Virus record (IMG/VR): IMGVR_UViG_3300007609_000018
Location: 1-63,984 of that record
Strand: one strand, 5' to 3'
DNA: 63,984 bases
DNA from: a virus
Taxonomy: Duplodnaviria > Caudoviricetes
How positions within the stretch are numbered: the first letter of the stretch is position 1; every line of letters begins with the position of its first letter. The position numbers and the translations under genes are program-made. The notes under the pieces are model-generated. The model was not told the origin of the DNA, made no database searches, and saw nothing but the letters and a program-made list of their open reading frames with translations. Below, piece after piece: positions 1 through 63,984 of this stretch.

Positions 1-224
1 CTTTCAAGTTCTAAGGCAGTACGCTTTGTTTTTTCAGCGTGTTTTAATCGTTTTGTTTTTGCTTTTACTTCTCGTTTGCTAGGGCATTTTAAAATAGTGT
101 CACAGTTTTTTGCTTGACAATGAACTAATTTTATTTCAAGGTCGTGTATTTGTTGGCGAAGTTTCTTTTTAGTTTGTCCGTTTGCTGCAGAAAATAAAAA
201 TAATATTATTATAAAATGTTTCAT
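1..224 (-). CDS. partial ORF, signal-peptide/membrane-anchored protein in lysis region (possible spanin-like)
   Basis: ATG at 224 gives MKHFIIILFLFSAANGQTKKKLRQQIHDLEIK..., a hydrophobic N-terminus followed by a coiled coil; it runs off the window edge. Confidence 0.4.
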   Translation of the reverse strand, partial: MKHFIIILFLFSAANGQTKKKLRQQIHDLEIKLVHCQAKNCDTILKCPSKREVKAKTKRLKHAEKTKRTALELE

Positions 225-235
225 ATACACTTTTA

Positions 236-262
236 GTTGTGTTTATTCAGTTGTTGTAAGTA
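236..262 (+). other. attI-like cassette boundary site (GTTGTGTTTATTCAGTT-GTTGTAAGTA)
   Basis: GTTGTAAGTA 253-262 is the exact reverse complement of TACTTACAAC 862-871; the upstream part resembles 57351-57370. Confidence 0.6.
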
Positions 263-268
263 ATAAAA

Positions 269-847
269 TTAAAAAAGGGTAGGTGCATTTTTAAATCGGC
301 TCAATCTACCTTCTGCCATTTTAAAATACTTCTCGTTTAACTCACAGCCTATAAAGTTTCGCTCTTCCATTATTGCTGCTAATGCTGTACTTCCAGAACC
401 CATAAAAGGGTCAAAGATAGTATCACCTTGTTTAGTATTTTCTAACACCAATTTACGCATCAATGCCAACGGCTTTTGGCTTGGGTGGTCATAATATTCA
501 TCTTTTGCAAAACTCGCAGCTACTGTACTATTTATAAAGTAATGGTTATAAACTTTATAGGCTTTACCACCGTTTCTTTCTAATATAATTTCGTACATAG
601 AGCCTACACCACATTTTTTATCCCAAATATGTTTTGCTGTATAATCCAAAGGAAAGTCAACTTTAGCAGACCAAAAGATAATTTGAGGGCAATTATAATT
701 TTTAACCCAGTCTAATAATCCATCGTAATAATGGTATTCTTCTGCCATATAATCAGGGTATGGTGGGTCTGTTATAATTGCATCGAACTTTATCGTTGGC
801 AAAACATCTTCAAATCGCTTATTAAATAACTTTATTTCCATATTCAT
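269..847 (-). CDS. DNA N6-adenine/N4-cytosine methyltransferase (beta class)
   Basis: TDPPY catalytic motif, HPSQKP, DPFMGSGST SAM-binding motif. Confidence 0.92.
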   Translation of the reverse strand: MNMEIKLFNKRFEDVLPTIKFDAIITDPPYPDYMAEEYHYYDGLLDWVKNYNCPQIIFWSAKVDFPLDYTAKHIWDKKCGVGSMYEIILERNGGKAYKVYNHYFINSTVAASFAKDEYYDHPSQKPLALMRKLVLENTKQGDTIFDPFMGSGSTALAAIMEERNFIGCELNEKYFKMAEGRLSRFKNAPTLF

Positions 848-861
848 TTTTTTAATTTAAC

Positions 862-998
862 TACTTACAACAACGTATAAAGTTAATAGCTACTTTAAGC
901 GTGTTTAAGATGTTTATTTATTAATCTAAGTGCACTAGTGTACTTAATTAGGTTAGGTGCCTTAAACACGCTACTAACCTTATACAATTCCGTTACCG
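862..998 (+). repeat. attC-like imperfect inverted repeat #1
   Basis: TACAAC-aac-GTATAAAGTTAATAGC ... GCTACTAACCTTATAC-aattcc-GTTA; two A.C mismatches. Confidence 0.75.
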
Positions 999-1220
999 CC
1001 AATAATAAAGACGATACGATTGACCTCTTAACGAAGCATTGTTTTTGTCGCTTTCGTCTGAATTTTTACAACTTAATTTTGCTTTATCAAATTGATTTTT
1101 ATTTATCCTATTCTCAACTTGTTCGCTACCGATAAAATACCAATCTTCAAAATAAGCATTGTTTTTAAAAATCAATTTTTCACCTTTTGATAGTCGTTGT
1201 TCTATTTCATTTGCTTTCAT
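993..1220 (-). CDS. hypothetical protein
   Basis: 75-aa ORF co-oriented with its neighbours; stop codon overlaps the GTTA end of the attC-like site. Confidence 0.6.
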   Translation of the reverse strand: MKANEIEQRLSKGEKLIFKNNAYFEDWYFIGSEQVENRINKNQFDKAKLSCKNSDESDKNNASLRGQSYRLYYWR

Positions 1221-1326
1221 AATTAACTATTTCTTATCCAATCTAATATACAAATCCAAATTGAAATATTAAAACAAAGCCAAAGAAATAAAGATATAAA
1301 ATAAATAAATATTTTTACTTCTGTTG

Positions 1327-1719
1327 TCATTTAATTACAAGTTCAAATTCATTAGGCAAATAATCTACTAATTCATTCATTTTAGAACGGCTGCTTGTAA
1401 CATCTCTATAACCATCACCATCTATATCGGTGTGCCTATAACCTACTAATATGCAGCCTAAAATATCTTTATGAAAATTGCCGTGATGGATTAAAATCCA
1501 ATCCCTACCAACTACGTCTAAAATATGAAAATGCTCATTATACTTTGCAGAAGTTCTTTTAACTACTTTGTAACATCCTTTTGGTATGCAGCTTATACTT
1601 CTTTGATTGTCCGCCCATTCTAACTCTAAAGTGCAAGCTAATTTTTTTAATCCGTCAAATAAATAACCTAGTGTTTGCTCTTTTTCATAAGATAATCTTA
1701 TTAAAGTTAGTTGTTTCAT
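1327..1719 (-). CDS. DUF5675-family putative endolysin (L,D-peptidase-like)
   Basis: CTLE...SCIPKGCY...ILIHHGN...GCILVG motif; adjacent to membrane proteins. Confidence 0.75.
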   Translation of the reverse strand: MKQLTLIRLSYEKEQTLGYLFDGLKKLACTLELEWADNQRSISCIPKGCYKVVKRTSAKYNEHFHILDVVGRDWILIHHGNFHKDILGCILVGYRHTDIDGDGYRDVTSSRSKMNELVDYLPNEFELVIK

Positions 1720-1955
1720 TTCTTCAAGTCTTTTTCCTTAATTTTATGGTTGGTTGAGTTATTTTTATGAAACCAATAAACTCTTATTATCAAATAGATT
1801 AAACCAACTATTGAGAATGACAACTTAACTATTCCGTTAATATTGATTAGTGTTATATTTAAAAGTACACTTTGGATTATTTCAATAGTATTAAACCCCC
1901 ATACTACCATAACAGTAGTGTCTATATAACCTAAAATAGATTTAAACTTTTCCAT
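1716..1955 (-). CDS. small membrane protein, putative holin
   Basis: probable start MEKFK at 1955; two hydrophobic segments and a basic C-terminus; overlaps endolysin start. Confidence 0.5.
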   Translation of the reverse strand: MEKFKSILGYIDTTVMVVWGFNTIEIIQSVLLNITLININGIVKLSFSIVGLIYLIIRVYWFHKNNSTNHKIKEKDLKK

Positions 1956-2295
1956 TATCACTTTTAACCTTAGTAGTTTTATTAAATAGTAACTTAGCAA
2001 AAGCAGCACCAAAAATAAGCAATCCAACGCTTGAATAAGTTAGTTCTGTTCCTGTTAAAGAAGTAATAAATTTTGAACTTTCGGGTATCCAATTTAAAGT
2101 AAATGATATAGTGAAAGAACAAACTAAAGAGTATAAAAAACGTGGGTAATTCTCTTTAATCATTACAAGTAGCTTGAACTTACCATTGCTTATGCTTTCC
2201 CTTGCGTGTATTAAATTGTAAATAAAACCACCTAACATAATTATAGCGGTCATTATTCCTATTGTTTCCCAATGTATTTCGTTTACTACTATCAT
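1942..2295 (-). CDS. 3-TM membrane protein, putative holin
   Basis: three hydrophobic helices, basic tail, lysis cluster position. Confidence 0.5.
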   Translation of the reverse strand: MIVVNEIHWETIGIMTAIIMLGGFIYNLIHARESISNGKFKLLVMIKENYPRFLYSLVCSFTISFTLNWIPESSKFITSLTGTELTYSSVGLLIFGAAFAKLLFNKTTKVKSDNGKV

Positions 2296-2297
2296 TT

Positions 2298-2588
2298 TTA
2301 CTGAACTATATAATCTATTTGATAGGTAGGATTGTTGTTTGCATCAAAATCAGTAATTCTAGCTTCAAAAAAGAATTGAGTTGTTTTTGTAAACAAAAAA
2401 TTATCATTTCCTAATGGTATTGCTAGTTGTGAAGTAGTTGCATTTAAAAAACTTCTATTTTCAGATGATGCCCATCCAAACATCTGTCCTATCGCTTGAT
2501 TGTAATTATTAACGCAATCTTGATATTTAGAACTATCGCCTGTTGCGTTTCCTGTTGCAGTTACTACTATAATTTTATTTGCTTCCAT
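2298..2588 (-). CDS. hypothetical protein
   Basis: 96-aa ORF tightly packed in the operon. Confidence 0.6.
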   Translation of the reverse strand: MEANKIIVVTATGNATGDSSKYQDCVNNYNQAIGQMFGWASSENRSFLNATTSQLAIPLGNDNFLFTKTTQFFFEARITDFDANNNPTYQIDYIVQ

Positions 2589-2600
2589 TTTTTTTAATTT

Positions 2601-3377
2601 TTATTTAGTGAATAATAAACCTTCTTCGCTGAAAATTGCACCACTTCCAGTTCCGTCAGTTTGTAAAATTGTACCATTAGATGCGTTTATCCAAGTGCTA
2701 TCTGATTTGTCAGTAAATGATTTTACACCACCTTCAAAAATAATAGTGTCGGTTGTCGCAAATCTTATATTTCCAAAACTTTGAATATTAATTAAACTAT
2801 CACCTTGAATTGATAAATCTTCATTCGCTAAAATTAATAAATCTTCATTCGCTTTAATTAATAAATCTTTATTTGCTAATACATCTAGCTTTGATGTGTC
2901 AGTTACACTTATTGAGTTAAATTTTTGATTAGGAAAATCAACCCAACCTAAAGATGATACATCCCCAGCACCTAATATGTTTGCATCTACTATTCCTACT
3001 GTATTTATGAAATTTCCGTAGTCTTTGCCTTTAAATCCTATAAATGGCAAATCTAATCCTACGTTAATTGAGCTATTTAATAAAACAAAATCACCATTTT
3101 CACTTTTTACAACAGGTATATAAACACTTCCGTACTTTTCGTAGTATAAACTATCTTCTAAATTGAACAGAATAGACGCATCATTTGCATTTGCTACATT
3201 TGGAATGGTATCTACTGTTTCAAAATTGAAGTTTTGAATTTCATTACCCTCTAACGTTAGATTATCTCTCATTTTTGTTTGCCCATATATATCTACATTT
3301 TGAAAATATGGTGTCCAAGTTTGAGAATAAGTTATTGAAGTAATTAATACTGCTAATATTGTTAAGATTTTTTTCAT
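2601..3377 (-). CDS. signal-peptide-bearing beta-rich protein (tail fibre/spike-like repeats)
   Basis: MKKILTILAVLITSITYSQ Sec-type signal; ANKDLLIK-ANEDLLIL-ANEDLSIQ 8-aa repeats. Confidence 0.55.
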   Translation of the reverse strand: MKKILTILAVLITSITYSQTWTPYFQNVDIYGQTKMRDNLTLEGNEIQNFNFETVDTIPNVANANDASILFNLEDSLYYEKYGSVYIPVVKSENGDFVLLNSSINVGLDLPFIGFKGKDYGNFINTVGIVDANILGAGDVSSLGWVDFPNQKFNSISVTDTSKLDVLANKDLLIKANEDLLILANEDLSIQGDSLINIQSFGNIRFATTDTIIFEGGVKSFTDKSDSTWINASNGTILQTDGTGSGAIFSEEGLLFTK

Positions 3378-4084
3378 TTTAAATATGTTATTGTTCCTGT
3401 TAATGATTGCCCTAAAAAGTCAAATGTAATGGTTGTTCCATCATCTGATACTGTTGGGTTTATTTGTTGTCCTCCATCTAATACTATTCCATATATAGTT
3501 GGAAACCCTAACCCATGCTCTATCTCTACACTTGTTTCATTTGTAAAATCCAATGTTTCAAACGTGAAATTAGATGAACCTGCTGTCGATACTTCAGCAT
3601 TCGTTACATATATTCCAGAATTAGTTGCATCTATCAATATTGGTTTTATTGTTGAATTTTGAAACTGATAAAAGTTTACTTGTCCTACCGGTAAAACCCC
3701 ACCATCTACTTGTACGTTTGATGCCCCTATATTATTTATAGACCATTGAAGTTGTTTTCTGTAATCTTCTGGCTTGATTATGTAAACATCTTCATCATCT
3801 ACTGATGTTGCAAAAGCATCTTCTAAATAAACGTTCATACTGCCGTCATTTAAGCCGTCAAACCCCTTAACTAATGATAATTGACCGTTTGTCTTGTCTA
3901 AGATGTAAAACTCGCCTAAACGCAATGTTTCTGCAAAATCATAAGGCCAATCTGTTATCCGTAGAACTGAATCAACTTGTGCGTCAGATGTCATTTTTGC
4001 TGAAGGTACCTGTTCGCTTAATGGTAAAGTATTTATTTCCCCTGTTATACCGAACTGATTTGTGTTGTTTGAATTAATAATCAT
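3374..4084 (-). CDS. putative virion/tail-associated protein
   Basis: beta-rich acidic ORF; C-terminal IEHGLG...ITFDF...TGTI module typical of tail fibre domains. Confidence 0.5.
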   Translation of the reverse strand: MIINSNNTNQFGITGEINTLPLSEQVPSAKMTSDAQVDSVLRITDWPYDFAETLRLGEFYILDKTNGQLSLVKGFDGLNDGSMNVYLEDAFATSVDDEDVYIIKPEDYRKQLQWSINNIGASNVQVDGGVLPVGQVNFYQFQNSTIKPILIDATNSGIYVTNAEVSTAGSSNFTFETLDFTNETSVEIEHGLGFPTIYGIVLDGGQQINPTVSDDGTTITFDFLGQSLTGTITYLK

Positions 4085-4088
4085 AATA

Positions 4089-4096
4089 CAAATATA
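4089..4096 (-). promoter_or_regulatory. Bacteroidetes sigma -7 element TATATTTG
   Basis: matches TAnnTTTG, immediately upstream of the ATG at 4084. Confidence 0.5.
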
Positions 4097-4148
4097 TAGA
4101 TTTATTTTAATAAGTCTTGTTTTGGTTAAATATTAGATATTTAGTGCT

Positions 4149-7100
4149 TTATTTTAACCCTAACTCTATTTTTGCCTCGCTTTTTGCTTTTTGCCATAGT
4201 TTAGCTACATCTTTTTGAATTGTGGTTATTGGTTCGCCTCTTGATTCCATTTTTTTGTTCTTAAAGTACGGTTTTTTTGTAAATTCCATATAACCTTTTA
4301 TTCCCATGTATGTCCATTTTGGTTTTGGTAAACCATCTTGTGTTATTTCGAGTGGTGCGTTTAAGAATTTTTCACCTGCTAATTTTATGTATTCGTAATG
4401 CTCTTCTTCTGTAAGATACCTGTATTCTAATCCATTTTCGTCAAAATAATATCCTGCTGTGTTTTTTATCTTATTTGGAATTGCAGCGTTGTTTAATAAA
4501 AACATATCTACTTCGTAATTTTCCGAATCCTTACCTTTTCTATCTATGTAGTAGCTTATGTTTATGAATTGATCGCCTGGAAAGCCTTTTACCTCTTGTC
4601 CGTAAATATCTAATCTTGGCTTATTTACAAAATAATTTATTCCTGCTTTGTAAGCCATGTAACCTTTTAAATCTTGATAAGTGTAAGAATTACCTGTCAT
4701 TATTTTTTCAATCTGCCTTTTAAGGTTTATGTTCCAAAACAATACATCCCCAACTTGACCAATAGTCATATCTGCAATGTTTTTAATCAATCCTTTAAAT
4801 GGTTTGTTTTTTTGTGTATCAGTTATACTTTCCTCTGTTTCTTCGGCTTTTCTAAATGCTGTTCCAACTTCTGATACTAACTTAGATACACCTTGTAGGA
4901 TAGACATATCTAAAACCATTGTTGAAGTGTTTTTAGTTGCATCTAACCATAACATCCTACCTGTTTCGGCAGCTACTGCAAACCTTAAATTCATCTCATC
5001 TTCAGAGATAGATTTATCTGCCTTGTGTTTTCTCAATAAATCATTATAATTTCCAATCAACGTCAAGGGAATAGATAATGCAGGTATGTTTAAGAAATTT
5101 ATACCAGGGGTATAAGGTAATTTTAAAGTATATGCAGGTAGTGCTTCTTTTGCTTGTGTTCCATAGTTATCTGTTCCTGCCTTTAGACTTCCTGTTAAAT
5201 AAAATTCATCATCATCTTCGCCTGTTCTGCCTATAAATAAAGCACCTAAACCAAGTAAAGTTGCCGTTCCAAGCATTGCCCTCCCCATTTGTATTTCATA
5301 TTTCCTTGTGCCTCTTTCACCCATCATTGCAGAATTTTCAGCAAAACCACCAAAAAACTTACCACCATCTACTACTCTTTTCGATCTTGAATATATACCA
5401 GATACACTTAACCCATTGGCCCTTAATATGCCGTAAAAAGGTGCGTGGTCAAGCATATATTCCGATATGTTACCTACTACTGTTGTGAATGGAATATAAT
5501 TCATTGTAGCTAACTTTGATGCAATATTGTGATTAGATACGGTTGAAAGTAGTTTTGTGAACTTAGCTACTGTTCCGTTTCTTTCTCCTGTAAAGGTTTG
5601 CTGTTTAGCAATATCCATTAACTCATCTTTAGCATCTTCTGTTAAATCTTCAATGTTATTGTATATTATTTCTTGAAGTCTAATGGCTTTTTCCGAATTG
5701 GATAGTTTTTTACCAGACAGTTTTTCATATTGAGCAAACTCTTTATCAGCTTGTTTTTGAATTTTTTTAGTTTTATCGGTATCTGTGTTAAGTATTGCCA
5801 TTTGATTTGACACCATTGTTCTCAAATCTTTGCCTTTATATCCTTGATTAGAGTACACATCGTATAGATTCTGATACATTTCTCTTTCAAAATTAAGGTT
5901 TGTCATAAAAGCATCTTGTGCTGCCAAAAACCTACCAACATATCTTGCATAGTTATAAGGATTAAAAAATCCCAACTTAAACCTGTGTCCGTTATACTTT
6001 TCTCTTTCCAACTCACTTATGGTAAACTTGTTATCACGAGATATTGATTCTATTTGTTTGTAGTTTTGAGTTCCCTCTATCATGTTTGCAACGGCTAAAT
6101 TCCATGAGTTTGCCCAATTATTCGCATCTCTTCTGAATGTAAATAACCTCTGTATTGGGTTTCTTCTTTTGTCGTTAAAATATGAAGTAGGATTTAACAA
6201 ATCCGAAAACGGTGCTATTGCATAATTCCAAGCATTAGACCACATATTTATTACTGTGGTAAAAGGACCACTAAGCATTGAAGCGTATCTCAAGCCAACA
6301 AATACATTTACTAAGTTTACAACATTTTCTGGGTAAAGTTCTGTTATGTACTTTGCTATATCTCTTGTTGCCTTTGTTTCTATTGCACTACCTGGTCTTG
6401 ATAACTCTACATTTTCAGCTAATTCTTTTATTCTTTGAATTTGCTTGTTTGTTAATGGATTAGTAAGATTAAACTTATAAGCAAATAATTCTCTATTTAA
6501 TTTAGATGTAAAAGCACCATTGTTTATTGCTTCCATCATTTTATTAAGAACAGTTTTTCTTTTTCTTTTAACTGATGGCAACCTACTACTCCCCATAAAG
6601 TTAATAAGTGCTTTTTCTATTTTAGGTTTTAATGTCTTGTTTACTTCTGCCGTTATTTCATCGTTTAATTTTTTAGCCTCGCTTTTTGTTAAACCGTATT
6701 CATTCATTAATACCGTAACAATGTTCTGAACTTCTTTTTGAGTATTGGAATAATGCTTTCCTATCAATTCCTTAAAATCTATTTCATCTAATAGTTCTCT
6801 TTTTCTATTTTCAACCGTCAATTCTTCATCTGCCTCCTTAAATATTTTATCTGTATGGTTGTTATAGGCATCTTCTATTGTTTTCTTTTGCTCTTTTGTG
6901 GCTTTTTTATATCCTTGATGTTTTTTCAAAGCTGCCATTCCCTTTTTAATGACTTTAGCCTTATCTCCGCTTCTTTTTATTTCTTTTACACTTGCCTCTA
7001 TTGCTTTATAAAATGCTTGCTGTGCAGGTGTTAATTTAGCACTAAATTGAATTTCTGAAGAAACAACACTAAGGCTTATGTTTTTATATTTCTCTGCAAC

Positions 7101-10100
7101 TTTGTCTTTAAACTTTTGTGTCTTTTCTTTTGGCGATTTAGACATTTTTATTGCTTTCGCCTTTAACCTTTCTATTAACGATTTGTTTTCTTTTGCTAAA
7201 TCAACAACTTCTTTTTTTAGTCCATTTATAGTTTTTTCAAATTGAGTAAGCATTTCTCTTGCTGTTTCTCCTTTTGGACCTACTTTTTGATCAAGTGATT
7301 TTGTATTACTTTCATCTATTTTTCTTGATACTCTTTCTGCAATAGCTATCCCTTGACTTGCATATATTTTACTCATAAACTGAATACCTCTACCTGCTGT
7401 TCTGGCCATTTGGTCGAAAGTGTTTGCTATTGTTTTTTGCTTATTAAGTAGTTCATCAATCTTAGCCATTACGCTAATTTCATTATCTACATTTCTCATA
7501 TCAGATTCTTGAAGTGAATACTGATTCAATGCAGTTCCAAGTATCATAGACCTCATATCAAATGGCATATACTTAGTTTCATCCATTGCTAAAACTACCG
7601 CTTTGTCTATCCCCCCAAGTTGCTCTATTAAAGCATTTCCCATTTCAATAGTTTGCTGATTAGTTTGAACATCGTAATAAAGTCCAACTTCATCTTCTAT
7701 GGATTTTTTTGTTTCTGAACTAATACCTTTTGATAAGTTTACTATTTTATCTATTAATGATTTAGCTCTTTTTTGCAAATTACTATTGTTTGGATTAGAC
7801 GTATCTGGCTCTTTTGGTGGTGTTTTAGAGGGTTCTTTCGATTTAACTTCTTTAGATATTTCATTTCCAGATAACAATTCTGCTGCTGCTAAATCGGTAA
7901 ACTTTTCTAATGTTAAGTCTGCTAATTGCTCTGAACTCATGCTTGTTATTCCTAAAGCATTTTTTACTTTATCAAACAATTCCTTTATATAGGCTTTAAA
8001 TGCGTTCTCTTTGGCTTTTAAAAACTTCGCACCCTTTTCCCCTATTGCTTGTGCTAACGCTTCTTCTAATATGCTTTCCTTGCTATTATTGGCATATACA
8101 GGGTTGTTTCTTACGTCTTTTTCGTATTGAGTTCCTTCTACTAACTCTATCCCTTTATCATATACCTCTTTATGGTTGTTTTTAATGTATTCATTCCAGA
8201 TATGACCGAACTCGTGAATTGGTGTGTCTGTTGTTGCCTTATCTGTGTTTATGAATACTTCTCCATCTTTTACATATCCTAATGGCGGTATCGCTCCTTC
8301 AGTTAATTTTAAATCTTTTGCTATTTCTTCTGAATTTTTGAAGTTTACCTTAATATTCGGAAATGCTTTGTTTAGCACTTTTGTTAGTTTTTCAAGTGCT
8401 TTTTCAGATAGCTTTTGTTCTTTTGATTGTTCTTGGAATGGAACCTCAAAATCATCTACTTGTCCTTGCTCATTTTCGTCTGGCTTTTTGCTTTCATCTT
8501 TCTTTTTGCTTTCAATGCTTTTGCTGCTGCTCGGTAGCACTTCTCTATTGTTGATTCTTCCATGGTTTTTGTTTAAATAGTTATAAAAATAATCGTTTAC
8601 AGGTGGAAATACTGTATCTAAATATTCCTCTGTTTTTTCTGTGTCTAATAATCCATCTTCATTAACAAAGTTTTCAGCTATGTGTGCGTAAAATTCTTGC
8701 TCATAACTTTCAAACTCGTCAATACTTTCAACTGCTTCTTCTAATTCTACATCTTCCTCTAATTGCTCTTCTTTTGCTATTTTTTCTTTTTTAGCTTGTT
8801 TCTCTTTTTCTATTCTTTCCATTGCAGCAATATCCTCTTTAGTGTACTGTTGCTCTTGCTGCATTGTACCTAAATAAGTTTCTATCATTTCTGCTTTAGT
8901 GTTGTGGTTTCTCATTACATCTAATATCTCGTTTCTGTAAACAGAATCGTCTATATCGGTATTATACTCAACACTCTGATCACTTTTAAGACTTTCTATT
9001 AAGTCGTCTATTGTATTACCTTTTCTATTGGTTAATAAGGTCTTCTTCGCACCTGCCTCTTCTGATTTACCTACTTCTCGACCGCTTTTATCTAACCTGC
9101 TGCCTATTCCTAATTCTTGATAGATTTCATTCTTGTCCATTTTACCACCAAATATCAAATATTGAAGTATGTGTTGCAATGGACTTTTAGGTGTATCTGA
9201 ATTTATTTTATCTTTTATTTCATTTTCAATGGTTGCCGAACTTACCGCACCTATCATTTTATTCTCAATAGCTGAAAATTGAGTGTTTTTACCTATTGTT
9301 TTCTTTCCTTTCTTATTGTATTCGGATGTTCTTGATACTTCTTTTCCTGTGTCTTTGTTTTTTATAGTAACAGCTTTACCATCTTTGTTTACACCTACTT
9401 CAAATGTAGCATTTCTATATTCTACTTCTTTGGTTTCTACTACGGTTTCATTTTCTTTTTTAGCTTTTTCTATTCGCTTTTGACGTTCTGTTTTTTGTTC
9501 TTGTATGTCAGATTCTAAATCTTTGGTTTCTTGGCTTACATCGCTTTCCTTTGCCTTTTTTAACTCTTTTTTAGCTTTCTCTACTTCTGCTACAAATGGT
9601 TTTAAACTCTCGGTTGCAGCATCTTGACTTACTCTCTCATCAAATAATTGACCTTTGTTGCTTTTTCTTTCCCCAAACAAGTCTGCTTGATCCTCGTTTA
9701 TCTTTTTACCAAACTCTTTCTTTTTAGCTTCTAACTTTTGTCTTGCTTTAGATAATCTATCTTCTGCTTTAGATATTCTTTCCTCTTTCTGTTTTTGTTC
9801 TGGGGATTTTGTTTTTGGCTTTTCTTCTTCTAATATACCCTCTAAACCTGTTTCTACCTCCGTATCATCATCTAAAATGCCTTCTAATCCTGTTTCTACT
9901 GTTGGTTCAGTTTCTACTTCTGCCTTATTTTCTTCTATTTGCTCGTTTTTAGGCTCTCTAACCATAGTTAAGCCATCTTCTTGCATAACGAACCCATTAT
10001 CTTCATAAAGTTTCTGTAAACGGTCTTTATCGGTATCGGCATCTTCTGGTACTACTTTTAGTTTTATTTGTTTGCCATCTTCATCTGCTGCATCAGTTAG

Positions 10101-13100
10101 CTTTTTTAATGCTTTTTTTGCGTTTCCTCGACCTTTCTCTTTTGACTTGACACTTTCTAAGGTAATTCCGCTTTCATCTTCTGTAAGGATTATTTCTGTG
10201 CCATCTACGTCTAATGCTACACCTCCTTCCATTACATCTTCTATGCTTTCGGATTTACCTATTTTGTCTGCGAATTGTTTTGTTTCACTCGGTTCAGTAT
10301 CTCCAACCGTTTCTTTATCGGTAGTTGATTCAGTTTCTCCTTTAGCGATTTCCTCATCTGCGATTCGCTCAACTTCTTGCTGTTGTTCTGGTGTGTATTC
10401 TTCATATACTTCTTTTAATTTAATTTGATATGCTATTTCTTCGGCAGCTCTACCTCTAAATGTTCTTTTTTCTCCGCTTTCGGTTTCTAATGATACTGAA
10501 TAAGAACCATCTTCTTTTTGAGTAACCGCCATTTCTGGCTTACTAAAATTGTTTTTGTAGGTTTTGCCATTTACTGTAACAGTATTATCTTCTGCTATTT
10601 CAACTTCATCTTGTTTCTGTTGTAATATTCCATATTCTTTTAACTTCTTAGATGATATTTGGTTTTTGTTCCCTAACTCAATTATTTCGTTGCTTGTTTC
10701 AAACACGACTGTTTGTCCATCTAATCTTAATCTTCCTTCTTTACCGTCTTTTTCGTAAACGCTATCTTCATCAATAGATTCTGCAATAGTATTGTTACCG
10801 CCTAAATCATCTACTTCTTTTTCAGACTTTCCTGGAGTGTAATCTTTTTTAGATTGTACATTGAATTTACTTCTTGTGCTTTTTTCTTTTGTTGGCTCAT
10901 CTTCCAATGTTTCCTCAAAACCTGTTTCTGCTTCTTCTTCAGTAGATTGCTCTAATTTTGCTATTTCTGCATCATATTTAGCATTGATTGAATTTCTCTT
11001 GTTTTCAGCTAATTGCCATTTACCGGCACTTACTTTTATATCGAATTGTTCCTTTATTTTTACGGAAACATCCTTTAAAGACATACCACTTTCAAGCCAT
11101 AATTTAATTTTAGCTTGTATTAACTTTAATTCTTTAGCACTTATAAATCCTTTCTCGTATGCTTGTACTGCATCATTTCTTATTTCTTTTGATCCTTGAC
11201 CTACAATAGATAGTTCTCCGTCATTATAGTTCGTTAAATCTTCTTGAATAACTACATCTCCAAATTTCTGCTCTTTTAACTCACCTTCTCTTTCAGCTTC
11301 TATTTTTTCAATAGGAGATTGAGTTTTTTCTTTTTTAGGCTCTATCTTTCCTTTTTCGTTAAGGCCTAATATTTCTTTTTGCTTTTTATCTATTTCAGAT
11401 ATTTTAGCATTGTTTAGTGTTTTTAAATTCTTATCAGCTATTTCTTCGCCTTTCTTTTCTAACTCTGCTCTTTCTTTGCCTAATTCAAAGTATTCAAACT
11501 TTTTATTATCATCTAATTCATTTGGTAGCTGACTTGTAATTTCAGATGCTTCCTTAATGTCTTTTCTTGCTTGTGTAGCTTGTTCTTTGGTTATTTCTTG
11601 TTCTTTCTCTAATTCAGATAATACTTTTAGTGAGTTATCTTTTTTAAACGAACTATTGAATATAAAAGCATTATATCTTTTTTTACTGTTTAATTGGTTT
11701 TGTGTAGCTTCTATTGCACCACCAAAAATTCCCATTGCTGAACCTAATAAAAAGTTATCTCTAGCCTCTCTGTAATCAAATACGTTCTCTACTCTTGTTT
11801 CTGATGATAGGTTGTATGTTCCGGTTACACCCATTTCAGTTAGTTTCTCTAATACAGATTCTTCTAAACCTTCCCCAAAACCATTTTTAATTATAGCACT
11901 ACCATAATTTCTTATTGTGTTTATTGTGGCGTTTTTAAATCCTTCTTTAGCAATACTATTTCTAACTGAATTTTTTGTTATCTCTTTTACAAACTGTGAT
12001 TTAGAACCTTGAATTATTCTAGCCTCCATTCCAAATATCAAGTTGGTTAAACCTATAACTATGGAAACATCGTTTGAATATCTTGAGGCCTCGTCTTTTG
12101 TCATTCCCATTCCAATAGCTTGCTCGTATATGCTTTTTTGCATTTGCGCTGCTATTATTCCTGTTACTGCTGCTTTTGAACCTATTGTAGCTGACTTGCC
12201 TGTTAAACTCAATCCTTTTACCATTCCACTACCACCAACAAACATAGTTCCTAAGTCTGCTAATACATCTAATCCTTGGTCCACAAATTGATTAACATTA
12301 AACTTTTCTTTTGGTTTTGGTTTATTATCATCTGCTAAATACGCATTTTTTACTTCTGTGGCTTTTTCTTCTGATACCGCATACCCATCTTTATCTCTTA
12401 CTGATACTACATCACCTTCTTCGTTGAATAATATTTTAGAATCGCCATAGTCTGCCTCGAAATTAAACATACCTTGCTGAAATCTTGATGATTTAGTGAT
12501 TGTTCTTCTTTCTACATAATCTCTTGACATATCTTGAATGGCATTTGTCCAACCATAAGAAGGTGTGTCGGAGTAACTAAACGCTTGAAATCTATCTACT
12601 AATGAACCTGGCATTTGTAAAAGTCCACCCATTGTTTTTGTTACTGCATTTTGAACCGCTATAAGTGGTTTTGAAAAGAAAAATTCACTTTCTCTACCTT
12701 TTTCCTTAAATCTTTTTTTAAGTTTTTCTTCTCTTGCAGCCGTTTCGTTTTCTATTTTAGTAATGTATTCTTTTGCTAAACTATAATCGTCTTTTTTAAG
12801 CAAGTTTTTAGACGTTTCAATTAATTCTTCTTGTCTTTTTTCTATTTTAAATACATCGTTGAATAAAGGATCACTTTGTAGTTTTTCCAATTCCTTTATT
12901 TCTTCTTCACTTTTGTTTTCTTTCTCAAATAAGTTTGCGTATGCGTTTAAGTTTTTATAATCTATTATCTGCTCTTTTAAATCGTTTAATCGATTAAAAT
13001 TCCATTCGATAGCTTCTTGGTGGTGTAGGTATTTATCTTTATTAGCACCCTGTTCGTCTTTGTCTGTTGCAAAGAAATATTCGCCTCTCTCTCTACTTTT

Positions 13101-13844
13101 TTTAGCGTATTCGTATTTTTCTGGGTTTGTTTCTTTTAGATATTTATTGTAATTCTCTAAGGCGTTTCCACCTATTAAATCTACTTCTTTCTCGTATATA
13201 TCTTTTAGGTTGTTTGCTTTTAGTTGTTTTTCACTTGCTTGTAGTTCAAGTAATGAGTACCCTTTATCAGATGTTTCTTCTTTGGGTTTTTCTTGTATTC
13301 CCATATCTACATTAGTCGTACTTGAATCTAATGTTTCTGGCTTTTTAAACTCACTATAATCTTCCATTCCAATATCCTTTACATTGGATTGTGTTTTATA
13401 GTAATCAGCTTGGTAGTTTAATAAATCAATTTTGCTTTGGTAAGGGTTGTTTTTTCTTTCTTGCCTTTCTTCTTTAAACTGCTCTATTCCTTCTCTTTCT
13501 TCTTTTCTTTGGGTTTCTGAAATATTTGGAACTTGATTTTCGGTAGGTTGCTTATCATCTTCTTTAGGTATTTGATTATTGCTTTCGGTAGATTCCAATT
13601 CTCCAACTTGTGATCCACTTCCACCACTCTCGGATTGTTCTTTTTTTTTTAAGCCGTATTTGTTAAGTATAACCTCTTTTTGCTCTTCGCTTATTGGTTT
13701 ACCTGTCTTTTCTGCAAACTTGTCTAATAACGCACCATAATTACCTTTATACTTGGTTTTAATGCTTTCCTTTTGCTCGTTAGACATAGTTTTGCCTGTC
13801 TTTTCTTCAAAACTGCTTAATAATTGGTCTATATCCTTACTCAT
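4149..13844 (-). CDS. giant virion cargo/ejection protein, large polyvalent type with GNAT and zincin metallopeptidase domains
   Basis: 3231 aa; GNAT-like KGRGNAKKAL...LYEDNGF (~9960-10240); GYVKDGEVFIN...TPIHEFGHIW HExxH (~8200); lies after the tail genes. Confidence 0.7.
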   Translation of the reverse strand: MSKDIDQLLSSFEEKTGKTMSNEQKESIKTKYKGNYGALLDKFAEKTGKPISEEQKEVILNKYGLKKKEQSESGGSGSQVGELESTESNNQIPKEDDKQPTENQVPNISETQRKEEREGIEQFKEERQERKNNPYQSKIDLLNYQADYYKTQSNVKDIGMEDYSEFKKPETLDSSTTNVDMGIQEKPKEETSDKGYSLLELQASEKQLKANNLKDIYEKEVDLIGGNALENYNKYLKETNPEKYEYAKKSRERGEYFFATDKDEQGANKDKYLHHQEAIEWNFNRLNDLKEQIIDYKNLNAYANLFEKENKSEEEIKELEKLQSDPLFNDVFKIEKRQEELIETSKNLLKKDDYSLAKEYITKIENETAAREEKLKKRFKEKGRESEFFFSKPLIAVQNAVTKTMGGLLQMPGSLVDRFQAFSYSDTPSYGWTNAIQDMSRDYVERRTITKSSRFQQGMFNFEADYGDSKILFNEEGDVVSVRDKDGYAVSEEKATEVKNAYLADDNKPKPKEKFNVNQFVDQGLDVLADLGTMFVGGSGMVKGLSLTGKSATIGSKAAVTGIIAAQMQKSIYEQAIGMGMTKDEASRYSNDVSIVIGLTNLIFGMEARIIQGSKSQFVKEITKNSVRNSIAKEGFKNATINTIRNYGSAIIKNGFGEGLEESVLEKLTEMGVTGTYNLSSETRVENVFDYREARDNFLLGSAMGIFGGAIEATQNQLNSKKRYNAFIFNSSFKKDNSLKVLSELEKEQEITKEQATQARKDIKEASEITSQLPNELDDNKKFEYFELGKERAELEKKGEEIADKNLKTLNNAKISEIDKKQKEILGLNEKGKIEPKKEKTQSPIEKIEAEREGELKEQKFGDVVIQEDLTNYNDGELSIVGQGSKEIRNDAVQAYEKGFISAKELKLIQAKIKLWLESGMSLKDVSVKIKEQFDIKVSAGKWQLAENKRNSINAKYDAEIAKLEQSTEEEAETGFEETLEDEPTKEKSTRSKFNVQSKKDYTPGKSEKEVDDLGGNNTIAESIDEDSVYEKDGKEGRLRLDGQTVVFETSNEIIELGNKNQISSKKLKEYGILQQKQDEVEIAEDNTVTVNGKTYKNNFSKPEMAVTQKEDGSYSVSLETESGEKRTFRGRAAEEIAYQIKLKEVYEEYTPEQQQEVERIADEEIAKGETESTTDKETVGDTEPSETKQFADKIGKSESIEDVMEGGVALDVDGTEIILTEDESGITLESVKSKEKGRGNAKKALKKLTDAADEDGKQIKLKVVPEDADTDKDRLQKLYEDNGFVMQEDGLTMVREPKNEQIEENKAEVETEPTVETGLEGILDDDTEVETGLEGILEEEKPKTKSPEQKQKEERISKAEDRLSKARQKLEAKKKEFGKKINEDQADLFGERKSNKGQLFDERVSQDAATESLKPFVAEVEKAKKELKKAKESDVSQETKDLESDIQEQKTERQKRIEKAKKENETVVETKEVEYRNATFEVGVNKDGKAVTIKNKDTGKEVSRTSEYNKKGKKTIGKNTQFSAIENKMIGAVSSATIENEIKDKINSDTPKSPLQHILQYLIFGGKMDKNEIYQELGIGSRLDKSGREVGKSEEAGAKKTLLTNRKGNTIDDLIESLKSDQSVEYNTDIDDSVYRNEILDVMRNHNTKAEMIETYLGTMQQEQQYTKEDIAAMERIEKEKQAKKEKIAKEEQLEEDVELEEAVESIDEFESYEQEFYAHIAENFVNEDGLLDTEKTEEYLDTVFPPVNDYFYNYLNKNHGRINNREVLPSSSKSIESKKKDESKKPDENEQGQVDDFEVPFQEQSKEQKLSEKALEKLTKVLNKAFPNIKVNFKNSEEIAKDLKLTEGAIPPLGYVKDGEVFINTDKATTDTPIHEFGHIWNEYIKNNHKEVYDKGIELVEGTQYEKDVRNNPVYANNSKESILEEALAQAIGEKGAKFLKAKENAFKAYIKELFDKVKNALGITSMSSEQLADLTLEKFTDLAAAELLSGNEISKEVKSKEPSKTPPKEPDTSNPNNSNLQKRAKSLIDKIVNLSKGISSETKKSIEDEVGLYYDVQTNQQTIEMGNALIEQLGGIDKAVVLAMDETKYMPFDMRSMILGTALNQYSLQESDMRNVDNEISVMAKIDELLNKQKTIANTFDQMARTAGRGIQFMSKIYASQGIAIAERVSRKIDESNTKSLDQKVGPKGETAREMLTQFEKTINGLKKEVVDLAKENKSLIERLKAKAIKMSKSPKEKTQKFKDKVAEKYKNISLSVVSSEIQFSAKLTPAQQAFYKAIEASVKEIKRSGDKAKVIKKGMAALKKHQGYKKATKEQKKTIEDAYNNHTDKIFKEADEELTVENRKRELLDEIDFKELIGKHYSNTQKEVQNIVTVLMNEYGLTKSEAKKLNDEITAEVNKTLKPKIEKALINFMGSSRLPSVKRKRKTVLNKMMEAINNGAFTSKLNRELFAYKFNLTNPLTNKQIQRIKELAENVELSRPGSAIETKATRDIAKYITELYPENVVNLVNVFVGLRYASMLSGPFTTVINMWSNAWNYAIAPFSDLLNPTSYFNDKRRNPIQRLFTFRRDANNWANSWNLAVANMIEGTQNYKQIESISRDNKFTISELEREKYNGHRFKLGFFNPYNYARYVGRFLAAQDAFMTNLNFEREMYQNLYDVYSNQGYKGKDLRTMVSNQMAILNTDTDKTKKIQKQADKEFAQYEKLSGKKLSNSEKAIRLQEIIYNNIEDLTEDAKDELMDIAKQQTFTGERNGTVAKFTKLLSTVSNHNIASKLATMNYIPFTTVVGNISEYMLDHAPFYGILRANGLSVSGIYSRSKRVVDGGKFFGGFAENSAMMGERGTRKYEIQMGRAMLGTATLLGLGALFIGRTGEDDDEFYLTGSLKAGTDNYGTQAKEALPAYTLKLPYTPGINFLNIPALSIPLTLIGNYNDLLRKHKADKSISEDEMNLRFAVAAETGRMLWLDATKNTSTMVLDMSILQGVSKLVSEVGTAFRKAEETEESITDTQKNKPFKGLIKNIADMTIGQVGDVLFWNINLKRQIEKIMTGNSYTYQDLKGYMAYKAGINYFVNKPRLDIYGQEVKGFPGDQFINISYYIDRKGKDSENYEVDMFLLNNAAIPNKIKNTAGYYFDENGLEYRYLTEEEHYEYIKLAGEKFLNAPLEITQDGLPKPKWTYMGIKGYMEFTKKPYFKNKKMESRGEPITTIQKDVAKLWQKAKSEAKIELGLK

Positions 13845-13853
13845 TGCTTTTTT

Positions 13854-15515
13854 TTAAAAATCATCCCAAATATCAGAACCACCACTTGACTTTGGTCGGA
13901 ATACCTTTTTTTCCACTCCATACTTTTCAGCTAGTTTGATAGCTTGTTCTTCAGTAAATTCAATTCCCCCATTTGCAACTTCTATTTTTATTTTATTTAC
14001 ATCTGAACGCTTTGTAGCGTTTGATATTAATGTATTATAAACCTGTTCTCCTGCCTCTAATGGTGTGTTCGTTTGTTGTTGGTTTATTGCTTCTGGAATA
14101 AATACACCATTTTCATAGGCATTGTTTTCCGTCATGTAATCAACTGCTATGGTTGCTGCTTCGGCTGTATTCTTCTTAAACATTTCACTATTCTGCAATA
14201 CATCCATCATTATTGACGTATTTTCTATCGGAACAAACTCTGCGCCTCCGTTTAGTCTATTGTCTATGGTTGATTGTGTTGTTTTTATGGTAACACCCCC
14301 ATCTTCTGAATATTTTATTTGAAGTATTCTATTGTCTAATGCAATTTCGTTTCCTTGATCAGCTGCGTTTCTAATATCATCTTCTGTAATACCTAAATCT
14401 AACAAATCGTTTGATGATAACGCTTTCATTTGTATTGCTTGAGGCAAAGGTATTGCAATATTACCTAATTTCTGATTATTGAGATAATCACCTGTGTAAA
14501 CATAATCGCCTGTTTTTGGGTTTTTTGTAAACACTCTTTTATCCCCTGTCATCATTAATGACATTTTATTTACAAAATCATTTACTCCACGCTTTAAATT
14601 ATCTCTATCTTGATTTCTTCCTGCATTTGGATTGTTCCTAGAATTAATTTCTTTTTTGTTGTAAGCCATATAGCCAAACATCATTTTCATATACTCTTCT
14701 TCTTCTGTTGCGAATACACCGTTAGTTTCGTTTACAGACATTCTTCTTGCTAATTCTTTTTGCTGTGTTGGTGGTAGGTTTGCTATCCCCTCAATAGCTA
14801 ATTCTTTCGCTTCTGGATTTGATTCCAACAATCCTCTAAATGCTTCATAGGTTCTGTCCTTACCTACTGATGTTTCTTTTACAGTTCCTTGCATTGTTTT
14901 CCCTACAAACGTTCTTGAACTTATATCTTCTTTTAGTTTTGAAAAAGCATTTTCTGCAAGTTCTTGTAAATTGTCTTTTTTTATAACTAATAACTCATCC
15001 ATTTCAAGCCTTTCTTGTGGTGTGGCTTTTTGGTATTTCATTAAGTTAGTCATTGAATTATCCCAATCATAAACACTATTGGTCGCATCTCTGTCTTGGT
15101 ATAATGCCTCGTATGCCTCTTTAAATGATTCTTTTTGTTGTTCTGATGTGTTTACTAATGATTCTATTTGTCTTTTTTTAGCTTGGTATTTTGGGTCCGT
15201 TTCTGGATTTACGTTTTCCATTAATGAATTTGTATAATCTGTTTGTAAGCTATTTATACTTTCATCAATTAAAGGTATGTCATATTGCCACGCACCTTCA
15301 GAATCAACATCAAATTCGCCCAATGCTTTTTCCATTGCCTTTTTCTCTGCTGCTTTCTTAGCCTTTTGTCCTGCTTGGAACTTTTGGACATTGTTTACTA
15401 TGTCTAAATGTACATCTAAAGGTTTTCTTCCAGATGTTTCAAATATATATGCACCCACACTACTGCCACCTCCATCTTGTGCATACATAAAATCATTTCC
15501 TTGCTGTGCTGCCAT
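13854..15515 (-). CDS. putative internal virion/ejection protein
   Basis: helical 553-aa ORF between the tail stabilizer and the giant cargo gene, the typical podovirus arrangement. Confidence 0.55.
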   Translation of the reverse strand: MAAQQGNDFMYAQDGGGSSVGAYIFETSGRKPLDVHLDIVNNVQKFQAGQKAKKAAEKKAMEKALGEFDVDSEGAWQYDIPLIDESINSLQTDYTNSLMENVNPETDPKYQAKKRQIESLVNTSEQQKESFKEAYEALYQDRDATNSVYDWDNSMTNLMKYQKATPQERLEMDELLVIKKDNLQELAENAFSKLKEDISSRTFVGKTMQGTVKETSVGKDRTYEAFRGLLESNPEAKELAIEGIANLPPTQQKELARRMSVNETNGVFATEEEEYMKMMFGYMAYNKKEINSRNNPNAGRNQDRDNLKRGVNDFVNKMSLMMTGDKRVFTKNPKTGDYVYTGDYLNNQKLGNIAIPLPQAIQMKALSSNDLLDLGITEDDIRNAADQGNEIALDNRILQIKYSEDGGVTIKTTQSTIDNRLNGGAEFVPIENTSIMMDVLQNSEMFKKNTAEAATIAVDYMTENNAYENGVFIPEAINQQQTNTPLEAGEQVYNTLISNATKRSDVNKIKIEVANGGIEFTEEQAIKLAEKYGVEKKVFRPKSSGGSDIWDDF

Positions 15516-15517
15516 TT

Positions 15518-16420
15518 TTATTTTATTTTACTTATAGCTTTTTTCATTGTAGGCCCATAAACACCATCTATTATTCCATCATATAAACCTGCATCTTTAA
15601 GTCTTTTTTGAACTTCTGAAATACTCTTTGAATCAAGTTTACTAAAGTCTGTATTTTTTGCTTTATAAGGATTTAATTCTGCCATATTGCTAAGGTTTGG
15701 CGTATCTATGTTTGAAGTATCTATTCCCATAGAGTTGCTTTCGTCTTGTTTTTTCTGCAAATCAGACTTAGTTGTAGATAAGTCTGAATTTATTTTTGGA
15801 CTTACACTTTCATCTTTAGATTTTTTCTTGCCACCACCTTCAATACCTGCTAATGTACTTGCAGTAGAACCAATGGTGCTTGTAATATCGTCTATTGCGT
15901 TTTGGCTGTTGGCTGTTGATGCTATTTCTAACGCATCTGCTTGTTCTCTTAATTTTTCTTCTTCTAACCTTGCCTCTTGTCGTCTGTCATCTTTTAATGC
16001 ACCTATTCCTTCTTGTGATCTATTGGCTACATCTTGTCTTTTTACCCTAAAACCTGCATTTTTAACATCTAAATCTGCTAATGTTTTCATTTTACCTACA
16101 CCTAATGAAGCTATTGCGCTTAATCTGTCTGAACCTGTTTTGCCACTTTCTCTAATTGTTCTTGCACTATTAGCCTCGCTATTATCTAAACCCGACTTTG
16201 CAGTTTCAAGTCCTGGCATATTCGATAGTGCCATCATTTGATTCATATTCGCAACATCTTTATATTCTTGCTGAATAGGTTGCGCTTTAATTCGCTTTTT
16301 TCTTAGTTCTTCTGCTTTTTTAGCTTGTTCTTTTGCAGTTTTAATTCTTGTTGCTGCTGAACCAATGCTTCCTATTGTTGAAATTCCTAAACCTATTGCT
16401 TGACCTATTCCTGGTAACAT
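15518..16420 (-). CDS. putative ejection protein with C-terminal peptidoglycan-binding domain
   Basis: Gly/Ala-rich hydrophobic N-terminus; C-terminal VQKRLKDAGLYDGIIDGVYGPTMKKAI matches the PG_binding_1 pattern. Confidence 0.65.
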   Translation of the reverse strand: MLPGIGQAIGLGISTIGSIGSAATRIKTAKEQAKKAEELRKKRIKAQPIQQEYKDVANMNQMMALSNMPGLETAKSGLDNSEANSARTIRESGKTGSDRLSAIASLGVGKMKTLADLDVKNAGFRVKRQDVANRSQEGIGALKDDRRQEARLEEEKLREQADALEIASTANSQNAIDDITSTIGSTASTLAGIEGGGKKKSKDESVSPKINSDLSTTKSDLQKKQDESNSMGIDTSNIDTPNLSNMAELNPYKAKNTDFSKLDSKSISEVQKRLKDAGLYDGIIDGVYGPTMKKAISKIK

Positions 16421-16423
16421 ATT

Positions 16424-19400
16424 CTAAATTTTTGTTCGTTCACTTACTTCAAAGTTAATAATATAAGACCACAAATCTACACTTTCTTTATTATCGTTCC
16501 TTAATTTAAGCAAAATTGCAACACTACGCAACCTTTCTCCGTTCAATATCGGATTAGATACAGTTGTGTTTAAATCACGCTTAAACTCTGAATACCAATG
16601 GTCTTGCTTGTTTCTCCAACTTCCTTTTAGTATTCTTGATAATTGTCCTTCTCTATTTGTTATTTCATATATCTCCCAATCACAATTTCCATCTAATTGT
16701 TTTTGTTGCAACTCATTTGCATAAAATACTTTTGGATGGTTTGGATCTGGATTAGCCAACAGCCATAACTCACTTGGTGCAAATATTCCGTTAAACTCGT
16801 TTATATTTCCTTTATCGTGTACCATTAATTGTCCATTATTAAACGATATAAGGCTGTTTAAAACAGAAGTATAGTAATCTTGTTCATAAGTGTAAAAAGT
16901 GGTCCAAATCTTCTTTAAATTGCTATATGCGATTGTTTCTCTATCGCCTCTTATGTACAATTTTACTTTATCGCCTATTTTGTATTGGTCTGTTATGTTT
17001 CCTAATATAAATATTTTATTGTTGCTTGTAAAGTATATTTGAAACTTGGTTAATGTTCCTTTGTATTCTATTTCTACTGAAGTAAAGTTTGGTATTCCGC
17101 TTGGTGCTGATGATTCTAAACCTGTTACATCTAAATTATCGTCTGATGCTACAACCTCAAATTCAAACTCTTGACCTCTTTTCCCTATTGTTAAAATGTA
17201 TTCTCTATAAAACGGATCATATACTGCCGGTGCATCCCATATTCCGTTTTCGCATACTTGTCTGAAATAGTTTCTTGCTTTGTTCTCTGATATTATCTCT
17301 AACCCTGCTTGACTATATTGCCAAACTGCATTTCTAAATGAATCAAACCCAAATGCTAAGTTTTCATACTCAACTATACTTTCTGGGTGCTGTGTTCCAT
17401 AGTTTCCTGTTAATGGTCTTACATTGTTTAAGAATTTATCTGATACCCCAACTGTTTCTTCTCCGTTTGAATCTATAAATATGCTTTCGTTTACATACAC
17501 GCTTACAGACCTGTTTAAGTGTACTGATAGCAATATGCTACCAACTCTCAATAATCTTTTTATCAATCCAAACTCTCTATCTATTTCAATATCCTCTAGT
17601 CCTTCATTGTTTGATAATCCATTTACCTCTGTATCTGGCACAAATATATTTGACACTCTTAATGATGTCGGTCTAAATATCTCTTTAAAATCTTTATCTA
17701 CAATACCTACTCTACCTAAATCTAAATCTTCACTTGGGTAATTGTCTGATATTCTTAAAGATTCTATTACATAGTTAAATGATGAAAATACACTATCATC
17801 TTCATCAATAACTCTCATCGTTCTTTTTCTGAAATAACTATCTCCACCTTTTATAAATAATTGCGGAACACTATGACTGTTTTGACTTGTTCCTGGACTT
17901 GTGCATTTATAACAAGTTGCTGATTCATAGTATATTTTTTCTTCTTCAAGTAGCCTACGATTGAATATTTCAACCAAAACACCTGTTTTTATCTCTGGTA
18001 GCGAACTTTCTGTTTTAAGCACTAACCAATTACCGTTTTTGTACGAAACTGCCTTAAACTCGAATAATTCGTCATAATAAACACCATCTTCATTTAGTAC
18101 AAGTCGAACTCTATCTCCTTCTTCAAATGTATATCCTAATTGACTGTCGTTTTCTCTATCAAATTGGTCTATTAAGTTATTCAAGTTAATCATAACTTGG
18201 TTTGCATCTCCATTTGAGTAACTCGTTTCACTTGCTTCTTGGTTATCATCATCGTAAGAAGTGATGTATTGAACGTTATTTACCAAATATTGCAACGATT
18301 TACTGTGATGGATGTTTTTTGTAATTAGTATTTGATAGTAATGCGCCCATTTAGGAGGTTTTGAGTTTAAATTAACTCTTATTCTTGCAGGTCCGTATTT
18401 CTTTGTGTTTGGTATTGGGTAGCTGTCTGGATAGTATTGGTTTAAATCTTCTCCATAAAACGGTATGTATGCTTTTCCTAAATCAACTACACTACAAACT
18501 CTACCTGCTTCATCTTGGTACCTTATACCTACTAAATATGAACCACCTCTTTTTCTTGCTTTACCAACCTCTTCTGTTCTAACTGTTACACCTATATCGA
18601 ATAAAGTAAATACTGCTGTTGGAGAATATGGTGGTCCAACTGTTGTTACGTTTTCATCAAACTCTATTTGCGCTAAAAACTGACTTCCAGATAATGAAGG
18701 AACTAAACTTGAACTGTATGTTATAGGACAACTATTGTAATCACTTAAAAGTATGTTATCGTTTCTTAGAGTGTAGTTTCCGTATGTTTGAGTTATAAAC
18801 TGTACTGTATTATTTTCTTCTGAAGATGTAAGAGGAATGTTGTTTAACACCAATGTTTTTCCTATTGTGTTTGACCACTTTATATATGCAAATGATATAT
18901 TTGCAAACACAGGTATTCTGTAAAATCCTTGCGAATCTGTTAATGCTACTCTTCCTGTTTCTGCAAATTGCACCATTACATTAGAAACACCATTCCCGTC
19001 TGAATCTTTAACATACCCTTCTATAAACGTTTTAAGGTTGTTTGAAAACTGTTGGTCGCTTACAATAGACAGTAATTGTTGATGCTCGTTTAGGCTTAAT
19101 GGGTTTGGATTAGTAGATAGCAAGTTAAAATCTTTTAACACACCATTTGATTGACTATCATAATAAGTCTGTACGGAGTATGAATCTTCACTAAAACTAG
19201 GGGGATTGTTATTTTGTATATGGCTTATTTTTGGTGTTTGAACTATAACATCAGACAATTCAAATGCGTATAACTTTCTTCTGTACCAATATCCGTTATG
19301 GTCTGTGTAATAAGGATATTTTGCATCTATTAATAAGTTATCTGTAACGTCATTTTCATTTATAATTAAAGCTGCTTTTTCAACTCTATTTCCTTCGTCT

Positions 19401-21544
19401 GCATCATCTAATGAAGTGTTCCCTTTGTTGTCAATCAAATATCCAGAAACAGAAGAACCTTTTATATCATCTTCTGGCTTAATATTTACTAAATCATCTA
19501 CATAAAAAGTTCCTACATCAATATCTGAATTGGTTATTTCAATTTCAAATTCACTTACAAAATATCTTCTACCATTTGCATCCTCTACCGCACAAACATT
19601 TGTACTCGTTCCTTGATATGCTCTTCCTTTTGTGATGTCATACATAGGTCCTTTATCTAACTTATCGCCTATACTACACCAATGACTTGCTATTCTTACA
19701 ATGTATCTTCCTGGTCTTACATTTTTAATATTGAACGTACTGTAAACATCATTCCCATCTTTAATCCAATCTGTAATTCCATCTACATTATCTTGAGCAT
19801 CAATTATATTGTTTGTGGTTTGTGCAAAATCAGTATTTATTTGTTTTGAAATATCTACATAGTCTGTTCCTGCTAAGTAAACCGGAAAACCACCTTCTGG
19901 AATCCATTGTTCGTACCCAGAACCTTGAAATGTTCTTGTTTCTGAATTTGATATAACACCTATACCACCCCATACAGGAAATTGACCTATACCATTTTCA
20001 TCATCTTTATTCAACTGCATTATAGGTTGTGATGTATTTGTTAATGGTAAAAAGTCGGACCCATAAGGCTGTCTTATTGTTTCACTTTCCCAATTCCCAT
20101 TATTCTGCCAATTGAATATCCTTATTTTCCCTGTAACATTGTATGTTTCTTTGTTAGCGCTATCTTCTACTTGAATACCTAAATCAGCATCTACGCATGG
20201 TGTATCGTAATCATCTAACACCCCACCGTCAATCAATCTGTTTTCTATTATCTTTTGCGATTCTGAATATCTTGGAACTTTATCATACAATTTTGCAGCT
20301 AATACATCATCTATTCCTGCCTGTGCTACATCATTGAAATACTTATACATTACCTTTTTGTTGGCATCAACAATATGGTAAAACTCACATATATCTAAAT
20401 CTTCTACTACTTTCCAAAATCCACTATTTCTTTCTCTTACGTGAACTCTTACTCTCTTTAAAATAGTCCAAATATTGCTATCTAAGAGGTTTTCATCGTT
20501 AAAGTCTATCTCTACGTAGTTTAGGTCTTTATTTGCGCCACAAACGGTATTATTGATAGGTATTTCACTTATTGGTCCTAATGCACTTCTTTCAGCATCA
20601 TCATAAACATATTGAAGTCTAAATTGAAATACCTTTTCTTTTATGTAGTTGTAATTTATTTTTTCGTCTTTTTTATAAATTACTAAAGGATCGCAACCTG
20701 GTGGATATTTTGCTCTATCAAAAAATCTATCTACTAAATTTGTTCCATACCAATTTGATGGTGTTACTTTTGGAAATAAATCGTTTCCTTGACTGTCTGT
20801 AAATTCTACCTCTACTTCTACTGCATTTAAACTTAGATTTGTTTCGGTTACTTTTAAAAAACAATTACACTCATCTGCTTTTAGGAAATTACTAAACCCA
20901 TTGTTTATTGCACTCGATAAATCTTGTATTACATCTTTTCTATTATCGTCTGTTACTTGACGTATAAGGTCTAATAAAATATTTCCTTGACTGTCTTTTA
21001 ACTTTAACCTAAAGTCTTTGTCTGTGTCCTCTGAATAGTCAAATTTAGGTAGGTAAATATCCCAACTCTTAGCCTTGTTTGTAATATTGGCTTTGTTGAT
21101 GTTTATTTTTCTTGGTTTTATGTTGTCTGTCCAATACAGTAAATCGTTATTAATTAAATCTATTCCTGTAATGTATCTGTCTTTTATCCAACCAAAATTA
21201 AATGTTATTATCCTTTCAACTACTCCATTTGGGTTTGCTGTATCTGTTCTTTCTGGAAAGTATCTGTATATGCTATGGTTAAACTCACTATTCCATATCA
21301 TATAGATACAGGTTCTTTGTTGTTTGTCGTTTAATGCGCCTATACACTTATTCTCTCCTTCTGGCAAAGCAAACTCTACTAATACATTTCCTTTTACGTT
21401 TGTTGATGAGTTTTGTCTTTCAATATAAGCCACACTATTCCTAATATTGATAGCTTTACGATAGTCCGTTTGTTTTACATCTCTATCATCGCTATCGAAA
21501 TCCATTCCTCCAATAGGTCGTATTTCGTGCTTTTTGTATGACAT
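16424..21544 (-). CDS. tail stabilization/nozzle protein (P22 gp10-like, crAss muzzle-like)
   Basis: N-terminal GGMDFDSD...YRKAINIRN, LLYWTDN..PRKIN, C-terminal G.RLR; 1706 aa. Confidence 0.75.
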   Translation of the reverse strand: MSYKKHEIRPIGGMDFDSDDRDVKQTDYRKAINIRNSVAYIERQNSSTNVKGNVLVEFALPEGENKCIGALNDKQQRTCIYMIWNSEFNHSIYRYFPERTDTANPNGVVERIITFNFGWIKDRYITGIDLINNDLLYWTDNIKPRKININKANITNKAKSWDIYLPKFDYSEDTDKDFRLKLKDSQGNILLDLIRQVTDDNRKDVIQDLSSAINNGFSNFLKADECNCFLKVTETNLSLNAVEVEVEFTDSQGNDLFPKVTPSNWYGTNLVDRFFDRAKYPPGCDPLVIYKKDEKINYNYIKEKVFQFRLQYVYDDAERSALGPISEIPINNTVCGANKDLNYVEIDFNDENLLDSNIWTILKRVRVHVRERNSGFWKVVEDLDICEFYHIVDANKKVMYKYFNDVAQAGIDDVLAAKLYDKVPRYSESQKIIENRLIDGGVLDDYDTPCVDADLGIQVEDSANKETYNVTGKIRIFNWQNNGNWESETIRQPYGSDFLPLTNTSQPIMQLNKDDENGIGQFPVWGGIGVISNSETRTFQGSGYEQWIPEGGFPVYLAGTDYVDISKQINTDFAQTTNNIIDAQDNVDGITDWIKDGNDVYSTFNIKNVRPGRYIVRIASHWCSIGDKLDKGPMYDITKGRAYQGTSTNVCAVEDANGRRYFVSEFEIEITNSDIDVGTFYVDDLVNIKPEDDIKGSSVSGYLIDNKGNTSLDDADEGNRVEKAALIINENDVTDNLLIDAKYPYYTDHNGYWYRRKLYAFELSDVIVQTPKISHIQNNNPPSFSEDSYSVQTYYDSQSNGVLKDFNLLSTNPNPLSLNEHQQLLSIVSDQQFSNNLKTFIEGYVKDSDGNGVSNVMVQFAETGRVALTDSQGFYRIPVFANISFAYIKWSNTIGKTLVLNNIPLTSSEENNTVQFITQTYGNYTLRNDNILLSDYNSCPITYSSSLVPSLSGSQFLAQIEFDENVTTVGPPYSPTAVFTLFDIGVTVRTEEVGKARKRGGSYLVGIRYQDEAGRVCSVVDLGKAYIPFYGEDLNQYYPDSYPIPNTKKYGPARIRVNLNSKPPKWAHYYQILITKNIHHSKSLQYLVNNVQYITSYDDDNQEASETSYSNGDANQVMINLNNLIDQFDRENDSQLGYTFEEGDRVRLVLNEDGVYYDELFEFKAVSYKNGNWLVLKTESSLPEIKTGVLVEIFNRRLLEEEKIYYESATCYKCTSPGTSQNSHSVPQLFIKGGDSYFRKRTMRVIDEDDSVFSSFNYVIESLRISDNYPSEDLDLGRVGIVDKDFKEIFRPTSLRVSNIFVPDTEVNGLSNNEGLEDIEIDREFGLIKRLLRVGSILLSVHLNRSVSVYVNESIFIDSNGEETVGVSDKFLNNVRPLTGNYGTQHPESIVEYENLAFGFDSFRNAVWQYSQAGLEIISENKARNYFRQVCENGIWDAPAVYDPFYREYILTIGKRGQEFEFEVVASDDNLDVTGLESSAPSGIPNFTSVEIEYKGTLTKFQIYFTSNNKIFILGNITDQYKIGDKVKLYIRGDRETIAYSNLKKIWTTFYTYEQDYYTSVLNSLISFNNGQLMVHDKGNINEFNGIFAPSELWLLANPDPNHPKVFYANELQQKQLDGNCDWEIYEITNREGQLSRILKGSWRNKQDHWYSEFKRDLNTTVSNPILNGERLRSVAILLKLRNDNKESVDLWSYIINFEVSERTKI

Positions 21545-21547
21545 ATA

Positions 21548-22366
21548 TTATCTTTTTGGTAGTTGATGTATTGAACTTCTAATTACGGTAAGCCATTCGT
21601 CTTTTGTCATTGCATTTTCTCTTCGTGTCATTCCTTTAAACTCTCTTTGAAATTCATTTTTCCAATACATTGCTTGGTTTAAATCTACTCTGTTTGTTCT
21701 TTTTGAAACTTCAAAGCTGTTTCTTTTCCAATGAACAAATGCGTTTAGTACAGGAATGGCTGTTTCTGGAATTATAGCGTTTCCCGTGCTATCTATTCCC
21801 TTAGTCTTATATTCTAATATCACCTCATCTACTTCTACATAGCTACTGAAGTGTATTTTCCTATTCTTTAGGTCCATCTTATAGCCTCTACCACTAAAAC
21901 CCTCGCCTAATCCGTAATAGCCTGCTACGTGCTGTCCATTGTGAAAGTGCGGTGTATATCCCCAATTTATAAAGTTTGAAGGTGTTACGTTTCCTTTACT
22001 AAAATTGTCAAGTGTGTTTATTACTTCTTCATCACCACAAGCGTTTTTCTTATACTTTGCTTCGTCTATACATAAACTTGGGTGGTGGTCGAAATTACAT
22101 AAGTAGCCATTAATACATACCCCTATTTTGATATAATCAACATAGTCTAATGGTATATCAATGGTGTTTGACGAACTCATAGGTAGTCTTACGGTTTTTA
22201 TTGTTGTGTCAAAAGAACCTGCAAGGTTTAATCTTCTATAACCATCTATTGCCCATTTTAATAATTGCTTAAACTTAGAGTTGTCTTTTTCCCCTAAATC
22301 AGCCATTACACTACTAACTATATAATGTAAGTCATATATACCACTAATCAAGTTGTTCTGAATCAT
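21548..22366 (-). CDS. tail ring/tubular protein (crAss-like)
   Basis: IDIPLDYVDYIKIG and ILEY motifs; position upstream of the stabilizer. Confidence 0.65.
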   Translation of the reverse strand: MIQNNLISGIYDLHYIVSSVMADLGEKDNSKFKQLLKWAIDGYRRLNLAGSFDTTIKTVRLPMSSSNTIDIPLDYVDYIKIGVCINGYLCNFDHHPSLCIDEAKYKKNACGDEEVINTLDNFSKGNVTPSNFINWGYTPHFHNGQHVAGYYGLGEGFSGRGYKMDLKNRKIHFSSYVEVDEVILEYKTKGIDSTGNAIIPETAIPVLNAFVHWKRNSFEVSKRTNRVDLNQAMYWKNEFQREFKGMTRRENAMTKDEWLTVIRSSIHQLPKR

Positions 22367-22934
22367 TATACTTATCCTCTTTAGTTTCTTTTTGTTCTCT
22401 CAACTGCTCTCTTATCATTGAAATCAAGTCTAATTCATAGTCCGATGGTACCGGTATCTCATCTTCTGGGTTTAACCCTTTTATCTTTGGCACATATTTA
22501 ACCAATAATTCTTCTACTAATGGTGGAACACCACTTACATACACTTTATCTGATTGTAATTTAGCCTTTGAGTTACCAACAAGTCCTCCTGCTTCTAAAT
22601 TCCAATAAACCGAATCTTCTCCAACCATAAAAAAAGCAAAGGCATTGTTTTCCCCATCTGTAAAAGAAACTTCTTTCAATCCCTTGCCATTTATATTTAC
22701 AGGATATGTAGGAAGTTGTAAATACTTTTTGTTTCCATCTGATAGTATTGGAAGTGTATATGATTTTAAGAATTGATCGACTACATCTTCTCCGTCTTGC
22801 TTTATCTTAGCTTGAATAAGTTTAGGCAAAACACTATCTGCTAATATCCATACCAATCTCTCATCAAGTTTTTTATCTTGATTAGAATAGCCTTTCAGCA
22901 TTATTATCATATCCCCTAATTCAGCCTTTGTCAT
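22344..22934 (-). CDS. tail ring/adaptor protein
   Basis: YLQLP and EDEIPVP motifs; lies in the ring-protein cluster. Confidence 0.55.
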   Translation of the reverse strand: MTKAELGDMIIMLKGYSNQDKKLDERLVWILADSVLPKLIQAKIKQDGEDVVDQFLKSYTLPILSDGNKKYLQLPTYPVNINGKGLKEVSFTDGENNAFAFFMVGEDSVYWNLEAGGLVGNSKAKLQSDKVYVSGVPPLVEELLVKYVPKIKGLNPEDEIPVPSDYELDLISMIREQLREQKETKEDKYNDSEQLD

Positions 22935-23632
22935 TACTTACCTGTCATTTTTCTTGATTCACTAAATTGATATAAATTTCTTTCTGCAAGATTTACCCCA
23001 TAGTATTGCAACATTCTTACTGCAAAGTCATTATGTAATGTTACAGGCCACTCTAATTGTGTTGAATTTTGCTCGTCATACTCATCAATATCATTTACTA
23101 CATTATATGCCCTAAAAGGTGTTTTAGGCTCTCTAAGGTATGTTAAAATCACTTTATCAACCAATTCGGGCCACACCTTAATTCCTTTTTCGTAATAATT
23201 ACCAATAGGGTAGTTTTTTGATGGTGGTATTATGCTATTATTCAATCTTTCACTTAATTCTGAATCGGTAATAATTTCTATTCCTGTTCCTTCGTCTTTT
23301 CTTACTCCGCAATTCTCATTGTAAGTGTATAATGCTCTTATTGAACTGAACGCTAAATAATCACTTGGTCTTTGGAAATACCCATCAACCTTACTAAGTA
23401 TAACCATAGGTAGCAAAAAACTTAAATCATCTGTGATTTTTTGTGTTATTTGCCATGATTGAGTTGGTATCGGTTGCCCTGGCCTATACTCTTCTGGTAG
23501 TCCATACTTTTCTTTAAATAAATCAATATTGATTATTTTTAATGATAAGTTAAACTCATTTGGCGATACCGAACCTGCTTGTTCTTTATTTGATACCCAA
23601 TTAATCCATCTGTATAATTCGTCTATTGTCAT
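22934..23632 (-). CDS. tail ring/head-tail adaptor protein (crAss-like)
   Basis: MTIDELYR...NKEQAGSVSPNEFN, LTYLREPKTP, SxQLEWP motifs. Confidence 0.65.
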   Translation of the reverse strand: MTIDELYRWINWVSNKEQAGSVSPNEFNLSLKIINIDLFKEKYGLPEEYRPGQPIPTQSWQITQKITDDLSFLLPMVILSKVDGYFQRPSDYLAFSSIRALYTYNENCGVRKDEGTGIEIITDSELSERLNNSIIPPSKNYPIGNYYEKGIKVWPELVDKVILTYLREPKTPFRAYNVVNDIDEYDEQNSTQLEWPVTLHNDFAVRMLQYYGVNLAERNLYQFSESRKMTGK

Positions 23633-24888
23633 TATCCGCTAAAACTTGTTCGATTTACTTGAATACTTAAATGCACCTCACCGCCTGGTGTTGTTTTACT
23701 TGTTGATATTGTCATTATTTGACCTGCTGTAAATGTATTGTTAGAACTTGGACTTAGTGTGAATCCTGTTCCTACTGATGAATTTGCTGTTGCCGTAATT
23801 GTTCCCATAGAACTTCCAGAGTTGTCTTTTACATTTAAAGAGGCATCATCTGTTGCTTCGATCAATTTATCTACGTGGGCTGTTATTTTCTCTACTGTGC
23901 AATTAAATGGTATAGCTATTTTAACATCACCTAAAAAATCTGTTTCAAGAGATATGTTTCTGTAAATTCCCTCAAATGGTGTTGCTGCTATTGTTGTTGC
24001 GCCTGCGTTATCCATTACAACTTGCCCTGTCATTCCGACTGCATTAAAGTCTGTTCCATCGCCAAGTAAAAACTCACCTGTTCCTGGTTTAATTGCTGAA
24101 GGCCTGTCGCTTGAGTTACCAATCAATACCGAACCTCTTGCTAAATCTGCCATTTTAGCTACCGTAACTGCTTCATCAAGTATTTTAGCTGTTGTAACCG
24201 CATCATCTGCCAATGCAGGTGCAGCTTCGTATGTTTCTGAAAATATTACAACCCAACTTGTTCCATTGTAAAATGCTCTTATAAATACCTTTTTATCCAA
24301 TAAAGCATCTGGCATTAATGTTCCTAAAATTGTTACAGTATTTCCGTCTGGATCAATATCGCCCTCGTAATAAAAATAGACTTCTTTATTTTTTACCCCT
24401 GTTGCGGTTATTGATATACTTGCCGTTAGTGTTATTGCTCCTGCTGTGTACAATCTTTTTCCTGTTTTTGATTGTAACGTTCCTAAAGCAATAGCACCTA
24501 TTCCACTTCTTAACTCTATATCTTCGTCAATTACAAATTCAGATTCATCTAAAACTCCATCTTTATTGTTCTTCAGTTCTACTACATAAAAATTAGTGCC
24601 ATCATATTCAAAGATAAATTTAGTGTTTCTTGACAACTGTTTTTCAGTCATTGTAACACCAAGTATTGTTAAATCATTTCCATCTAAATCCGTTCCACTT
24701 GCGTTCCACCAAACTTCTGTTCTTAACCCCTTTATTTCTAAACTTTCGTCTGATTCTATATTTACATCCGCAGTAAGTGTTGGACTTCCTGTTAATTTAA
24801 AAACACTATTACCATTTGTTGAATATGGTAGAGTTAATGTACCGCTTGTTGGTACTGTCTTTTCGATTGTTGTTATAAATTCTATCAT
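23632..24888 (-). CDS. virion structural protein / tail fibre-like
   Basis: internally duplicated beta domain (DLDGNDLTILG / DPDGNTVTILG) and ADDAVTTAKILDEAVTVAKMA repeats. Confidence 0.55.
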   Translation of the reverse strand: MIEFITTIEKTVPTSGTLTLPYSTNGNSVFKLTGSPTLTADVNIESDESLEIKGLRTEVWWNASGTDLDGNDLTILGVTMTEKQLSRNTKFIFEYDGTNFYVVELKNNKDGVLDESEFVIDEDIELRSGIGAIALGTLQSKTGKRLYTAGAITLTASISITATGVKNKEVYFYYEGDIDPDGNTVTILGTLMPDALLDKKVFIRAFYNGTSWVVIFSETYEAAPALADDAVTTAKILDEAVTVAKMADLARGSVLIGNSSDRPSAIKPGTGEFLLGDGTDFNAVGMTGQVVMDNAGATTIAATPFEGIYRNISLETDFLGDVKIAIPFNCTVEKITAHVDKLIEATDDASLNVKDNSGSSMGTITATANSSVGTGFTLSPSSNNTFTAGQIMTISTSKTTPGGEVHLSIQVNRTSFSG

Positions 24889-26495
24889 TACTGTTTTAAT
24901 AAGGTTATCATTAATTGTTCCGCAATTACTAATTCATCACCGTAAGTAGGACCGCTTATACCTCCATCATCATCTCCGTTTTGACCTTGTTGCTTTATAA
25001 CTAATGCACTTGTTTCATCTTCGCCTGTTATTTCAACTATTTGTCTTGGTGATGTATAAAATGCGTTTCCAAATACACTTCCACCTACTTTAGTAGAATA
25101 TGTTGCATATAATTTTGTGCCATCTCTATATATCTCACAATCAATAGAAATTCTGTGGTTTGAAAAGAAATTGTCTAATGTGTCTATAATTCCTATTGCT
25201 GCAATGTTAAAAGAACCTACCGTTAGTAAGCATGACTTAAAGTATGTATCATCACTTTTAAATCTAAAAGTTGCTTTTATTTTTAAACAATCCCCGTCAG
25301 CTAACGCACTTGCTGTTGTGTGTGTTATTAAATCCTCTACACCTGTTCCTGTGCTTGTTTTTGGTGCTGTTGCATCGTTAAACGCATAATATTCGTTAAA
25401 TAGTAATGCTGAACCATCCGCACCATCTTCTCCGTCTGATCCATCTGCTCCATCCGCACCGTCTTCTCCATCTGCTCCGTCTGCACCACCTAAATTTGGC
25501 AGTTCATTTGTAAACACAGTTCCATCGCTCATTGTTTGAACCAAACTATATGTTCCTGCATCTTCTACTATTTCAGAACTACTTAAAAAGGTGTCTGATG
25601 TACTTAATGCTACAACTAATGTAGGCTCATCCCCTTCACAATCACAATCTTCTGTACACTCTAATAAAGTGTAAATATTTTGTAACATAGATTCTGGAAC
25701 TTCTTTACCGCAATACTTCATTTGTTTTGCTAACTGCCATTCGTTAAAAGCTAAATTGTAGTCTTTACGCATACTTTCAGCCTCTAATGGGTTGGTAGCA
25801 ATTTTTTTAAGTAAACGACCTCTAAACTTATCAAAACAGCAAATAAACTTGCATAACGTTTCATCACAATCTACTTTAAACTCTTCTATTGTTTCCAACT
25901 TTTCTACTTGATAAACATTGGCCGATAACAAATATGTTACTGTTGCAACAACTTTAACTGTCCATGTTCCTGTGTAAATTGGTGTTACTGTGTTTGTTTT
26001 TAATACTGATACTATCGGATCATTTTCAAGTGATGATGGGTAGTATAATGTATGCGCTCTTACTATGCTATCAAAATTACCATAACTCGTTGTGTCGGTT
26101 GTTTTTATCAATGATTTACTACAATCAATCTCTTGCTTTATAGTTCCGGTTGTACTTCCTAGTTTTGTACAAAAATTAATAGTCTTATCTTGAGTGTATA
26201 TTTCAGTATCGCCTGTAACTTGTGCTTTTATGTTTACCACATAATCCCCACTCATTAAATCCCCACCTGTTATAGTTGATAGGTCCTTACAGATATTATC
26301 TACATCAGCACTTGAAAAATCATCTGAATCATATCCTGTTGTCTTATAGACTAAATTACCTAACGGATCAACTATATTGTATAAAAAAGAAAATGTGTCT
26401 GTTCCTGTGTTAAAACCTAACGATGTCCAATCTGTTTCATCTTCTAAACAGATTTTTTTGGTAATAGTATTAATTGTGTACTTAAATGATAGCAT
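24888..26495 (-). CDS. structural protein with Cys-rich region and collagen-like repeat
   Basis: GADGADGEDGADGADGSDGEDGADG at ~25410-25490; probable start MLSFKY at 26495. Confidence 0.6.
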   Translation of the reverse strand: MLSFKYTINTITKKICLEDETDWTSLGFNTGTDTFSFLYNIVDPLGNLVYKTTGYDSDDFSSADVDNICKDLSTITGGDLMSGDYVVNIKAQVTGDTEIYTQDKTINFCTKLGSTTGTIKQEIDCSKSLIKTTDTTSYGNFDSIVRAHTLYYPSSLENDPIVSVLKTNTVTPIYTGTWTVKVVATVTYLLSANVYQVEKLETIEEFKVDCDETLCKFICCFDKFRGRLLKKIATNPLEAESMRKDYNLAFNEWQLAKQMKYCGKEVPESMLQNIYTLLECTEDCDCEGDEPTLVVALSTSDTFLSSSEIVEDAGTYSLVQTMSDGTVFTNELPNLGGADGADGEDGADGADGSDGEDGADGSALLFNEYYAFNDATAPKTSTGTGVEDLITHTTASALADGDCLKIKATFRFKSDDTYFKSCLLTVGSFNIAAIGIIDTLDNFFSNHRISIDCEIYRDGTKLYATYSTKVGGSVFGNAFYTSPRQIVEITGEDETSALVIKQQGQNGDDDGGISGPTYGDELVIAEQLMITLLKQ

Positions 26496-26510
26496 ATTGG
26501 TATAAATTAA

Positions 26511-26548
26511 AAAACTCACACCAAATATAATAATTTAATGTGAGTTTT
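26511..26548. terminator. hairpin, possible terminator, overlapping a TATATTTG -7 element (26522-26529)
   Basis: AAAACTCACA...TGTGAGTTTT inverted repeat in the intergenic gap. Confidence 0.4.
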
Positions 26549-26571
26549 GTTTTTTTGATTGTTTTTAACTG

Positions 26572-27468
26572 TTATGCACTTTCTAATTCTAACTCTTTTT
26601 CTTCGACTAATTCTTTTAGTTTTGATAAAAGTCCGCTACTGTCTTTTTTCATTACCGTAACGTATAAGTGGTCCATTTTGTCTATTCCTTTTGGAACCAT
26701 ACAAATTTGCTGTCCTCCTACCCATTTCCAGAACCTTGTTTTAGGTGTTTCTTGATATGCAATTATATCATAATCTATGGCTCTGTTTACAATAGAATTA
26801 AACACCCTTCTTTGACTTTTAGCGTATTCGTCAAATTTGTGATAACCTATTCGTGAAGCATATTGAATTAACATTTCTTTTGCTCCTTCAGTACCTACTT
26901 CGTCAAATGGCTCTTTAAATTGACTGATAGATTCGTACAATTCTTGAGTATCAGTTTTCTTCAACTTAATAATGTAGTCTTTGGTATCTACTTCTGCTTT
27001 TATAGATGCGTAAGCTACTTTCTTTTCAGCTTGAATGTTTTTCTCTCTGAATATAAATCTATTTGGTCTTTCTGCGTATTTATCTTCGTACTTAGGATTT
27101 GTTTCATTGTTTGGATGGTTTCTTAAAAACCAAATTAAATCTGCTCTGCTCGCAGGTACTTCTAATTTACCATCTTCAAATTGAATGTTTACAGGCGTGT
27201 AGTTTACTTTAACCTCACTACCCATTCTTACTTTTTGTAGGTTCTCTACATACCTAATTTGGTCTGCTACCCCTGTTAAGATATCTGAATTGTATTGTGC
27301 AGGTATTGATGTTCCTGCTGTTGCCGATTTCAGCACTACTACCGAATCGTTTTTCTTCGCCAATCTTGATGAGTATTGGCTTGAATGAATTAGGAAAGTT
27401 ACTTTCTTTTTGTCTTTCCCTAAATGCTCTTTAATCCCCTTAAACTCTGTGTCGTTTACGTAAATCAT
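26572..27468 (-). CDS. conserved protein downstream of the major capsid gene (crAss-like)
   Basis: IQFEDGKLEVP...FLRNHPNN motif; syntenic position. Confidence 0.6.
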   Translation of the reverse strand: MIYVNDTEFKGIKEHLGKDKKKVTFLIHSSQYSSRLAKKNDSVVVLKSATAGTSIPAQYNSDILTGVADQIRYVENLQKVRMGSEVKVNYTPVNIQFEDGKLEVPASRADLIWFLRNHPNNETNPKYEDKYAERPNRFIFREKNIQAEKKVAYASIKAEVDTKDYIIKLKKTDTQELYESISQFKEPFDEVGTEGAKEMLIQYASRIGYHKFDEYAKSQRRVFNSIVNRAIDYDIIAYQETPKTRFWKWVGGQQICMVPKGIDKMDHLYVTVMKKDSSGLLSKLKELVEEKELELESA

Positions 27469-27490
27469 TACTTTGTTTTTTGTGTTTAAT

Positions 27491-27520
27491 AAAAAATAGA
27501 GGGTTTTTACACCCTCTATT
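27491..27520 (-). terminator. rho-independent terminator after the capsid gene
   Basis: AATAGAGGG-loop-CCCTCTATT followed by a T run on the minus strand. Confidence 0.75.
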
Positions 27521-27541
27521 GAATCTAATTTATTGGTTGGA

Positions 27542-28885
27542 CTATAACGCCTCCCAAAGATAAAATGAACGTACAGCGCAAAATTGACTTGCTAATTCTG
27601 CTCTTTGATTCATTACTCTCTCATCTATATCATTCGTAGGTCTATCTACCCCTGCTGAACCTGTCATCCAAGTCTTAACTCTTCGACTAACACCATTCAA
27701 CTCCTTGTATCTCATACCAACATAAGGAAGTTGTTGCTTGGTCTTAGAATCTTTAGTAGTTCCCATTGGAATCCAAACACCTAAACCATCTATATTGTAC
27801 CCATTCGCACCATATAATTTAGGGTGGTTAAATGAATCCATTTTTTTGAAGTTATACTTACGGTCTGTCTTAATCAACTGCTTAACGTCAATGTCAATCT
27901 TTTGACCTTTTCTTGAACCGTTTGCATAAATCACAGGATTCTGCTCAAATGAATCTAAAAATAGATTTTCAATGTTTTGGAATAAACCAATACCTAACAT
28001 ACCTAAATGCTCTCCTGGTGCAAAATACTTATCAAGTCGTCTTGTCATTGCATCAAAATCAGCAATAGTTAATGTACCTGGCGTATAAAACGCTTCGTTA
28101 CCACCCGACTTAATCCATGGTATTAAACCTGTCATAGAACGTAAACCGCCCAATGCAGGGTTATTGATTGGCTTATTAAATAAAGATGCACCATCTACTG
28201 CTAATGCAAATCTGTAATCTAAATCAACTTGCTCACCTTTTAAGTGCCATGCGTTAATTGATCTACCATCACTATCTTTATCAATCCACGATTTATTTGT
28301 CATTTCTGAACCAGAAACTTCAATAGTTTCTTTAATAATTTGGTGCTTGAAAAAGAACTCTAATGGTTTTGTTACACGACCTTCTGGGTTTCCTGTTCTC
28401 TCATTAAACTCGTTTGAGAAAATAACAAGGTTTTGACCCGATGCAACAGGACCTAAAACTTCTGTTTCATCGTGAGGCACAACTGTTGCGCTTTCACTTC
28501 CAGATGTTTTGTTTACTGCTGTTACTACACCTACCGCTCTACTTGGAAACAAAATAACATCGCCTTCTCTTACATAGAAGTTTCCTTCTGAATCAACTGT
28601 TGATGAATCAATAGGAATAGTAATTGCAGCCCCTGCTGCCCCTGCTGCTACTGCTGAACCTGCTACTAATGTTTCGTGAATCCAATCTTCCTCAAAGTGA
28701 GAAACTTGAGTTTGAGTTGATGGTGTAATATTACCAAGTGTATCTAACAACTGAAAAAATGTTAGACCTTGATTTCCGTATTGCCTAAATAAAGCGTTTC
28801 GTTTATCTGGCTTGTGAATGTCCACGTCAAATGAACTGACGTAAGAATCTGTATATGCTGCTGATGCTGCTGCTGGATTATTCAT
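27542..28885 (-). CDS. major capsid protein (crAss-like HK97 fold)
   Basis: 447 aa after the scaffold gene; QIIKETIEVSGS and MTGLIPWIKSGGN motifs; followed by a strong terminator. Confidence 0.8.
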   Translation of the reverse strand: MNNPAAASAAYTDSYVSSFDVDIHKPDKRNALFRQYGNQGLTFFQLLDTLGNITPSTQTQVSHFEEDWIHETLVAGSAVAAGAAGAAITIPIDSSTVDSEGNFYVREGDVILFPSRAVGVVTAVNKTSGSESATVVPHDETEVLGPVASGQNLVIFSNEFNERTGNPEGRVTKPLEFFFKHQIIKETIEVSGSEMTNKSWIDKDSDGRSINAWHLKGEQVDLDYRFALAVDGASLFNKPINNPALGGLRSMTGLIPWIKSGGNEAFYTPGTLTIADFDAMTRRLDKYFAPGEHLGMLGIGLFQNIENLFLDSFEQNPVIYANGSRKGQKIDIDVKQLIKTDRKYNFKKMDSFNHPKLYGANGYNIDGLGVWIPMGTTKDSKTKQQLPYVGMRYKELNGVSRRVKTWMTGSAGVDRPTNDIDERVMNQRAELASQFCAVRSFYLWEAL

Positions 28886-28898
28886 AATTTATTTTTTT

Positions 28899-29897
28899 TT
28901 ACATTAAAGAATCCAACCCAACTTTTTTATCCGTACTTATTTCTTCTTGCCTTTGTAATCCGTTTGGATTATGTAGTTCTTGATGATATTGTTCTTCTTT
29001 CTTTGAACGTACACTTTCTGCAATGGAACTGTATATTTTGTCCTTGTTTTTATAGAGATAATCAGCCTCTAACGCATACTTTAATTGTTCAACAGAACCT
29101 TCTACTCCGTTTGAAACCCAATTATTCACAATATGACCTGCCATCTCGGCTATGTCTTTTTGATCCTCTTTTGGTACTTCAAATTGAAACTCATCTGAAC
29201 CGAAACTAAAACCATTTATGCTACTTACAACTTCTGGTATCTTACCTTTCCACTCTGTTACCTTCTCGGCACTTATGGCTTGTTGCTTTTGCTCTGGTGT
29301 TTGTTTTTCTTGTAGTTTTTGATTGTATTCTTTTATTGATTTATCTGCCTTCTCGGCTTCTAAATCCAATTTTATCATTCCAATCCTAACATCTTCGTCT
29401 AATTCGTCATACTTTCCATCTTCGTTTTTAAATAATCCAAAGTCTTTCTCGATTACTTTTTTTAATTCATCTAATGACTTACTTGTTCCTTCTAGTTTCA
29501 TTGCAATTGCAACTTTATCTATTGGAGATAAATCATCTCCTTTTGATTTCTGAATCAAGTCTATTTCATTATAACTTAATCCCTTATCCAATAAATCAAT
29601 TACCGCTAATTTGTTTTCGTCTTTTACAACTCTAACGCCATCTTGAGAATATTCTTTCCCTTTTTCAATGAACTGTTTTAACTCATCTTCGGAATGTCCG
29701 AATTTTTCAGTTATATACTTTCCGTAATCAACTTCTTCGGTTTTTGGTTCTTCAGTTGGCTTGGTTTGTTGTCCCTGTCCTTGTTCCTCCGATGCAACTT
29801 CTTCCCTATTTTGTTCAGATGGTTGATTTGAGTTTGGACCTAATTGGTCTAATATACTTGTTTCATTTCCTTCTGTATTTGTGTTTTCCTCTGCCAT
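28899..29897 (-). CDS. putative scaffold protein
   Basis: acidic, coiled-coil, between portal and capsid. Confidence 0.65.
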   Translation of the reverse strand: MAEENTNTEGNETSILDQLGPNSNQPSEQNREEVASEEQGQGQQTKPTEEPKTEEVDYGKYITEKFGHSEDELKQFIEKGKEYSQDGVRVVKDENKLAVIDLLDKGLSYNEIDLIQKSKGDDLSPIDKVAIAMKLEGTSKSLDELKKVIEKDFGLFKNEDGKYDELDEDVRIGMIKLDLEAEKADKSIKEYNQKLQEKQTPEQKQQAISAEKVTEWKGKIPEVVSSINGFSFGSDEFQFEVPKEDQKDIAEMAGHIVNNWVSNGVEGSVEQLKYALEADYLYKNKDKIYSSIAESVRSKKEEQYHQELHNPNGLQRQEEISTDKKVGLDSLM

Positions 29898-29915
29898 TTT
29901 TTTGTGTATTTAAAG

Positions 29916-29923
29916 CAAATATA
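29916..29923 (-). promoter_or_regulatory. Bacteroidetes -7 element TATATTTG
   Basis: TAnnTTTG upstream of the scaffold/capsid genes. Confidence 0.55.
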
Positions 29924-29933
29924 TAATTTTTTT

Positions 29934-32156
29934 TTATTTTGTTTCGTGTTCAGCCTTTATTTTAGCTAATTCTCTTTCCTTTTCTATTTCAATTTTGGCT
30001 AACTGCTCTTCCTTTTTAACTTCTACGTCAGCTTCAAATTGTATTGTATCACGTTCTTCTTGTTTTGTGATTTGTGCTAATTGTTGCTGTTGTTCGCCTT
30101 GCACTCTTGAATTTTCTTCTGCTTTTTTCTGGTCTGCTTTCAGTTTTCTTTTAATTCTGTAAGACAATGTAGCTTCTGCAAGTTTTATATAGTTTTGGTC
30201 TATTAAATCGATTATATGCAGGTAATCATCCATTCCTATACCGCCCATTCCACCTTGCTCTGACTTAGTAAGTGCTTGTGTAGCTGCTTGTTTTATCAAT
30301 TCCCTTTGCTCTGAACTTGCTTTTTGTTCTAATCTAAGGTTGAATTTACCATTGTTTACTTCGTTGCCTATTTCAAATGTTTTTGCAATGCTTTGTCCGA
30401 ACTCTGGATAGGTATATTTTAATTTGCCTTGCTTTGCTTTAATTTGAATTTTTGAAAGTATATCTAAACACGTTTTTTCCTTTAAATAAGAATAACCGCT
30501 TACCATTGGGTGTATAGCGTTTTTAGTTCCCTCTACTGCTATTTTACCTACACCAACTAATGCTCTTTCGCCTGGATTACTTGCATCCATAAAATCATTA
30601 ATCCCTGTTACGTCTTTTATAAGTTCTATGTTTCTTGCTATGTCTGAAACTAACTCTACAAACTCATTTCCTAATCCACCTTCATCTGGTATCATTGGTG
30701 GCATTGCATTTCCATTATCATCTATTGAGGATTCTTTGCTGACTATTTTCCAACCTGTTTGTGTGGCTATTTCTAATAGTTCTTGAACTTTCATTTTTTT
30801 ACCATCTATTGTTACATTTTCAAATGCTTCTTGATAAACAGTAAACCCTTTCGGCATTGCTCTTGCCTTTGCGTTTTGTATTTTTAACCACGATAGCTGT
30901 ATTGCATCAGCAAATGGTAACATTCTCTCTAAATGACTTGTGTTTGATACCCTATAAAATTTTATAGGTAGCATACATTCTCGGGCATTATCACTATACC
31001 TTGAAATGTCTTTCATTTTTCCATAATTGTATATCCAATCACTTCCAACAATCCAACTACTTGCATAGACTGTTTTTACATCTGTTGAATATACTTCGTA
31101 GTTTTTCCTTTTACCCTCTTTCTTTTCAAACTTTTCTGGGTATATGTACTCGTTTCCGTATGCTTTTTTCTTTTTACTTTTCTTTTTATCTAATGAATAC
31201 CAAAATAGGTCTAATACTAATACCTTGCAATTATCAAATGTATCGTAATCATAAATATCGTCTGTATTTATGTATCGTGAGTTAAATAGTGATGAGTTGT
31301 ATTTTTTTGTTCTGTGTTGCTCAAATATTTCCTTGTATTGGTCGTCTGTAAAGTACCCACCGCACTCTTGTTTTAACTGCTGTATGGTTATCATTCTGTA
31401 TTCGCCTATCCTTTCTATTCCGTCTGGCTTATGACCTCTAAAACTGTCTATTAAAACGTTTACAGGATCAACGTAAGATATTCCTATTCTTTTGCCGTTT
31501 GATGTGTGAACCTTACAAGCCATTACGCCATTATCAAAAGCATCTTCTCTCATTAGTTTAGATACTTCGGACCACTCGTTTTCGTACAATACACCGTTTA
31601 TACCAACTCTTGCTGATATTTCTTGCTTTAACTCAAACTTCATATTCATAAAAAGTTCAAGTTCTTCTATTGTTTCTGGTAAATCTTCTTCGTTAATTTC
31701 TTCTCCTGCGTTCATTTTTAAACGCATTTTATCTATAAATGGCTTTAATAACTTAGTTGCCCAAATTTCCCACTTAACACTTTCTCTTTCTGCGGAAGCT
31801 GATGGATCAATGTCTGTTACTTTTATATTGTAATCCACCTTTTCCATAAACGATAAAACAATATCTCGGTACTTTGGTATTATCTTAACAATGCTATGGT
31901 CTAAATCCATAAAAGAAACTGTTTTTCCAGATTCCTCTAGTTTTGACAACCATTTTTTATACTTATCGGTTTCTTGATTTCCTTCAGCATATTTTCTGTT
32001 TTCTATCCAATCGTTTATTCTTGAGTAAATATTATTATGTCCTGTACCGTTTCTAAACGAATGATGTGCTGCTTTACAATATTTTAAACACCACTTATCG
32101 TCTTTTCTCTTTGGATCAATTAGGTGTGATGGAAATGGATGTACTTCGCTACTCAT
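29934..32156 (-). CDS. portal protein (crAss-like)
   Basis: RKYAEG.Q...YK, IIPKYRDIV, YVDPVN, DVTGIND motifs; follows terminase. Confidence 0.85.
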   Translation of the reverse strand: MSSEVHPFPSHLIDPKRKDDKWCLKYCKAAHHSFRNGTGHNNIYSRINDWIENRKYAEGNQETDKYKKWLSKLEESGKTVSFMDLDHSIVKIIPKYRDIVLSFMEKVDYNIKVTDIDPSASAERESVKWEIWATKLLKPFIDKMRLKMNAGEEINEEDLPETIEELELFMNMKFELKQEISARVGINGVLYENEWSEVSKLMREDAFDNGVMACKVHTSNGKRIGISYVDPVNVLIDSFRGHKPDGIERIGEYRMITIQQLKQECGGYFTDDQYKEIFEQHRTKKYNSSLFNSRYINTDDIYDYDTFDNCKVLVLDLFWYSLDKKKSKKKKAYGNEYIYPEKFEKKEGKRKNYEVYSTDVKTVYASSWIVGSDWIYNYGKMKDISRYSDNARECMLPIKFYRVSNTSHLERMLPFADAIQLSWLKIQNAKARAMPKGFTVYQEAFENVTIDGKKMKVQELLEIATQTGWKIVSKESSIDDNGNAMPPMIPDEGGLGNEFVELVSDIARNIELIKDVTGINDFMDASNPGERALVGVGKIAVEGTKNAIHPMVSGYSYLKEKTCLDILSKIQIKAKQGKLKYTYPEFGQSIAKTFEIGNEVNNGKFNLRLEQKASSEQRELIKQAATQALTKSEQGGMGGIGMDDYLHIIDLIDQNYIKLAEATLSYRIKRKLKADQKKAEENSRVQGEQQQQLAQITKQEERDTIQFEADVEVKKEEQLAKIEIEKERELAKIKAEHETK

Positions 32157-32160
32157 GGTT

Positions 32161-32168
32161 CAAAGATA
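32161..32168 (-). promoter_or_regulatory. Bacteroidetes -7 element TATCTTTG
   Basis: TAnnTTTG just upstream of the portal ATG. Confidence 0.45.
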
Positions 32169-32171
32169 TAA

Positions 32172-34394
32172 TTATTTTGGTTTATAAAAACTTGACATAC
32201 CTTTTGACTCCGTTTTTATCTTTTTCATTGGTAGTCCTTTTGCTACTAATGCTTTTGAACCGGAAACAAAAAAATCGTATGGTGAAAAATCATCTGGGTC
32301 CAAAGATAGTGCATCTTCTAAAAATCTAGGAAATGGACATCTAAACCCTCTTGTTTCAATATATGTGTCTGTTGATGCTACCATTCTTTCTATTTTAGCG
32401 GTTCCTGTCGTGCTTTCCCCTGGCGTTGCTCTTTGTTTTTGTTTTACCTTTCCTTTATAAGATTTATATTCTCTCTCAAACATTAAATACTTTTCATATC
32501 CTCTTTTTATAAAGTGTTCCCAAATTATTGGTACGTTAATCTCTGGGTACATTTTACAAGATAAATAAATACAGGCTTTTAACATATCTTCTGCGTACAT
32601 CTCTGGAGTTGCAGGTCTTTTCCCATATTCTAATACAAAGTTGTCTGTAATCCATTCTTCTTCGTGCTTTCCTAAATCTACATGAGGGTCGTAATATGCC
32701 CATATATGGCCCGTACCCATTGATTTTTTATTTGTTGCTACTTTTCTGTATCTGAATGGATCTGCTCCACCAACAAACTTGTCTGTGTTTACAGGATGTT
32801 TTTTACCACCATCTACTGTGTGTTTGTTTGATTCGGATTGTGGCATTATTTCCGTCAATCCTTTCATTAGCCACCCTCCGTTGTTTGTTGGCCTCCATAT
32901 TACTTTTGTATCTTCTTTATCGTCTAGCCAAACAAAATCACCTCTAACTAAATCTCTTTCTTCATCCCATACAAAGTAGTCAAGTCTTTTTTGAATTATA
33001 TCTGTATTAAATGGACAGTCTTTTGACATTGACCTAAAGGCCTCTTTTACTGTAAACGGATATTTCCTTATTTCGTTTTGCCTATCTTCTGGGTCCGTTA
33101 TGGATTCTCTAATTTCTGTTAATATTTGCTTTCCACCTTTTTCCCAATTTTTCAATTTTAATTCATCTGCATCTATTTCTTTTGATTCTACCATTTTTTC
33201 AATGGCTTTTCTTCTATATTCTCTTTGGTACTCTAATGGTTCATCTACTATTGGAATACCATATTGGTCGAATATGAAATTTGAATATGCAGGTTCAAAA
33301 AGTCTTATTAATCCACTTTGAGTTCTTCCTAGTGCTTTTATTTTATCTCTACCGCTTTGTTCCCATATTTTTTTGAATTGCGCACCGCCTTTTGCTTCTA
33401 ACTCTTCTACTGTTGTGGTTATTAGTGCTTTTCCAAAGACATAGTCATCTTTTAATAGCGTTGGTTTTACTTTATCCCATGTTTCATATACGTCTGATTT
33501 TTCAGTTTTTCCTGCCTCATCCATTCCGTATTTATATAGCTTTGCGCCATCATAAGCTGTTTCTGTGCTTGATCGATAATCTAAAAAACTATAAAGTTCG
33601 TCTGGCTCATCGTCTAAATCTATGTTTCTTCCAGAAGTTGTTGGGTTCCTAAATTCTAAAATGCTTTTAGGATTAGATGAGTTTGCAAATGTTGGCGAAA
33701 ACCAAAAGGGTAGTTTTTTCCATGCAGGTATTATTGCTTTATTCCAAACTGCTTGAGCATCTAAATCTGTTTTAGACTGCATTCCAGATAATACATTTTT
33801 CTTTCTTGTTGTTCCCTCTAAAAGTATGTTTCCTAAACGATATGTTTTCCCCACCCTTCTTCTTGTAAAGTTCACTCCTCCAAATACACTATTTTTTTTA
33901 CATACTTCATATTCCCACCACAACCAAAAGTCATTATCTGTCATTCTAAAATTAGGACTTCCAATATCTAATGTGTAATAGTTTAGATAGTACCATGCTA
34001 TTCCTGGAATATGAATTGGTTTTCCATAAATGTACTGCCAAACACCATGTATTCTTTTATGCCATTGTTCTTCTATCCATGCACCAATTTCTCTATCTTT
34101 TTTGGCTAACTCTATCTGAATGTTTCTTAATGGATTTTCTTTTTGTTCTTTTTTATTTTGCTTTAAGAAGTCTTTTTTTGCTTGTTCGTATAGCTTTGGT
34201 AATTTGGGGTGCTGTTCTTCTTTTACAAAGTATTGATTTTCTTTTTTTAAACCAAAGTTTTGAATATCCTCTGGCTTTGGATGGTCTGGAAGTTTTATAT
34301 TGTAAGGTAATACCCCATCTATATCTTCAGATATTGTATGTATCGGATTGAAATCTTGGTAATCTAGTATTTTACTATTTATTATGATGCCCAT
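32172..34394 (-). CDS. terL: terminase large subunit
   Basis: RRRVGKT Walker A, YGMDEAGK Walker B, GGADPF RNase H-like nuclease motif. Confidence 0.9.
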   Translation of the reverse strand: MGIIINSKILDYQDFNPIHTISEDIDGVLPYNIKLPDHPKPEDIQNFGLKKENQYFVKEEQHPKLPKLYEQAKKDFLKQNKKEQKENPLRNIQIELAKKDREIGAWIEEQWHKRIHGVWQYIYGKPIHIPGIAWYYLNYYTLDIGSPNFRMTDNDFWLWWEYEVCKKNSVFGGVNFTRRRVGKTYRLGNILLEGTTRKKNVLSGMQSKTDLDAQAVWNKAIIPAWKKLPFWFSPTFANSSNPKSILEFRNPTTSGRNIDLDDEPDELYSFLDYRSSTETAYDGAKLYKYGMDEAGKTEKSDVYETWDKVKPTLLKDDYVFGKALITTTVEELEAKGGAQFKKIWEQSGRDKIKALGRTQSGLIRLFEPAYSNFIFDQYGIPIVDEPLEYQREYRRKAIEKMVESKEIDADELKLKNWEKGGKQILTEIRESITDPEDRQNEIRKYPFTVKEAFRSMSKDCPFNTDIIQKRLDYFVWDEERDLVRGDFVWLDDKEDTKVIWRPTNNGGWLMKGLTEIMPQSESNKHTVDGGKKHPVNTDKFVGGADPFRYRKVATNKKSMGTGHIWAYYDPHVDLGKHEEEWITDNFVLEYGKRPATPEMYAEDMLKACIYLSCKMYPEINVPIIWEHFIKRGYEKYLMFEREYKSYKGKVKQKQRATPGESTTGTAKIERMVASTDTYIETRGFRCPFPRFLEDALSLDPDDFSPYDFFVSGSKALVAKGLPMKKIKTESKGMSSFYKPK

Positions 34395-35023
34395 TGTTCT
34401 GGTGTTACCTTGTATGTGTGTTTCTCTTCAACATCAAAGCTACCAACAAAATTTTGCAAATTAATATCTTTTTGAAATAATCCTTCTGCAAGGTCGTCTA
34501 TTGACTTACGAACTTCGGCTAATTTATTCATTACTTTTATCTTTTTATCTGATAGACTTAAAGCATCTTCTTTATCATCTTCTTTATTGTTTAGTGATTC
34601 TAATATTTGACTGTGCGATTCGATCATAAAACACATTGTCATAAAATCTAAACTATCTTGCATTTTTAACCATCTCAAAATTAAGTGGTTTACTATCTTG
34701 TTTTGGCCTGCTATTATTTCCATTACTTGCTCTGTAAACATTCCACTTTTATTTGGCTTATATCCTGCTAAATTCATAGCTTGTTTCTTTCTTTCGATTA
34801 TATCTACCAATTCCTTTTTTACTAATGGACTTTTTTTATCATAACACAATACAATAAATCTAATAATCTTATTTGCTGATATGCCTTTTGGCAGCTTGTG
34901 CAATATCCCAATAAATATGTTTTTTAAGTCTTTAAACTCTTCTACGTTTGTTATATCACGACCTACTTGTACGCTCATAACATTAAACTTCATTTCTCTA
35001 AATTCTGTTGGGTTGTAGTTCAT
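34382..35023 (-). CDS. putative terminase small subunit
   Basis: helical 213-aa ORF overlapping the terL start; YDKKSPL motif. Confidence 0.45.
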   Translation of the reverse strand: MNYNPTEFREMKFNVMSVQVGRDITNVEEFKDLKNIFIGILHKLPKGISANKIIRFIVLCYDKKSPLVKKELVDIIERKKQAMNLAGYKPNKSGMFTEQVMEIIAGQNKIVNHLILRWLKMQDSLDFMTMCFMIESHSQILESLNNKEDDKEDALSLSDKKIKVMNKLAEVRKSIDDLAEGLFQKDINLQNFVGSFDVEEKHTYKVTPEQWAS

Positions 35024-35040
35024 TTTAGTATTATTTTTGA

Positions 35041-35067
35041 TATTAACTATATTCGGTAGTTACCTAT
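35041..35067 (+). other. attI-like cassette boundary site
   Basis: TTAACTATATTCGGTA-GTTACCT; GTTACCT 35059-35065 is complementary to AGGTAAC 35982-35988. Confidence 0.55.
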
Positions 35068-35087
35068 AATAATTTTTAAAAACTGCC

Positions 35088-35921
35088 CTAACTCAAACTC
35101 TGAAAAAAATGCTTAACAACTGTCACAGTCCATCCATTTCCTAAAAGGTTCTTTCTTATATTCTCACTATACCCTTTTGTATAGTCTTTTGGAATACCTT
35201 GCAATAACTCCCAATAACTACTGTTTGCCATATAAAATTCATTGTTTTTTTGGTAAAATATACTTGCAGATGTCGTTTGTCTATTTCCTGTTGATGTTAA
35301 TGTTGGTGCATTTTTCAATTCACTTAAATTATAAGGGTTAAAGAAGTTGGGTAATTTTTTAAACATAGATGTTTTTCTTTTAACAAAAGGAACAGGGTTT
35401 ACTTTATTAAATAATTCACTACTGAACTTAATTGGAATATTCTTTTTTTCATAATCTGTAAACGGTATATTAGTCCAGTAATACCTTGGTCTATTTTGCC
35501 CGGTAAAATACTTAGAGTTTATTTTTATTGGCTCAACACCTAATTTCTCGTTAATAATATTTAGCCATTCTTTTTTCATAGAAACATTTTCTAAAAAAAA
35601 ATATTTAGGTTTTAAAAATTCTTTTGCCTTTACAAACTCAAAAAACAACTTACTTCTTTTGTCGTAAAAATTTAATTGTTTACCAATACTACTAAACCCT
35701 TGACAGGGACTTCCACCTATTAATAAATCAATTTTTGGTAATTTATTTAATTTAGCAGAACAAACATCCCCCATTTGTTTGGTGCTTGGGTAATTTCTCA
35801 AAGTTACTTCTATCGCTTTTTTATCTATTTCATAAGCAAAATAATTATCTATTTTTATATTTAATTTGTCTAAAGCAATTTGCCCACAACTGATTCCATC
35901 AAAATAGCTTACTACATTCAT
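35088..35921 (-). CDS. DNA (cytosine-5)-methyltransferase
   Basis: SYFDGI, GGSPCQGFS, LENV, QNRPRYYW, LGNGW motifs. Confidence 0.92.
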   Translation of the reverse strand: MNVVSYFDGISCGQIALDKLNIKIDNYFAYEIDKKAIEVTLRNYPSTKQMGDVCSAKLNKLPKIDLLIGGSPCQGFSSIGKQLNFYDKRSKLFFEFVKAKEFLKPKYFFLENVSMKKEWLNIINEKLGVEPIKINSKYFTGQNRPRYYWTNIPFTDYEKKNIPIKFSSELFNKVNPVPFVKRKTSMFKKLPNFFNPYNLSELKNAPTLTSTGNRQTTSASIFYQKNNEFYMANSSYWELLQGIPKDYTKGYSENIRKNLLGNGWTVTVVKHFFQSLS

Positions 35922-35979
35922 TTTATTTATGTTTTATTTGCCCTCGTACATCACGCAGGGCGGTTTTAAAAAATTACAG

Positions 35980-36078
35980 ACAGGTAACAATGTATATAAA
36001 AAATAGCTACTTTCAGTTGTCAAGTAATCCTTAACAACTGCTCTTTTATATCGCTACTTTACATACACAATAAAGTTT
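35980..36078 (+). repeat. attC-like imperfect inverted repeat #2
   Basis: GGTAAC-aat-GTATATAAAAAATAGC ... GCTACTTTACATACAC-aataaa-GTT. Confidence 0.7.
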
Positions 36079-36147
36079 AAAAACACAGAGGCAATTCAAC
36101 AACCTAAACCAAACTTTAAAAAAACATGACGAAAAACCGCCCCTGTG

Positions 36148-36428
36148 TTACTCTTTTACTGCATATCCCCACTTCCTAACTTTCTTAATAGCGTTCTTTA
36201 AATTCAACGCCTGGAAATATAAACAGTTTTTTCTACATTTACCCTATGTGATACACTACCATTAAACTTCGCTAAAGTGTCTTTTAAATCAATTTCTAAC
36301 ACCTTTTGTGTAGAACCTTGATACTTCCAACCCTTTAATCCTTTTCTTAGCCTTAAAGATGCAAATTTAACTTGCTTTCGCTGTTCAGCTTTCTTTACTA
36401 TCTCATCTTTTTGGTGGTTTTCAAACAT
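36148..36428 (-). pseudogene. hypothetical protein, apparently frameshifted at an A6 run (~36227-36232)
   Basis: annotated ORF ends at 36204; one added A gives ...VEKNCLYFQALNLKNAIKKVRKWGYAVKE, ending at 36148. Confidence 0.4.
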
Positions 36429-36434
36429 AATATT

Positions 36435-37070
36435 TTATTTAACAGATAACAACCTATCAATTCCTATTGCAAACCCTACTCCTCCATCATACTCTCCTCC
36501 TCCACAAATCTGTTTTGAACTTCCTAATTTATCATAAACAATTTCAAAACCTTTACCATCTTTATAGTAGTCCAACCCCCTACTTACGTTTCTATTTACT
36601 TTAAAACCCTCTATTCCAAAATATTTAATCAAATCTATTGAAATAGAAATTAAATATTCCAAAAGATCGCTTTTTGGATTTATTACTTCAACACCTAATT
36701 GTGTAAATTGCCTATATCTTCCGGCTTGTGGCCTTTCCCCTCTAAAACATTCTTGAACATAAAATAAATTAACATCTTTTTCATACTTAAATTGAGTTTT
36801 TGATAATTTCTGAATAACAGATGTATATTCTGGTGCAAGACAAATATTTCTATTTCCTCTATCAGTAAAGTTAAACATTAAATTATTATTTTCTACACCC
36901 ACTTTATCTTCAAATATATCTTGCATTTGAATAATTGGTATTGATATTTCTTGAAACCCATGGCTTGTTAAATATGTAGCCATATCAGAAATTACACTTC
37001 TTTTCTCATTTCCTAAAAGTATTCTTGTTCCTTTGTAAGTTGTCTTTTTAATCTCTAACATATTTCTCAA
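36435..37070 (-). CDS. stand-alone histidyl-tRNA synthetase catalytic core (no anticodon-binding or insertion domain)
   Basis: KGTR, GFQEISIPI (motif 1), LAPEYT, FRGERPQAGRYRQFTQLGVE (motif 2), RGLDYY, GGGEYD, GFAIGIDRL (motif 3); only 211 aa. Confidence 0.88.
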   Translation of the reverse strand: MRNMLEIKKTTYKGTRILLGNEKRSVISDMATYLTSHGFQEISIPIIQMQDIFEDKVGVENNNLMFNFTDRGNRNICLAPEYTSVIQKLSKTQFKYEKDVNLFYVQECFRGERPQAGRYRQFTQLGVEVINPKSDLLEYLISISIDLIKYFGIEGFKVNRNVSRGLDYYKDGKGFEIVYDKLGSSKQICGGGEYDGGVGFAIGIDRLLSVK

Positions 37071-37482
37071 TTTCAGCTTGAATTTTCCTATTCATTTCAA
37101 TATCTGAATCGTGAAAACCTATTAATGCATCACGACTTCCTAATAACCTTACTTCATCTCTACGTAAAAGTTCATATAAATAGCTTATAAAGTCTTTGTC
37201 ATTACCCTTTATTTTAGCATTTGTAAAGTTTCTAATTCTTTTTTGAACATCAACACTATCATTAATAACAACAGACAAATTGCCTACATATTCAAACTTT
37301 TCAATAGGTTCTTCTGACGAATCTACTTTAGGTATAAACTTATAAGCTGCAATTAGAAACTCTAAGGCCTCGTTTTCATTTTTAGCAAATTTTTTATCTA
37401 CAAAACAAAATCTTTTCGTAACTAAATCATTAAACCTGTAACCCTCTTTTTCTAAACTATCAAACTGCCATACTGTTATCAT
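37048..37482 (-). CDS. hypothetical protein
   Basis: 144-aa ORF in operon. Confidence 0.6.
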   Translation of the reverse strand: MITVWQFDSLEKEGYRFNDLVTKRFCFVDKKFAKNENEALEFLIAAYKFIPKVDSSEEPIEKFEYVGNLSVVINDSVDVQKRIRNFTNAKIKGNDKDFISYLYELLRRDEVRLLGSRDALIGFHDSDIEMNRKIQAEIEKYVRD

Positions 37483-37484
37483 AA

Positions 37485-37700
37485 TTACTTAAAATTTTTG
37501 TTATAACTTTCTTCAGTAATTAACCATTGCTTTGATTTATTATTCGGATCACTCGCTATTACATCGCCTAACTTTGGTGAACCACTAATAAAATCACTTT
37601 CACTTATCTTTACTGTTACTCCTTCTGTAATAATACTTCCCTTTGTGTTAAAGTGAATTATATCCTTTTCAGTTACTTTTCTTATTTCTGGAATTACCAT
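37485..37700 (-). CDS. hypothetical phage protein
   Basis: GSPKLGDVIASDPNN..QWLI..SY..NF motif, 71 aa. Confidence 0.6.
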   Translation of the reverse strand: MVIPEIRKVTEKDIIHFNTKGSIITEGVTVKISESDFISGSPKLGDVIASDPNNKSKQWLITEESYNKNFK

Positions 37701-37702
37701 TT

Positions 37703-37894
37703 CTACAATTCTATTTTTATACTAACAACAATATGTGTGCTTGGCCATTCACTATCCTCACGTTCAATATGAACTTCACAATCATCAATCAATAAATCAT
37801 TTTCTTCCTCGAAATCTTTTATCAATCTTTCAATTTGGTTAGAAAGTTTTATTCTTTTTTTTCTTATTTCTTCTATTGTCTTAGACATACTCAA
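37703..37894 (-). CDS. hypothetical protein
   Basis: 63-aa ORF in operon. Confidence 0.55.
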   Translation of the reverse strand: MSMSKTIEEIRKKRIKLSNQIERLIKDFEEENDLLIDDCEVHIEREDSEWPSTHIVVSIKIEL

Positions 37895-38441
37895 TTACCC
37901 CCACTATGTTATTCCTATTTACTCTAAAAACATCTGTATCACCCATTATCTCACTATGAGCAAATGGTACATCACAATCTACTTCCGTTGCTATATGCTG
38001 CCCTTTCTCAAACCCATATCCATCATACAAAACTTTAAACTGATTTTTCTTATACCCTGGCTTTAACTCTAACTCTGAAACTCTCTTCTCTTCTATCTTC
38101 TCACACAAAACATAATCATTTATAAACACCGTTTTTCCTTCTCGTTTAACAAAAAACAATGATTCTTTATGCAAGATCGCTTTACGCTTTCTATCTTCCC
38201 CAACAGAATATTTATAATCAATTATCCTATTCTCTTCCTTGGCCCGAATAGTCGCTAAATAATGAAAATAAACTTCATCCCCCTCTAATACTTCCGGATT
38301 ACCACTCTCTAAACAAATCCCCTTAATTGGCGCATACTTACATGGCTCATAACTCGTAGCAATGTAAATCCCAGAATCAGTTTTCATCTCATTCTCCGTA
38401 TCTACAAACTCAACCAATATGTTCTCGTGTAATAATTGCAT
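37881..38441 (-). CDS. GroES-like co-chaperonin with tandem domains
   Basis: LHENILVE...KTDSGIYI...GDEVYF, then a second NDYVLCEKI...NIVGVI repeat. Confidence 0.65.
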   Translation of the reverse strand: MQLLHENILVEFVDTENEMKTDSGIYIATSYEPCKYAPIKGICLESGNPEVLEGDEVYFHYLATIRAKEENRIIDYKYSVGEDRKRKAILHKESLFFVKREGKTVFINDYVLCEKIEEKRVSELELKPGYKKNQFKVLYDGYGFEKGQHIATEVDCDVPFAHSEIMGDTDVFRVNRNNIVGVIEYV

Positions 38442-38560
38442 AAAGCCTTAAATTAAAAAAACCTTGCCAGATGTAGGAATTAAAAAATCTATTGTGGAAG
38501 TAGTTTTTTTGCTCTGACAAGGTTCAATATGTTTTCTATCTTCCATCATAATTCCTCACA

Positions 38561-38590
38561 CAAACATAAAACCTTTTTTTCAATTTCCAA
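38561..38590 (-). promoter_or_regulatory. leftward Bacteroidetes-type promoter (-33 TTG / -7 TATGTTTG)
   Basis: minus strand reads TTGGAAATTGAAAAAAAGGTTTTATGTTTG, upstream of the GroES-like gene. Confidence 0.55.
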
Positions 38591-39240
38591 CTATTTTTTT
38601 AAAATTATTTTTTTTCACTCATATATATTCACACGCACACACGCTCTTAGTTATATATCTCTATTCTAATTACTACTTACTTAGTATAATACAAAAAATA
38701 CTAAGTATAATTAGGAAAAAAGAAAAAGAAAAAATATATTAAAAAAGAAAAAGAAAAAAGACAACCAAATTCCCACAGTTAAAATCACATTATTCCCACT
38801 TTAAAAAAATAACTTCTAAGCAATTAAAACCACTTCCCCCTATCTATCACACCAACTACTCAATAAAACCCCTCAAATCAAATAAAAAACACTAAAACAC
38901 CCATTTTTTGAAACTCAACAATAACAATACTTTAGGCAACTTCCCCCACCGTATGAACACCAACTTTTTATCCCACCAATCAAACAAACATTTATATCAC
39001 TCAAATTAACCACTAATCAAACCCAATAACAAACACTCTTAACCGTATACACTTTTTCTGCGCATAGGTGCTGTGAGTGAGTGATAGGTATATATAGGGG
39101 GGAGGGTGTCAAGGAATGGAAACGGGATCCTAAAACCCACCCCCACCGAAAACAGAACCAAATAACGAAACGCAAAGCCAACAATGCCAAAGGTCCAGAC
39201 TAACCAATGAACACAGACAAACCAATATTTTTAGAAACCT

Positions 39241-39268
39241 ATTTAACATAATATAAATTATCTACCAT
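39241..39268 (-). other. dif-like XerCD recombination site
   Basis: minus strand ATGGTAGATAA-TTTATA-TTATGTTAAAT; perfect XerD arm, 6-bp spacer, XerC-like arm ending ATAA. Confidence 0.75.
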
Positions 39269-40061
39269 ATTTTTATTGTGTAACTCATTGATTTACAGGA
39301 AACTAAACCAAAGGGAATATTCAAAATCCTTGAAACTCTGACAAGGTGGCACAATTCAACGGATAAATAACTCATTCAGATAGAAAACTAAACTATCTAA
39401 ATTTCAATTCTAAGCGCATTAAATTACCTTACCTATGCTATACCATTACTAAAAACTAAACTCTCGATATACGCTAAATTTGATACCTTTTTGAACGTTT
39501 GCACGGACACGCTGACTGTTAAAAGAAATGAATACCGCTTAAATACTACATTTTCTTTGTTTTTTTACTTTTATTCTAATGTTTAATATTTAGGTTTTTA
39601 AATAGTTGTTTTTGTGATTGGTTTTTTTTCTTTTTTTTGTTTGCTTTACTTACTCTCTATGCTTACTCTATCGCTTCGCTCTTCTTTCCTTTGTTTGTTG
39701 GGGTTTGCGTTATGTTGGTTGTTTGGCTTATTTGCTTGTTTTTATTGCTTGTATGGCATTTACTTTGTTTTGGTGGTGGATTAGTTCAGATGATTTATTT
39801 TACTTCTTTAGTCGGTCCGTTTTGAGCGCTCTCTTCGTTTCCTTTCCTTACTCCCTTTCGTTCCCTTTCCCTTTACTTGCTTTATTCTTTATGTATTAAT
39901 TATTTATTTTAAATTCTTTTGCATTGGTTTTCAGTTAGTTACAAGTTTTTATAAAGTTTTTATTCTCGTTTGTTTAGTTTTTTGAATTGTATGGGCTTAT
40001 ATTTACAACCGTTAAGGCATTAAGCCGATTTTAATATTTATAACAAGTAAATAAAAAGATT

Positions 40062-40283
40062 ATGAGAACTACAAAAGTTTATAGAGCAACATTAAGAAAA
40101 GATTTAAACGAAGATAATAAAAAAGGGAAAACTTTGAAGTTGGAGTTTGAACTTAATAATAAAGTTTCTGTATTATCAAATACAGAATGGGATTGGTATC
40201 TAGACACTATAACCGTAGATGATGTAGATAATATGTTTGAAAATCTTACTTTCTTAAAAACTAACACATGGAGAGAATTATGA
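40062..40283 (+). CDS. early hypothetical protein
   Basis: first ORF of the plus-strand cluster, A-rich leader. Confidence 0.6.
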   Translation: MRTTKVYRATLRKDLNEDNKKGKTLKLEFELNNKVSVLSNTEWDWYLDTITVDDVDNMFENLTFLKTNTWREL

Positions 40284-40525
40284 AATACTTACTAATTATA
40301 CCGATACTATTTTTATTAATTTCAAACGCATCAAATTCAGTTGTCAAAAGGCAAGCTATATTAAACCATATAATGATTGGCGAAGATTATAAAGGTTCTG
40401 GTTTTGAAATTTGGCGAATAAATTATAAGGAGAATTGTGTATCTCACATCGCTTACTACTATTCAAACACAAAAGAAATAGTTTATAACGATTATCAAGA
40501 AATTCCTTTACACTTAAACAAATAA
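40268..40525 (+). CDS. hypothetical protein with hydrophobic N-terminus
   Basis: MKYLLIIPILFLL. Confidence 0.55.
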   Translation: MERIMKYLLIIPILFLLISNASNSVVKRQAILNHIMIGEDYKGSGFEIWRINYKENCVSHIAYYYSNTKEIVYNDYQEIPLHLNK

Positions 40526-40553
40526 AATTTTTTACACAAATAAATAAAATATT

Positions 40554-40913
40554 ATGAACAATTCAATAAGAAAAGAACTACTAGAACACATTTTAGACAA
40601 AATAAGCGATGGTGTAATTGATGACACAAATAAAGATGAATGGCATTTTTATTGTTTTAACGAAGATTATTACTGCATCGGTTATTACAAATGCTCACAA
40701 TGGCTAAAAAGGCACAATTTGGGCGAATTTGAATCTGCTGCAATTTGTACTCAATACGAAATAGATAACTTTGGCGAATGTGGTAAAGTATATGATAATT
40801 CAGAAAAGGTAGTAAATATGCTTGCTTACATATACGGCGAGGAGCTTTTTTCTGATTTAGATTGTGAAACAATAGAGGAATTGCAAGAAAAGATAGAAGA
40901 AGAAATAAATTAA
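40554..40913 (+). CDS. Ocr-like acidic anti-restriction DNA mimic (putative)
   Basis: 119 aa, acidic; H..FNEDYY.IGYY...QWL...YEIDNFGE...EKVVNMLAYIYGEE pattern; early position. Confidence 0.55.
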   Translation: MNNSIRKELLEHILDKISDGVIDDTNKDEWHFYCFNEDYYCIGYYKCSQWLKRHNLGEFESAAICTQYEIDNFGECGKVYDNSEKVVNMLAYIYGEELFSDLDCETIEELQEKIEEEIN

Positions 40914-41012
40914 ACCACCATTTTAACCGCTTTTACCCTTGCACCGCTATTTTATAGTATTGGGCAAGGGTTAAGGCAGTAGAAGTAATATTTTTAACAA
41001 AAAAATAAAACA

Positions 41013-41204
41013 ATGAAACACACAGAGATAACAAAAGAAGCGTTTAAAGCTATTGTAACCAACGAACAAGAATCTTTTGATTATAACGATAAAGGAGAAC
41101 TATTCGAGAAAACATATTTTAAAGCAAAAGGCATGAAACTACTAACTATATACAACTTTGTAAGCAACACAAAGCAGTACTACATACAAGATATTAACTA
41201 TTAA
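41013..41204 (+). CDS. hypothetical protein
   Basis: ORF in early cluster. Confidence 0.6.
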   Translation: MKHTEITKEAFKAIVTNEQESFDYNDKGELFEKTYFKAKGMKLLTIYNFVSNTKQYYIQDINY

Positions 41205-41227
41205 TTTAACTTAAAAAATAAAACAAG

Positions 41228-41608
41228 ATGAAACTAAAAGCAACGATAGAAAAATTAACAAATTTTGCTAATAAAGATAATATTCAAAAAGATATAAATA
41301 GATATTTCTTTACAATACACACTCCTAACGGAGAAACATTAAGGGTAGCTAAGTCAAGTTTTAAGGAGATTAAAAATTCTGATGATTTTAAGGGATGGTT
41401 GGCAAATTGTGAAGGCAAAGTAACAAGATTATTATTGACTTTATTCGATTTTGATTTGGAATTTATAGAGAATAAAAAGCCACATATTGACTCGTATGGA
41501 AAATATCTAATATATACAAAGGAACACGAAGAAAAGTATGAAGAGTGGTTAAAAACGACTAATTCAAAAGATACATCATTAAGCTATTTTTTAACATTTA
41601 AAAACTAA
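41228..41608 (+). CDS. hypothetical protein
   Basis: ORF in early cluster. Confidence 0.6.
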   Translation: MKLKATIEKLTNFANKDNIQKDINRYFFTIHTPNGETLRVAKSSFKEIKNSDDFKGWLANCEGKVTRLLLTLFDFDLEFIENKKPHIDSYGKYLIYTKEHEEKYEEWLKTTNSKDTSLSYFLTFKN

Positions 41609-41614
41609 AACAAG

Positions 41615-41833
41615 ATGAAACTATTAAAAGTAGATTATTTAAACGAAATACCTAAAAAAATTAACAATTACACTTTAATAAATGTAATAAATAAAAAATC
41701 CTTCAATGAAGATACTTTTATAAGACTATCCAAAGGTTATAAATATAAAGTGTTTAGAACTATAATATCATCGTTAGATGAAATATCCCAAGATTATAAC
41801 TACGGAGCTTTATATCTTATATTAACAGACTAA
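41615..41833 (+). CDS. hypothetical protein
   Basis: ORF in early cluster. Confidence 0.55.
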   Translation: MKLLKVDYLNEIPKKINNYTLINVINKKSFNEDTFIRLSKGYKYKVFRTIISSLDEISQDYNYGALYLILTD

Positions 41834-41876
41834 AAAACAGATAGAAAAAAAATCTAATAACCAATAAAAATACACT

Positions 41877-42119
41877 ATGAAAACTTTTAAAAGAACAAGT
41901 TTACCGCAGTCAATAAATTACAACGGAGAAACTTATACTCCCAATATGACCTCCTCCGCTCAACTTGACACCAAAAGAGAAGCAAACAAACTAAAATCAC
42001 AAGGCGAAAAAGTTATTTTAGTTGAGGTATTGAGTAAAAACCTAAGAGGTAAAAAGGACCTTTATAATTTACCATACAAGCCGACTAAATGGATATTCAC
42101 TAAAAAACTAAATAAATAG
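41877..42119 (+). CDS. hypothetical protein
   Basis: ORF in early cluster. Confidence 0.6.
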   Translation: MKTFKRTSLPQSINYNGETYTPNMTSSAQLDTKREANKLKSQGEKVILVEVLSKNLRGKKDLYNLPYKPTKWIFTKKLNK

Positions 42120-42124
42120 AAATT

Positions 42125-42712
42125 ATGATAACTATAAAAACAAATATTTACACGTTTGAAGAACTAACGGAAGAACAAAAAGAAAAAGCTATTGATAGCG
42201 TAAGAAACAAATACTATGATCATAACGATTTTGCAGAGTGGGCTATTGATGATTGCTCACTATTTGAACCACCACAAAAAGAGTTAGAAGAACTTTTTGG
42301 TAAAGATTACAAATTCCCTTTATTAGAAAACACTAGGGAAAAACTATTTTTTTCACTAGGTAGAGATAGATATATAGATATTTCTAACGCAATGCAAATT
42401 TCAGATGATACCTACTTTTTAAAATGGCTAGGGATTAATAAATATGATTTTTTAAATGATGATGGCTGCCCTGTTTTAGACTATAAAATAGGTAAAGACA
42501 CAATAGAATTTTATACTAATGATTTTAATGTTGAGTTTACAAATGAACAAGAAACTATTTTAGAAAAAGCCAAAGAAAAATTTGAAGAACATTGTGAAAA
42601 TATCTTAAATAGAATTGAATATGATATTGATTATAGGTTTACCGATGAAGCTATCATAGAAGATATACACGCAAACGATTATCAATTTACTGAACAAGGT
42701 AATTTGTATTAA
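42125..42712 (+). CDS. acidic early protein (YTFEEL...EKA / DEAI.E.I.ANDY.FTE.G family)
   Basis: terminal motifs of a family I recall from phage and plasmid leading regions; highly acidic. Confidence 0.55.
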   Translation: MITIKTNIYTFEELTEEQKEKAIDSVRNKYYDHNDFAEWAIDDCSLFEPPQKELEELFGKDYKFPLLENTREKLFFSLGRDRYIDISNAMQISDDTYFLKWLGINKYDFLNDDGCPVLDYKIGKDTIEFYTNDFNVEFTNEQETILEKAKEKFEEHCENILNRIEYDIDYRFTDEAIIEDIHANDYQFTEQGNLY

Positions 42713-42820
42713 AACACTACAACCCCAAAAACCCCTTAAAATTTACGTTCTAAGCAACTTTTAACTAAAAAAGGTACAAACACCTTACAAAACATTTTTA
42801 ACCGATTAAAACTAGAAATA

Positions 42821-43630
42821 ATGACAAACGAAATACAAAAAAAAGACGTAATAAACGTAGCAAATTCATTAAATATAAAATTAACTGAAGAACAAGTAAC
42901 GGAAGTTTTAAAATTATATGATGATAAAGCGGATGATCTACCGAACGAAAACTTTACCTACATTTTAGAAACTATTTTAGTGGATGATATGGGTTTAAGT
43001 CAAAAACCAATAAAGAAAACCTCTAAACACCTAAGAACTACATTTGAAAACCTTGAAAAAGGAATAAAAAACCAATTTAAGAAACTTACAAAAGAACAAG
43101 AGATAATTTTCATTGAACAATCTATGTTTCCAAACTATCAAGAATATAAAGAAACGATGACAGAAATGGATGATGAAAGCGATGATTTTATTGAAAGAAT
43201 AGACTTGTTTAATTTAAGAGAAAAACTCCCAATGATAGATTTTTATAACTCTGGATTTCAAGAAAAAACAGGGCATATATACAAAATTAGAGGGCAATTC
43301 ATAGATGTTATAGAGCAAGGAGATGACGAACTAATTACAATAAGATTAAAAGACGTTGTAAAAACTTCTCATAAAATTTCAATTATTGAATTTATCGAAT
43401 CAAATATGGAATGTAAAGCAACACGCATAGACAAATTAATAGAAGGTGCTGAAGAATGGTACCCTAAATATGATAGATGCGATGAAATAGCCTTTATTTT
43501 AGATGTTCTGCAAACCTATGAAGATGGAGAAGTAAAACTTCACAACGAACCAAGCCTATATAACGCACTAGAGAGTAGTTTAATTACGGCAGAGTACATA
43601 AACACCAACCACCACCCAAAACACGCTTAA
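42821..43630 (+). CDS. hypothetical acidic protein
   Basis: 269-aa ORF. Confidence 0.65.
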   Translation: MTNEIQKKDVINVANSLNIKLTEEQVTEVLKLYDDKADDLPNENFTYILETILVDDMGLSQKPIKKTSKHLRTTFENLEKGIKNQFKKLTKEQEIIFIEQSMFPNYQEYKETMTEMDDESDDFIERIDLFNLREKLPMIDFYNSGFQEKTGHIYKIRGQFIDVIEQGDDELITIRLKDVVKTSHKISIIEFIESNMECKATRIDKLIEGAEEWYPKYDRCDEIAFILDVLQTYEDGEVKLHNEPSLYNALESSLITAEYINTNHHPKHA

Positions 43631-43631
43631 A

Positions 43632-43883
43632 ATGGATATTTTGATAGAATTTAGAAAAGCAGTAGGATCCTCTACAATGCTAACTATTGATAGCAATAAA
43701 ATAGAACTAAGTTATACAGACGAAAGAGGAAAGATTAAAATATGGTTTGAAACAGAAAACCGAAGTGCATTTTTACATTTTAACCCTCAATCTAAATTAG
43801 CTTCTGAATATGGAGATTTTTGGAAACACCCAAAGGAAGTAGTAAACAACAAAATTTTTAAACAATTAAACTTAAAGAAATGA
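43632..43883 (+). CDS. hypothetical protein
   Basis: ORF in early cluster. Confidence 0.55.
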   Translation: MDILIEFRKAVGSSTMLTIDSNKIELSYTDERGKIKIWFETENRSAFLHFNPQSKLASEYGDFWKHPKEVVNNKIFKQLNLKK

Positions 43884-44101
43884 AAAAACCAATACCAAAA
43901 TTTGACAAGAACAACAATTTAAGAATAGGAATGAAAATTATAGGCTATGTAAGACAGTCCAGAAAAACAGGAGGATATGCTTATTTAATAGGTAAACCAA
44001 GCGATATAAGCGTGGCAAGTTTTACAAGTAATAAGGAACCATTCACAGAGGAACAAGCAAAGCAAAGATTAATAAACGCAGTAACGCCACTACCGTTTTA
44101 A
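43880..44101 (+). CDS. hypothetical protein
   Basis: ATGA overlap with the previous ORF. Confidence 0.55.
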   Translation: MKKPIPKFDKNNNLRIGMKIIGYVRQSRKTGGYAYLIGKPSDISVASFTSNKEPFTEEQAKQRLINAVTPLPF

Positions 44102-44117
44102 GAATAAGTAATACAAA

Positions 44118-44567
44118 TTGACAACGAAAAAACAAAAACTAGAAAAGATGAAAACAACTACAAATTCAGAAAAATATATTGAATCAATATATAGAAGAAA
44201 GAAGAACGAGGAGCAAAATGCAATAGAATTGTTTGAACAAAGAACCAACATAAAGACAACCAAAAAGTACGGAAAACATTACATAGTAATTGATGAAGTA
44301 TTTACGGACAAGCCAACAAGACAAATATCTTTATTTTTTAAATATATTGGCTATGGTTCAGTAATTTTTTTAGGTAACATAAACGGAAAAACCAAAGAGA
44401 AGTTGAGATACAAAAATACTGAAATTCAAAAAGAAACTGAAAGCCTAATATTAAAACTTAATTACATAAACCAAGAAGTTGAGCAGGCAACACAAGAAGT
44501 GTTTAAAACACATGGAAAACCAAAAACACCAATAGGAATTATAAGGGATAGAATTTTTTATAACTAA
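44118..44567 (+). CDS. hypothetical protein
   Basis: ORF in early cluster (start may be the internal MKTTT). Confidence 0.55.
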   Translation: MTTKKQKLEKMKTTTNSEKYIESIYRRKKNEEQNAIELFEQRTNIKTTKKYGKHYIVIDEVFTDKPTRQISLFFKYIGYGSVIFLGNINGKTKEKLRYKNTEIQKETESLILKLNYINQEVEQATQEVFKTHGKPKTPIGIIRDRIFYN

Positions 44568-44607
44568 AAACCAAAACAATTAACTAATCAATTTAAAACT
44601 ATATAAA

Positions 44608-44814
44608 ATGGAAACAGGAATAATACAAGTAAATTTAATTGATGGAGGTAAATATTTTGTACACTTCAAAAATAAAAACCAAAAAAATAGAATACTATTA
44701 TCTTTAAAAGAAAACGCTGAAAAAGTTTCTGAATGGGGGGTATTAGTAAATGGCATTCACAGCACAAAAGATTTTGAATCAATTATAAAAAACAGACAAA
44801 AACTAAAACAATGA
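44608..44814 (+). CDS. hypothetical protein
   Basis: ORF in early cluster. Confidence 0.55.
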   Translation: METGIIQVNLIDGGKYFVHFKNKNQKNRILLSLKENAEKVSEWGVLVNGIHSTKDFESIIKNRQKLKQ

Positions 44815-45002
44815 ACGGGGCAATTTTAGACAGACAAGGCAAGCAAGTTGAAATAACAGACCTTAATTCAGCTTTAATACAAGCAAAGGAAGCAGTACAA
44901 TTCCACAGAAGAAAAACAGGCATAAAATACCCAGAAGTAGCAAAAGATTGGGAGCATATTTTACACGAATTACAAAAAATCAAAAAAAGCAACGCACAAT
45001 GA
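44811..45002 (+). CDS. hypothetical protein
   Basis: ATGA-coupled ORF. Confidence 0.55.
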   Translation: MNGAILDRQGKQVEITDLNSALIQAKEAVQFHRRKTGIKYPEVAKDWEHILHELQKIKKSNAQ

Positions 45003-45307
45003 ACCACACTAAACAAAAAAACATAATCAAGGCACTAACTACCGAACAACTATTTGAACGCCTTAAAACGGATTTTTCAGCCATAAAGGATAAACTATTT
45101 TGCAAGGTAAGAACCAAGAAAGCAATAGAGTATCTTATACACCAAACCATTCAAGAGTTAAGGAATAGGAATATAAACTTTACAACCTCTATTGAAAATC
45201 CAGAAAAAAGAAAGGAATTTAAAAACTTTGATTATTCTAAAAGGTTAGTTCAGCTATACCAAAAAATAGATGGAAAAATTACATTCACTCACATATTAAT
45301 TTATTAA
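44999..45307 (+). CDS. hypothetical protein
   Basis: probable start MNHTKQ at 44999, overlapping the previous stop. Confidence 0.5.
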   Translation: MNHTKQKNIIKALTTEQLFERLKTDFSAIKDKLFCKVRTKKAIEYLIHQTIQELRNRNINFTTSIENPEKRKEFKNFDYSKRLVQLYQKIDGKITFTHILIY

Positions 45308-45308
45308 A

Positions 45309-45521
45309 ATGAAAAAACTAAAAGAAACATTAGAAAGTAAAAAATCCGAATTGGATAATATAATTCAAGAAAGGAACAAAACCTATGAAAATCGATCTGA
45401 CAAGTGGAAGAGTTCAGAAAAGGGGTACAAACACCTTTCACAAACTGAAAGACTACAATCCTCTTCAGACAACATGGAGGAATCTATTGTATTCTTAGAA
45501 TTTTATATTAGTGAATCTTAA
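45309..45521 (+). CDS. hypothetical coiled-coil protein
   Basis: RSDKWKSSEKG motif. Confidence 0.55.
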   Translation: MKKLKETLESKKSELDNIIQERNKTYENRSDKWKSSEKGYKHLSQTERLQSSSDNMEESIVFLEFYISES

Positions 45522-45702
45522 AACTATGAAAAACTTTAAAATAACAAGAGAAGCATACGCAAAACAATCTGGACAAATTGATGATGAAAAAACAATCATT
45601 GAAGATATTTCATTGCACGAAGCTAGAATAGGACTTAAAGTTCTCAAGAAGTATCAACAAATACAGAAAACCAATTTTGAATTTACAATTAAAAACACAT
45701 AA
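45511..45702 (+). CDS. hypothetical protein
   Basis: ORF in early cluster. Confidence 0.5.
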   Translation: MNLKTMKNFKITREAYAKQSGQIDDEKTIIEDISLHEARIGLKVLKKYQQIQKTNFEFTIKNT

Positions 45703-45705
45703 CAA

Positions 45706-46161
45706 ATGGAAAAGCTAATTAATGAATTAGAATCAATCGCAAAGGAAATTTCACTTTTAAGCAACACTAAACAACCATTGCTTATCAAACCATATGGTAA
45801 GTTAGAAAACGTCATAAACAGGCTTAAATCAAACGAAATTCAGCAATCTGAACTTACAATGGCACTTGCCAACCTAAAAGAAGAAAGAGTGGGCATGATT
45901 AAAATGCGAAACACAGTCAATAAATACCTTAGAGAACACGACTTGAGCGAAGAGATAAAAGCAAGGCGGAGAATTCAAATTGCAGAAATAAACGAAGAAT
46001 TGGGATTAATTAAAGAACAAATTTCTTACCTTCACACAGTAGAGAAAAAATCAATAGACCAAAAATTCATAGAATTAGTATTGCAAAAATTAGGAAAGGA
46101 AGAGTTCCAGGCATTGCACAAACAAGCAACTCAAATTTGCAAAAATGGAGGTTCAAAATGA
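45706..46161 (+). CDS. hypothetical coiled-coil protein
   Basis: 151-aa ORF. Confidence 0.6.
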   Translation: MEKLINELESIAKEISLLSNTKQPLLIKPYGKLENVINRLKSNEIQQSELTMALANLKEERVGMIKMRNTVNKYLREHDLSEEIKARRRIQIAEINEELGLIKEQISYLHTVEKKSIDQKFIELVLQKLGKEEFQALHKQATQICKNGGSK

Positions 46162-46241
46162 TATACTTAATACTTTGGATAACACTTCAGTTAATATTTA
46201 GTATTCCTATAATTGTAGGGATATATATGGCGATTAAAAGA

Positions 46242-46439
46242 TAACATATTGTATAACAAATTTAAAGCGTATAAAAATGAAATTACTAATAGTTAATAGA
46301 CGATATTTAACAGGTGGTAAATTTTTTAGATACCAACGAATGAAAGGAGTAAAAGATTTAGGTTTTAAAATTGCAATTGGTAAATATGAATTTAGATTCT
46401 ACAAAAACTAGCGTATTTTTGTTATACGTTGTTGTGCGC
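46242..46439 (-). repeat. attC-like inverted repeat #3 (flipped; 44-codon ORF 46277-46411 in its loop)
   Basis: TAAC-atatt-GTATAACAAA ... TTTGTTATAC-gtt-GTTGTGCGC. Confidence 0.6.
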
Positions 46440-46454
46440 TTTTAATTAATTGAA

Positions 46455-46586
46455 ATGAATAACAAAGAAAAAATGATAGAACTATGTAAAAGCATGGTTG
46501 AATTAAACGAAAAAAGTAGTAGTGTCTTTGCTTCAATAAATAAAGCTATTTGGCAAAAAAAACTTGAATATTGGATTAGAGTTTAA
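46455..46586 (+). CDS. 43-aa cassette ORF (MNNKEKMIELCKSM...YWIRV)
   Basis: read manually; flanked by GTTGTGCGC 46431 and GCGCATAAC 46589. Confidence 0.5.
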   Translation: MNNKEKMIELCKSMVELNEKSSSVFASINKAIWQKKLEYWIRV

Positions 46587-46588
46587 TT

Positions 46589-46616
46589 GCGCATAACACC
46601 TTTATATAATCAACTA
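46589..46616 (-). other. attI-like cassette boundary site (flipped)
   Basis: GCGCATAAC-ACCTTTATATAATCAAC resembles the reverse complement of the other boundary sites. Confidence 0.5.
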
Positions 46617-46686
46617 AACCAAACCTTAATGCAAACAATATCAATAAATTATAATTTGAAATGGCAGTTTAAAAAACCAAAAAACA

Positions 46687-46965
46687 ATGACAGAACAAGA
46701 AAGAGTAAGACACATTAATCAATTAGTCGTATTAACAAGTTTAGTAATAGACAAATTGGAAGATTTAGAAAACGATCGGTTTCCAAAGTTTGCATTAAAG
46801 AAAGCTGCAAACAATTATAAGAGAGAAATTGAGAAGTATATTAATACTGTTTATGATGAAGGAAAACGTCAAGATGAAAGCAATGCAAGAAAAGAACTTG
46901 ACACTTTACACGAATCAGTAGGTAAACTAGAAACATTTTTAAACGAAATTTATGGACCGATATGA
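46687..46965 (+). CDS. hypothetical protein
   Basis: 92-aa helical ORF. Confidence 0.6.
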   Translation: MTEQERVRHINQLVVLTSLVIDKLEDLENDRFPKFALKKAANNYKREIEKYINTVYDEGKRQDESNARKELDTLHESVGKLETFLNEIYGPI

Positions 46966-47276
46966 AAATAGCATACATAGCACATCCAATATCTGGTAAT
47001 GAAGAAGAAAACATTAAGAAAGTAATATCTATTGTAAGGGAAATTAATTTATCACAAAAAGGAATACTTCCCTTTGCACCTTATATAGTTGATTTAAAAG
47101 CCTTAGATGATTCAAGCCCAACAGAACGTATGATAGGTATAACAAACAATCAAGAATACTTTATGCGTGGAATTATAGACGAACTTTGGGTTTATGGAAT
47201 AAGTCCTGGAGTAAAACAAGAAATAGAACTAGCAAAAAGGTTTAACATTAAAATAGTTTACAAAAATTCACTTTGA
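46962..47276 (+). CDS. DUF4406/nucleoside 2-deoxyribosyltransferase-like protein
   Basis: YIAHPISG...PFAP...DELWVYG.S.GVKQEIELA motif. Confidence 0.7.
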   Translation: MKIAYIAHPISGNEEENIKKVISIVREINLSQKGILPFAPYIVDLKALDDSSPTERMIGITNNQEYFMRGIIDELWVYGISPGVKQEIELAKRFNIKIVYKNSL

Positions 47277-47804
47277 AGCATTGTGTTTAATATCAAACTC
47301 TTTTAAAGAACTTTCTAAGCAACCTTCAGCACCAATTTTATTCCAAAATAATGTAAAGTCTTTTTTAACACTTGATAGGTTTATTTGTATTTTCTTATCC
47401 TTATCTTTTAAAAAGTGTTCAATATTATTGTTTACAGTATCTATGTAATCATAACACACCTGCTTTTTGTCAGATACTTTAACATTCATTCTAATCAATC
47501 TTCCAAATGATTGTGCTATGCTTACAGGGTTGGTATATCTTTTTAAAAAACTATTACAAACCAAATCTCTATCTCTTATTAGGTGAACATAAAAAGCATC
47601 GTTTCCAAACATCTTATCTAATGTTCCTAAGTGCCAACTCAATCTGTTATCTGATTCAATATGATAATCTGAATAGTTAAATCTGTTTATTCCAAATTCT
47701 CTTGCCAAACTTTCATGTCCAGATGTGTAATTTTTAATGTGTTTACAGGCCTTAAATATTGTAGTTGAACCACACCTACCTGTACTTAGTATAAACACTC
47801 TCAT
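47268..47804 (-). CDS. sulfotransferase-like P-loop protein
   Basis: N-terminal FILSTGRCGSTT (PAPS-binding loop), HES, VHLIRD...SF. Confidence 0.7.
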   Translation of the reverse strand: MRVFILSTGRCGSTTIFKACKHIKNYTSGHESLAREFGINRFNYSDYHIESDNRLSWHLGTLDKMFGNDAFYVHLIRDRDLVCNSFLKRYTNPVSIAQSFGRLIRMNVKVSDKKQVCYDYIDTVNNNIEHFLKDKDKKIQINLSSVKKDFTLFWNKIGAEGCLESSLKEFDIKHNASK

Positions 47805-47820
47805 AGAGCTAATTTACCAT

Positions 47821-48087
47821 TTAAAATTTATTCATAACTTTTAAATGAACTTCTTTTAAATATTCTTTAGTTAGTTTTTCTTCGTCAGAACCAAAATCAG
47901 CTTTGTTATGACAACTTCTACACAATGCTTGTAAGTTCTCTATGTAATCTTTAGTTTTAGATCCACCCATACCTCGAGGAGATATATGGTGTATATCAAC
48001 AGCTTTATTATTACAAACTTCACAAGGAATATGCTCTCCTGGATAGTAACCAAAGTATTCGTGATATATTTTAACGTGTTTTTTCAT
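47821..48087 (-). CDS. HNH endonuclease
   Basis: CEVC...DIHHI..RGMGG...NLQALCRSCH. Confidence 0.85.
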   Translation of the reverse strand: MKKHVKIYHEYFGYYPGEHIPCEVCNNKAVDIHHISPRGMGGSKTKDYIENLQALCRSCHNKADFGSDEEKLTKEYLKEVHLKVMNKF

Positions 48088-48103
48088 AGTTCTTAAAATT
48101 ACA

Positions 48104-48129
48104 AAAGCCAGATGATTAGTCTGGCTTTA
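48104..48129 (-). terminator. possible rho-independent terminator
   Basis: AAAGCCAGA-loop-TCTGGCTTT hairpin. Confidence 0.45.
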
Positions 48130-48383
48130 CACAAAAAAGAAGTAATACACATAAATAGTGGATTGTGAAGTTCAAATTTAACTCCTTCTTTTTATTATTT
48201 AATACAAAATTTTTCATAGGAATTGACTAAAATTTAGTCTTTAATTCAGCAAGGTAAATCCACATTTTCTCTATTGCAGGTTTTAGTTTTTCAGCTTCAA
48301 AATCTTTCTTTTTATCTCTTAACTGATAATAAATACTTTCGTGCAATCCTATTGATTGTCTTAATCTTTGATACTTAGTCTTG

Positions 48384-48596
48384 TTATCCATTATTCATAG
48401 CTTTGTTTAAAATTGTATTACTTACTCGTTCTTTTACCTTTCCATTGTCAAGGTTTACAATATCATTATAGACTGCTCCCGTTTGCTCATCTTTATATGT
48501 TCCTTTCACTAAAAATGTTACCCCTTTAGATTTAAATAGTAATACTGAAGGATATGGTATTCCATTTTTATCCTTGTATTTGGTTTGTTTTTTCAT
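48384..48596 (-). CDS. hypothetical protein
   Basis: coupled to the primase stop codon. Confidence 0.55.
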   Translation of the reverse strand: MKKQTKYKDKNGIPYPSVLLFKSKGVTFLVKGTYKDEQTGAVYNDIVNLDNGKVKERVSNTILNKAMNNG

Positions 48597-50281
48597 AAAC
48601 TATTCAACGTTTTCATTAATTCATTCATTTTATCAAAATCTTCTGGTGTTTCTACTACCATTGATTCTATTACTTTTGGCAACTCTATCCTCAAGTAGTT
48701 GTTTACTACATCTTTACAATCCCTAATTATGTAGTGTATATCCTCTGTAAGCGACTTTATTTGTTTTTTAGATGATAGTGTAGGGGTGTTTAATAAAACC
48801 TCGCTACAACCCTTTATATTGGAAACAAACCAATCGGTGTTTTTATACTCTTCAGTCATTTCCATTTCAAAGTAAGCATTATTTATATTTTTTAGTAACT
48901 CATTGTCTAATTTAACATAAGGTTCTACTGAACCCATTATTACTTTTATGAATGGACCTTTATCGTCTAACATCCATCCGTACTCTATCATTACTCTTGC
49001 CAACTCTTCATAGTGATTGTTTAGTTTTTGTGTTTGTACAGGTGTTTTTGATTTACTTACCTGGCCTTTATTTACATACTCACTAAACATTTGTTCGCTT
49101 ATTCCAAATAGTCTTGCCGATTCCTTTATGTAAACGCTTTTCTTTATGCCATCTGTAATTAATCTTAATAACTCTACTACTTCTTTTATCTTTTCGGTCC
49201 TTTTAGACGGTTCGCTTGTATATTGCCTTTTGTTTTGATCTGTTTTAAACACTAAGAAATCTTTTTTATTATCTCTAAGGTATTCTTTAAATCCACCTTT
49301 TGCGACCATGCTGTCCGGGTCTTGCTTGTTTGGGAGTATAACTACCTTAACATCAAAATCTTCTTCTAAGGCTATCTGTATGCCCTTTTCAATAGCTTTT
49401 AAACCTGCTACATCTCCATCAAGTAAAAATGTTATATTCTTACTAAATCTACCTATCATTGAAAGCTGACCTTTAGTCAATGAAGTTCCAGAACTACTTA
49501 CTACATTTTCTATACCCCCTTGGGCCATGCTTATTACATCTGTATATCCCTCAACTATATAGCACTCGTTTAGTTTAACTATTGAATCTTTTGCGTGATA
49601 CAATCCATATACATCTTTTGACTTGTTGTAAATTTCTGTGTTCCTACTGTTAAGATATTTTGGTGCTTTTTTATTTTCTTTAATTATTCTACCTCCAAAC
49701 CCACATACCTTTCCAGATAAAGTAAATATTGGAACTGTGGCTCTATTTCTAAAAAAATCATTTCCTTTAGAGTTTAGCAATGATGCTTGTTCCATTAATT
49801 TTCTATCAAAGTTTAGTGTATTTATATCATCACTTGCAAACCCTAATCTAAACTTGTTTATGGTTTCTGCATTATATCCTCGATCAATCCAATACGATAT
49901 ATCTTTTGATTGAAAATGTAAACAAACAGATTCGTGTATTGAATATAAGTTTTCTGAAACTTGTCTTTTCTTTCTTTCTTCTTCAGATATTTCTTCTTCA
50001 AATGGTAAATCAAACTTTTCACAAATCCACTTTATAGCTTCTGGATAAGTAAATCTTTCGTGTTCCATTACAAACCCTACCTTGTTGCCACTCTTACCGC
50101 ACCCAAAACATTTATATATGCCTTTAGAGGGCGATACTACAAATGATGGTGTGTTCTCATTGTGAAACGGACAACAAGCCTTATAGTTACTCCCATTGCG
50201 TTTTAATGACACAAATTCAGATACTATTGAATATATATCTGTATTGTCAAAAACTTTATCTATTGTTGATTTCGCTATCAT
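48593..50281 (-). CDS. dnaG: DNA primase
   Basis: CPFH..CFGC CHC2 zinc finger, KYLNS, VEGYTDV, DGDVAG, DPD Toprim motifs. Confidence 0.95.
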   Translation of the reverse strand: MIAKSTIDKVFDNTDIYSIVSEFVSLKRNGSNYKACCPFHNENTPSFVVSPSKGIYKCFGCGKSGNKVGFVMEHERFTYPEAIKWICEKFDLPFEEEISEEERKKRQVSENLYSIHESVCLHFQSKDISYWIDRGYNAETINKFRLGFASDDINTLNFDRKLMEQASLLNSKGNDFFRNRATVPIFTLSGKVCGFGGRIIKENKKAPKYLNSRNTEIYNKSKDVYGLYHAKDSIVKLNECYIVEGYTDVISMAQGGIENVVSSSGTSLTKGQLSMIGRFSKNITFLLDGDVAGLKAIEKGIQIALEEDFDVKVVILPNKQDPDSMVAKGGFKEYLRDNKKDFLVFKTDQNKRQYTSEPSKRTEKIKEVVELLRLITDGIKKSVYIKESARLFGISEQMFSEYVNKGQVSKSKTPVQTQKLNNHYEELARVMIEYGWMLDDKGPFIKVIMGSVEPYVKLDNELLKNINNAYFEMEMTEEYKNTDWFVSNIKGCSEVLLNTPTLSSKKQIKSLTEDIHYIIRDCKDVVNNYLRIELPKVIESMVVETPEDFDKMNELMKTLNSL

Positions 50282-50363
50282 TTAGTCTTATACCTTACAA
50301 AGTGGGTAAATTCAGAATTGTCTTGTAGCTTTCCTTGACTACATATTTCTGCTTTCATTCCAC

Positions 50364-50582
50364 CTATTTTTCTAAGGAATTTTTGATAGGCTTTTCTTGA
50401 TTTGACTTTTTTCGTTTTCTCCCACATAAAACTACTTTTTTAAATGTTAAACTTTTATCGTTACTGTATTTTAGCTGATGTCTTAAAAACCAATTTTCCA
50501 ATATATGTTTCATTGGGTATCTTTTGGTTTCTATTAATTTATCGTCTTTGTATATTCTTAGCAAATATTTGTTATTTTTCAT
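50364..50582 (-). CDS. hypothetical protein
   Basis: basic 72-aa ORF. Confidence 0.45.
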   Translation of the reverse strand: MKNNKYLLRIYKDDKLIETKRYPMKHILENWFLRHQLKYSNDKSLTFKKVVLCGRKRKKSNQEKPIKNSLEK

Positions 50583-50729
50583 TTTTTCCGTTTAAGCAAT
50601 TCTTGCAAATTCCTAACTGTTCAGAGTTTGGGTTCTTTTTGCAGAATACGCAGTATTGTTTATTTTTCATAATTCTCTAAAGTCTTAATAATCTTATCAA
50701 GTGTATCAATAGTTGAAATTATTTATATA

Positions 50730-51269
50730 CTAATATCTCTTATCTGTCCAATGAATTAATTGACCTGTACAATTACCTTGAAACCAATCCCAAAAGTCCT
50801 CTACGTTATCAAACCCATCGTTTACCGCCAATTCCTGTACTTCTTCATCACTCAATTCTCTTCCATCTATGGTTATATTTCTAAATGGACCTATCTCTGA
50901 ATCAATATTAATTAATTCATAGTCTTGAACAGATACACAAGGAATAATCGGTGCAAAATTAAATGTTTTACTCTTGTATGGCTTTCCTTTCCAAATCTTA
51001 AAGTGTATGTCCATTCCTGCTCTCCATCTGTTTCCAGAACGCATTGTGTGTATTTTAGGCTTACACTCTACATCTAAAAAATCTTCTTGCCCAATAATTT
51101 TTAAATAATCGGATGCATAATCAAGGGCGATAAACTCTGCGAACTGTTCTAAAGTTAATGTTAGATGTTCTAAATCATAAAATCCACTATACACCTTTTC
51201 TACAAAATATGTAAGTTCTCCTGCTCTTGGGTGTCCTGCTAAATACTTTCTTGTTAAATTAATTGTCAT
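50730..51269 (-). CDS. ASCH/PUA-like domain protein
   Basis: KIHTMR...RWRAG...LAVNDGFDN.EDFWDWF pattern. Confidence 0.6.
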   Translation of the reverse strand: MTINLTRKYLAGHPRAGELTYFVEKVYSGFYDLEHLTLTLEQFAEFIALDYASDYLKIIGQEDFLDVECKPKIHTMRSGNRWRAGMDIHFKIWKGKPYKSKTFNFAPIIPCVSVQDYELINIDSEIGPFRNITIDGRELSDEEVQELAVNDGFDNVEDFWDWFQGNCTGQLIHWTDKRY

Positions 51270-51271
51270 AA

Positions 51272-51499
51272 CTATTTAATTTTGTTCTTAAAATAACGCT
51301 CTAAGGCGATTGAAATAATAAACCCTATACCAAATATGCCTAAGTGTATAATAACCTCTCTAAACTTAATTAAAGTGCCAAATACATGGTAAGAAGTGTT
51401 TGCTGCAATTACAATAAATATCTGTACTGCAAATAATACCTTGAATATCTTGCATACTAAATATTTTTGAGTGTAATATTCTATCTGTTCTGGTTTCAT
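51272..51499 (-). CDS. small 2-TM membrane protein
   Basis: two hydrophobic segments. Confidence 0.55.
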   Translation of the reverse strand: MKPEQIEYYTQKYLVCKIFKVLFAVQIFIVIAANTSYHVFGTLIKFREVIIHLGIFGIGFIISIALERYFKNKIK

Positions 51500-52602
51500 A
51501 ACTTTAGTTTTTTAATTATTTTTGCTAATACGTTTACAACTATACTATTACCTGCTTGTATATACATTTGAGTATTGCTACAAGGTATTTTGAATGTATC
51601 TGGAAAGTCCATTAGTCTGAAACACTCTCTTGGTGTTAATCTTCTCACCTTGTTTTCTATTAAATACTGTCCTGCTTTATCATTGCAATTTCCACCACTT
51701 CCCATAAGTGTCCTGCCAATTGTTGTAGAGCTGTAAATCCTTCTACTAAAATCGTTATATTTTTCATTAGGCAACATACCGATAACTTTTAATTCAATTG
51801 AATTGTCAGTAGGGCATAATGCACCATTTGCTCTTAAAGCATTTGCAACATCATCTTCTGTTTTAGGTTGCCATTTAAACCCAGTTCCTTTTTTTTCGTG
51901 TCGGTCTTTATGATTTATAAATCCTTTTATCAATGTTTCACTCAAAAAATACTTTTCATCAACATCATCTTCTAAAACATCTTTTAGTCTTTTTGTTAAT
52001 GGAAATGGTTTTGGAAAGCTAAAGACATTATCCTTATCATCACGTATTCCAATTATAAACACTCGTTCTCGGTTTTGTGGAACTCCATAGTCTTTTGCAT
52101 TTAAAACTCTATGGTATATATGATATGGTACTGAATCTTCTCTCGGAAATATTATAGGATTTCCATTTACACTCTTTCCGCCTAACATATCTATCCACGT
52201 ATTAAAAGTTTTACCATAAGTAGCGTTCTTGTATTTCTTGTTATCTGAAAGCAATCCTTTTACGTTCTCAAATATGAAAAATCTTGGTTTGTTTACTTTT
52301 ATAAATTCGTGGCTATTGTAAAACAATATTCCTCTTTTATCATCTTCTCCACCACGTTTACCGGCTAAACTGAAACTTTGACATGGAGGCGATGTAACGT
52401 ATATATCTAAAGGTTTGGCAGGAATTTCTCTGTCATAAACATTCAAAGGATAGTATGCAGGCTCTCCATAATTTTCTATATATGTCTGTCGTGCATACTT
52501 ATCCATATCACAAGCAAAAATTGTTTTAAACTTTATGCCTAATCTCATCAATGCTTGTTCAAATGCCCCTACTCCAGAAAAATCACTACCTACTTCAATC
52601 AT
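51496..52602 (-). CDS. DNA (cytosine-5)-methyltransferase
   Basis: FSGVG, SPPCQSFS, FENVKG, PQNRERVF, RRLTPREC, QAGNSI motifs. Confidence 0.95.
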   Translation of the reverse strand: MIEVGSDFSGVGAFEQALMRLGIKFKTIFACDMDKYARQTYIENYGEPAYYPLNVYDREIPAKPLDIYVTSPPCQSFSLAGKRGGEDDKRGILFYNSHEFIKVNKPRFFIFENVKGLLSDNKKYKNATYGKTFNTWIDMLGGKSVNGNPIIFPREDSVPYHIYHRVLNAKDYGVPQNRERVFIIGIRDDKDNVFSFPKPFPLTKRLKDVLEDDVDEKYFLSETLIKGFINHKDRHEKKGTGFKWQPKTEDDVANALRANGALCPTDNSIELKVIGMLPNEKYNDFSRRIYSSTTIGRTLMGSGGNCNDKAGQYLIENKVRRLTPRECFRLMDFPDTFKIPCSNTQMYIQAGNSIVVNVLAKIIKKLKL

Positions 52603-52796
52603 TACTGATACCCTCCTTCATCTGTTCTTCCTGGTGGTACATTCATACCACTATTCATAAAATTATCATAGCCTGGATGGTCTGATGGTGCTTTGGCTAC
52701 TTTATCTACTTCAAGCATTTTATCCATTGCAGTTTTTGCATCTAAATTCCCTTTCTTGTATTCGTCTAATACTTCTCTAATCTTATTGTTTTCCAT
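52602..52796 (-). CDS. hypothetical protein
   Basis: coupled small ORF. Confidence 0.55.
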   Translation of the reverse strand: MENNKIREVLDEYKKGNLDAKTAMDKMLEVDKVAKAPSDHPGYDNFMNSGMNVPPGRTDEGGYQ

Positions 52797-52797
52797 A

Positions 52798-53883
52798 TTA
52801 ATTTTCTTTTATAAATGTTACTAAATCTTTTATTTCTTGTATAGTTGCTTGCTCGTAGAAATCTCTTGCATTTTCATACTTTAATCCTATTGTTGCAATA
52901 GCGGTTTCTATTTGGTCCTTGTCTTTTATATCTATGCCTTTTAAAGCATTGTATATTGACATATACTCTTTTTTATCTCGAACTACTCCTTCAGTAAGTT
53001 TTAAATCATCTATAAAAGATAAATCAATGACTTCTTCAAACTCTGCATCTTCTACTTGGTTCTTCTTGTCAATCTTTTCAGTTCCTCTCTTGATTACGTT
53101 TTCTACATCTTTTGCAGTTGATTCATTGGTTTTAATCTTTTTACCACCACGTTCTATCATTTCATCTTTTGGATCTGCTTCATCTACTAAATTCATTAAC
53201 TGTCCAACTCTATCTGCGTGTGCTGTGTTTTTAGGCAATACTTTCCAAAGAAGTCTTATCCCTGTTTTCTTAATCATCTCCCCTAAGTGTACTCCTGTCC
53301 AAAGTGAATTGTTTTTATTACTCTTGTAAGATTGAGATGTATTTCTAATTTCCCATATTCTTTCAATTGGTGTAAATAAACATTGCTTTGTTCCATCACT
53401 AAGTAAACAAGTTGCTAATACACCATACTCTTTGCCTCTTTTGCTTGCACTAAGTCCTTTAGCGTAATATGGTTTATATTTTATTAAATCATCAAAAGCG
53501 TAATCATATTCAAAATCATCGTTTTCATAAATAACGTGAGCATTTGGTTTTTTTGCTATACCTAATACTTCCATCATTGTAATTAATCCTTTGTAGTCTG
53601 GGTCAAGGCAACACTCAACTACTTTTCCTTTTTTTCTTGGAACTAAGTGCGCTTGTTGCAGTACAGGATTCAAACTTAATCCAGATAGTGCTACGTTAAG
53701 TATAGCCTTTTTTGCACTCTCTGGTGTGCAGCTTGCTAAATAACTGTTTGATTGAAACGCCTGTAAAGCATACCCAACTTCTTTCTTAAATGCTATTTGC
53801 GTTTCTTTAGGCAAATAACTTACAAATTCTCTTTTTACATCTTCTGATGCAATTTCACTCTTTAATTTTACTATGTTACTCAT
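52798..53883 (-). CDS. recT: RecT-family single-strand annealing protein
   Basis: GLSLNPVLQQAHLVPR...YKGL...W...EMIKKTGIR....LP. Confidence 0.85.
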   Translation of the reverse strand: MSNIVKLKSEIASEDVKREFVSYLPKETQIAFKKEVGYALQAFQSNSYLASCTPESAKKAILNVALSGLSLNPVLQQAHLVPRKKGKVVECCLDPDYKGLITMMEVLGIAKKPNAHVIYENDDFEYDYAFDDLIKYKPYYAKGLSASKRGKEYGVLATCLLSDGTKQCLFTPIERIWEIRNTSQSYKSNKNNSLWTGVHLGEMIKKTGIRLLWKVLPKNTAHADRVGQLMNLVDEADPKDEMIERGGKKIKTNESTAKDVENVIKRGTEKIDKKNQVEDAEFEEVIDLSFIDDLKLTEGVVRDKKEYMSIYNALKGIDIKDKDQIETAIATIGLKYENARDFYEQATIQEIKDLVTFIKEN

Positions 53884-53934
53884 AACTTTTTTGTTTTAAA
53901 ATGGTTAATTAATTTTATTTATAGACGTTTATGT

Positions 53935-53965
53935 TTTATCTTTTGTATATTTTATAGTTAGCTAC
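53935..53965 (+). other. attI-like cassette boundary site
   Basis: TTTTGTATATTTTATA-GTTAGCTAC; near-complement of GTGGCTAAC 54165-54173. Confidence 0.5.
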
Positions 53966-54152
53966 AATTATCCAACGCACGTTCTATCGTGTAAAAACCT
54001 AACCTATCACCATTTACTATTTTCCTGCATTTAGTTTCAAAATCCCTCTCGTCTTGCCCTAACACAATATAACCGCTGAACTCTCTCACTATTGGTGCTT
54101 TGTGCTTTACGTTATTAATTGCTTGTTCAATTTGTTTATCTGTATATGCCAT
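53958..54152 (-). CDS. hypothetical cassette protein
   Basis: 64 aa; stop codon is the TAA of the boundary core. Confidence 0.6.
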   Translation of the reverse strand: MAYTDKQIEQAINNVKHKAPIVREFSGYIVLGQDERDFETKCRKIVNGDRLGFYTIERALDNCS

Positions 54153-54164
54153 AGCTCTTTAAAA

Positions 54165-54260
54165 GTGGCTAACACAAAATATAGTGAATAGCCGATTAAA
54201 CATTTATTTCAATAGCCAAGTTTTAGGTGTCGGCTACTCACCATACATTCAACGTTATAA
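54165..54260 (+). repeat. attC-like imperfect inverted repeat #4
   Basis: GCTAAC-acaaaa-TATAGTGAATAGCCG ... CGGCTACTCACCATA-cattcaac-GTTATAA. Confidence 0.75.
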
Positions 54261-54803
54261 AAACTTTTCTATTTGTTTATATTGTGCCGTTTTCATTCCT
54301 GCATGTGCTATTGCTATACAATCGCAAATATGCTCCATTCTTGCTTTAATTAAATCGCCTTTCTTATTCCTTTCATAAGGAAAGTTTGGATAATTAGTTT
54401 CTACCCACTTCATCATATCGTCTTTACTTGCATTTATTCTTCCAACAGTAGCTTTTTTTACCTCCGTTGGTGTTACTTGTATTGCATCTGGCTTTAATAA
54501 TGCTATAAACGCACAACTCAACCCGTAGCTTTTCATGCCGTTTGAACTTTGACTTCCACTTGGTGTTTCTGCAAATGTAATAATTGGCTTGATTTCTTCT
54601 GTTTTAGCGAATATCTCGTCTATTACTTGCTTGGCTCTAGATACTGTGTCAGAACTTGCTCTAATCTGCTTATTTTTAGTTTTTTCAGTTTTAACTAAAC
54701 TCCAATCTTGAGGTACAAACTTACCATTCTCTATTACACCCCAAACAAATCCTGTATTTGCCATACTAGGGTCTATTACTAAAACTCTTGTTTCTTTACT
54801 CAT
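54255..54803 (-). CDS. ruvC: RuvC-like Holliday junction resolvase
   Basis: VIDPSMANTG, FAETP, TPTEVKKA...ASKDDM, EHICDCIAIA. Confidence 0.8.
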   Translation of the reverse strand: MSKETRVLVIDPSMANTGFVWGVIENGKFVPQDWSLVKTEKTKNKQIRASSDTVSRAKQVIDEIFAKTEEIKPIITFAETPSGSQSSNGMKSYGLSCAFIALLKPDAIQVTPTEVKKATVGRINASKDDMMKWVETNYPNFPYERNKKGDLIKARMEHICDCIAIAHAGMKTAQYKQIEKFL

Positions 54804-54806
54804 AGC

Positions 54807-55547
54807 TTATTTAATTAATTCTTTAACAATATTCTTTGTGTGTATTGGAAACGAACTTTTGAGCATCCAATTTAGAAACCCTGGTTCATCATACACGGAC
54901 TTATCTTTGTGCTTTCCAATATTAAATCTAACAATACCTTTTTCATCTTCATAGAATGCACTACAAAATTTGTATGGTTTCTTTTTAGCAAAGAAGTAAT
55001 CACTTATTTCTTTTTTAGTTAAATGGCCTGTATCATTTAAAGTAAATACATCTCTTTGTTTGCTTAATATTTCTAAAGTAGCGTTACAATCCCCTAATGC
55101 TGAATGTGAGTTTTCCATTTCTTTTCCAAAATATCTACTATACACCCCAGATAGTGTTTGAGGATTTAACTCTTTCTCTATTTCGTAGCTATCTAAGACG
55201 TTTAAACCGTCAAGCGACCATTCTATACCACACCTTAAAAATTCTTCTATTAGAAGTGGAATATCGAACCTTTTACAATTATATCCTGCTATGTCGCAAT
55301 ATTTAATGGATTCATACAAGCTATTTGCTATTTGTGAAAATGTAGGACAATCTATTACATCTTCATTGCTTATGCTATGAACTTCGGTAGCTTCTTCTGG
55401 AATTGATATAGTAGGATTAATCTTTCTTACCTTTTCTTCCTTATCTCCGTTTTCAAATATTTTAATAAATCCAAACTCTACAATTCTATCTTTTGCAATG
55501 TCTGTTCCTGTTGTTTCTAAATCGAATATTACTAATGGTCTGCTCAT
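54807..55547 (-). CDS. DnaQ-like 3'-5' exonuclease (DEDDh)
   Basis: FDLETTG, GYNCKRFD, HSALGD motifs; start MSRPLV at 55547 couples with the upstream stop. Confidence 0.9.
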   Translation of the reverse strand: MSRPLVIFDLETTGTDIAKDRIVEFGFIKIFENGDKEEKVRKINPTISIPEEATEVHSISNEDVIDCPTFSQIANSLYESIKYCDIAGYNCKRFDIPLLIEEFLRCGIEWSLDGLNVLDSYEIEKELNPQTLSGVYSRYFGKEMENSHSALGDCNATLEILSKQRDVFTLNDTGHLTKKEISDYFFAKKKPYKFCSAFYEDEKGIVRFNIGKHKDKSVYDEPGFLNWMLKSSFPIHTKNIVKELIK

Positions 55548-55906
55548 AATGTTAGTTCTTTTTGTGTTAGTGCAAAATATAGGTTTTGAAGTTGGTGTAC
55601 ATATTGTATATTGCATAATGTATCAGACTTGTAATAAACGTACCATAAACCATTAATATATCCTATATTGTAAACGCTTGATTCCCAAAAATCATATCCA
55701 TATCCTAATTTCTTAAATCGAAATTTCAACAACCATTCTTCTATTAGTGGTATTCCAAATATTTCATCTTCACTACAATCAATATCATCAGAACCGCTTT
55801 CGTCAGAAGATAATTCTGCCCCTCCTTTCCAAATACGATACACATATTGAACTATACCAAACTCGTCTTGCACCCAATTACCTATCCTTAATTCTTTTGC
55901 TTTCAT
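55544..55906 (-). CDS. hypothetical phage protein (ELRIGN / YVHQLQNLYFAL family)
   Basis: terminal motifs recalled from Bacteroidetes phage proteins. Confidence 0.65.
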   Translation of the reverse strand: MKAKELRIGNWVQDEFGIVQYVYRIWKGGAELSSDESGSDDIDCSEDEIFGIPLIEEWLLKFRFKKLGYGYDFWESSVYNIGYINGLWYVYYKSDTLCNIQYVHQLQNLYFALTQKELTL

Positions 55907-55907
55907 A

Positions 55908-56210
55908 TCATTTCCCTTTAAAATCGTTTCTAATTACTACTCCTTGTGATTCCTCAAACATATAAATTATACAATACTTTGTATCTTCTGGATATGTCTT
56001 TGGTAATAATGAATTTAATTTACCTATTCTTCTTATAGGCCCTTCGTAAATTATCTTTTTTGGTTTTGGTACTCCATTATTGCTACAAGTGCCATCTTTT
56101 ACTAACCAATTTATAGGTTTACTTAGTCCTAAAAACTTTATTGTTTGTTTATATTCTCCTACTATTTGTGTTCTCATCTTCCTACTGTTTAAACCATTCT
56201 TTAAAATCAA
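55908..56210 (-). CDS. hypothetical protein
   Basis: ORF in operon. Confidence 0.5.
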   Translation of the reverse strand: MILKNGLNSRKMRTQIVGEYKQTIKFLGLSKPINWLVKDGTCSNNGVPKPKKIIYEGPIRRIGKLNSLLPKTYPEDTKYCIIYMFEESQGVVIRNDFKGK

Positions 56211-57291
56211 CTGTATCTAATAGTTCTTTCACTAATGTTTCTGGTGGACAGTCTTTTATTCGGTTGTTTAGTTGTAATTTTCCATATCTGTTTTTCTTAT
56301 TGTCTATTCTACCACCTTCAGATATGTCTAAATCATCAAACCTTAACTCTTCTAACTCTATCATTTCTTTTGCTATCAAGTTCTTTACTTCCAATTCTCT
56401 TGATTTACATTCTTTTGAAATTTCATTTAAGCATTTCCACTTGTAAGCTAATTCTAAATGCTCGTGTGTTCCAATACCCCAATCCGGATCAGTTCTATAT
56501 CTTTCACTCATAAATTGCTTATAAGTTTCCGTATTGTCTGGGTCCGGTTCTAATTTCTGAATACCACTTGGAGTGTCTTGATTTACAAATGAAACATATC
56601 CTTCTTCTTTTGCTATCTCTTTTGCAGGTAATACTTTGTCATACCAAAATCTTTTAGAAATGTCTATAATTTTGTTTTTAAGGGATTTTATTCCATCACT
56701 ATCGCCTGGTATCGGAAATGTTTTAAAGTTTCTTAGATTGTCAAATATTACTGTTTCTGCGTAATCTAACTCAAAGATTATCATTCCTTGTGTTGGTTGT
56801 GCAATATATTCTGGTGGTATTCCATCTTCCCACTTATTTAAAGCAAATGAATTGGCTGTTTTAATCTCTAATACAGATTCTTTTTCTTCTACCTCACCTG
56901 TGGCTAAGTTTACACTTCCCTTATTCATTAATCTGTCAATAGAGTAAAATAGCCATGGATAATCTGGATTAACTGCATATCCATTTATCTTTCTACACCT
57001 TCGGATTATTTTACCTTCATTGAAGTTTTCAATATATCCATCTTCCGTTCCATCTATGTATTGCCAAATGTTAGCTATCATATCTTCCATTTGCCTACCC
57101 CAAAATAAATGTTGGTTATCCTTTAGTGGTTTTAAAACACCTATCTTCTCATAGAACACTTCTACTGCTGATTTATAAGGGTTTAATCCTAACATAGCAC
57201 TTATGTCTGAACCACCTATGCCGTTTAGCCTAAACTCATACCATTCTCGACTATGGGTTTCTATTCTGTGTATTTGTATTTTACTTTTCAT
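56182..57291 (-). CDS. YqaJ/lambda-exonuclease-family recombinase nuclease
   Basis: W...R.NGIGGSD..A.LGLNPYKS, WG..ME, SIDR, LEIKT, Y.AQ motifs. Confidence 0.9.
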   Translation of the reverse strand: MKSKIQIHRIETHSREWYEFRLNGIGGSDISAMLGLNPYKSAVEVFYEKIGVLKPLKDNQHLFWGRQMEDMIANIWQYIDGTEDGYIENFNEGKIIRRCRKINGYAVNPDYPWLFYSIDRLMNKGSVNLATGEVEEKESVLEIKTANSFALNKWEDGIPPEYIAQPTQGMIIFELDYAETVIFDNLRNFKTFPIPGDSDGIKSLKNKIIDISKRFWYDKVLPAKEIAKEEGYVSFVNQDTPSGIQKLEPDPDNTETYKQFMSERYRTDPDWGIGTHEHLELAYKWKCLNEISKECKSRELEVKNLIAKEMIELEELRFDDLDISEGGRIDNKKNRYGKLQLNNRIKDCPPETLVKELLDTVDFKEWFKQ

Positions 57292-57350
57292 ATTTTTCTA
57301 TATTTTCAAACTATATTTTTTTGATTATAAATACTTTATAGTTTGGTTGG

Positions 57351-57377
57351 GTTGTTTATATTCAGATGTTACCTGCC
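57351..57377 (+). other. attI-like cassette boundary site
   Basis: GTTGTTTATATTCAGAT-GTTACCTGCC; 57368-57377 is the exact complement of GGCAGGTAAC 57591-57600. Confidence 0.65.
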
Positions 57378-57378
57378 A

Positions 57379-57645
57379 TTATACAGCAGACAGGCTATTC
57401 CAAGTTTTTAATATTGTGAACTTATACCAAGCTCTATCAAAATAATAGCCTTTCTTTGCAAGTATAAGTTCAATCAAATGTTGTTCGGCTTCTTTTTCAG
57501 TTTCAAACCCTTCTTTAGGTTGTTCATCAATCGTTTTCACATCTCTACTACCAATATTTCCAACTTGGTAATAAACGTAAATAAAATAACGGCAGGTAAC
57601 AGCACCTATATTCAATAGCGGTTTTTGTGGTTCATTTGAGTTCAT
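57379..57645 (-). CDS. hypothetical cassette protein, start codon inside attC-like site
   Basis: N-terminal MNSNEPQKPLLNIGAV is encoded by the hairpin. Confidence 0.6.
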   Translation of the reverse strand: MNSNEPQKPLLNIGAVTCRYFIYVYYQVGNIGSRDVKTIDEQPKEGFETEKEAEQHLIELILAKKGYYFDRAWYKFTILKTWNSLSAV

Positions 57646-57725
57646 ATTTTCTAATTTAATTTTGTGAATAATTCAAGTTTTGTACTTCTAAGTTCGCAAC
57701 TAAATATAGCTGCGAACCGTTATAG
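57591..57725 (+). repeat. attC-like imperfect inverted repeat #5
   Basis: GGTAAC-agcac-CTATATTCAATAGCG ... CGCAACTAAATATAG-ctgcgaacc-GTTATAG. Confidence 0.75.
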
Positions 57726-58085
57726 GTCATTCATCTCCCAACCTTTACAGCTTGCAATTTTATTTGAAAGAGCAAGAATTTCATCGGTGTTGTAAACCAC
57801 ATAAAGTGCGTCATCTTCAAATAAGCCATCACGCTGACCGCATTCAAAGTCAAGTTTAAATTCAGTTTTTTCTTTTTGGCCTTTATCGAGTATATCAAAA
57901 AAATTACCATAAGAATTTGCATCAACATTTCCAATTAAATCTTCATAAAAAAAGTCTATTGGCTCATCTCCATTAAAAATCGTATCATTCTTAATTTTAA
58001 GCCCTGTAAAAATACAAGGTTCATATTTTGAATAAAGCGTTCCACTTGGGAGTTTATAAAATTCTTGTTTAGTAACTATTCTCAT
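57720..58085 (-). CDS. hypothetical cassette protein
   Basis: 121 aa, bounded by GTTATAGG 57719 and CCTATAAT 58104. Confidence 0.65.
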   Translation of the reverse strand: MRIVTKQEFYKLPSGTLYSKYEPCIFTGLKIKNDTIFNGDEPIDFFYEDLIGNVDANSYGNFFDILDKGQKEKTEFKLDFECGQRDGLFEDDALYVVYNTDEILALSNKIASCKGWEMNDL

Positions 58086-58101
58086 TATTTCTAAGTAAAA
58101 C

Positions 58102-58233
58102 GCCCTATAATAAAGTGTATAGCAAATTGTGGGCGTGTTACAGTTTGCTACTTTGTACCTTTAACTTAATGCTTTGCAAGCTGTTAGGTAGATACTTTTA
58201 ATCCCACAACTTGCCATATTCAAATCGTTACCC
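58102..58233 (+). repeat. attC-like imperfect inverted repeat #6 (AAC core changed to AAT)
   Basis: CTATAAT-aaagtg-TATAGCAAATTGTGGG ... CCCACAACTTGCCATA-ttcaaatc-GTTA. Confidence 0.75.
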
Positions 58234-58239
58234 GTAATA

Positions 58240-58653
58240 CTATCTACGGAATAATCTAACACCGTCTACTTCTTCAAAATCTAAATCTCTTACTTTGCTT
58301 AAAACAGAATTTCCAAATTCAGAAAGTTTATCGTACAATTCCTTTAAGCGATTTTCATCCTCTCTATTATCACATAATTCTACCCATCTTCTTATAAGTT
58401 CTCTGTTTAATTCTGGGTGGTTTAATGAGTTGTTTTTAAGTTTATGAAATTCTGCACTCCAATATGCTACCGTATCGCTTATTTGTTTTACTTTCATTTC
58501 AAGTGGGTAGCATCTATCGCTTACATCACTACTTACTAACCTAAGCACTCCATCACTAACACTTGTAATTCTGTTTTCCTCTGTTTCCATTATTTGTTGA
58601 AGTTTGAAATCACAGAAACACCAATCTTCTTTTTTAAACTTTAAATTTTTCAT
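58240..58653 (-). CDS. hypothetical protein
   Basis: 137-aa ORF between the two arrays. Confidence 0.65.
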   Translation of the reverse strand: MKNLKFKKEDWCFCDFKLQQIMETEENRITSVSDGVLRLVSSDVSDRCYPLEMKVKQISDTVAYWSAEFHKLKNNSLNHPELNRELIRRWVELCDNREDENRLKELYDKLSEFGNSVLSKVRDLDFEEVDGVRLFRR

Positions 58654-58669
58654 CTGTTATATTTTTTAA

Positions 58670-58697
58670 GTTGTTTATTATTAGATTTTAGCAGTAA
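58670..58697 (+). other. degenerate attI-like boundary site
   Basis: GTTGTTTATTATTAGAT-TTTAGCAGTA versus GTTGGCAGTA expected from the complement of 58973-58982. Confidence 0.4.
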
Positions 58698-58700
58698 TAG

Positions 58701-59033
58701 CTACTCACTACCGTTAAACCTTAGTGGTTGCTTACCCAATAGTGCAATCATTTCTTCGGTTCGTTTCTCGTTATACTCTTGGTATTCTTTAGGTGTCATT
58801 AACTTATAACCATCGCTTTCAAATACTTGAAACCTTTTTCGTAGTTTCTTATTAATCCAAGAGTAATAACGTTCCCAACTATCTAAATCTCTTGGCTTAA
58901 ACATATCTCCTGCCGTATCAATATCGTCAAGTAATTCCCAAAGAAATTCGGCTTGCTTTCTGTCAATTTTACTACTGCCAACAACAGGTGTAGTGCATTG
59001 CTCTGTTTTGTTCTTTTTGCTATCGTCTTTCAT
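58701..59033 (-). CDS. hypothetical cassette protein, start codon inside attC-like site
   Basis: N-terminal MKDDSKKNKTEQCTTPVV is encoded by the hairpin. Confidence 0.6.
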   Translation of the reverse strand: MKDDSKKNKTEQCTTPVVGSSKIDRKQAEFLWELLDDIDTAGDMFKPRDLDSWERYYSWINKKLRKRFQVFESDGYKLMTPKEYQEYNEKRTEEMIALLGKQPLRFNGSE

Positions 59034-59106
59034 TTATCTAGATTTAAGTGTTACTAATTAAGTTCGTGCTGTAAGGTTGTCACACACCATACCCAAAACG
59101 TTATAC
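58974..59106 (+). repeat. attC-like imperfect inverted repeat #7
   Basis: GCCAAC-aaca-GGTGTAGTGCATTGC ... GTCACACACCATACC-caaaac-GTTATAC. Confidence 0.6.
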
Positions 59107-59112
59107 TCAACG

Positions 59113-60171
59113 TTACTTTTCTATATGAGCAACAACCTTATCAATCAAAGCATTTACATCTGAATACATCTTTTGATTCTTCTTTGATTTAAAAGAATAT
59201 TTTGTTTTTAATTCTAATAAATCTGCTTTCAAGTCTGCTACCTTTTCAATGTCGCCTTTTGATAGTTCTAGTTGCCTTGCTTTTTCTTCTTCTGCCAACC
59301 TATCCTTTTCTTGTTGTTCTTTGGCTTTTAACTTAGCTGCTAACTCGTCTTTTGCTTTCTGTTCAGCTTCAAGTTTGGCTTTGTTTTCAGCATCTATTTT
59401 GGCTTGTTTTGATCTTTCTTCTTCTTGCTGTTGTTTTAATTTTTCATTTTCTTCTCTGATTCTTTCTTGCTCAAAATCATAGGCCTCTTTTTCAGACTTT
59501 AATTCCTTTAGTTTAGATTGAAATTCATCTTCAGACATTTCTCTTAAATCTAAATCTTCGTATAAAAAATTAAAATAAGGTCTTAATAATACTTGTCTTG
59601 AATGGCTTAACTCAGTTTTCTCACGTTCTATCCTTTCTTGTTCTAATCTATCTTCTTCTGCTTTCTTAATTGCAGCTTGTTCATCTTCCCATGCCGTTTT
59701 CTTTGCACTTAAATACGCTTGCCATACATCTTCTTCCATTGCTGATAAATTGCGCTCTGCTGCATCTTCTAAGTACGGCTCTAATTCAGATACTCTTTTT
59801 TGTTGAAGTTTGTCTAAACGCTCTTTTTCAAGGTTTTCATAGTAGTTCTCAATTTCAGATAGCTTTTCTTCCATTTGCACTACCGGTTCTGTTAGTTTAT
59901 TTTTAATTGCATCAACAAACTTTCCTGCTTGTAAAAAGTATTGCTTTTCTACCTTATGGATTTTAGCTACACCTGTTCTAACTTTTACAAGTTTCTTTCT
60001 TAATTCAGATGCTTTTCCTACTAAATCTTCTGATATTTCAGCATTAATTATTTCAGCATACACTTTTTCATACCCTTTCTTTTCTTCTATTTTAGGAAAG
60101 AATGATTGCTCTATGCTTATTGCTTTTTCTGGTTGCAAATTAAAATCTTCGTGTTTTACTATTTGTGTCAT
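59113..60171 (-). CDS. coiled-coil protein (DUF1351-like, recombination-module associated)
   Basis: A..LR..LVKVRT...K..K...L..GKFVD...LTEP...ME..L; long E/K-rich coil. Confidence 0.55.
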   Translation of the reverse strand: MTQIVKHEDFNLQPEKAISIEQSFFPKIEEKKGYEKVYAEIINAEISEDLVGKASELRKKLVKVRTGVAKIHKVEKQYFLQAGKFVDAIKNKLTEPVVQMEEKLSEIENYYENLEKERLDKLQQKRVSELEPYLEDAAERNLSAMEEDVWQAYLSAKKTAWEDEQAAIKKAEEDRLEQERIEREKTELSHSRQVLLRPYFNFLYEDLDLREMSEDEFQSKLKELKSEKEAYDFEQERIREENEKLKQQQEEERSKQAKIDAENKAKLEAEQKAKDELAAKLKAKEQQEKDRLAEEEKARQLELSKGDIEKVADLKADLLELKTKYSFKSKKNQKMYSDVNALIDKVVAHIEK

Positions 60172-60190
60172 CTTTTTTGTGTTTTAAATG

Positions 60191-60394
60191 TTATTTAATT
60201 GGTTTCCAAACCACAATCATTTGTGGTCCTGTAATATCTATTTTCATTCCGTTTTCATATTCTACTGAATACAGAACTTCGTTAATTTCTCTTTCGTAAT
60301 ATTTGTCAATACTTTTAACACCTTCTACTCCTACTTCATATCGTCTGTACTGTCCACAAATTTGTGTTTCCACTTGATGTATATATCTACTCAT
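60191..60394 (-). CDS. hypothetical protein
   Basis: 67-aa ORF. Confidence 0.55.
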   Translation of the reverse strand: MSRYIHQVETQICGQYRRYEVGVEGVKSIDKYYEREINEVLYSVEYENGMKIDITGPQMIVVWKPIK

Positions 60395-60728
60395 CGTTTC
60401 TATTTATCATTTTATCTAATTCGTTTAATTTCTTGATATTTAAAATGTAGTGTTTTATGCCACCTACCCTATCTATTTTGACAAACCCCCTATCCTTTAA
60501 CATCTTTACATTATAATGATATGTTGGTCTTTTACATCTAAAGTATGAGAAGAAATCATCGGTTGGTTTCATTCCTTCAGATAAACTCTTTAGCATATCC
60601 ATAGATAATTGATTTGTAAGGCATTTTAGATCACTTTCTAAATCTACAACATCTGTCATTCTAATTTTAATATCCGTTCCTGTACCGTCTTTGTAGGTAA
60701 GGTTTTTATCTAATAGTGTTCTTGCCAT
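60387..60728 (-). CDS. winged-helix DNA-binding protein
   Basis: RPTYHYNVKMLKDRGFVKIDRVG..KHYILN, ArsR-like wHTH. Confidence 0.55.
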   Translation of the reverse strand: MARTLLDKNLTYKDGTGTDIKIRMTDVVDLESDLKCLTNQLSMDMLKSLSEGMKPTDDFFSYFRCKRPTYHYNVKMLKDRGFVKIDRVGGIKHYILNIKKLNELDKMINRNDE

Positions 60729-60890
60729 TACTTTTTGTTTTGTAGTTCTAAATCAACTTCTTCTAGTTTTTGATAAGCACCTTTAACTTCTTCTCTCATT
60801 TCAAAGGTTACCTTTTCGCCACAAATGACAGCACTCTTTAAAAATGCTATTGTGTTTTTTACTGATTCTAATTTTTTATTTTTCATTGTT

Positions 60891-61076
60891 TTATTTTTTA
60901 ACTATTTTATATCCAGAACTATCTAATCCTTTTAGTATATTTTCAACTATTTGATTAGCTTCTTTTACGGTCAATACTGCGCTTAATGCAGTTTCATCTT
61001 CATTCCACCTTAAAATCCATATAGCATCTTGTAGTGCTATGTTTATTTCTCTGTCATTTTTTTTTAAGTTTCTCAT
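60891..61076 (-). CDS. hypothetical protein
   Basis: ends in GYKIVKK. Confidence 0.5.
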   Translation of the reverse strand: MRNLKKNDREINIALQDAIWILRWNEDETALSAVLTVKEANQIVENILKGLDSSGYKIVKK

Positions 61077-61077
61077 G

Positions 61078-61329
61078 TTATAACATTTTTGATTCAGCTT
61101 CTTTATAAAGTTTATATGAAAGTTCTAAATGGGCTTTTTCTAATTCTTTAACTGTTTTATTTTTTACTGTTTTACTATAAGGATGATCCTCTATTATCTC
61201 ACTTAAAATTTCAACTTTAAGTTTATCTCTACTTGACATTTTCATTTGAGATAATAATTTGTTTTTCATATTTACAATGGTAAACCAATGTTTTTGTAAC
61301 TCTTCTTTTGCTTTTTTACTTTTAGCCAT
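61078..61329 (-). CDS. hypothetical protein
   Basis: 83-aa ORF. Confidence 0.55.
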   Translation of the reverse strand: MAKSKKAKEELQKHWFTIVNMKNKLLSQMKMSSRDKLKVEILSEIIEDHPYSKTVKNKTVKELEKAHLELSYKLYKEAESKML

Positions 61330-61338
61330 AACTATTTT

Positions 61339-62748
61339 TTAAAATGGTAAATCTTCTACTATCTCTTCCTTGTTGTTGTTTAATAATATTTCTTCTCCTG
61401 TTTCTGTATCATAGATAAAATCACTAAACGAACTATAATGCTTGTCAAATTTAGACCAAAACACACCTAAATCGCCTCCTCTGTGCTTCTCTACTATAAG
61501 ACAACCCAAACCCTTACAACTTGATTTATTTGCTCGTGGTGCTATCTTAGTTTCGATATTGTAGTATTCTGGTCTGTATGCAAACATTACTACATCAGCA
61601 TCTTGTTCTATACCCCCAGAACCTCTTAAATCAGATAGTTTTGGTTTTGGTATTTTCCTATCTTCTACTTTTCTTGATAATTGTGATAGTGCTATTACGG
61701 CAATATTTAATTCCTTAGCTATTTCTTTTAATCCTTTTGAAATGTCATTTAACTCGGCATTATCATTTCCTCTATAATCTTTCCCTATTTTTCCTGTCAT
61801 TAACTGAACATAATCTACTATAAGTAATTTAAGTCCTTTTTCTTTTTTCAACTTTCTTGCTTTGCTTTTTAAGTGTGTTATACTCAATCCTACTACCGGA
61901 TCTACAAATATGTTTGGATATTTAGATATTTCTTTACGTATATCCTTTAAAGCTGCATCTTTATACTGCATTTTAGTAAACACCTTTGAATTTGTTTTTA
62001 ATCCTCTAGCTATTATTCTGGACCAAACTTGAAATGCTGACATCTCTAATGATATTATAGCTGTTGGTACTCCAGAATTTCTTGCAAAATCAGTTGCTTT
62101 TGCACTCTTTCCCATTCCTGGCCTTCCACCTAAAACAATAAAATCAGTATATTGCCACCCACTTGTACATTTATCTAAATATGTAAATCCACTTGGAATA
62201 CCTGTTATGCCATCATCTTCTTCTTCTGTTTTTGTATTTACATTTTCTTCAAATACTTTAATTGCTTTAACTGCATCAACAGGTTCTTCCACACTAGCAA
62301 ATGCAGATATGTTATTTATCTCTTGATTAGCTTTATCAATCGTTTCAAACACATCAATAGAATCTTCATAAAAATTAGTTAGCAAGTTTCCAGATGTTTC
62401 TATTCCTTTTCTTCTCAAGTATTTTTCAATAATAATTTCACAATACTTAGATATATTGTTTTTTCCTGTTTGCTTTTTAACTAATTCAGCTAAATATTGA
62501 AACCCACCTATCTCTTCAAGTTTCTTTTCTTTTTTCAACTCATTGCTTACCAATAGGGTATCTATCTTTTCATTCCTATTGTATAATGTCATTATTGTTG
62601 AATACACTATCTCATTTTTAGTATTATAAAAATGCTTTGGCTCTAACATATCTACTTCCCCTATATTGTCTTGGTTGGCTAATAAAGAACCTAATAGAGA
62701 ATTTTCAAAATCAATAGCTTGTGGTAATATTTTGCCTAAATCGTTCAC
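61339..62748 (-). CDS. dnaB: replicative DNA helicase
   Basis: GRPGMGKS, SLEMS, IVDYVQLM, LSQLSR, SDLRGSGGIEQDAD. Confidence 0.95.
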   Translation of the reverse strand: MNDLGKILPQAIDFENSLLGSLLANQDNIGEVDMLEPKHFYNTKNEIVYSTIMTLYNRNEKIDTLLVSNELKKEKKLEEIGGFQYLAELVKKQTGKNNISKYCEIIIEKYLRRKGIETSGNLLTNFYEDSIDVFETIDKANQEINNISAFASVEEPVDAVKAIKVFEENVNTKTEEEDDGITGIPSGFTYLDKCTSGWQYTDFIVLGGRPGMGKSAKATDFARNSGVPTAIISLEMSAFQVWSRIIARGLKTNSKVFTKMQYKDAALKDIRKEISKYPNIFVDPVVGLSITHLKSKARKLKKEKGLKLLIVDYVQLMTGKIGKDYRGNDNAELNDISKGLKEIAKELNIAVIALSQLSRKVEDRKIPKPKLSDLRGSGGIEQDADVVMFAYRPEYYNIETKIAPRANKSSCKGLGCLIVEKHRGGDLGVFWSKFDKHYSSFSDFIYDTETGEEILLNNNKEEIVEDLPF

Positions 62749-63251
62749 TATCCTTCAAATTTTGTGTAAAAACTATCTTGATCACTCTCTACCTGCCCTA
62801 TCATATCTTTTATTACTTGCCACCTTAAAGACCTACTCAATAATCTCTTCCAATTCTTTACAGGTCTATCTTGTTTGCCCCATTTCCAATCTCTATCTTC
62901 ATAGTAACTTACAAAGTATTCAGACACTTCTTCTGCTACCGATTCAGATATTTCTAATTTTTCTAATAAATGATCTACTACTTCTTTTCCTGTTGGCGGT
63001 GTAAATCCATCTAAAACAACTTTATTTTCCTTAACTATCCCTAATTCTTTTTTTATCTCTTTGGAAAGTTTTAAATAACCATTAATATTTCGCAGATACT
63101 TTTGTTTTACGAGCATATTAATTGTATCGGGTACTATTTGCTCATCTACATTAAAACGATTGCTTAAACGCTTTAAATCAGCTTTTAATCGTTTTGAAGT
63201 GATTAACTGTATAGTCAGTTTGTTAGTGAATATTATTTGTTCGTTTGTCAT
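62748..63251 (-). CDS. putative replication initiator / helicase loader
   Basis: N-terminal wHTH-like region; FTPPT.KEV...FVSYY...W.....VKNWK; coupled to dnaB. Confidence 0.6.
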   Translation of the reverse strand: MTNEQIIFTNKLTIQLITSKRLKADLKRLSNRFNVDEQIVPDTINMLVKQKYLRNINGYLKLSKEIKKELGIVKENKVVLDGFTPPTGKEVVDHLLEKLEISESVAEEVSEYFVSYYEDRDWKWGKQDRPVKNWKRLLSRSLRWQVIKDMIGQVESDQDSFYTKFEG

Positions 63252-63318
63252 TTTTTAGTTGGTTTTTTAATTAAATCTTTAAAATTTTGGTTTAAATATG
63301 GTTGATAGCTAGGTGGAA

Positions 63319-63528
63319 CTAGAATGACACTATTATCATGTTGCCATATCCATTACCTAAATTATAGTTTGAGCATAATGGTTGTATTATTATTTTATAA
63401 TCAAATATACCCTTATCAATCATAGTTATTACGCCCATTCCATCATAAACAGCATCGCCACATTTGCTAACATTATGGCGTTGTAGCCATAATTCTAATT
63501 GTTGTAATTTACCTTGTTTATTCATAAT
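63319..63528 (-). CDS. hypothetical protein
   Basis: probable start MNKQGK near 63525 within the listed 63319-63615 ORF. Confidence 0.35.
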   Translation of the reverse strand: MMNKQGKLQQLELWLQRHNVSKCGDAVYDGMGVITMIDKGIFDYKIIIQPLCSNYNLGNGYGNMIIVSF

Positions 63529-63565
63529 AGTCAATGTTTTATATTTGGGTGAGTATATATGGTAG

Positions 63566-63826
63566 TTACCTATGTATTCTCGGATTGTTTTCACACCAAA
63601 CCTTGAACCTTTCATACTTATCGTTATCTACAATTACTTTGTAGCCTTTATCCTCTTTCTCTTGACCTTTAATTACATACTTTCCAGAAAAAGCAAATGC
63701 ACAATCTAAATCATCATCTATTATTGATTGCTCAATAGTTGCTCTACTTGCACCTGTTTCAAACATTACTTTTCCTATTGACTTTACATTAGGAATACTG
63801 TTTATTACTATGTTTATTAATGCCAT
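63566..63826 (-). CDS. hypothetical protein (possible excisionase-like HTH)
   Basis: 86-aa ORF. Confidence 0.5.
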   Translation of the reverse strand: MALINIVINSIPNVKSIGKVMFETGASRATIEQSIIDDDLDCAFAFSGKYVIKGQEKEDKGYKVIVDNDKYERFKVWCENNPRIHR

Positions 63827-63984
63827 TATATTGTGTTTTTATCTATTGCTAAATTGTTTTCTATTAAGTTGTGAATGTCAAAGTGATGTTTGTATAGTAA
63901 TTGAACAAGTCCGTAAGGTAGGTTTTCAGCTTTAATATTTTTTATTTCATAAATTTCTATATCAAATTTATCTAAATATCCTGC

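Follow-up and report, generated by a model that had tools for sequence, protein, structure and literature searches.

Element #5, on the minus strand of a complete virus record of 63,984 nt (the whole stretch of DNA analysed, hereafter the window), is with a probability of roughly 0.6 one copy of a widespread attC-like inter-cassette element of phages of Flavobacteriia-type hosts, in which the ORFs are reversed and the site at the same time provides 5' UTR, start codon and N-terminal leader. On the sense strand, which throughout is the minus strand of the window, the element reads YAAC|G, about 4 nt, the 5' arm of a helix P1, an A-rich loop, the 3' arm of P1 and T-GTT|R. Copies of it separate small accessory ORFs, each enclosed within its own 15-bp inverted repeat P2 (GTTA-N5-AGT ... 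ATT-N5'-TAAC). Such an element may act as an attC read with the ORF reversed, i.e. as a folded, strand-biased recombination site, and because it is located 5' of its ORF it would also be a 5' UTR. In leader-type copies (#5 and #7) the loop would supply the start codon, with the 3' arm, the GTT box and the P2 half-site being translated as leader. In a circularised cassette P2 and P1 could stack into one long imperfect hairpin, and exchange would take place at the conserved AAC/GTT boxes.

Structure and gene neighbourhood of element #5

Element #5 and the 88-aa ORF behind it comprise the following features.

57582-57728, minus strand: element #5 (YAAC|G, helix P1, A-rich loop with ATG and leader, T-GTT|A)
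57719-57722, minus strand: TAAC left boundary, its TAA being the stop codon of a 121-aa ORF (57720-58085)
57694-57713, minus strand: P1 5' arm GCAGCTATATTTAGTTGCGA, which also folds on itself as a local hairpin (57691-57718)
57643-57645, minus strand: loop ATG, the sole in-frame ATG of the 88-aa ORF
57602-57621, minus strand: P1 3' arm, translated as leader codons P9-A15
57586-57600, minus strand: GTT junction codon V16 (57598-57600) and P2 5' half GTTACCTGCCGTTAT
57368-57382, minus strand: P2 3' half ATAATGGCAGGTAAC, which contains the stop codon of the 88-aa ORF and terminates in TAAC
57379-57645, minus strand: 88-aa ORF, consisting of a 16-residue leader and a body with a weak Arm-DNA-bind_4 match

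In sense order the element runs ..GAC CTA TAA C|G GTTC, 5' arm, A-rich spacer, ATG, 3' arm, T and GTT, and the body of the 88-aa ORF begins |ACC TGC CGT TAT.. right after this GTT (57600-57598). The TAAC at the left is of the boundary type where recent homology blocks stop. As an earlier reading of the letters alone (the sequence-only reading) had proposed, ORF 57379-57645 starts in the loop of hairpin #5 and reads through its arm, the ATG at 57645 being placed between the arms 57694-57713 and 57602-57621. Gene structure and the calls of GenBank annotators in two isolates suggest that the loop ATG is the start actually used. The orientation of the cassette ORFs relative to their site, described in the same reading as opposite to that of usual integron cassettes, was likewise found, with the site lying 5' of the ORF.

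The arms of element #5 are Watson-Crick complementary at 15 of 19 positions, and model R1, a covariance model built from the #5 family, scores the element at 152 bits. Folding of the window copy (146 nt) gave a z score of -2.14, with 7 of 200 shuffles folding equally well, as compared to -4.76 and 0 of 200 for the rival local hairpin at 57691-57718. On the window copy alone element #5 is marginal, and it is convincing only via its relatives. A z score of only -2.14, 33 inverted-repeat pairs in 1.9 kb and a window-wide scan for GTT..AAC inverted pairs that found no enrichment (7 versus 6.0 expected, the scan being too loose) would all suit a chance inverted repeat in AT-rich intergenic DNA. The probability of this explanation is negligible, as it is refuted by comparison, namely by the 47 stretches that carry the 18-mer of the 3' arm, by the covariation in P1 and P2 and by the arrays that the elements form. 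An Rfam search of positions 56000-60500 with E up to 1 returned no family.

The region lies on the minus strand within a replication/recombination block, which includes a primase and the following genes.

52798-53883: RecT-like protein
56182-57291: YqaJ exonuclease
35088-35921 and 51496-52602: two DNA methyltransferase genes
57292-57367, minus strand: spacer between the last cassette and the YqaJ exonuclease gene, without an element, its start resembling 238-255

One further ORF of the block appears from its translation to encode a DnaB-like helicase. Weak DNA similarity points to phages of Flavobacteriia; with the YqaJ protein as bait no related loci were retrieved. Model R1 has a weak match at 35970-36085 (E 0.017), near the methyltransferase gene 35088-35921, and a single ORF of 3231 aa (4149-13844, minus strand) is of unusual length in a phage of 64 kb. 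In two arrays similar sequence follows the last cassette (57353-57370 and 238-255, minus strand; AAC-AT/AA-CTGAATA..AAACA), a statistically weak similarity that may mark a terminal or attI-like site. The sequence-only reading had the cassette ORFs point toward an attI-like site; the motif recurs in the window, and its signal is weak, with 3 matches versus 0.73 expected and 4 of 100 shuffles equalling it.

Distribution of the element and its fusion to unrelated ORFs

Searching with the 88-aa protein led to a locus, L005, that matched residues 1-17 only; the same block of about 125 nt is flanked there by another upstream gene and another ORF body. Exact matches to the 18-mer of the P1 3' arm were obtained in 47 IMG/VR stretches and to the 20-mer of the 5' arm in 50. 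Aligned in register, the copies resemble each other from TAACG through GCTGTT and are unrelated beyond, the apparent conservation of the arms being inflated by a sampling that was anchored on these exact 18- and 20-mers. An in-frame ATG is located upstream of the 18-mer in 45 of 48 copies (window included), at a distance of 30 nt (10 copies), 42 nt (16) or 45 nt (19); of the remaining three, one lies within a longer ORF and two have no ATG. ORF bodies fused to the leader are always joined after GCTGTT, and a looser anchor yielded 55 distinct fused bodies. One block standing in frame ahead of 55 distinct ORF bodies argues for the hairpin being a portable start-and-leader module, in line with the sequence-only reading, and homologues that keep these N-termini without the hairpin were not seen. 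A Pfam scan of ten fused bodies gave DUF4326 for one, sub-threshold matches for two (one Lar-like, one DUF1804) and nothing for seven. In the protein of L014 the DUF4326 domain starts directly behind the leader, at residue 25. A special case is found at 4759-5595 of L012, where the leader codons (..EQLNIGAVISS..) are inside a 279-aa ORF and the upstream ORF reads across the whole element into the next body.

The element is also present in isolated phages. In Flavobacterium phage hemulen6-1 the loop ATG is the annotated start of the methyltransferase gp014, a copy occurs in F. psychrophilum phage 2A, and gene 67 of Polaribacter phage Freya has only the leader in common with the 110-aa ORF of the window. 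A covariance model run over 64 loci (580,540 bases) gave 266 matches at E up to 0.001, a minority of which are weaker opposite-strand echoes, and revealed dense arrays, in which as many as 13 same-strand matches fall into 4 kb; a 5-kb part of hemulen6-1 contains 10. Across many phages the similarity of the element is about 90%. Polaribacter phage P12002L contains 8 model R1 matches (E up to 0.1), several of them in intergenic gaps by methyltransferase genes. In the phage collection neither the 88-aa protein (tblastn) nor element #5 (blastn) found a match; a type-II copy from L023 as query matched Flavobacterium phages in the same collection. An alignment-based scan of viral contigs brought no additional loci. 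Genome contigs with the 18-mer amounted to 26 stretches, and only L074, L081, L087 and L095 carry the element, the other 22 having matched unrelated genes by chance. The majority of loci come from metagenome assemblies, in which assemblers may misjoin contexts across repeats. In the portion of the literature available to us, no description of the element was found beyond a report on integrase-less attC clusters (CALINs; Qi et al. 2023), and the accessible portion of the hemulen phage paper (PMC7077304) mentions no hairpins, cassettes or stem-loops and uses 'repeat' in its methods only.

Related arrangements were observed in a few loci. Short hairpins with stems GTTR..YAAC, or flanked by TAACGTTTT..TGTTA, occur in L004/L118 (~3220-3330), L062 (~5104-5160) and L108 (~560-600); their 11-nt loop is always TCGTTTTAATG or ACGTTTTAATG, and by their letters they look like 'empty cassettes' or minimal elements. 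At ~2960-3260 of L004 (= L118) a leaderless homologue of the 88-aa gene with its own ATG lies inside the element loop, in the order TAACGTTTT-GCGTATATGAG..ORF..CTTATATACGC-TGTTA, a topology opposite to that of the window cassette.

Helix P1 and the leader

In 59 aligned copies 92.3% of the P1 cells are paired and 13 of the 20 pairs vary on both sides, values that 0 of 500 shuffles reach and that compare to 28-45% pairing in slid registers; these figures lean high because the copies are related and were found by exact words from the arms. The helix is kept with different letters in the isolates hemulen6-1 and 2A and in copies L009, L069 and L107. It contains a G-G mismatch that is constant in 44 of 59 copies as well as two constant wobbles, and its connectors are asymmetric, the 5' one measuring about 5 nt (GTTTT) and the 3' one 1 nt (T). 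Depending on the copy, AAATTAGAAAA either forms part of the coding sequence or precedes the ATG, which points to a constraint on nucleotides rather than on the peptide.

As judged from the aligned copies, the leader sequence (..PQLNIGAV-x-x-S) is set by base pairing and not by peptide function. Short N-terminal sequences on unrelated small phage proteins are known from the internal proteins of T4, where they form a capsid-targeting leader. A leader that is common to at least 55 unrelated small proteins, and that directly precedes DUF4326 in L014, might similarly be a functional signal peptide, the shared N-terminus (..NEPQKPQLNIGAV..S) serving as targeting or processing tag with the DNA conservation being secondary. 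This is highly improbable given that the residues conserved best coincide with those that the P1 3' arm encodes and co-vary with the non-coding 5' arm (LNIGAV to LNIPVV), that the start codon is found at three different places in otherwise homologous DNA, that a coding leader is lacking in three of the five window elements, and that one and the same body occurs behind leaders of several kinds or without any. Unlike in the T4 capsid-targeting leader, the shared residues follow a covarying nucleic-acid helix and many copies are non-coding.

The cassette-specific inverted repeat P2

The first 16 nt of a body (GTT-A-N5-AGT-nnn) are the reverse complement of the last 16 nt of the same ORF (nnn-ATT-N5'-TAAC), the TAA of the TAAC often being the stop codon. 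In 59 cassettes the mean complementarity is 13.1 of 16, with at least 13 in 43 of them, as compared to a mean of 9.06 and at least 13 in 22 of 3288 for mismatched start/end pairs; for the flanks across the element the mean is 9.1. Like in cassettes with an attC site, the start of the cassette is thus complementary to the box past its own ORF rather than to the neighbouring site (13.1 versus 9.1). YAAC and GTTR (positions 1-4) are nearly invariant, helix 1 being 97.9% paired, and the positions beyond them are freely variable without an RYYY/RRRY pattern and covary over 15 bp. At the variable positions 3-4 types of Watson-Crick pairs occur, and position 11 is a constant G.T in 44 of 45 cassettes.

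Three constant wobbles of G.U type, two in P1 and one in P2, stand on the sense strand only, every significant match in the window is on the transcribed strand, the P1 loop consists of 54% A, and the 3' half of P2 includes the stop codon. An A-rich loop suits the initiation of translation without a Shine-Dalgarno sequence, as in Bacteroidota. All this could indicate that the element is primarily an RNA device, with P1 showing the start codon in an open A-rich loop, P2 pairing the 5' end of the cistron with the stop codon to serve RNA processing, stability or the control of translation, and mobility being secondary. We consider such a primary role improbable, as it leaves the DNA breakpoints at the boxes and the duplicated units with unrelated flanks unexplained and as a helix around up to ~850 nt of ORF (the hemulen methyltransferase) would be unusual for an mRNA control element. 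An RNA device and a DNA recombination site are not exclusive of each other, the constant sense-strand wobbles being as compatible with an RNA helix as with a site in single-stranded DNA, and the element likely has a dual role in DNA and RNA. Outside the constant positions GT/TG and AC/CA occur 26 to 17 times in P1 and 9 to 5 times in P2, rendering the strand test indecisive.

Recent breakpoints at YAAC|G

Breakpoints were identified by all-against-all megablast of the loci (at least 95% identity over at least 250 nt) as positions where homology stops inside both partners. This resulted in 34 distinct contexts, partly reciprocal views of the same events, 19 of which are no more than 6 nt away from YAAC|G or C|GTTR, versus 3.8% of random positions; a looser boundary motif accounts for 24 of the 34, versus 22.3%. 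Inspection of the 34 contexts by eye located none at the GTT between leader and body. Units that extend from AACG to TAAC between unrelated flanks show 100% identity (951, 291 and 285 nt) or 98% identity (474 nt), and one such pair sits within a single 64-kb contig. As all mapped recent breakpoints are at the YAAC|G end, element and ORF appear to move as one unit in recent events. Since the box is constant, the breakpoints at sense YAAC|G (antisense C|GTTR) do not reveal the exact crossover bond. Circular cassettes or empty sites were not seen. The only run matching the window, possibly the source of this DNA, consists of assembled contigs and showed no joints, and no RNA run was listed as matching. 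A second contig of that run, 1107 nt long, has the 31-mer 58097-58127 of element #6, which it flanks on either side with sequence of its own that comprises a further TAACGG boundary and the start of another ORF.

Gene exchange around short conserved elements has a precedent in the PeSLs (Comeau et al. 2014, PMC4122927), promoter/stem-loop cassettes that Arbiol and colleagues reportedly described in T4-type phages in 2010. Both types of element are short conserved composite motifs that lie between accessory genes in plastic regions and act as exchange points between otherwise unrelated sequences. The present element might accordingly be a PeSL-like regulatory cassette, i.e. a terminator/promoter unit that is shuffled by homologous recombination between copies, via the phage's own recombination proteins, here RecT and YqaJ, in the way proposed for phages of T4 type. 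Its size of ~100-150 nt and its position beside small non-essential ORFs agree with this, the window encodes both a RecT-like protein (52798-53883) and a YqaJ exonuclease (56182-57291), and crossovers inside elements could have placed different variants of the same element family ahead of the same body (L060, L006, L042). We nevertheless regard a PeSL-like origin as unlikely. The identical units stop exactly at YAAC|G with no homology beyond on either side (L057/L059, L062/L066, L062/L065), leaving nothing for homologous exchange to pair with, and homologous recombination does not explain inverted repeats that are specific for each cassette. A scan of 57200-59300 for sigma-70-type promoters, which does not cover Bacteroidota promoters, gave 7 versus 8.0 expected and no intrinsic terminator. 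Unlike PeSLs, which combine a promoter with a terminator and act by homologous recombination, the element has precise junctions without flanking homology, lacks promoter and terminator matches, is accompanied by cassette-specific inverted repeats and carries a coding leader in some copies.

Probable older leader swaps at GTT

Homologues of the 88-aa protein (n = 37) fall into 26 with at least 15 residues before the body and 11 with N-termini of up to 10 residues (e.g. MRYY.., MKYY..). The 26 long leaders end in ..QLNIGAV (1), ..S[CFY]LGAV (5), ..A[LQ]RKTDV (3), ..ALTIPVV (11) or others (6), i.e. at least four recurring kinds plus singles, and most are joined at V|TCRY. In several metagenome and viral loci the body DNA keeps GTT|ACCTGCCGT and both P2 halves, with single-base changes in L113 and L115. 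The bodies are 82-95% identical, as compared to 27-78% for the upstream elements and ~47-64% for unrelated sequence in the same alignment; the downstream elements also differ. P2 is absent from those homologues with short N-termini that were inspected in DNA (three of five readable to the stop codon). As the same body stands behind different leader elements at the same GTT, the GTT box seems to be an exchange junction as well, on a longer time scale. Recombination at GTT that creates N-terminal fusions, as envisaged in the sequence-only reading, is consistent with these older leader swaps, whereas the recent breakpoints that could be mapped are all at YAAC|G.

Other elements of the window

In the window the covariance model yields five significant copies, each of them on the gene strand. 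The four besides element #5 are as follows.

58093-58236, minus strand: element #6, no loop start codon; 47.5 bits, E 8.7e-8
58203-58218 with 58118-58133, minus strand: P1 of element #6
58100-58111, minus strand: P2 5' half of element #6, pairing with 57719-57728; the ORF ATG (58085) is downstream
58964-59109, minus strand: element #7, leader MKDDSKKNKTEQCTTPVV; 31.3 bits, E 2.6e-4 with the #5-family covariance model
59031-59033 and 58980-58982, minus strand: ATG and junction GTT of element #7
58967-58982 and 58687-58700, minus strand: P2 5' half and decayed P2 3' half of element #7
54155-54263, minus strand: further element, no loop start codon, followed by a 64-aa cassette; 44.3 bits, E 4.3e-7
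54161-54173 with 53957-53969, minus strand: P2 of the preceding element
853-1001, minus strand: further element, no loop start codon, followed by a 192-aa cassette; 41.8 bits, E 1.5e-6
858-871 with 253-266, minus strand: P2 of the preceding element

Elements #5 and #7 have an ATG in the loop and encode leaders that make up the first 16-18 codons of their ORFs. In the other three (853-1001, 54155-54263 and 58093-58236) the loop is non-coding and the ORF uses its own ATG after the GTTA half-site, so that the claim of a start codon supplied by the hairpin holds for two of the five window elements. For ORF 58701-59033, which had been assigned a start in hairpin #7, the ATG is indeed inside a related element, but the helix is poor in the window copy (fold z +1.77; 9 of 24 modelled pairs non-standard). 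A site in Polaribacter phage Freya matches element #7 with 75% identity across 131 nt. The 352-aa ORF that abuts element #7 ends in ..AAG TAA CGT TGA GTA TAA CG (59092-59112, minus strand), placing two TAACG boxes 12 nt apart.

Comparison with integrons

As in integron cassettes, arrays of small ORFs lie between imperfect hairpin sites bounded by 5'-..YAAC ... GTTR..-3', the cassette begins with bases complementary to the box on the other side of the ORF, exchange points appear to be at the AAC/GTT box, and the cargo includes DNA methyltransferases. Complementarity between cassette start and far box is the classic evidence for the G|TT crossover of integrons. Further traits shared with attC are an imperfect hairpin with an unpaired spacer and mismatched bases that mark the strand, here the covarying P1 with its G-G mismatch, wobbles and asymmetric connectors. 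Chromosomal integrons of Vibrio contain highly alike sites, the Vibrio repeats, which the ~90% likeness of the element across phages resembles. Unlike in integrons, the ORF is reversed, rendering the site 5' of the ORF and translatable, the box complementarity extends over 15 bp instead of 7, the window has no intI, clear attI or Pc promoter, and both ends of the element apparently are exchange points over time.

Neither a tyrosine recombinase (PF00589) nor a Y1 transposase (PF01797) is present in the window or in P12002L, and PF00589 was above cut-off in 3 of 5 other records. As the window has no PF00589, the system resembles a CALIN and not a complete integron, and the recombining enzyme may come from the host. 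The precise junctions and the helices suggest that exchange is site-specific and dependent on single-stranded structure. More tentatively, and with the odds against it, both boxes (YAAC|G and GTT|R) may be exchange points of an integrase-less cassette system of Flavobacteriia phages whose folded site is a translated leader, a host or phage enzyme acting on single-stranded DNA. CALINs have been reported in virulent phages, including attC clusters in Polaribacter phage P12002L, one of which, P12002L_attC2, was recombined by IntI1 (Qi et al. 2023, PMC9892861); the model R1 elements of that genome may include these sites.

Implications

If true, these findings would explain the swapping of accessory genes in these phages, which encode methyltransferases, restriction-alleviation-like proteins and mostly ORFans, and would describe a recombination site that, through its base-pairing rules, dictates part of a protein sequence. 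Integron-like cassette biology would be extended to virulent phages of a phylum with few known integrons. Isolates that carry the system, namely Flavobacterium phages hemulen, sniff and snork and Polaribacter phages Freya and P12002L, could be used to study the genesis and mobility of cassettes. For annotation it would follow that N-termini shared among the ORFans of these phages reflect the element and not protein homology. If both boxes exchange, in-frame N-terminal chimeras would arise and captured ORFs would be re-equipped with a 5' UTR and a start codon, the elements forming a natural modular cloning system.
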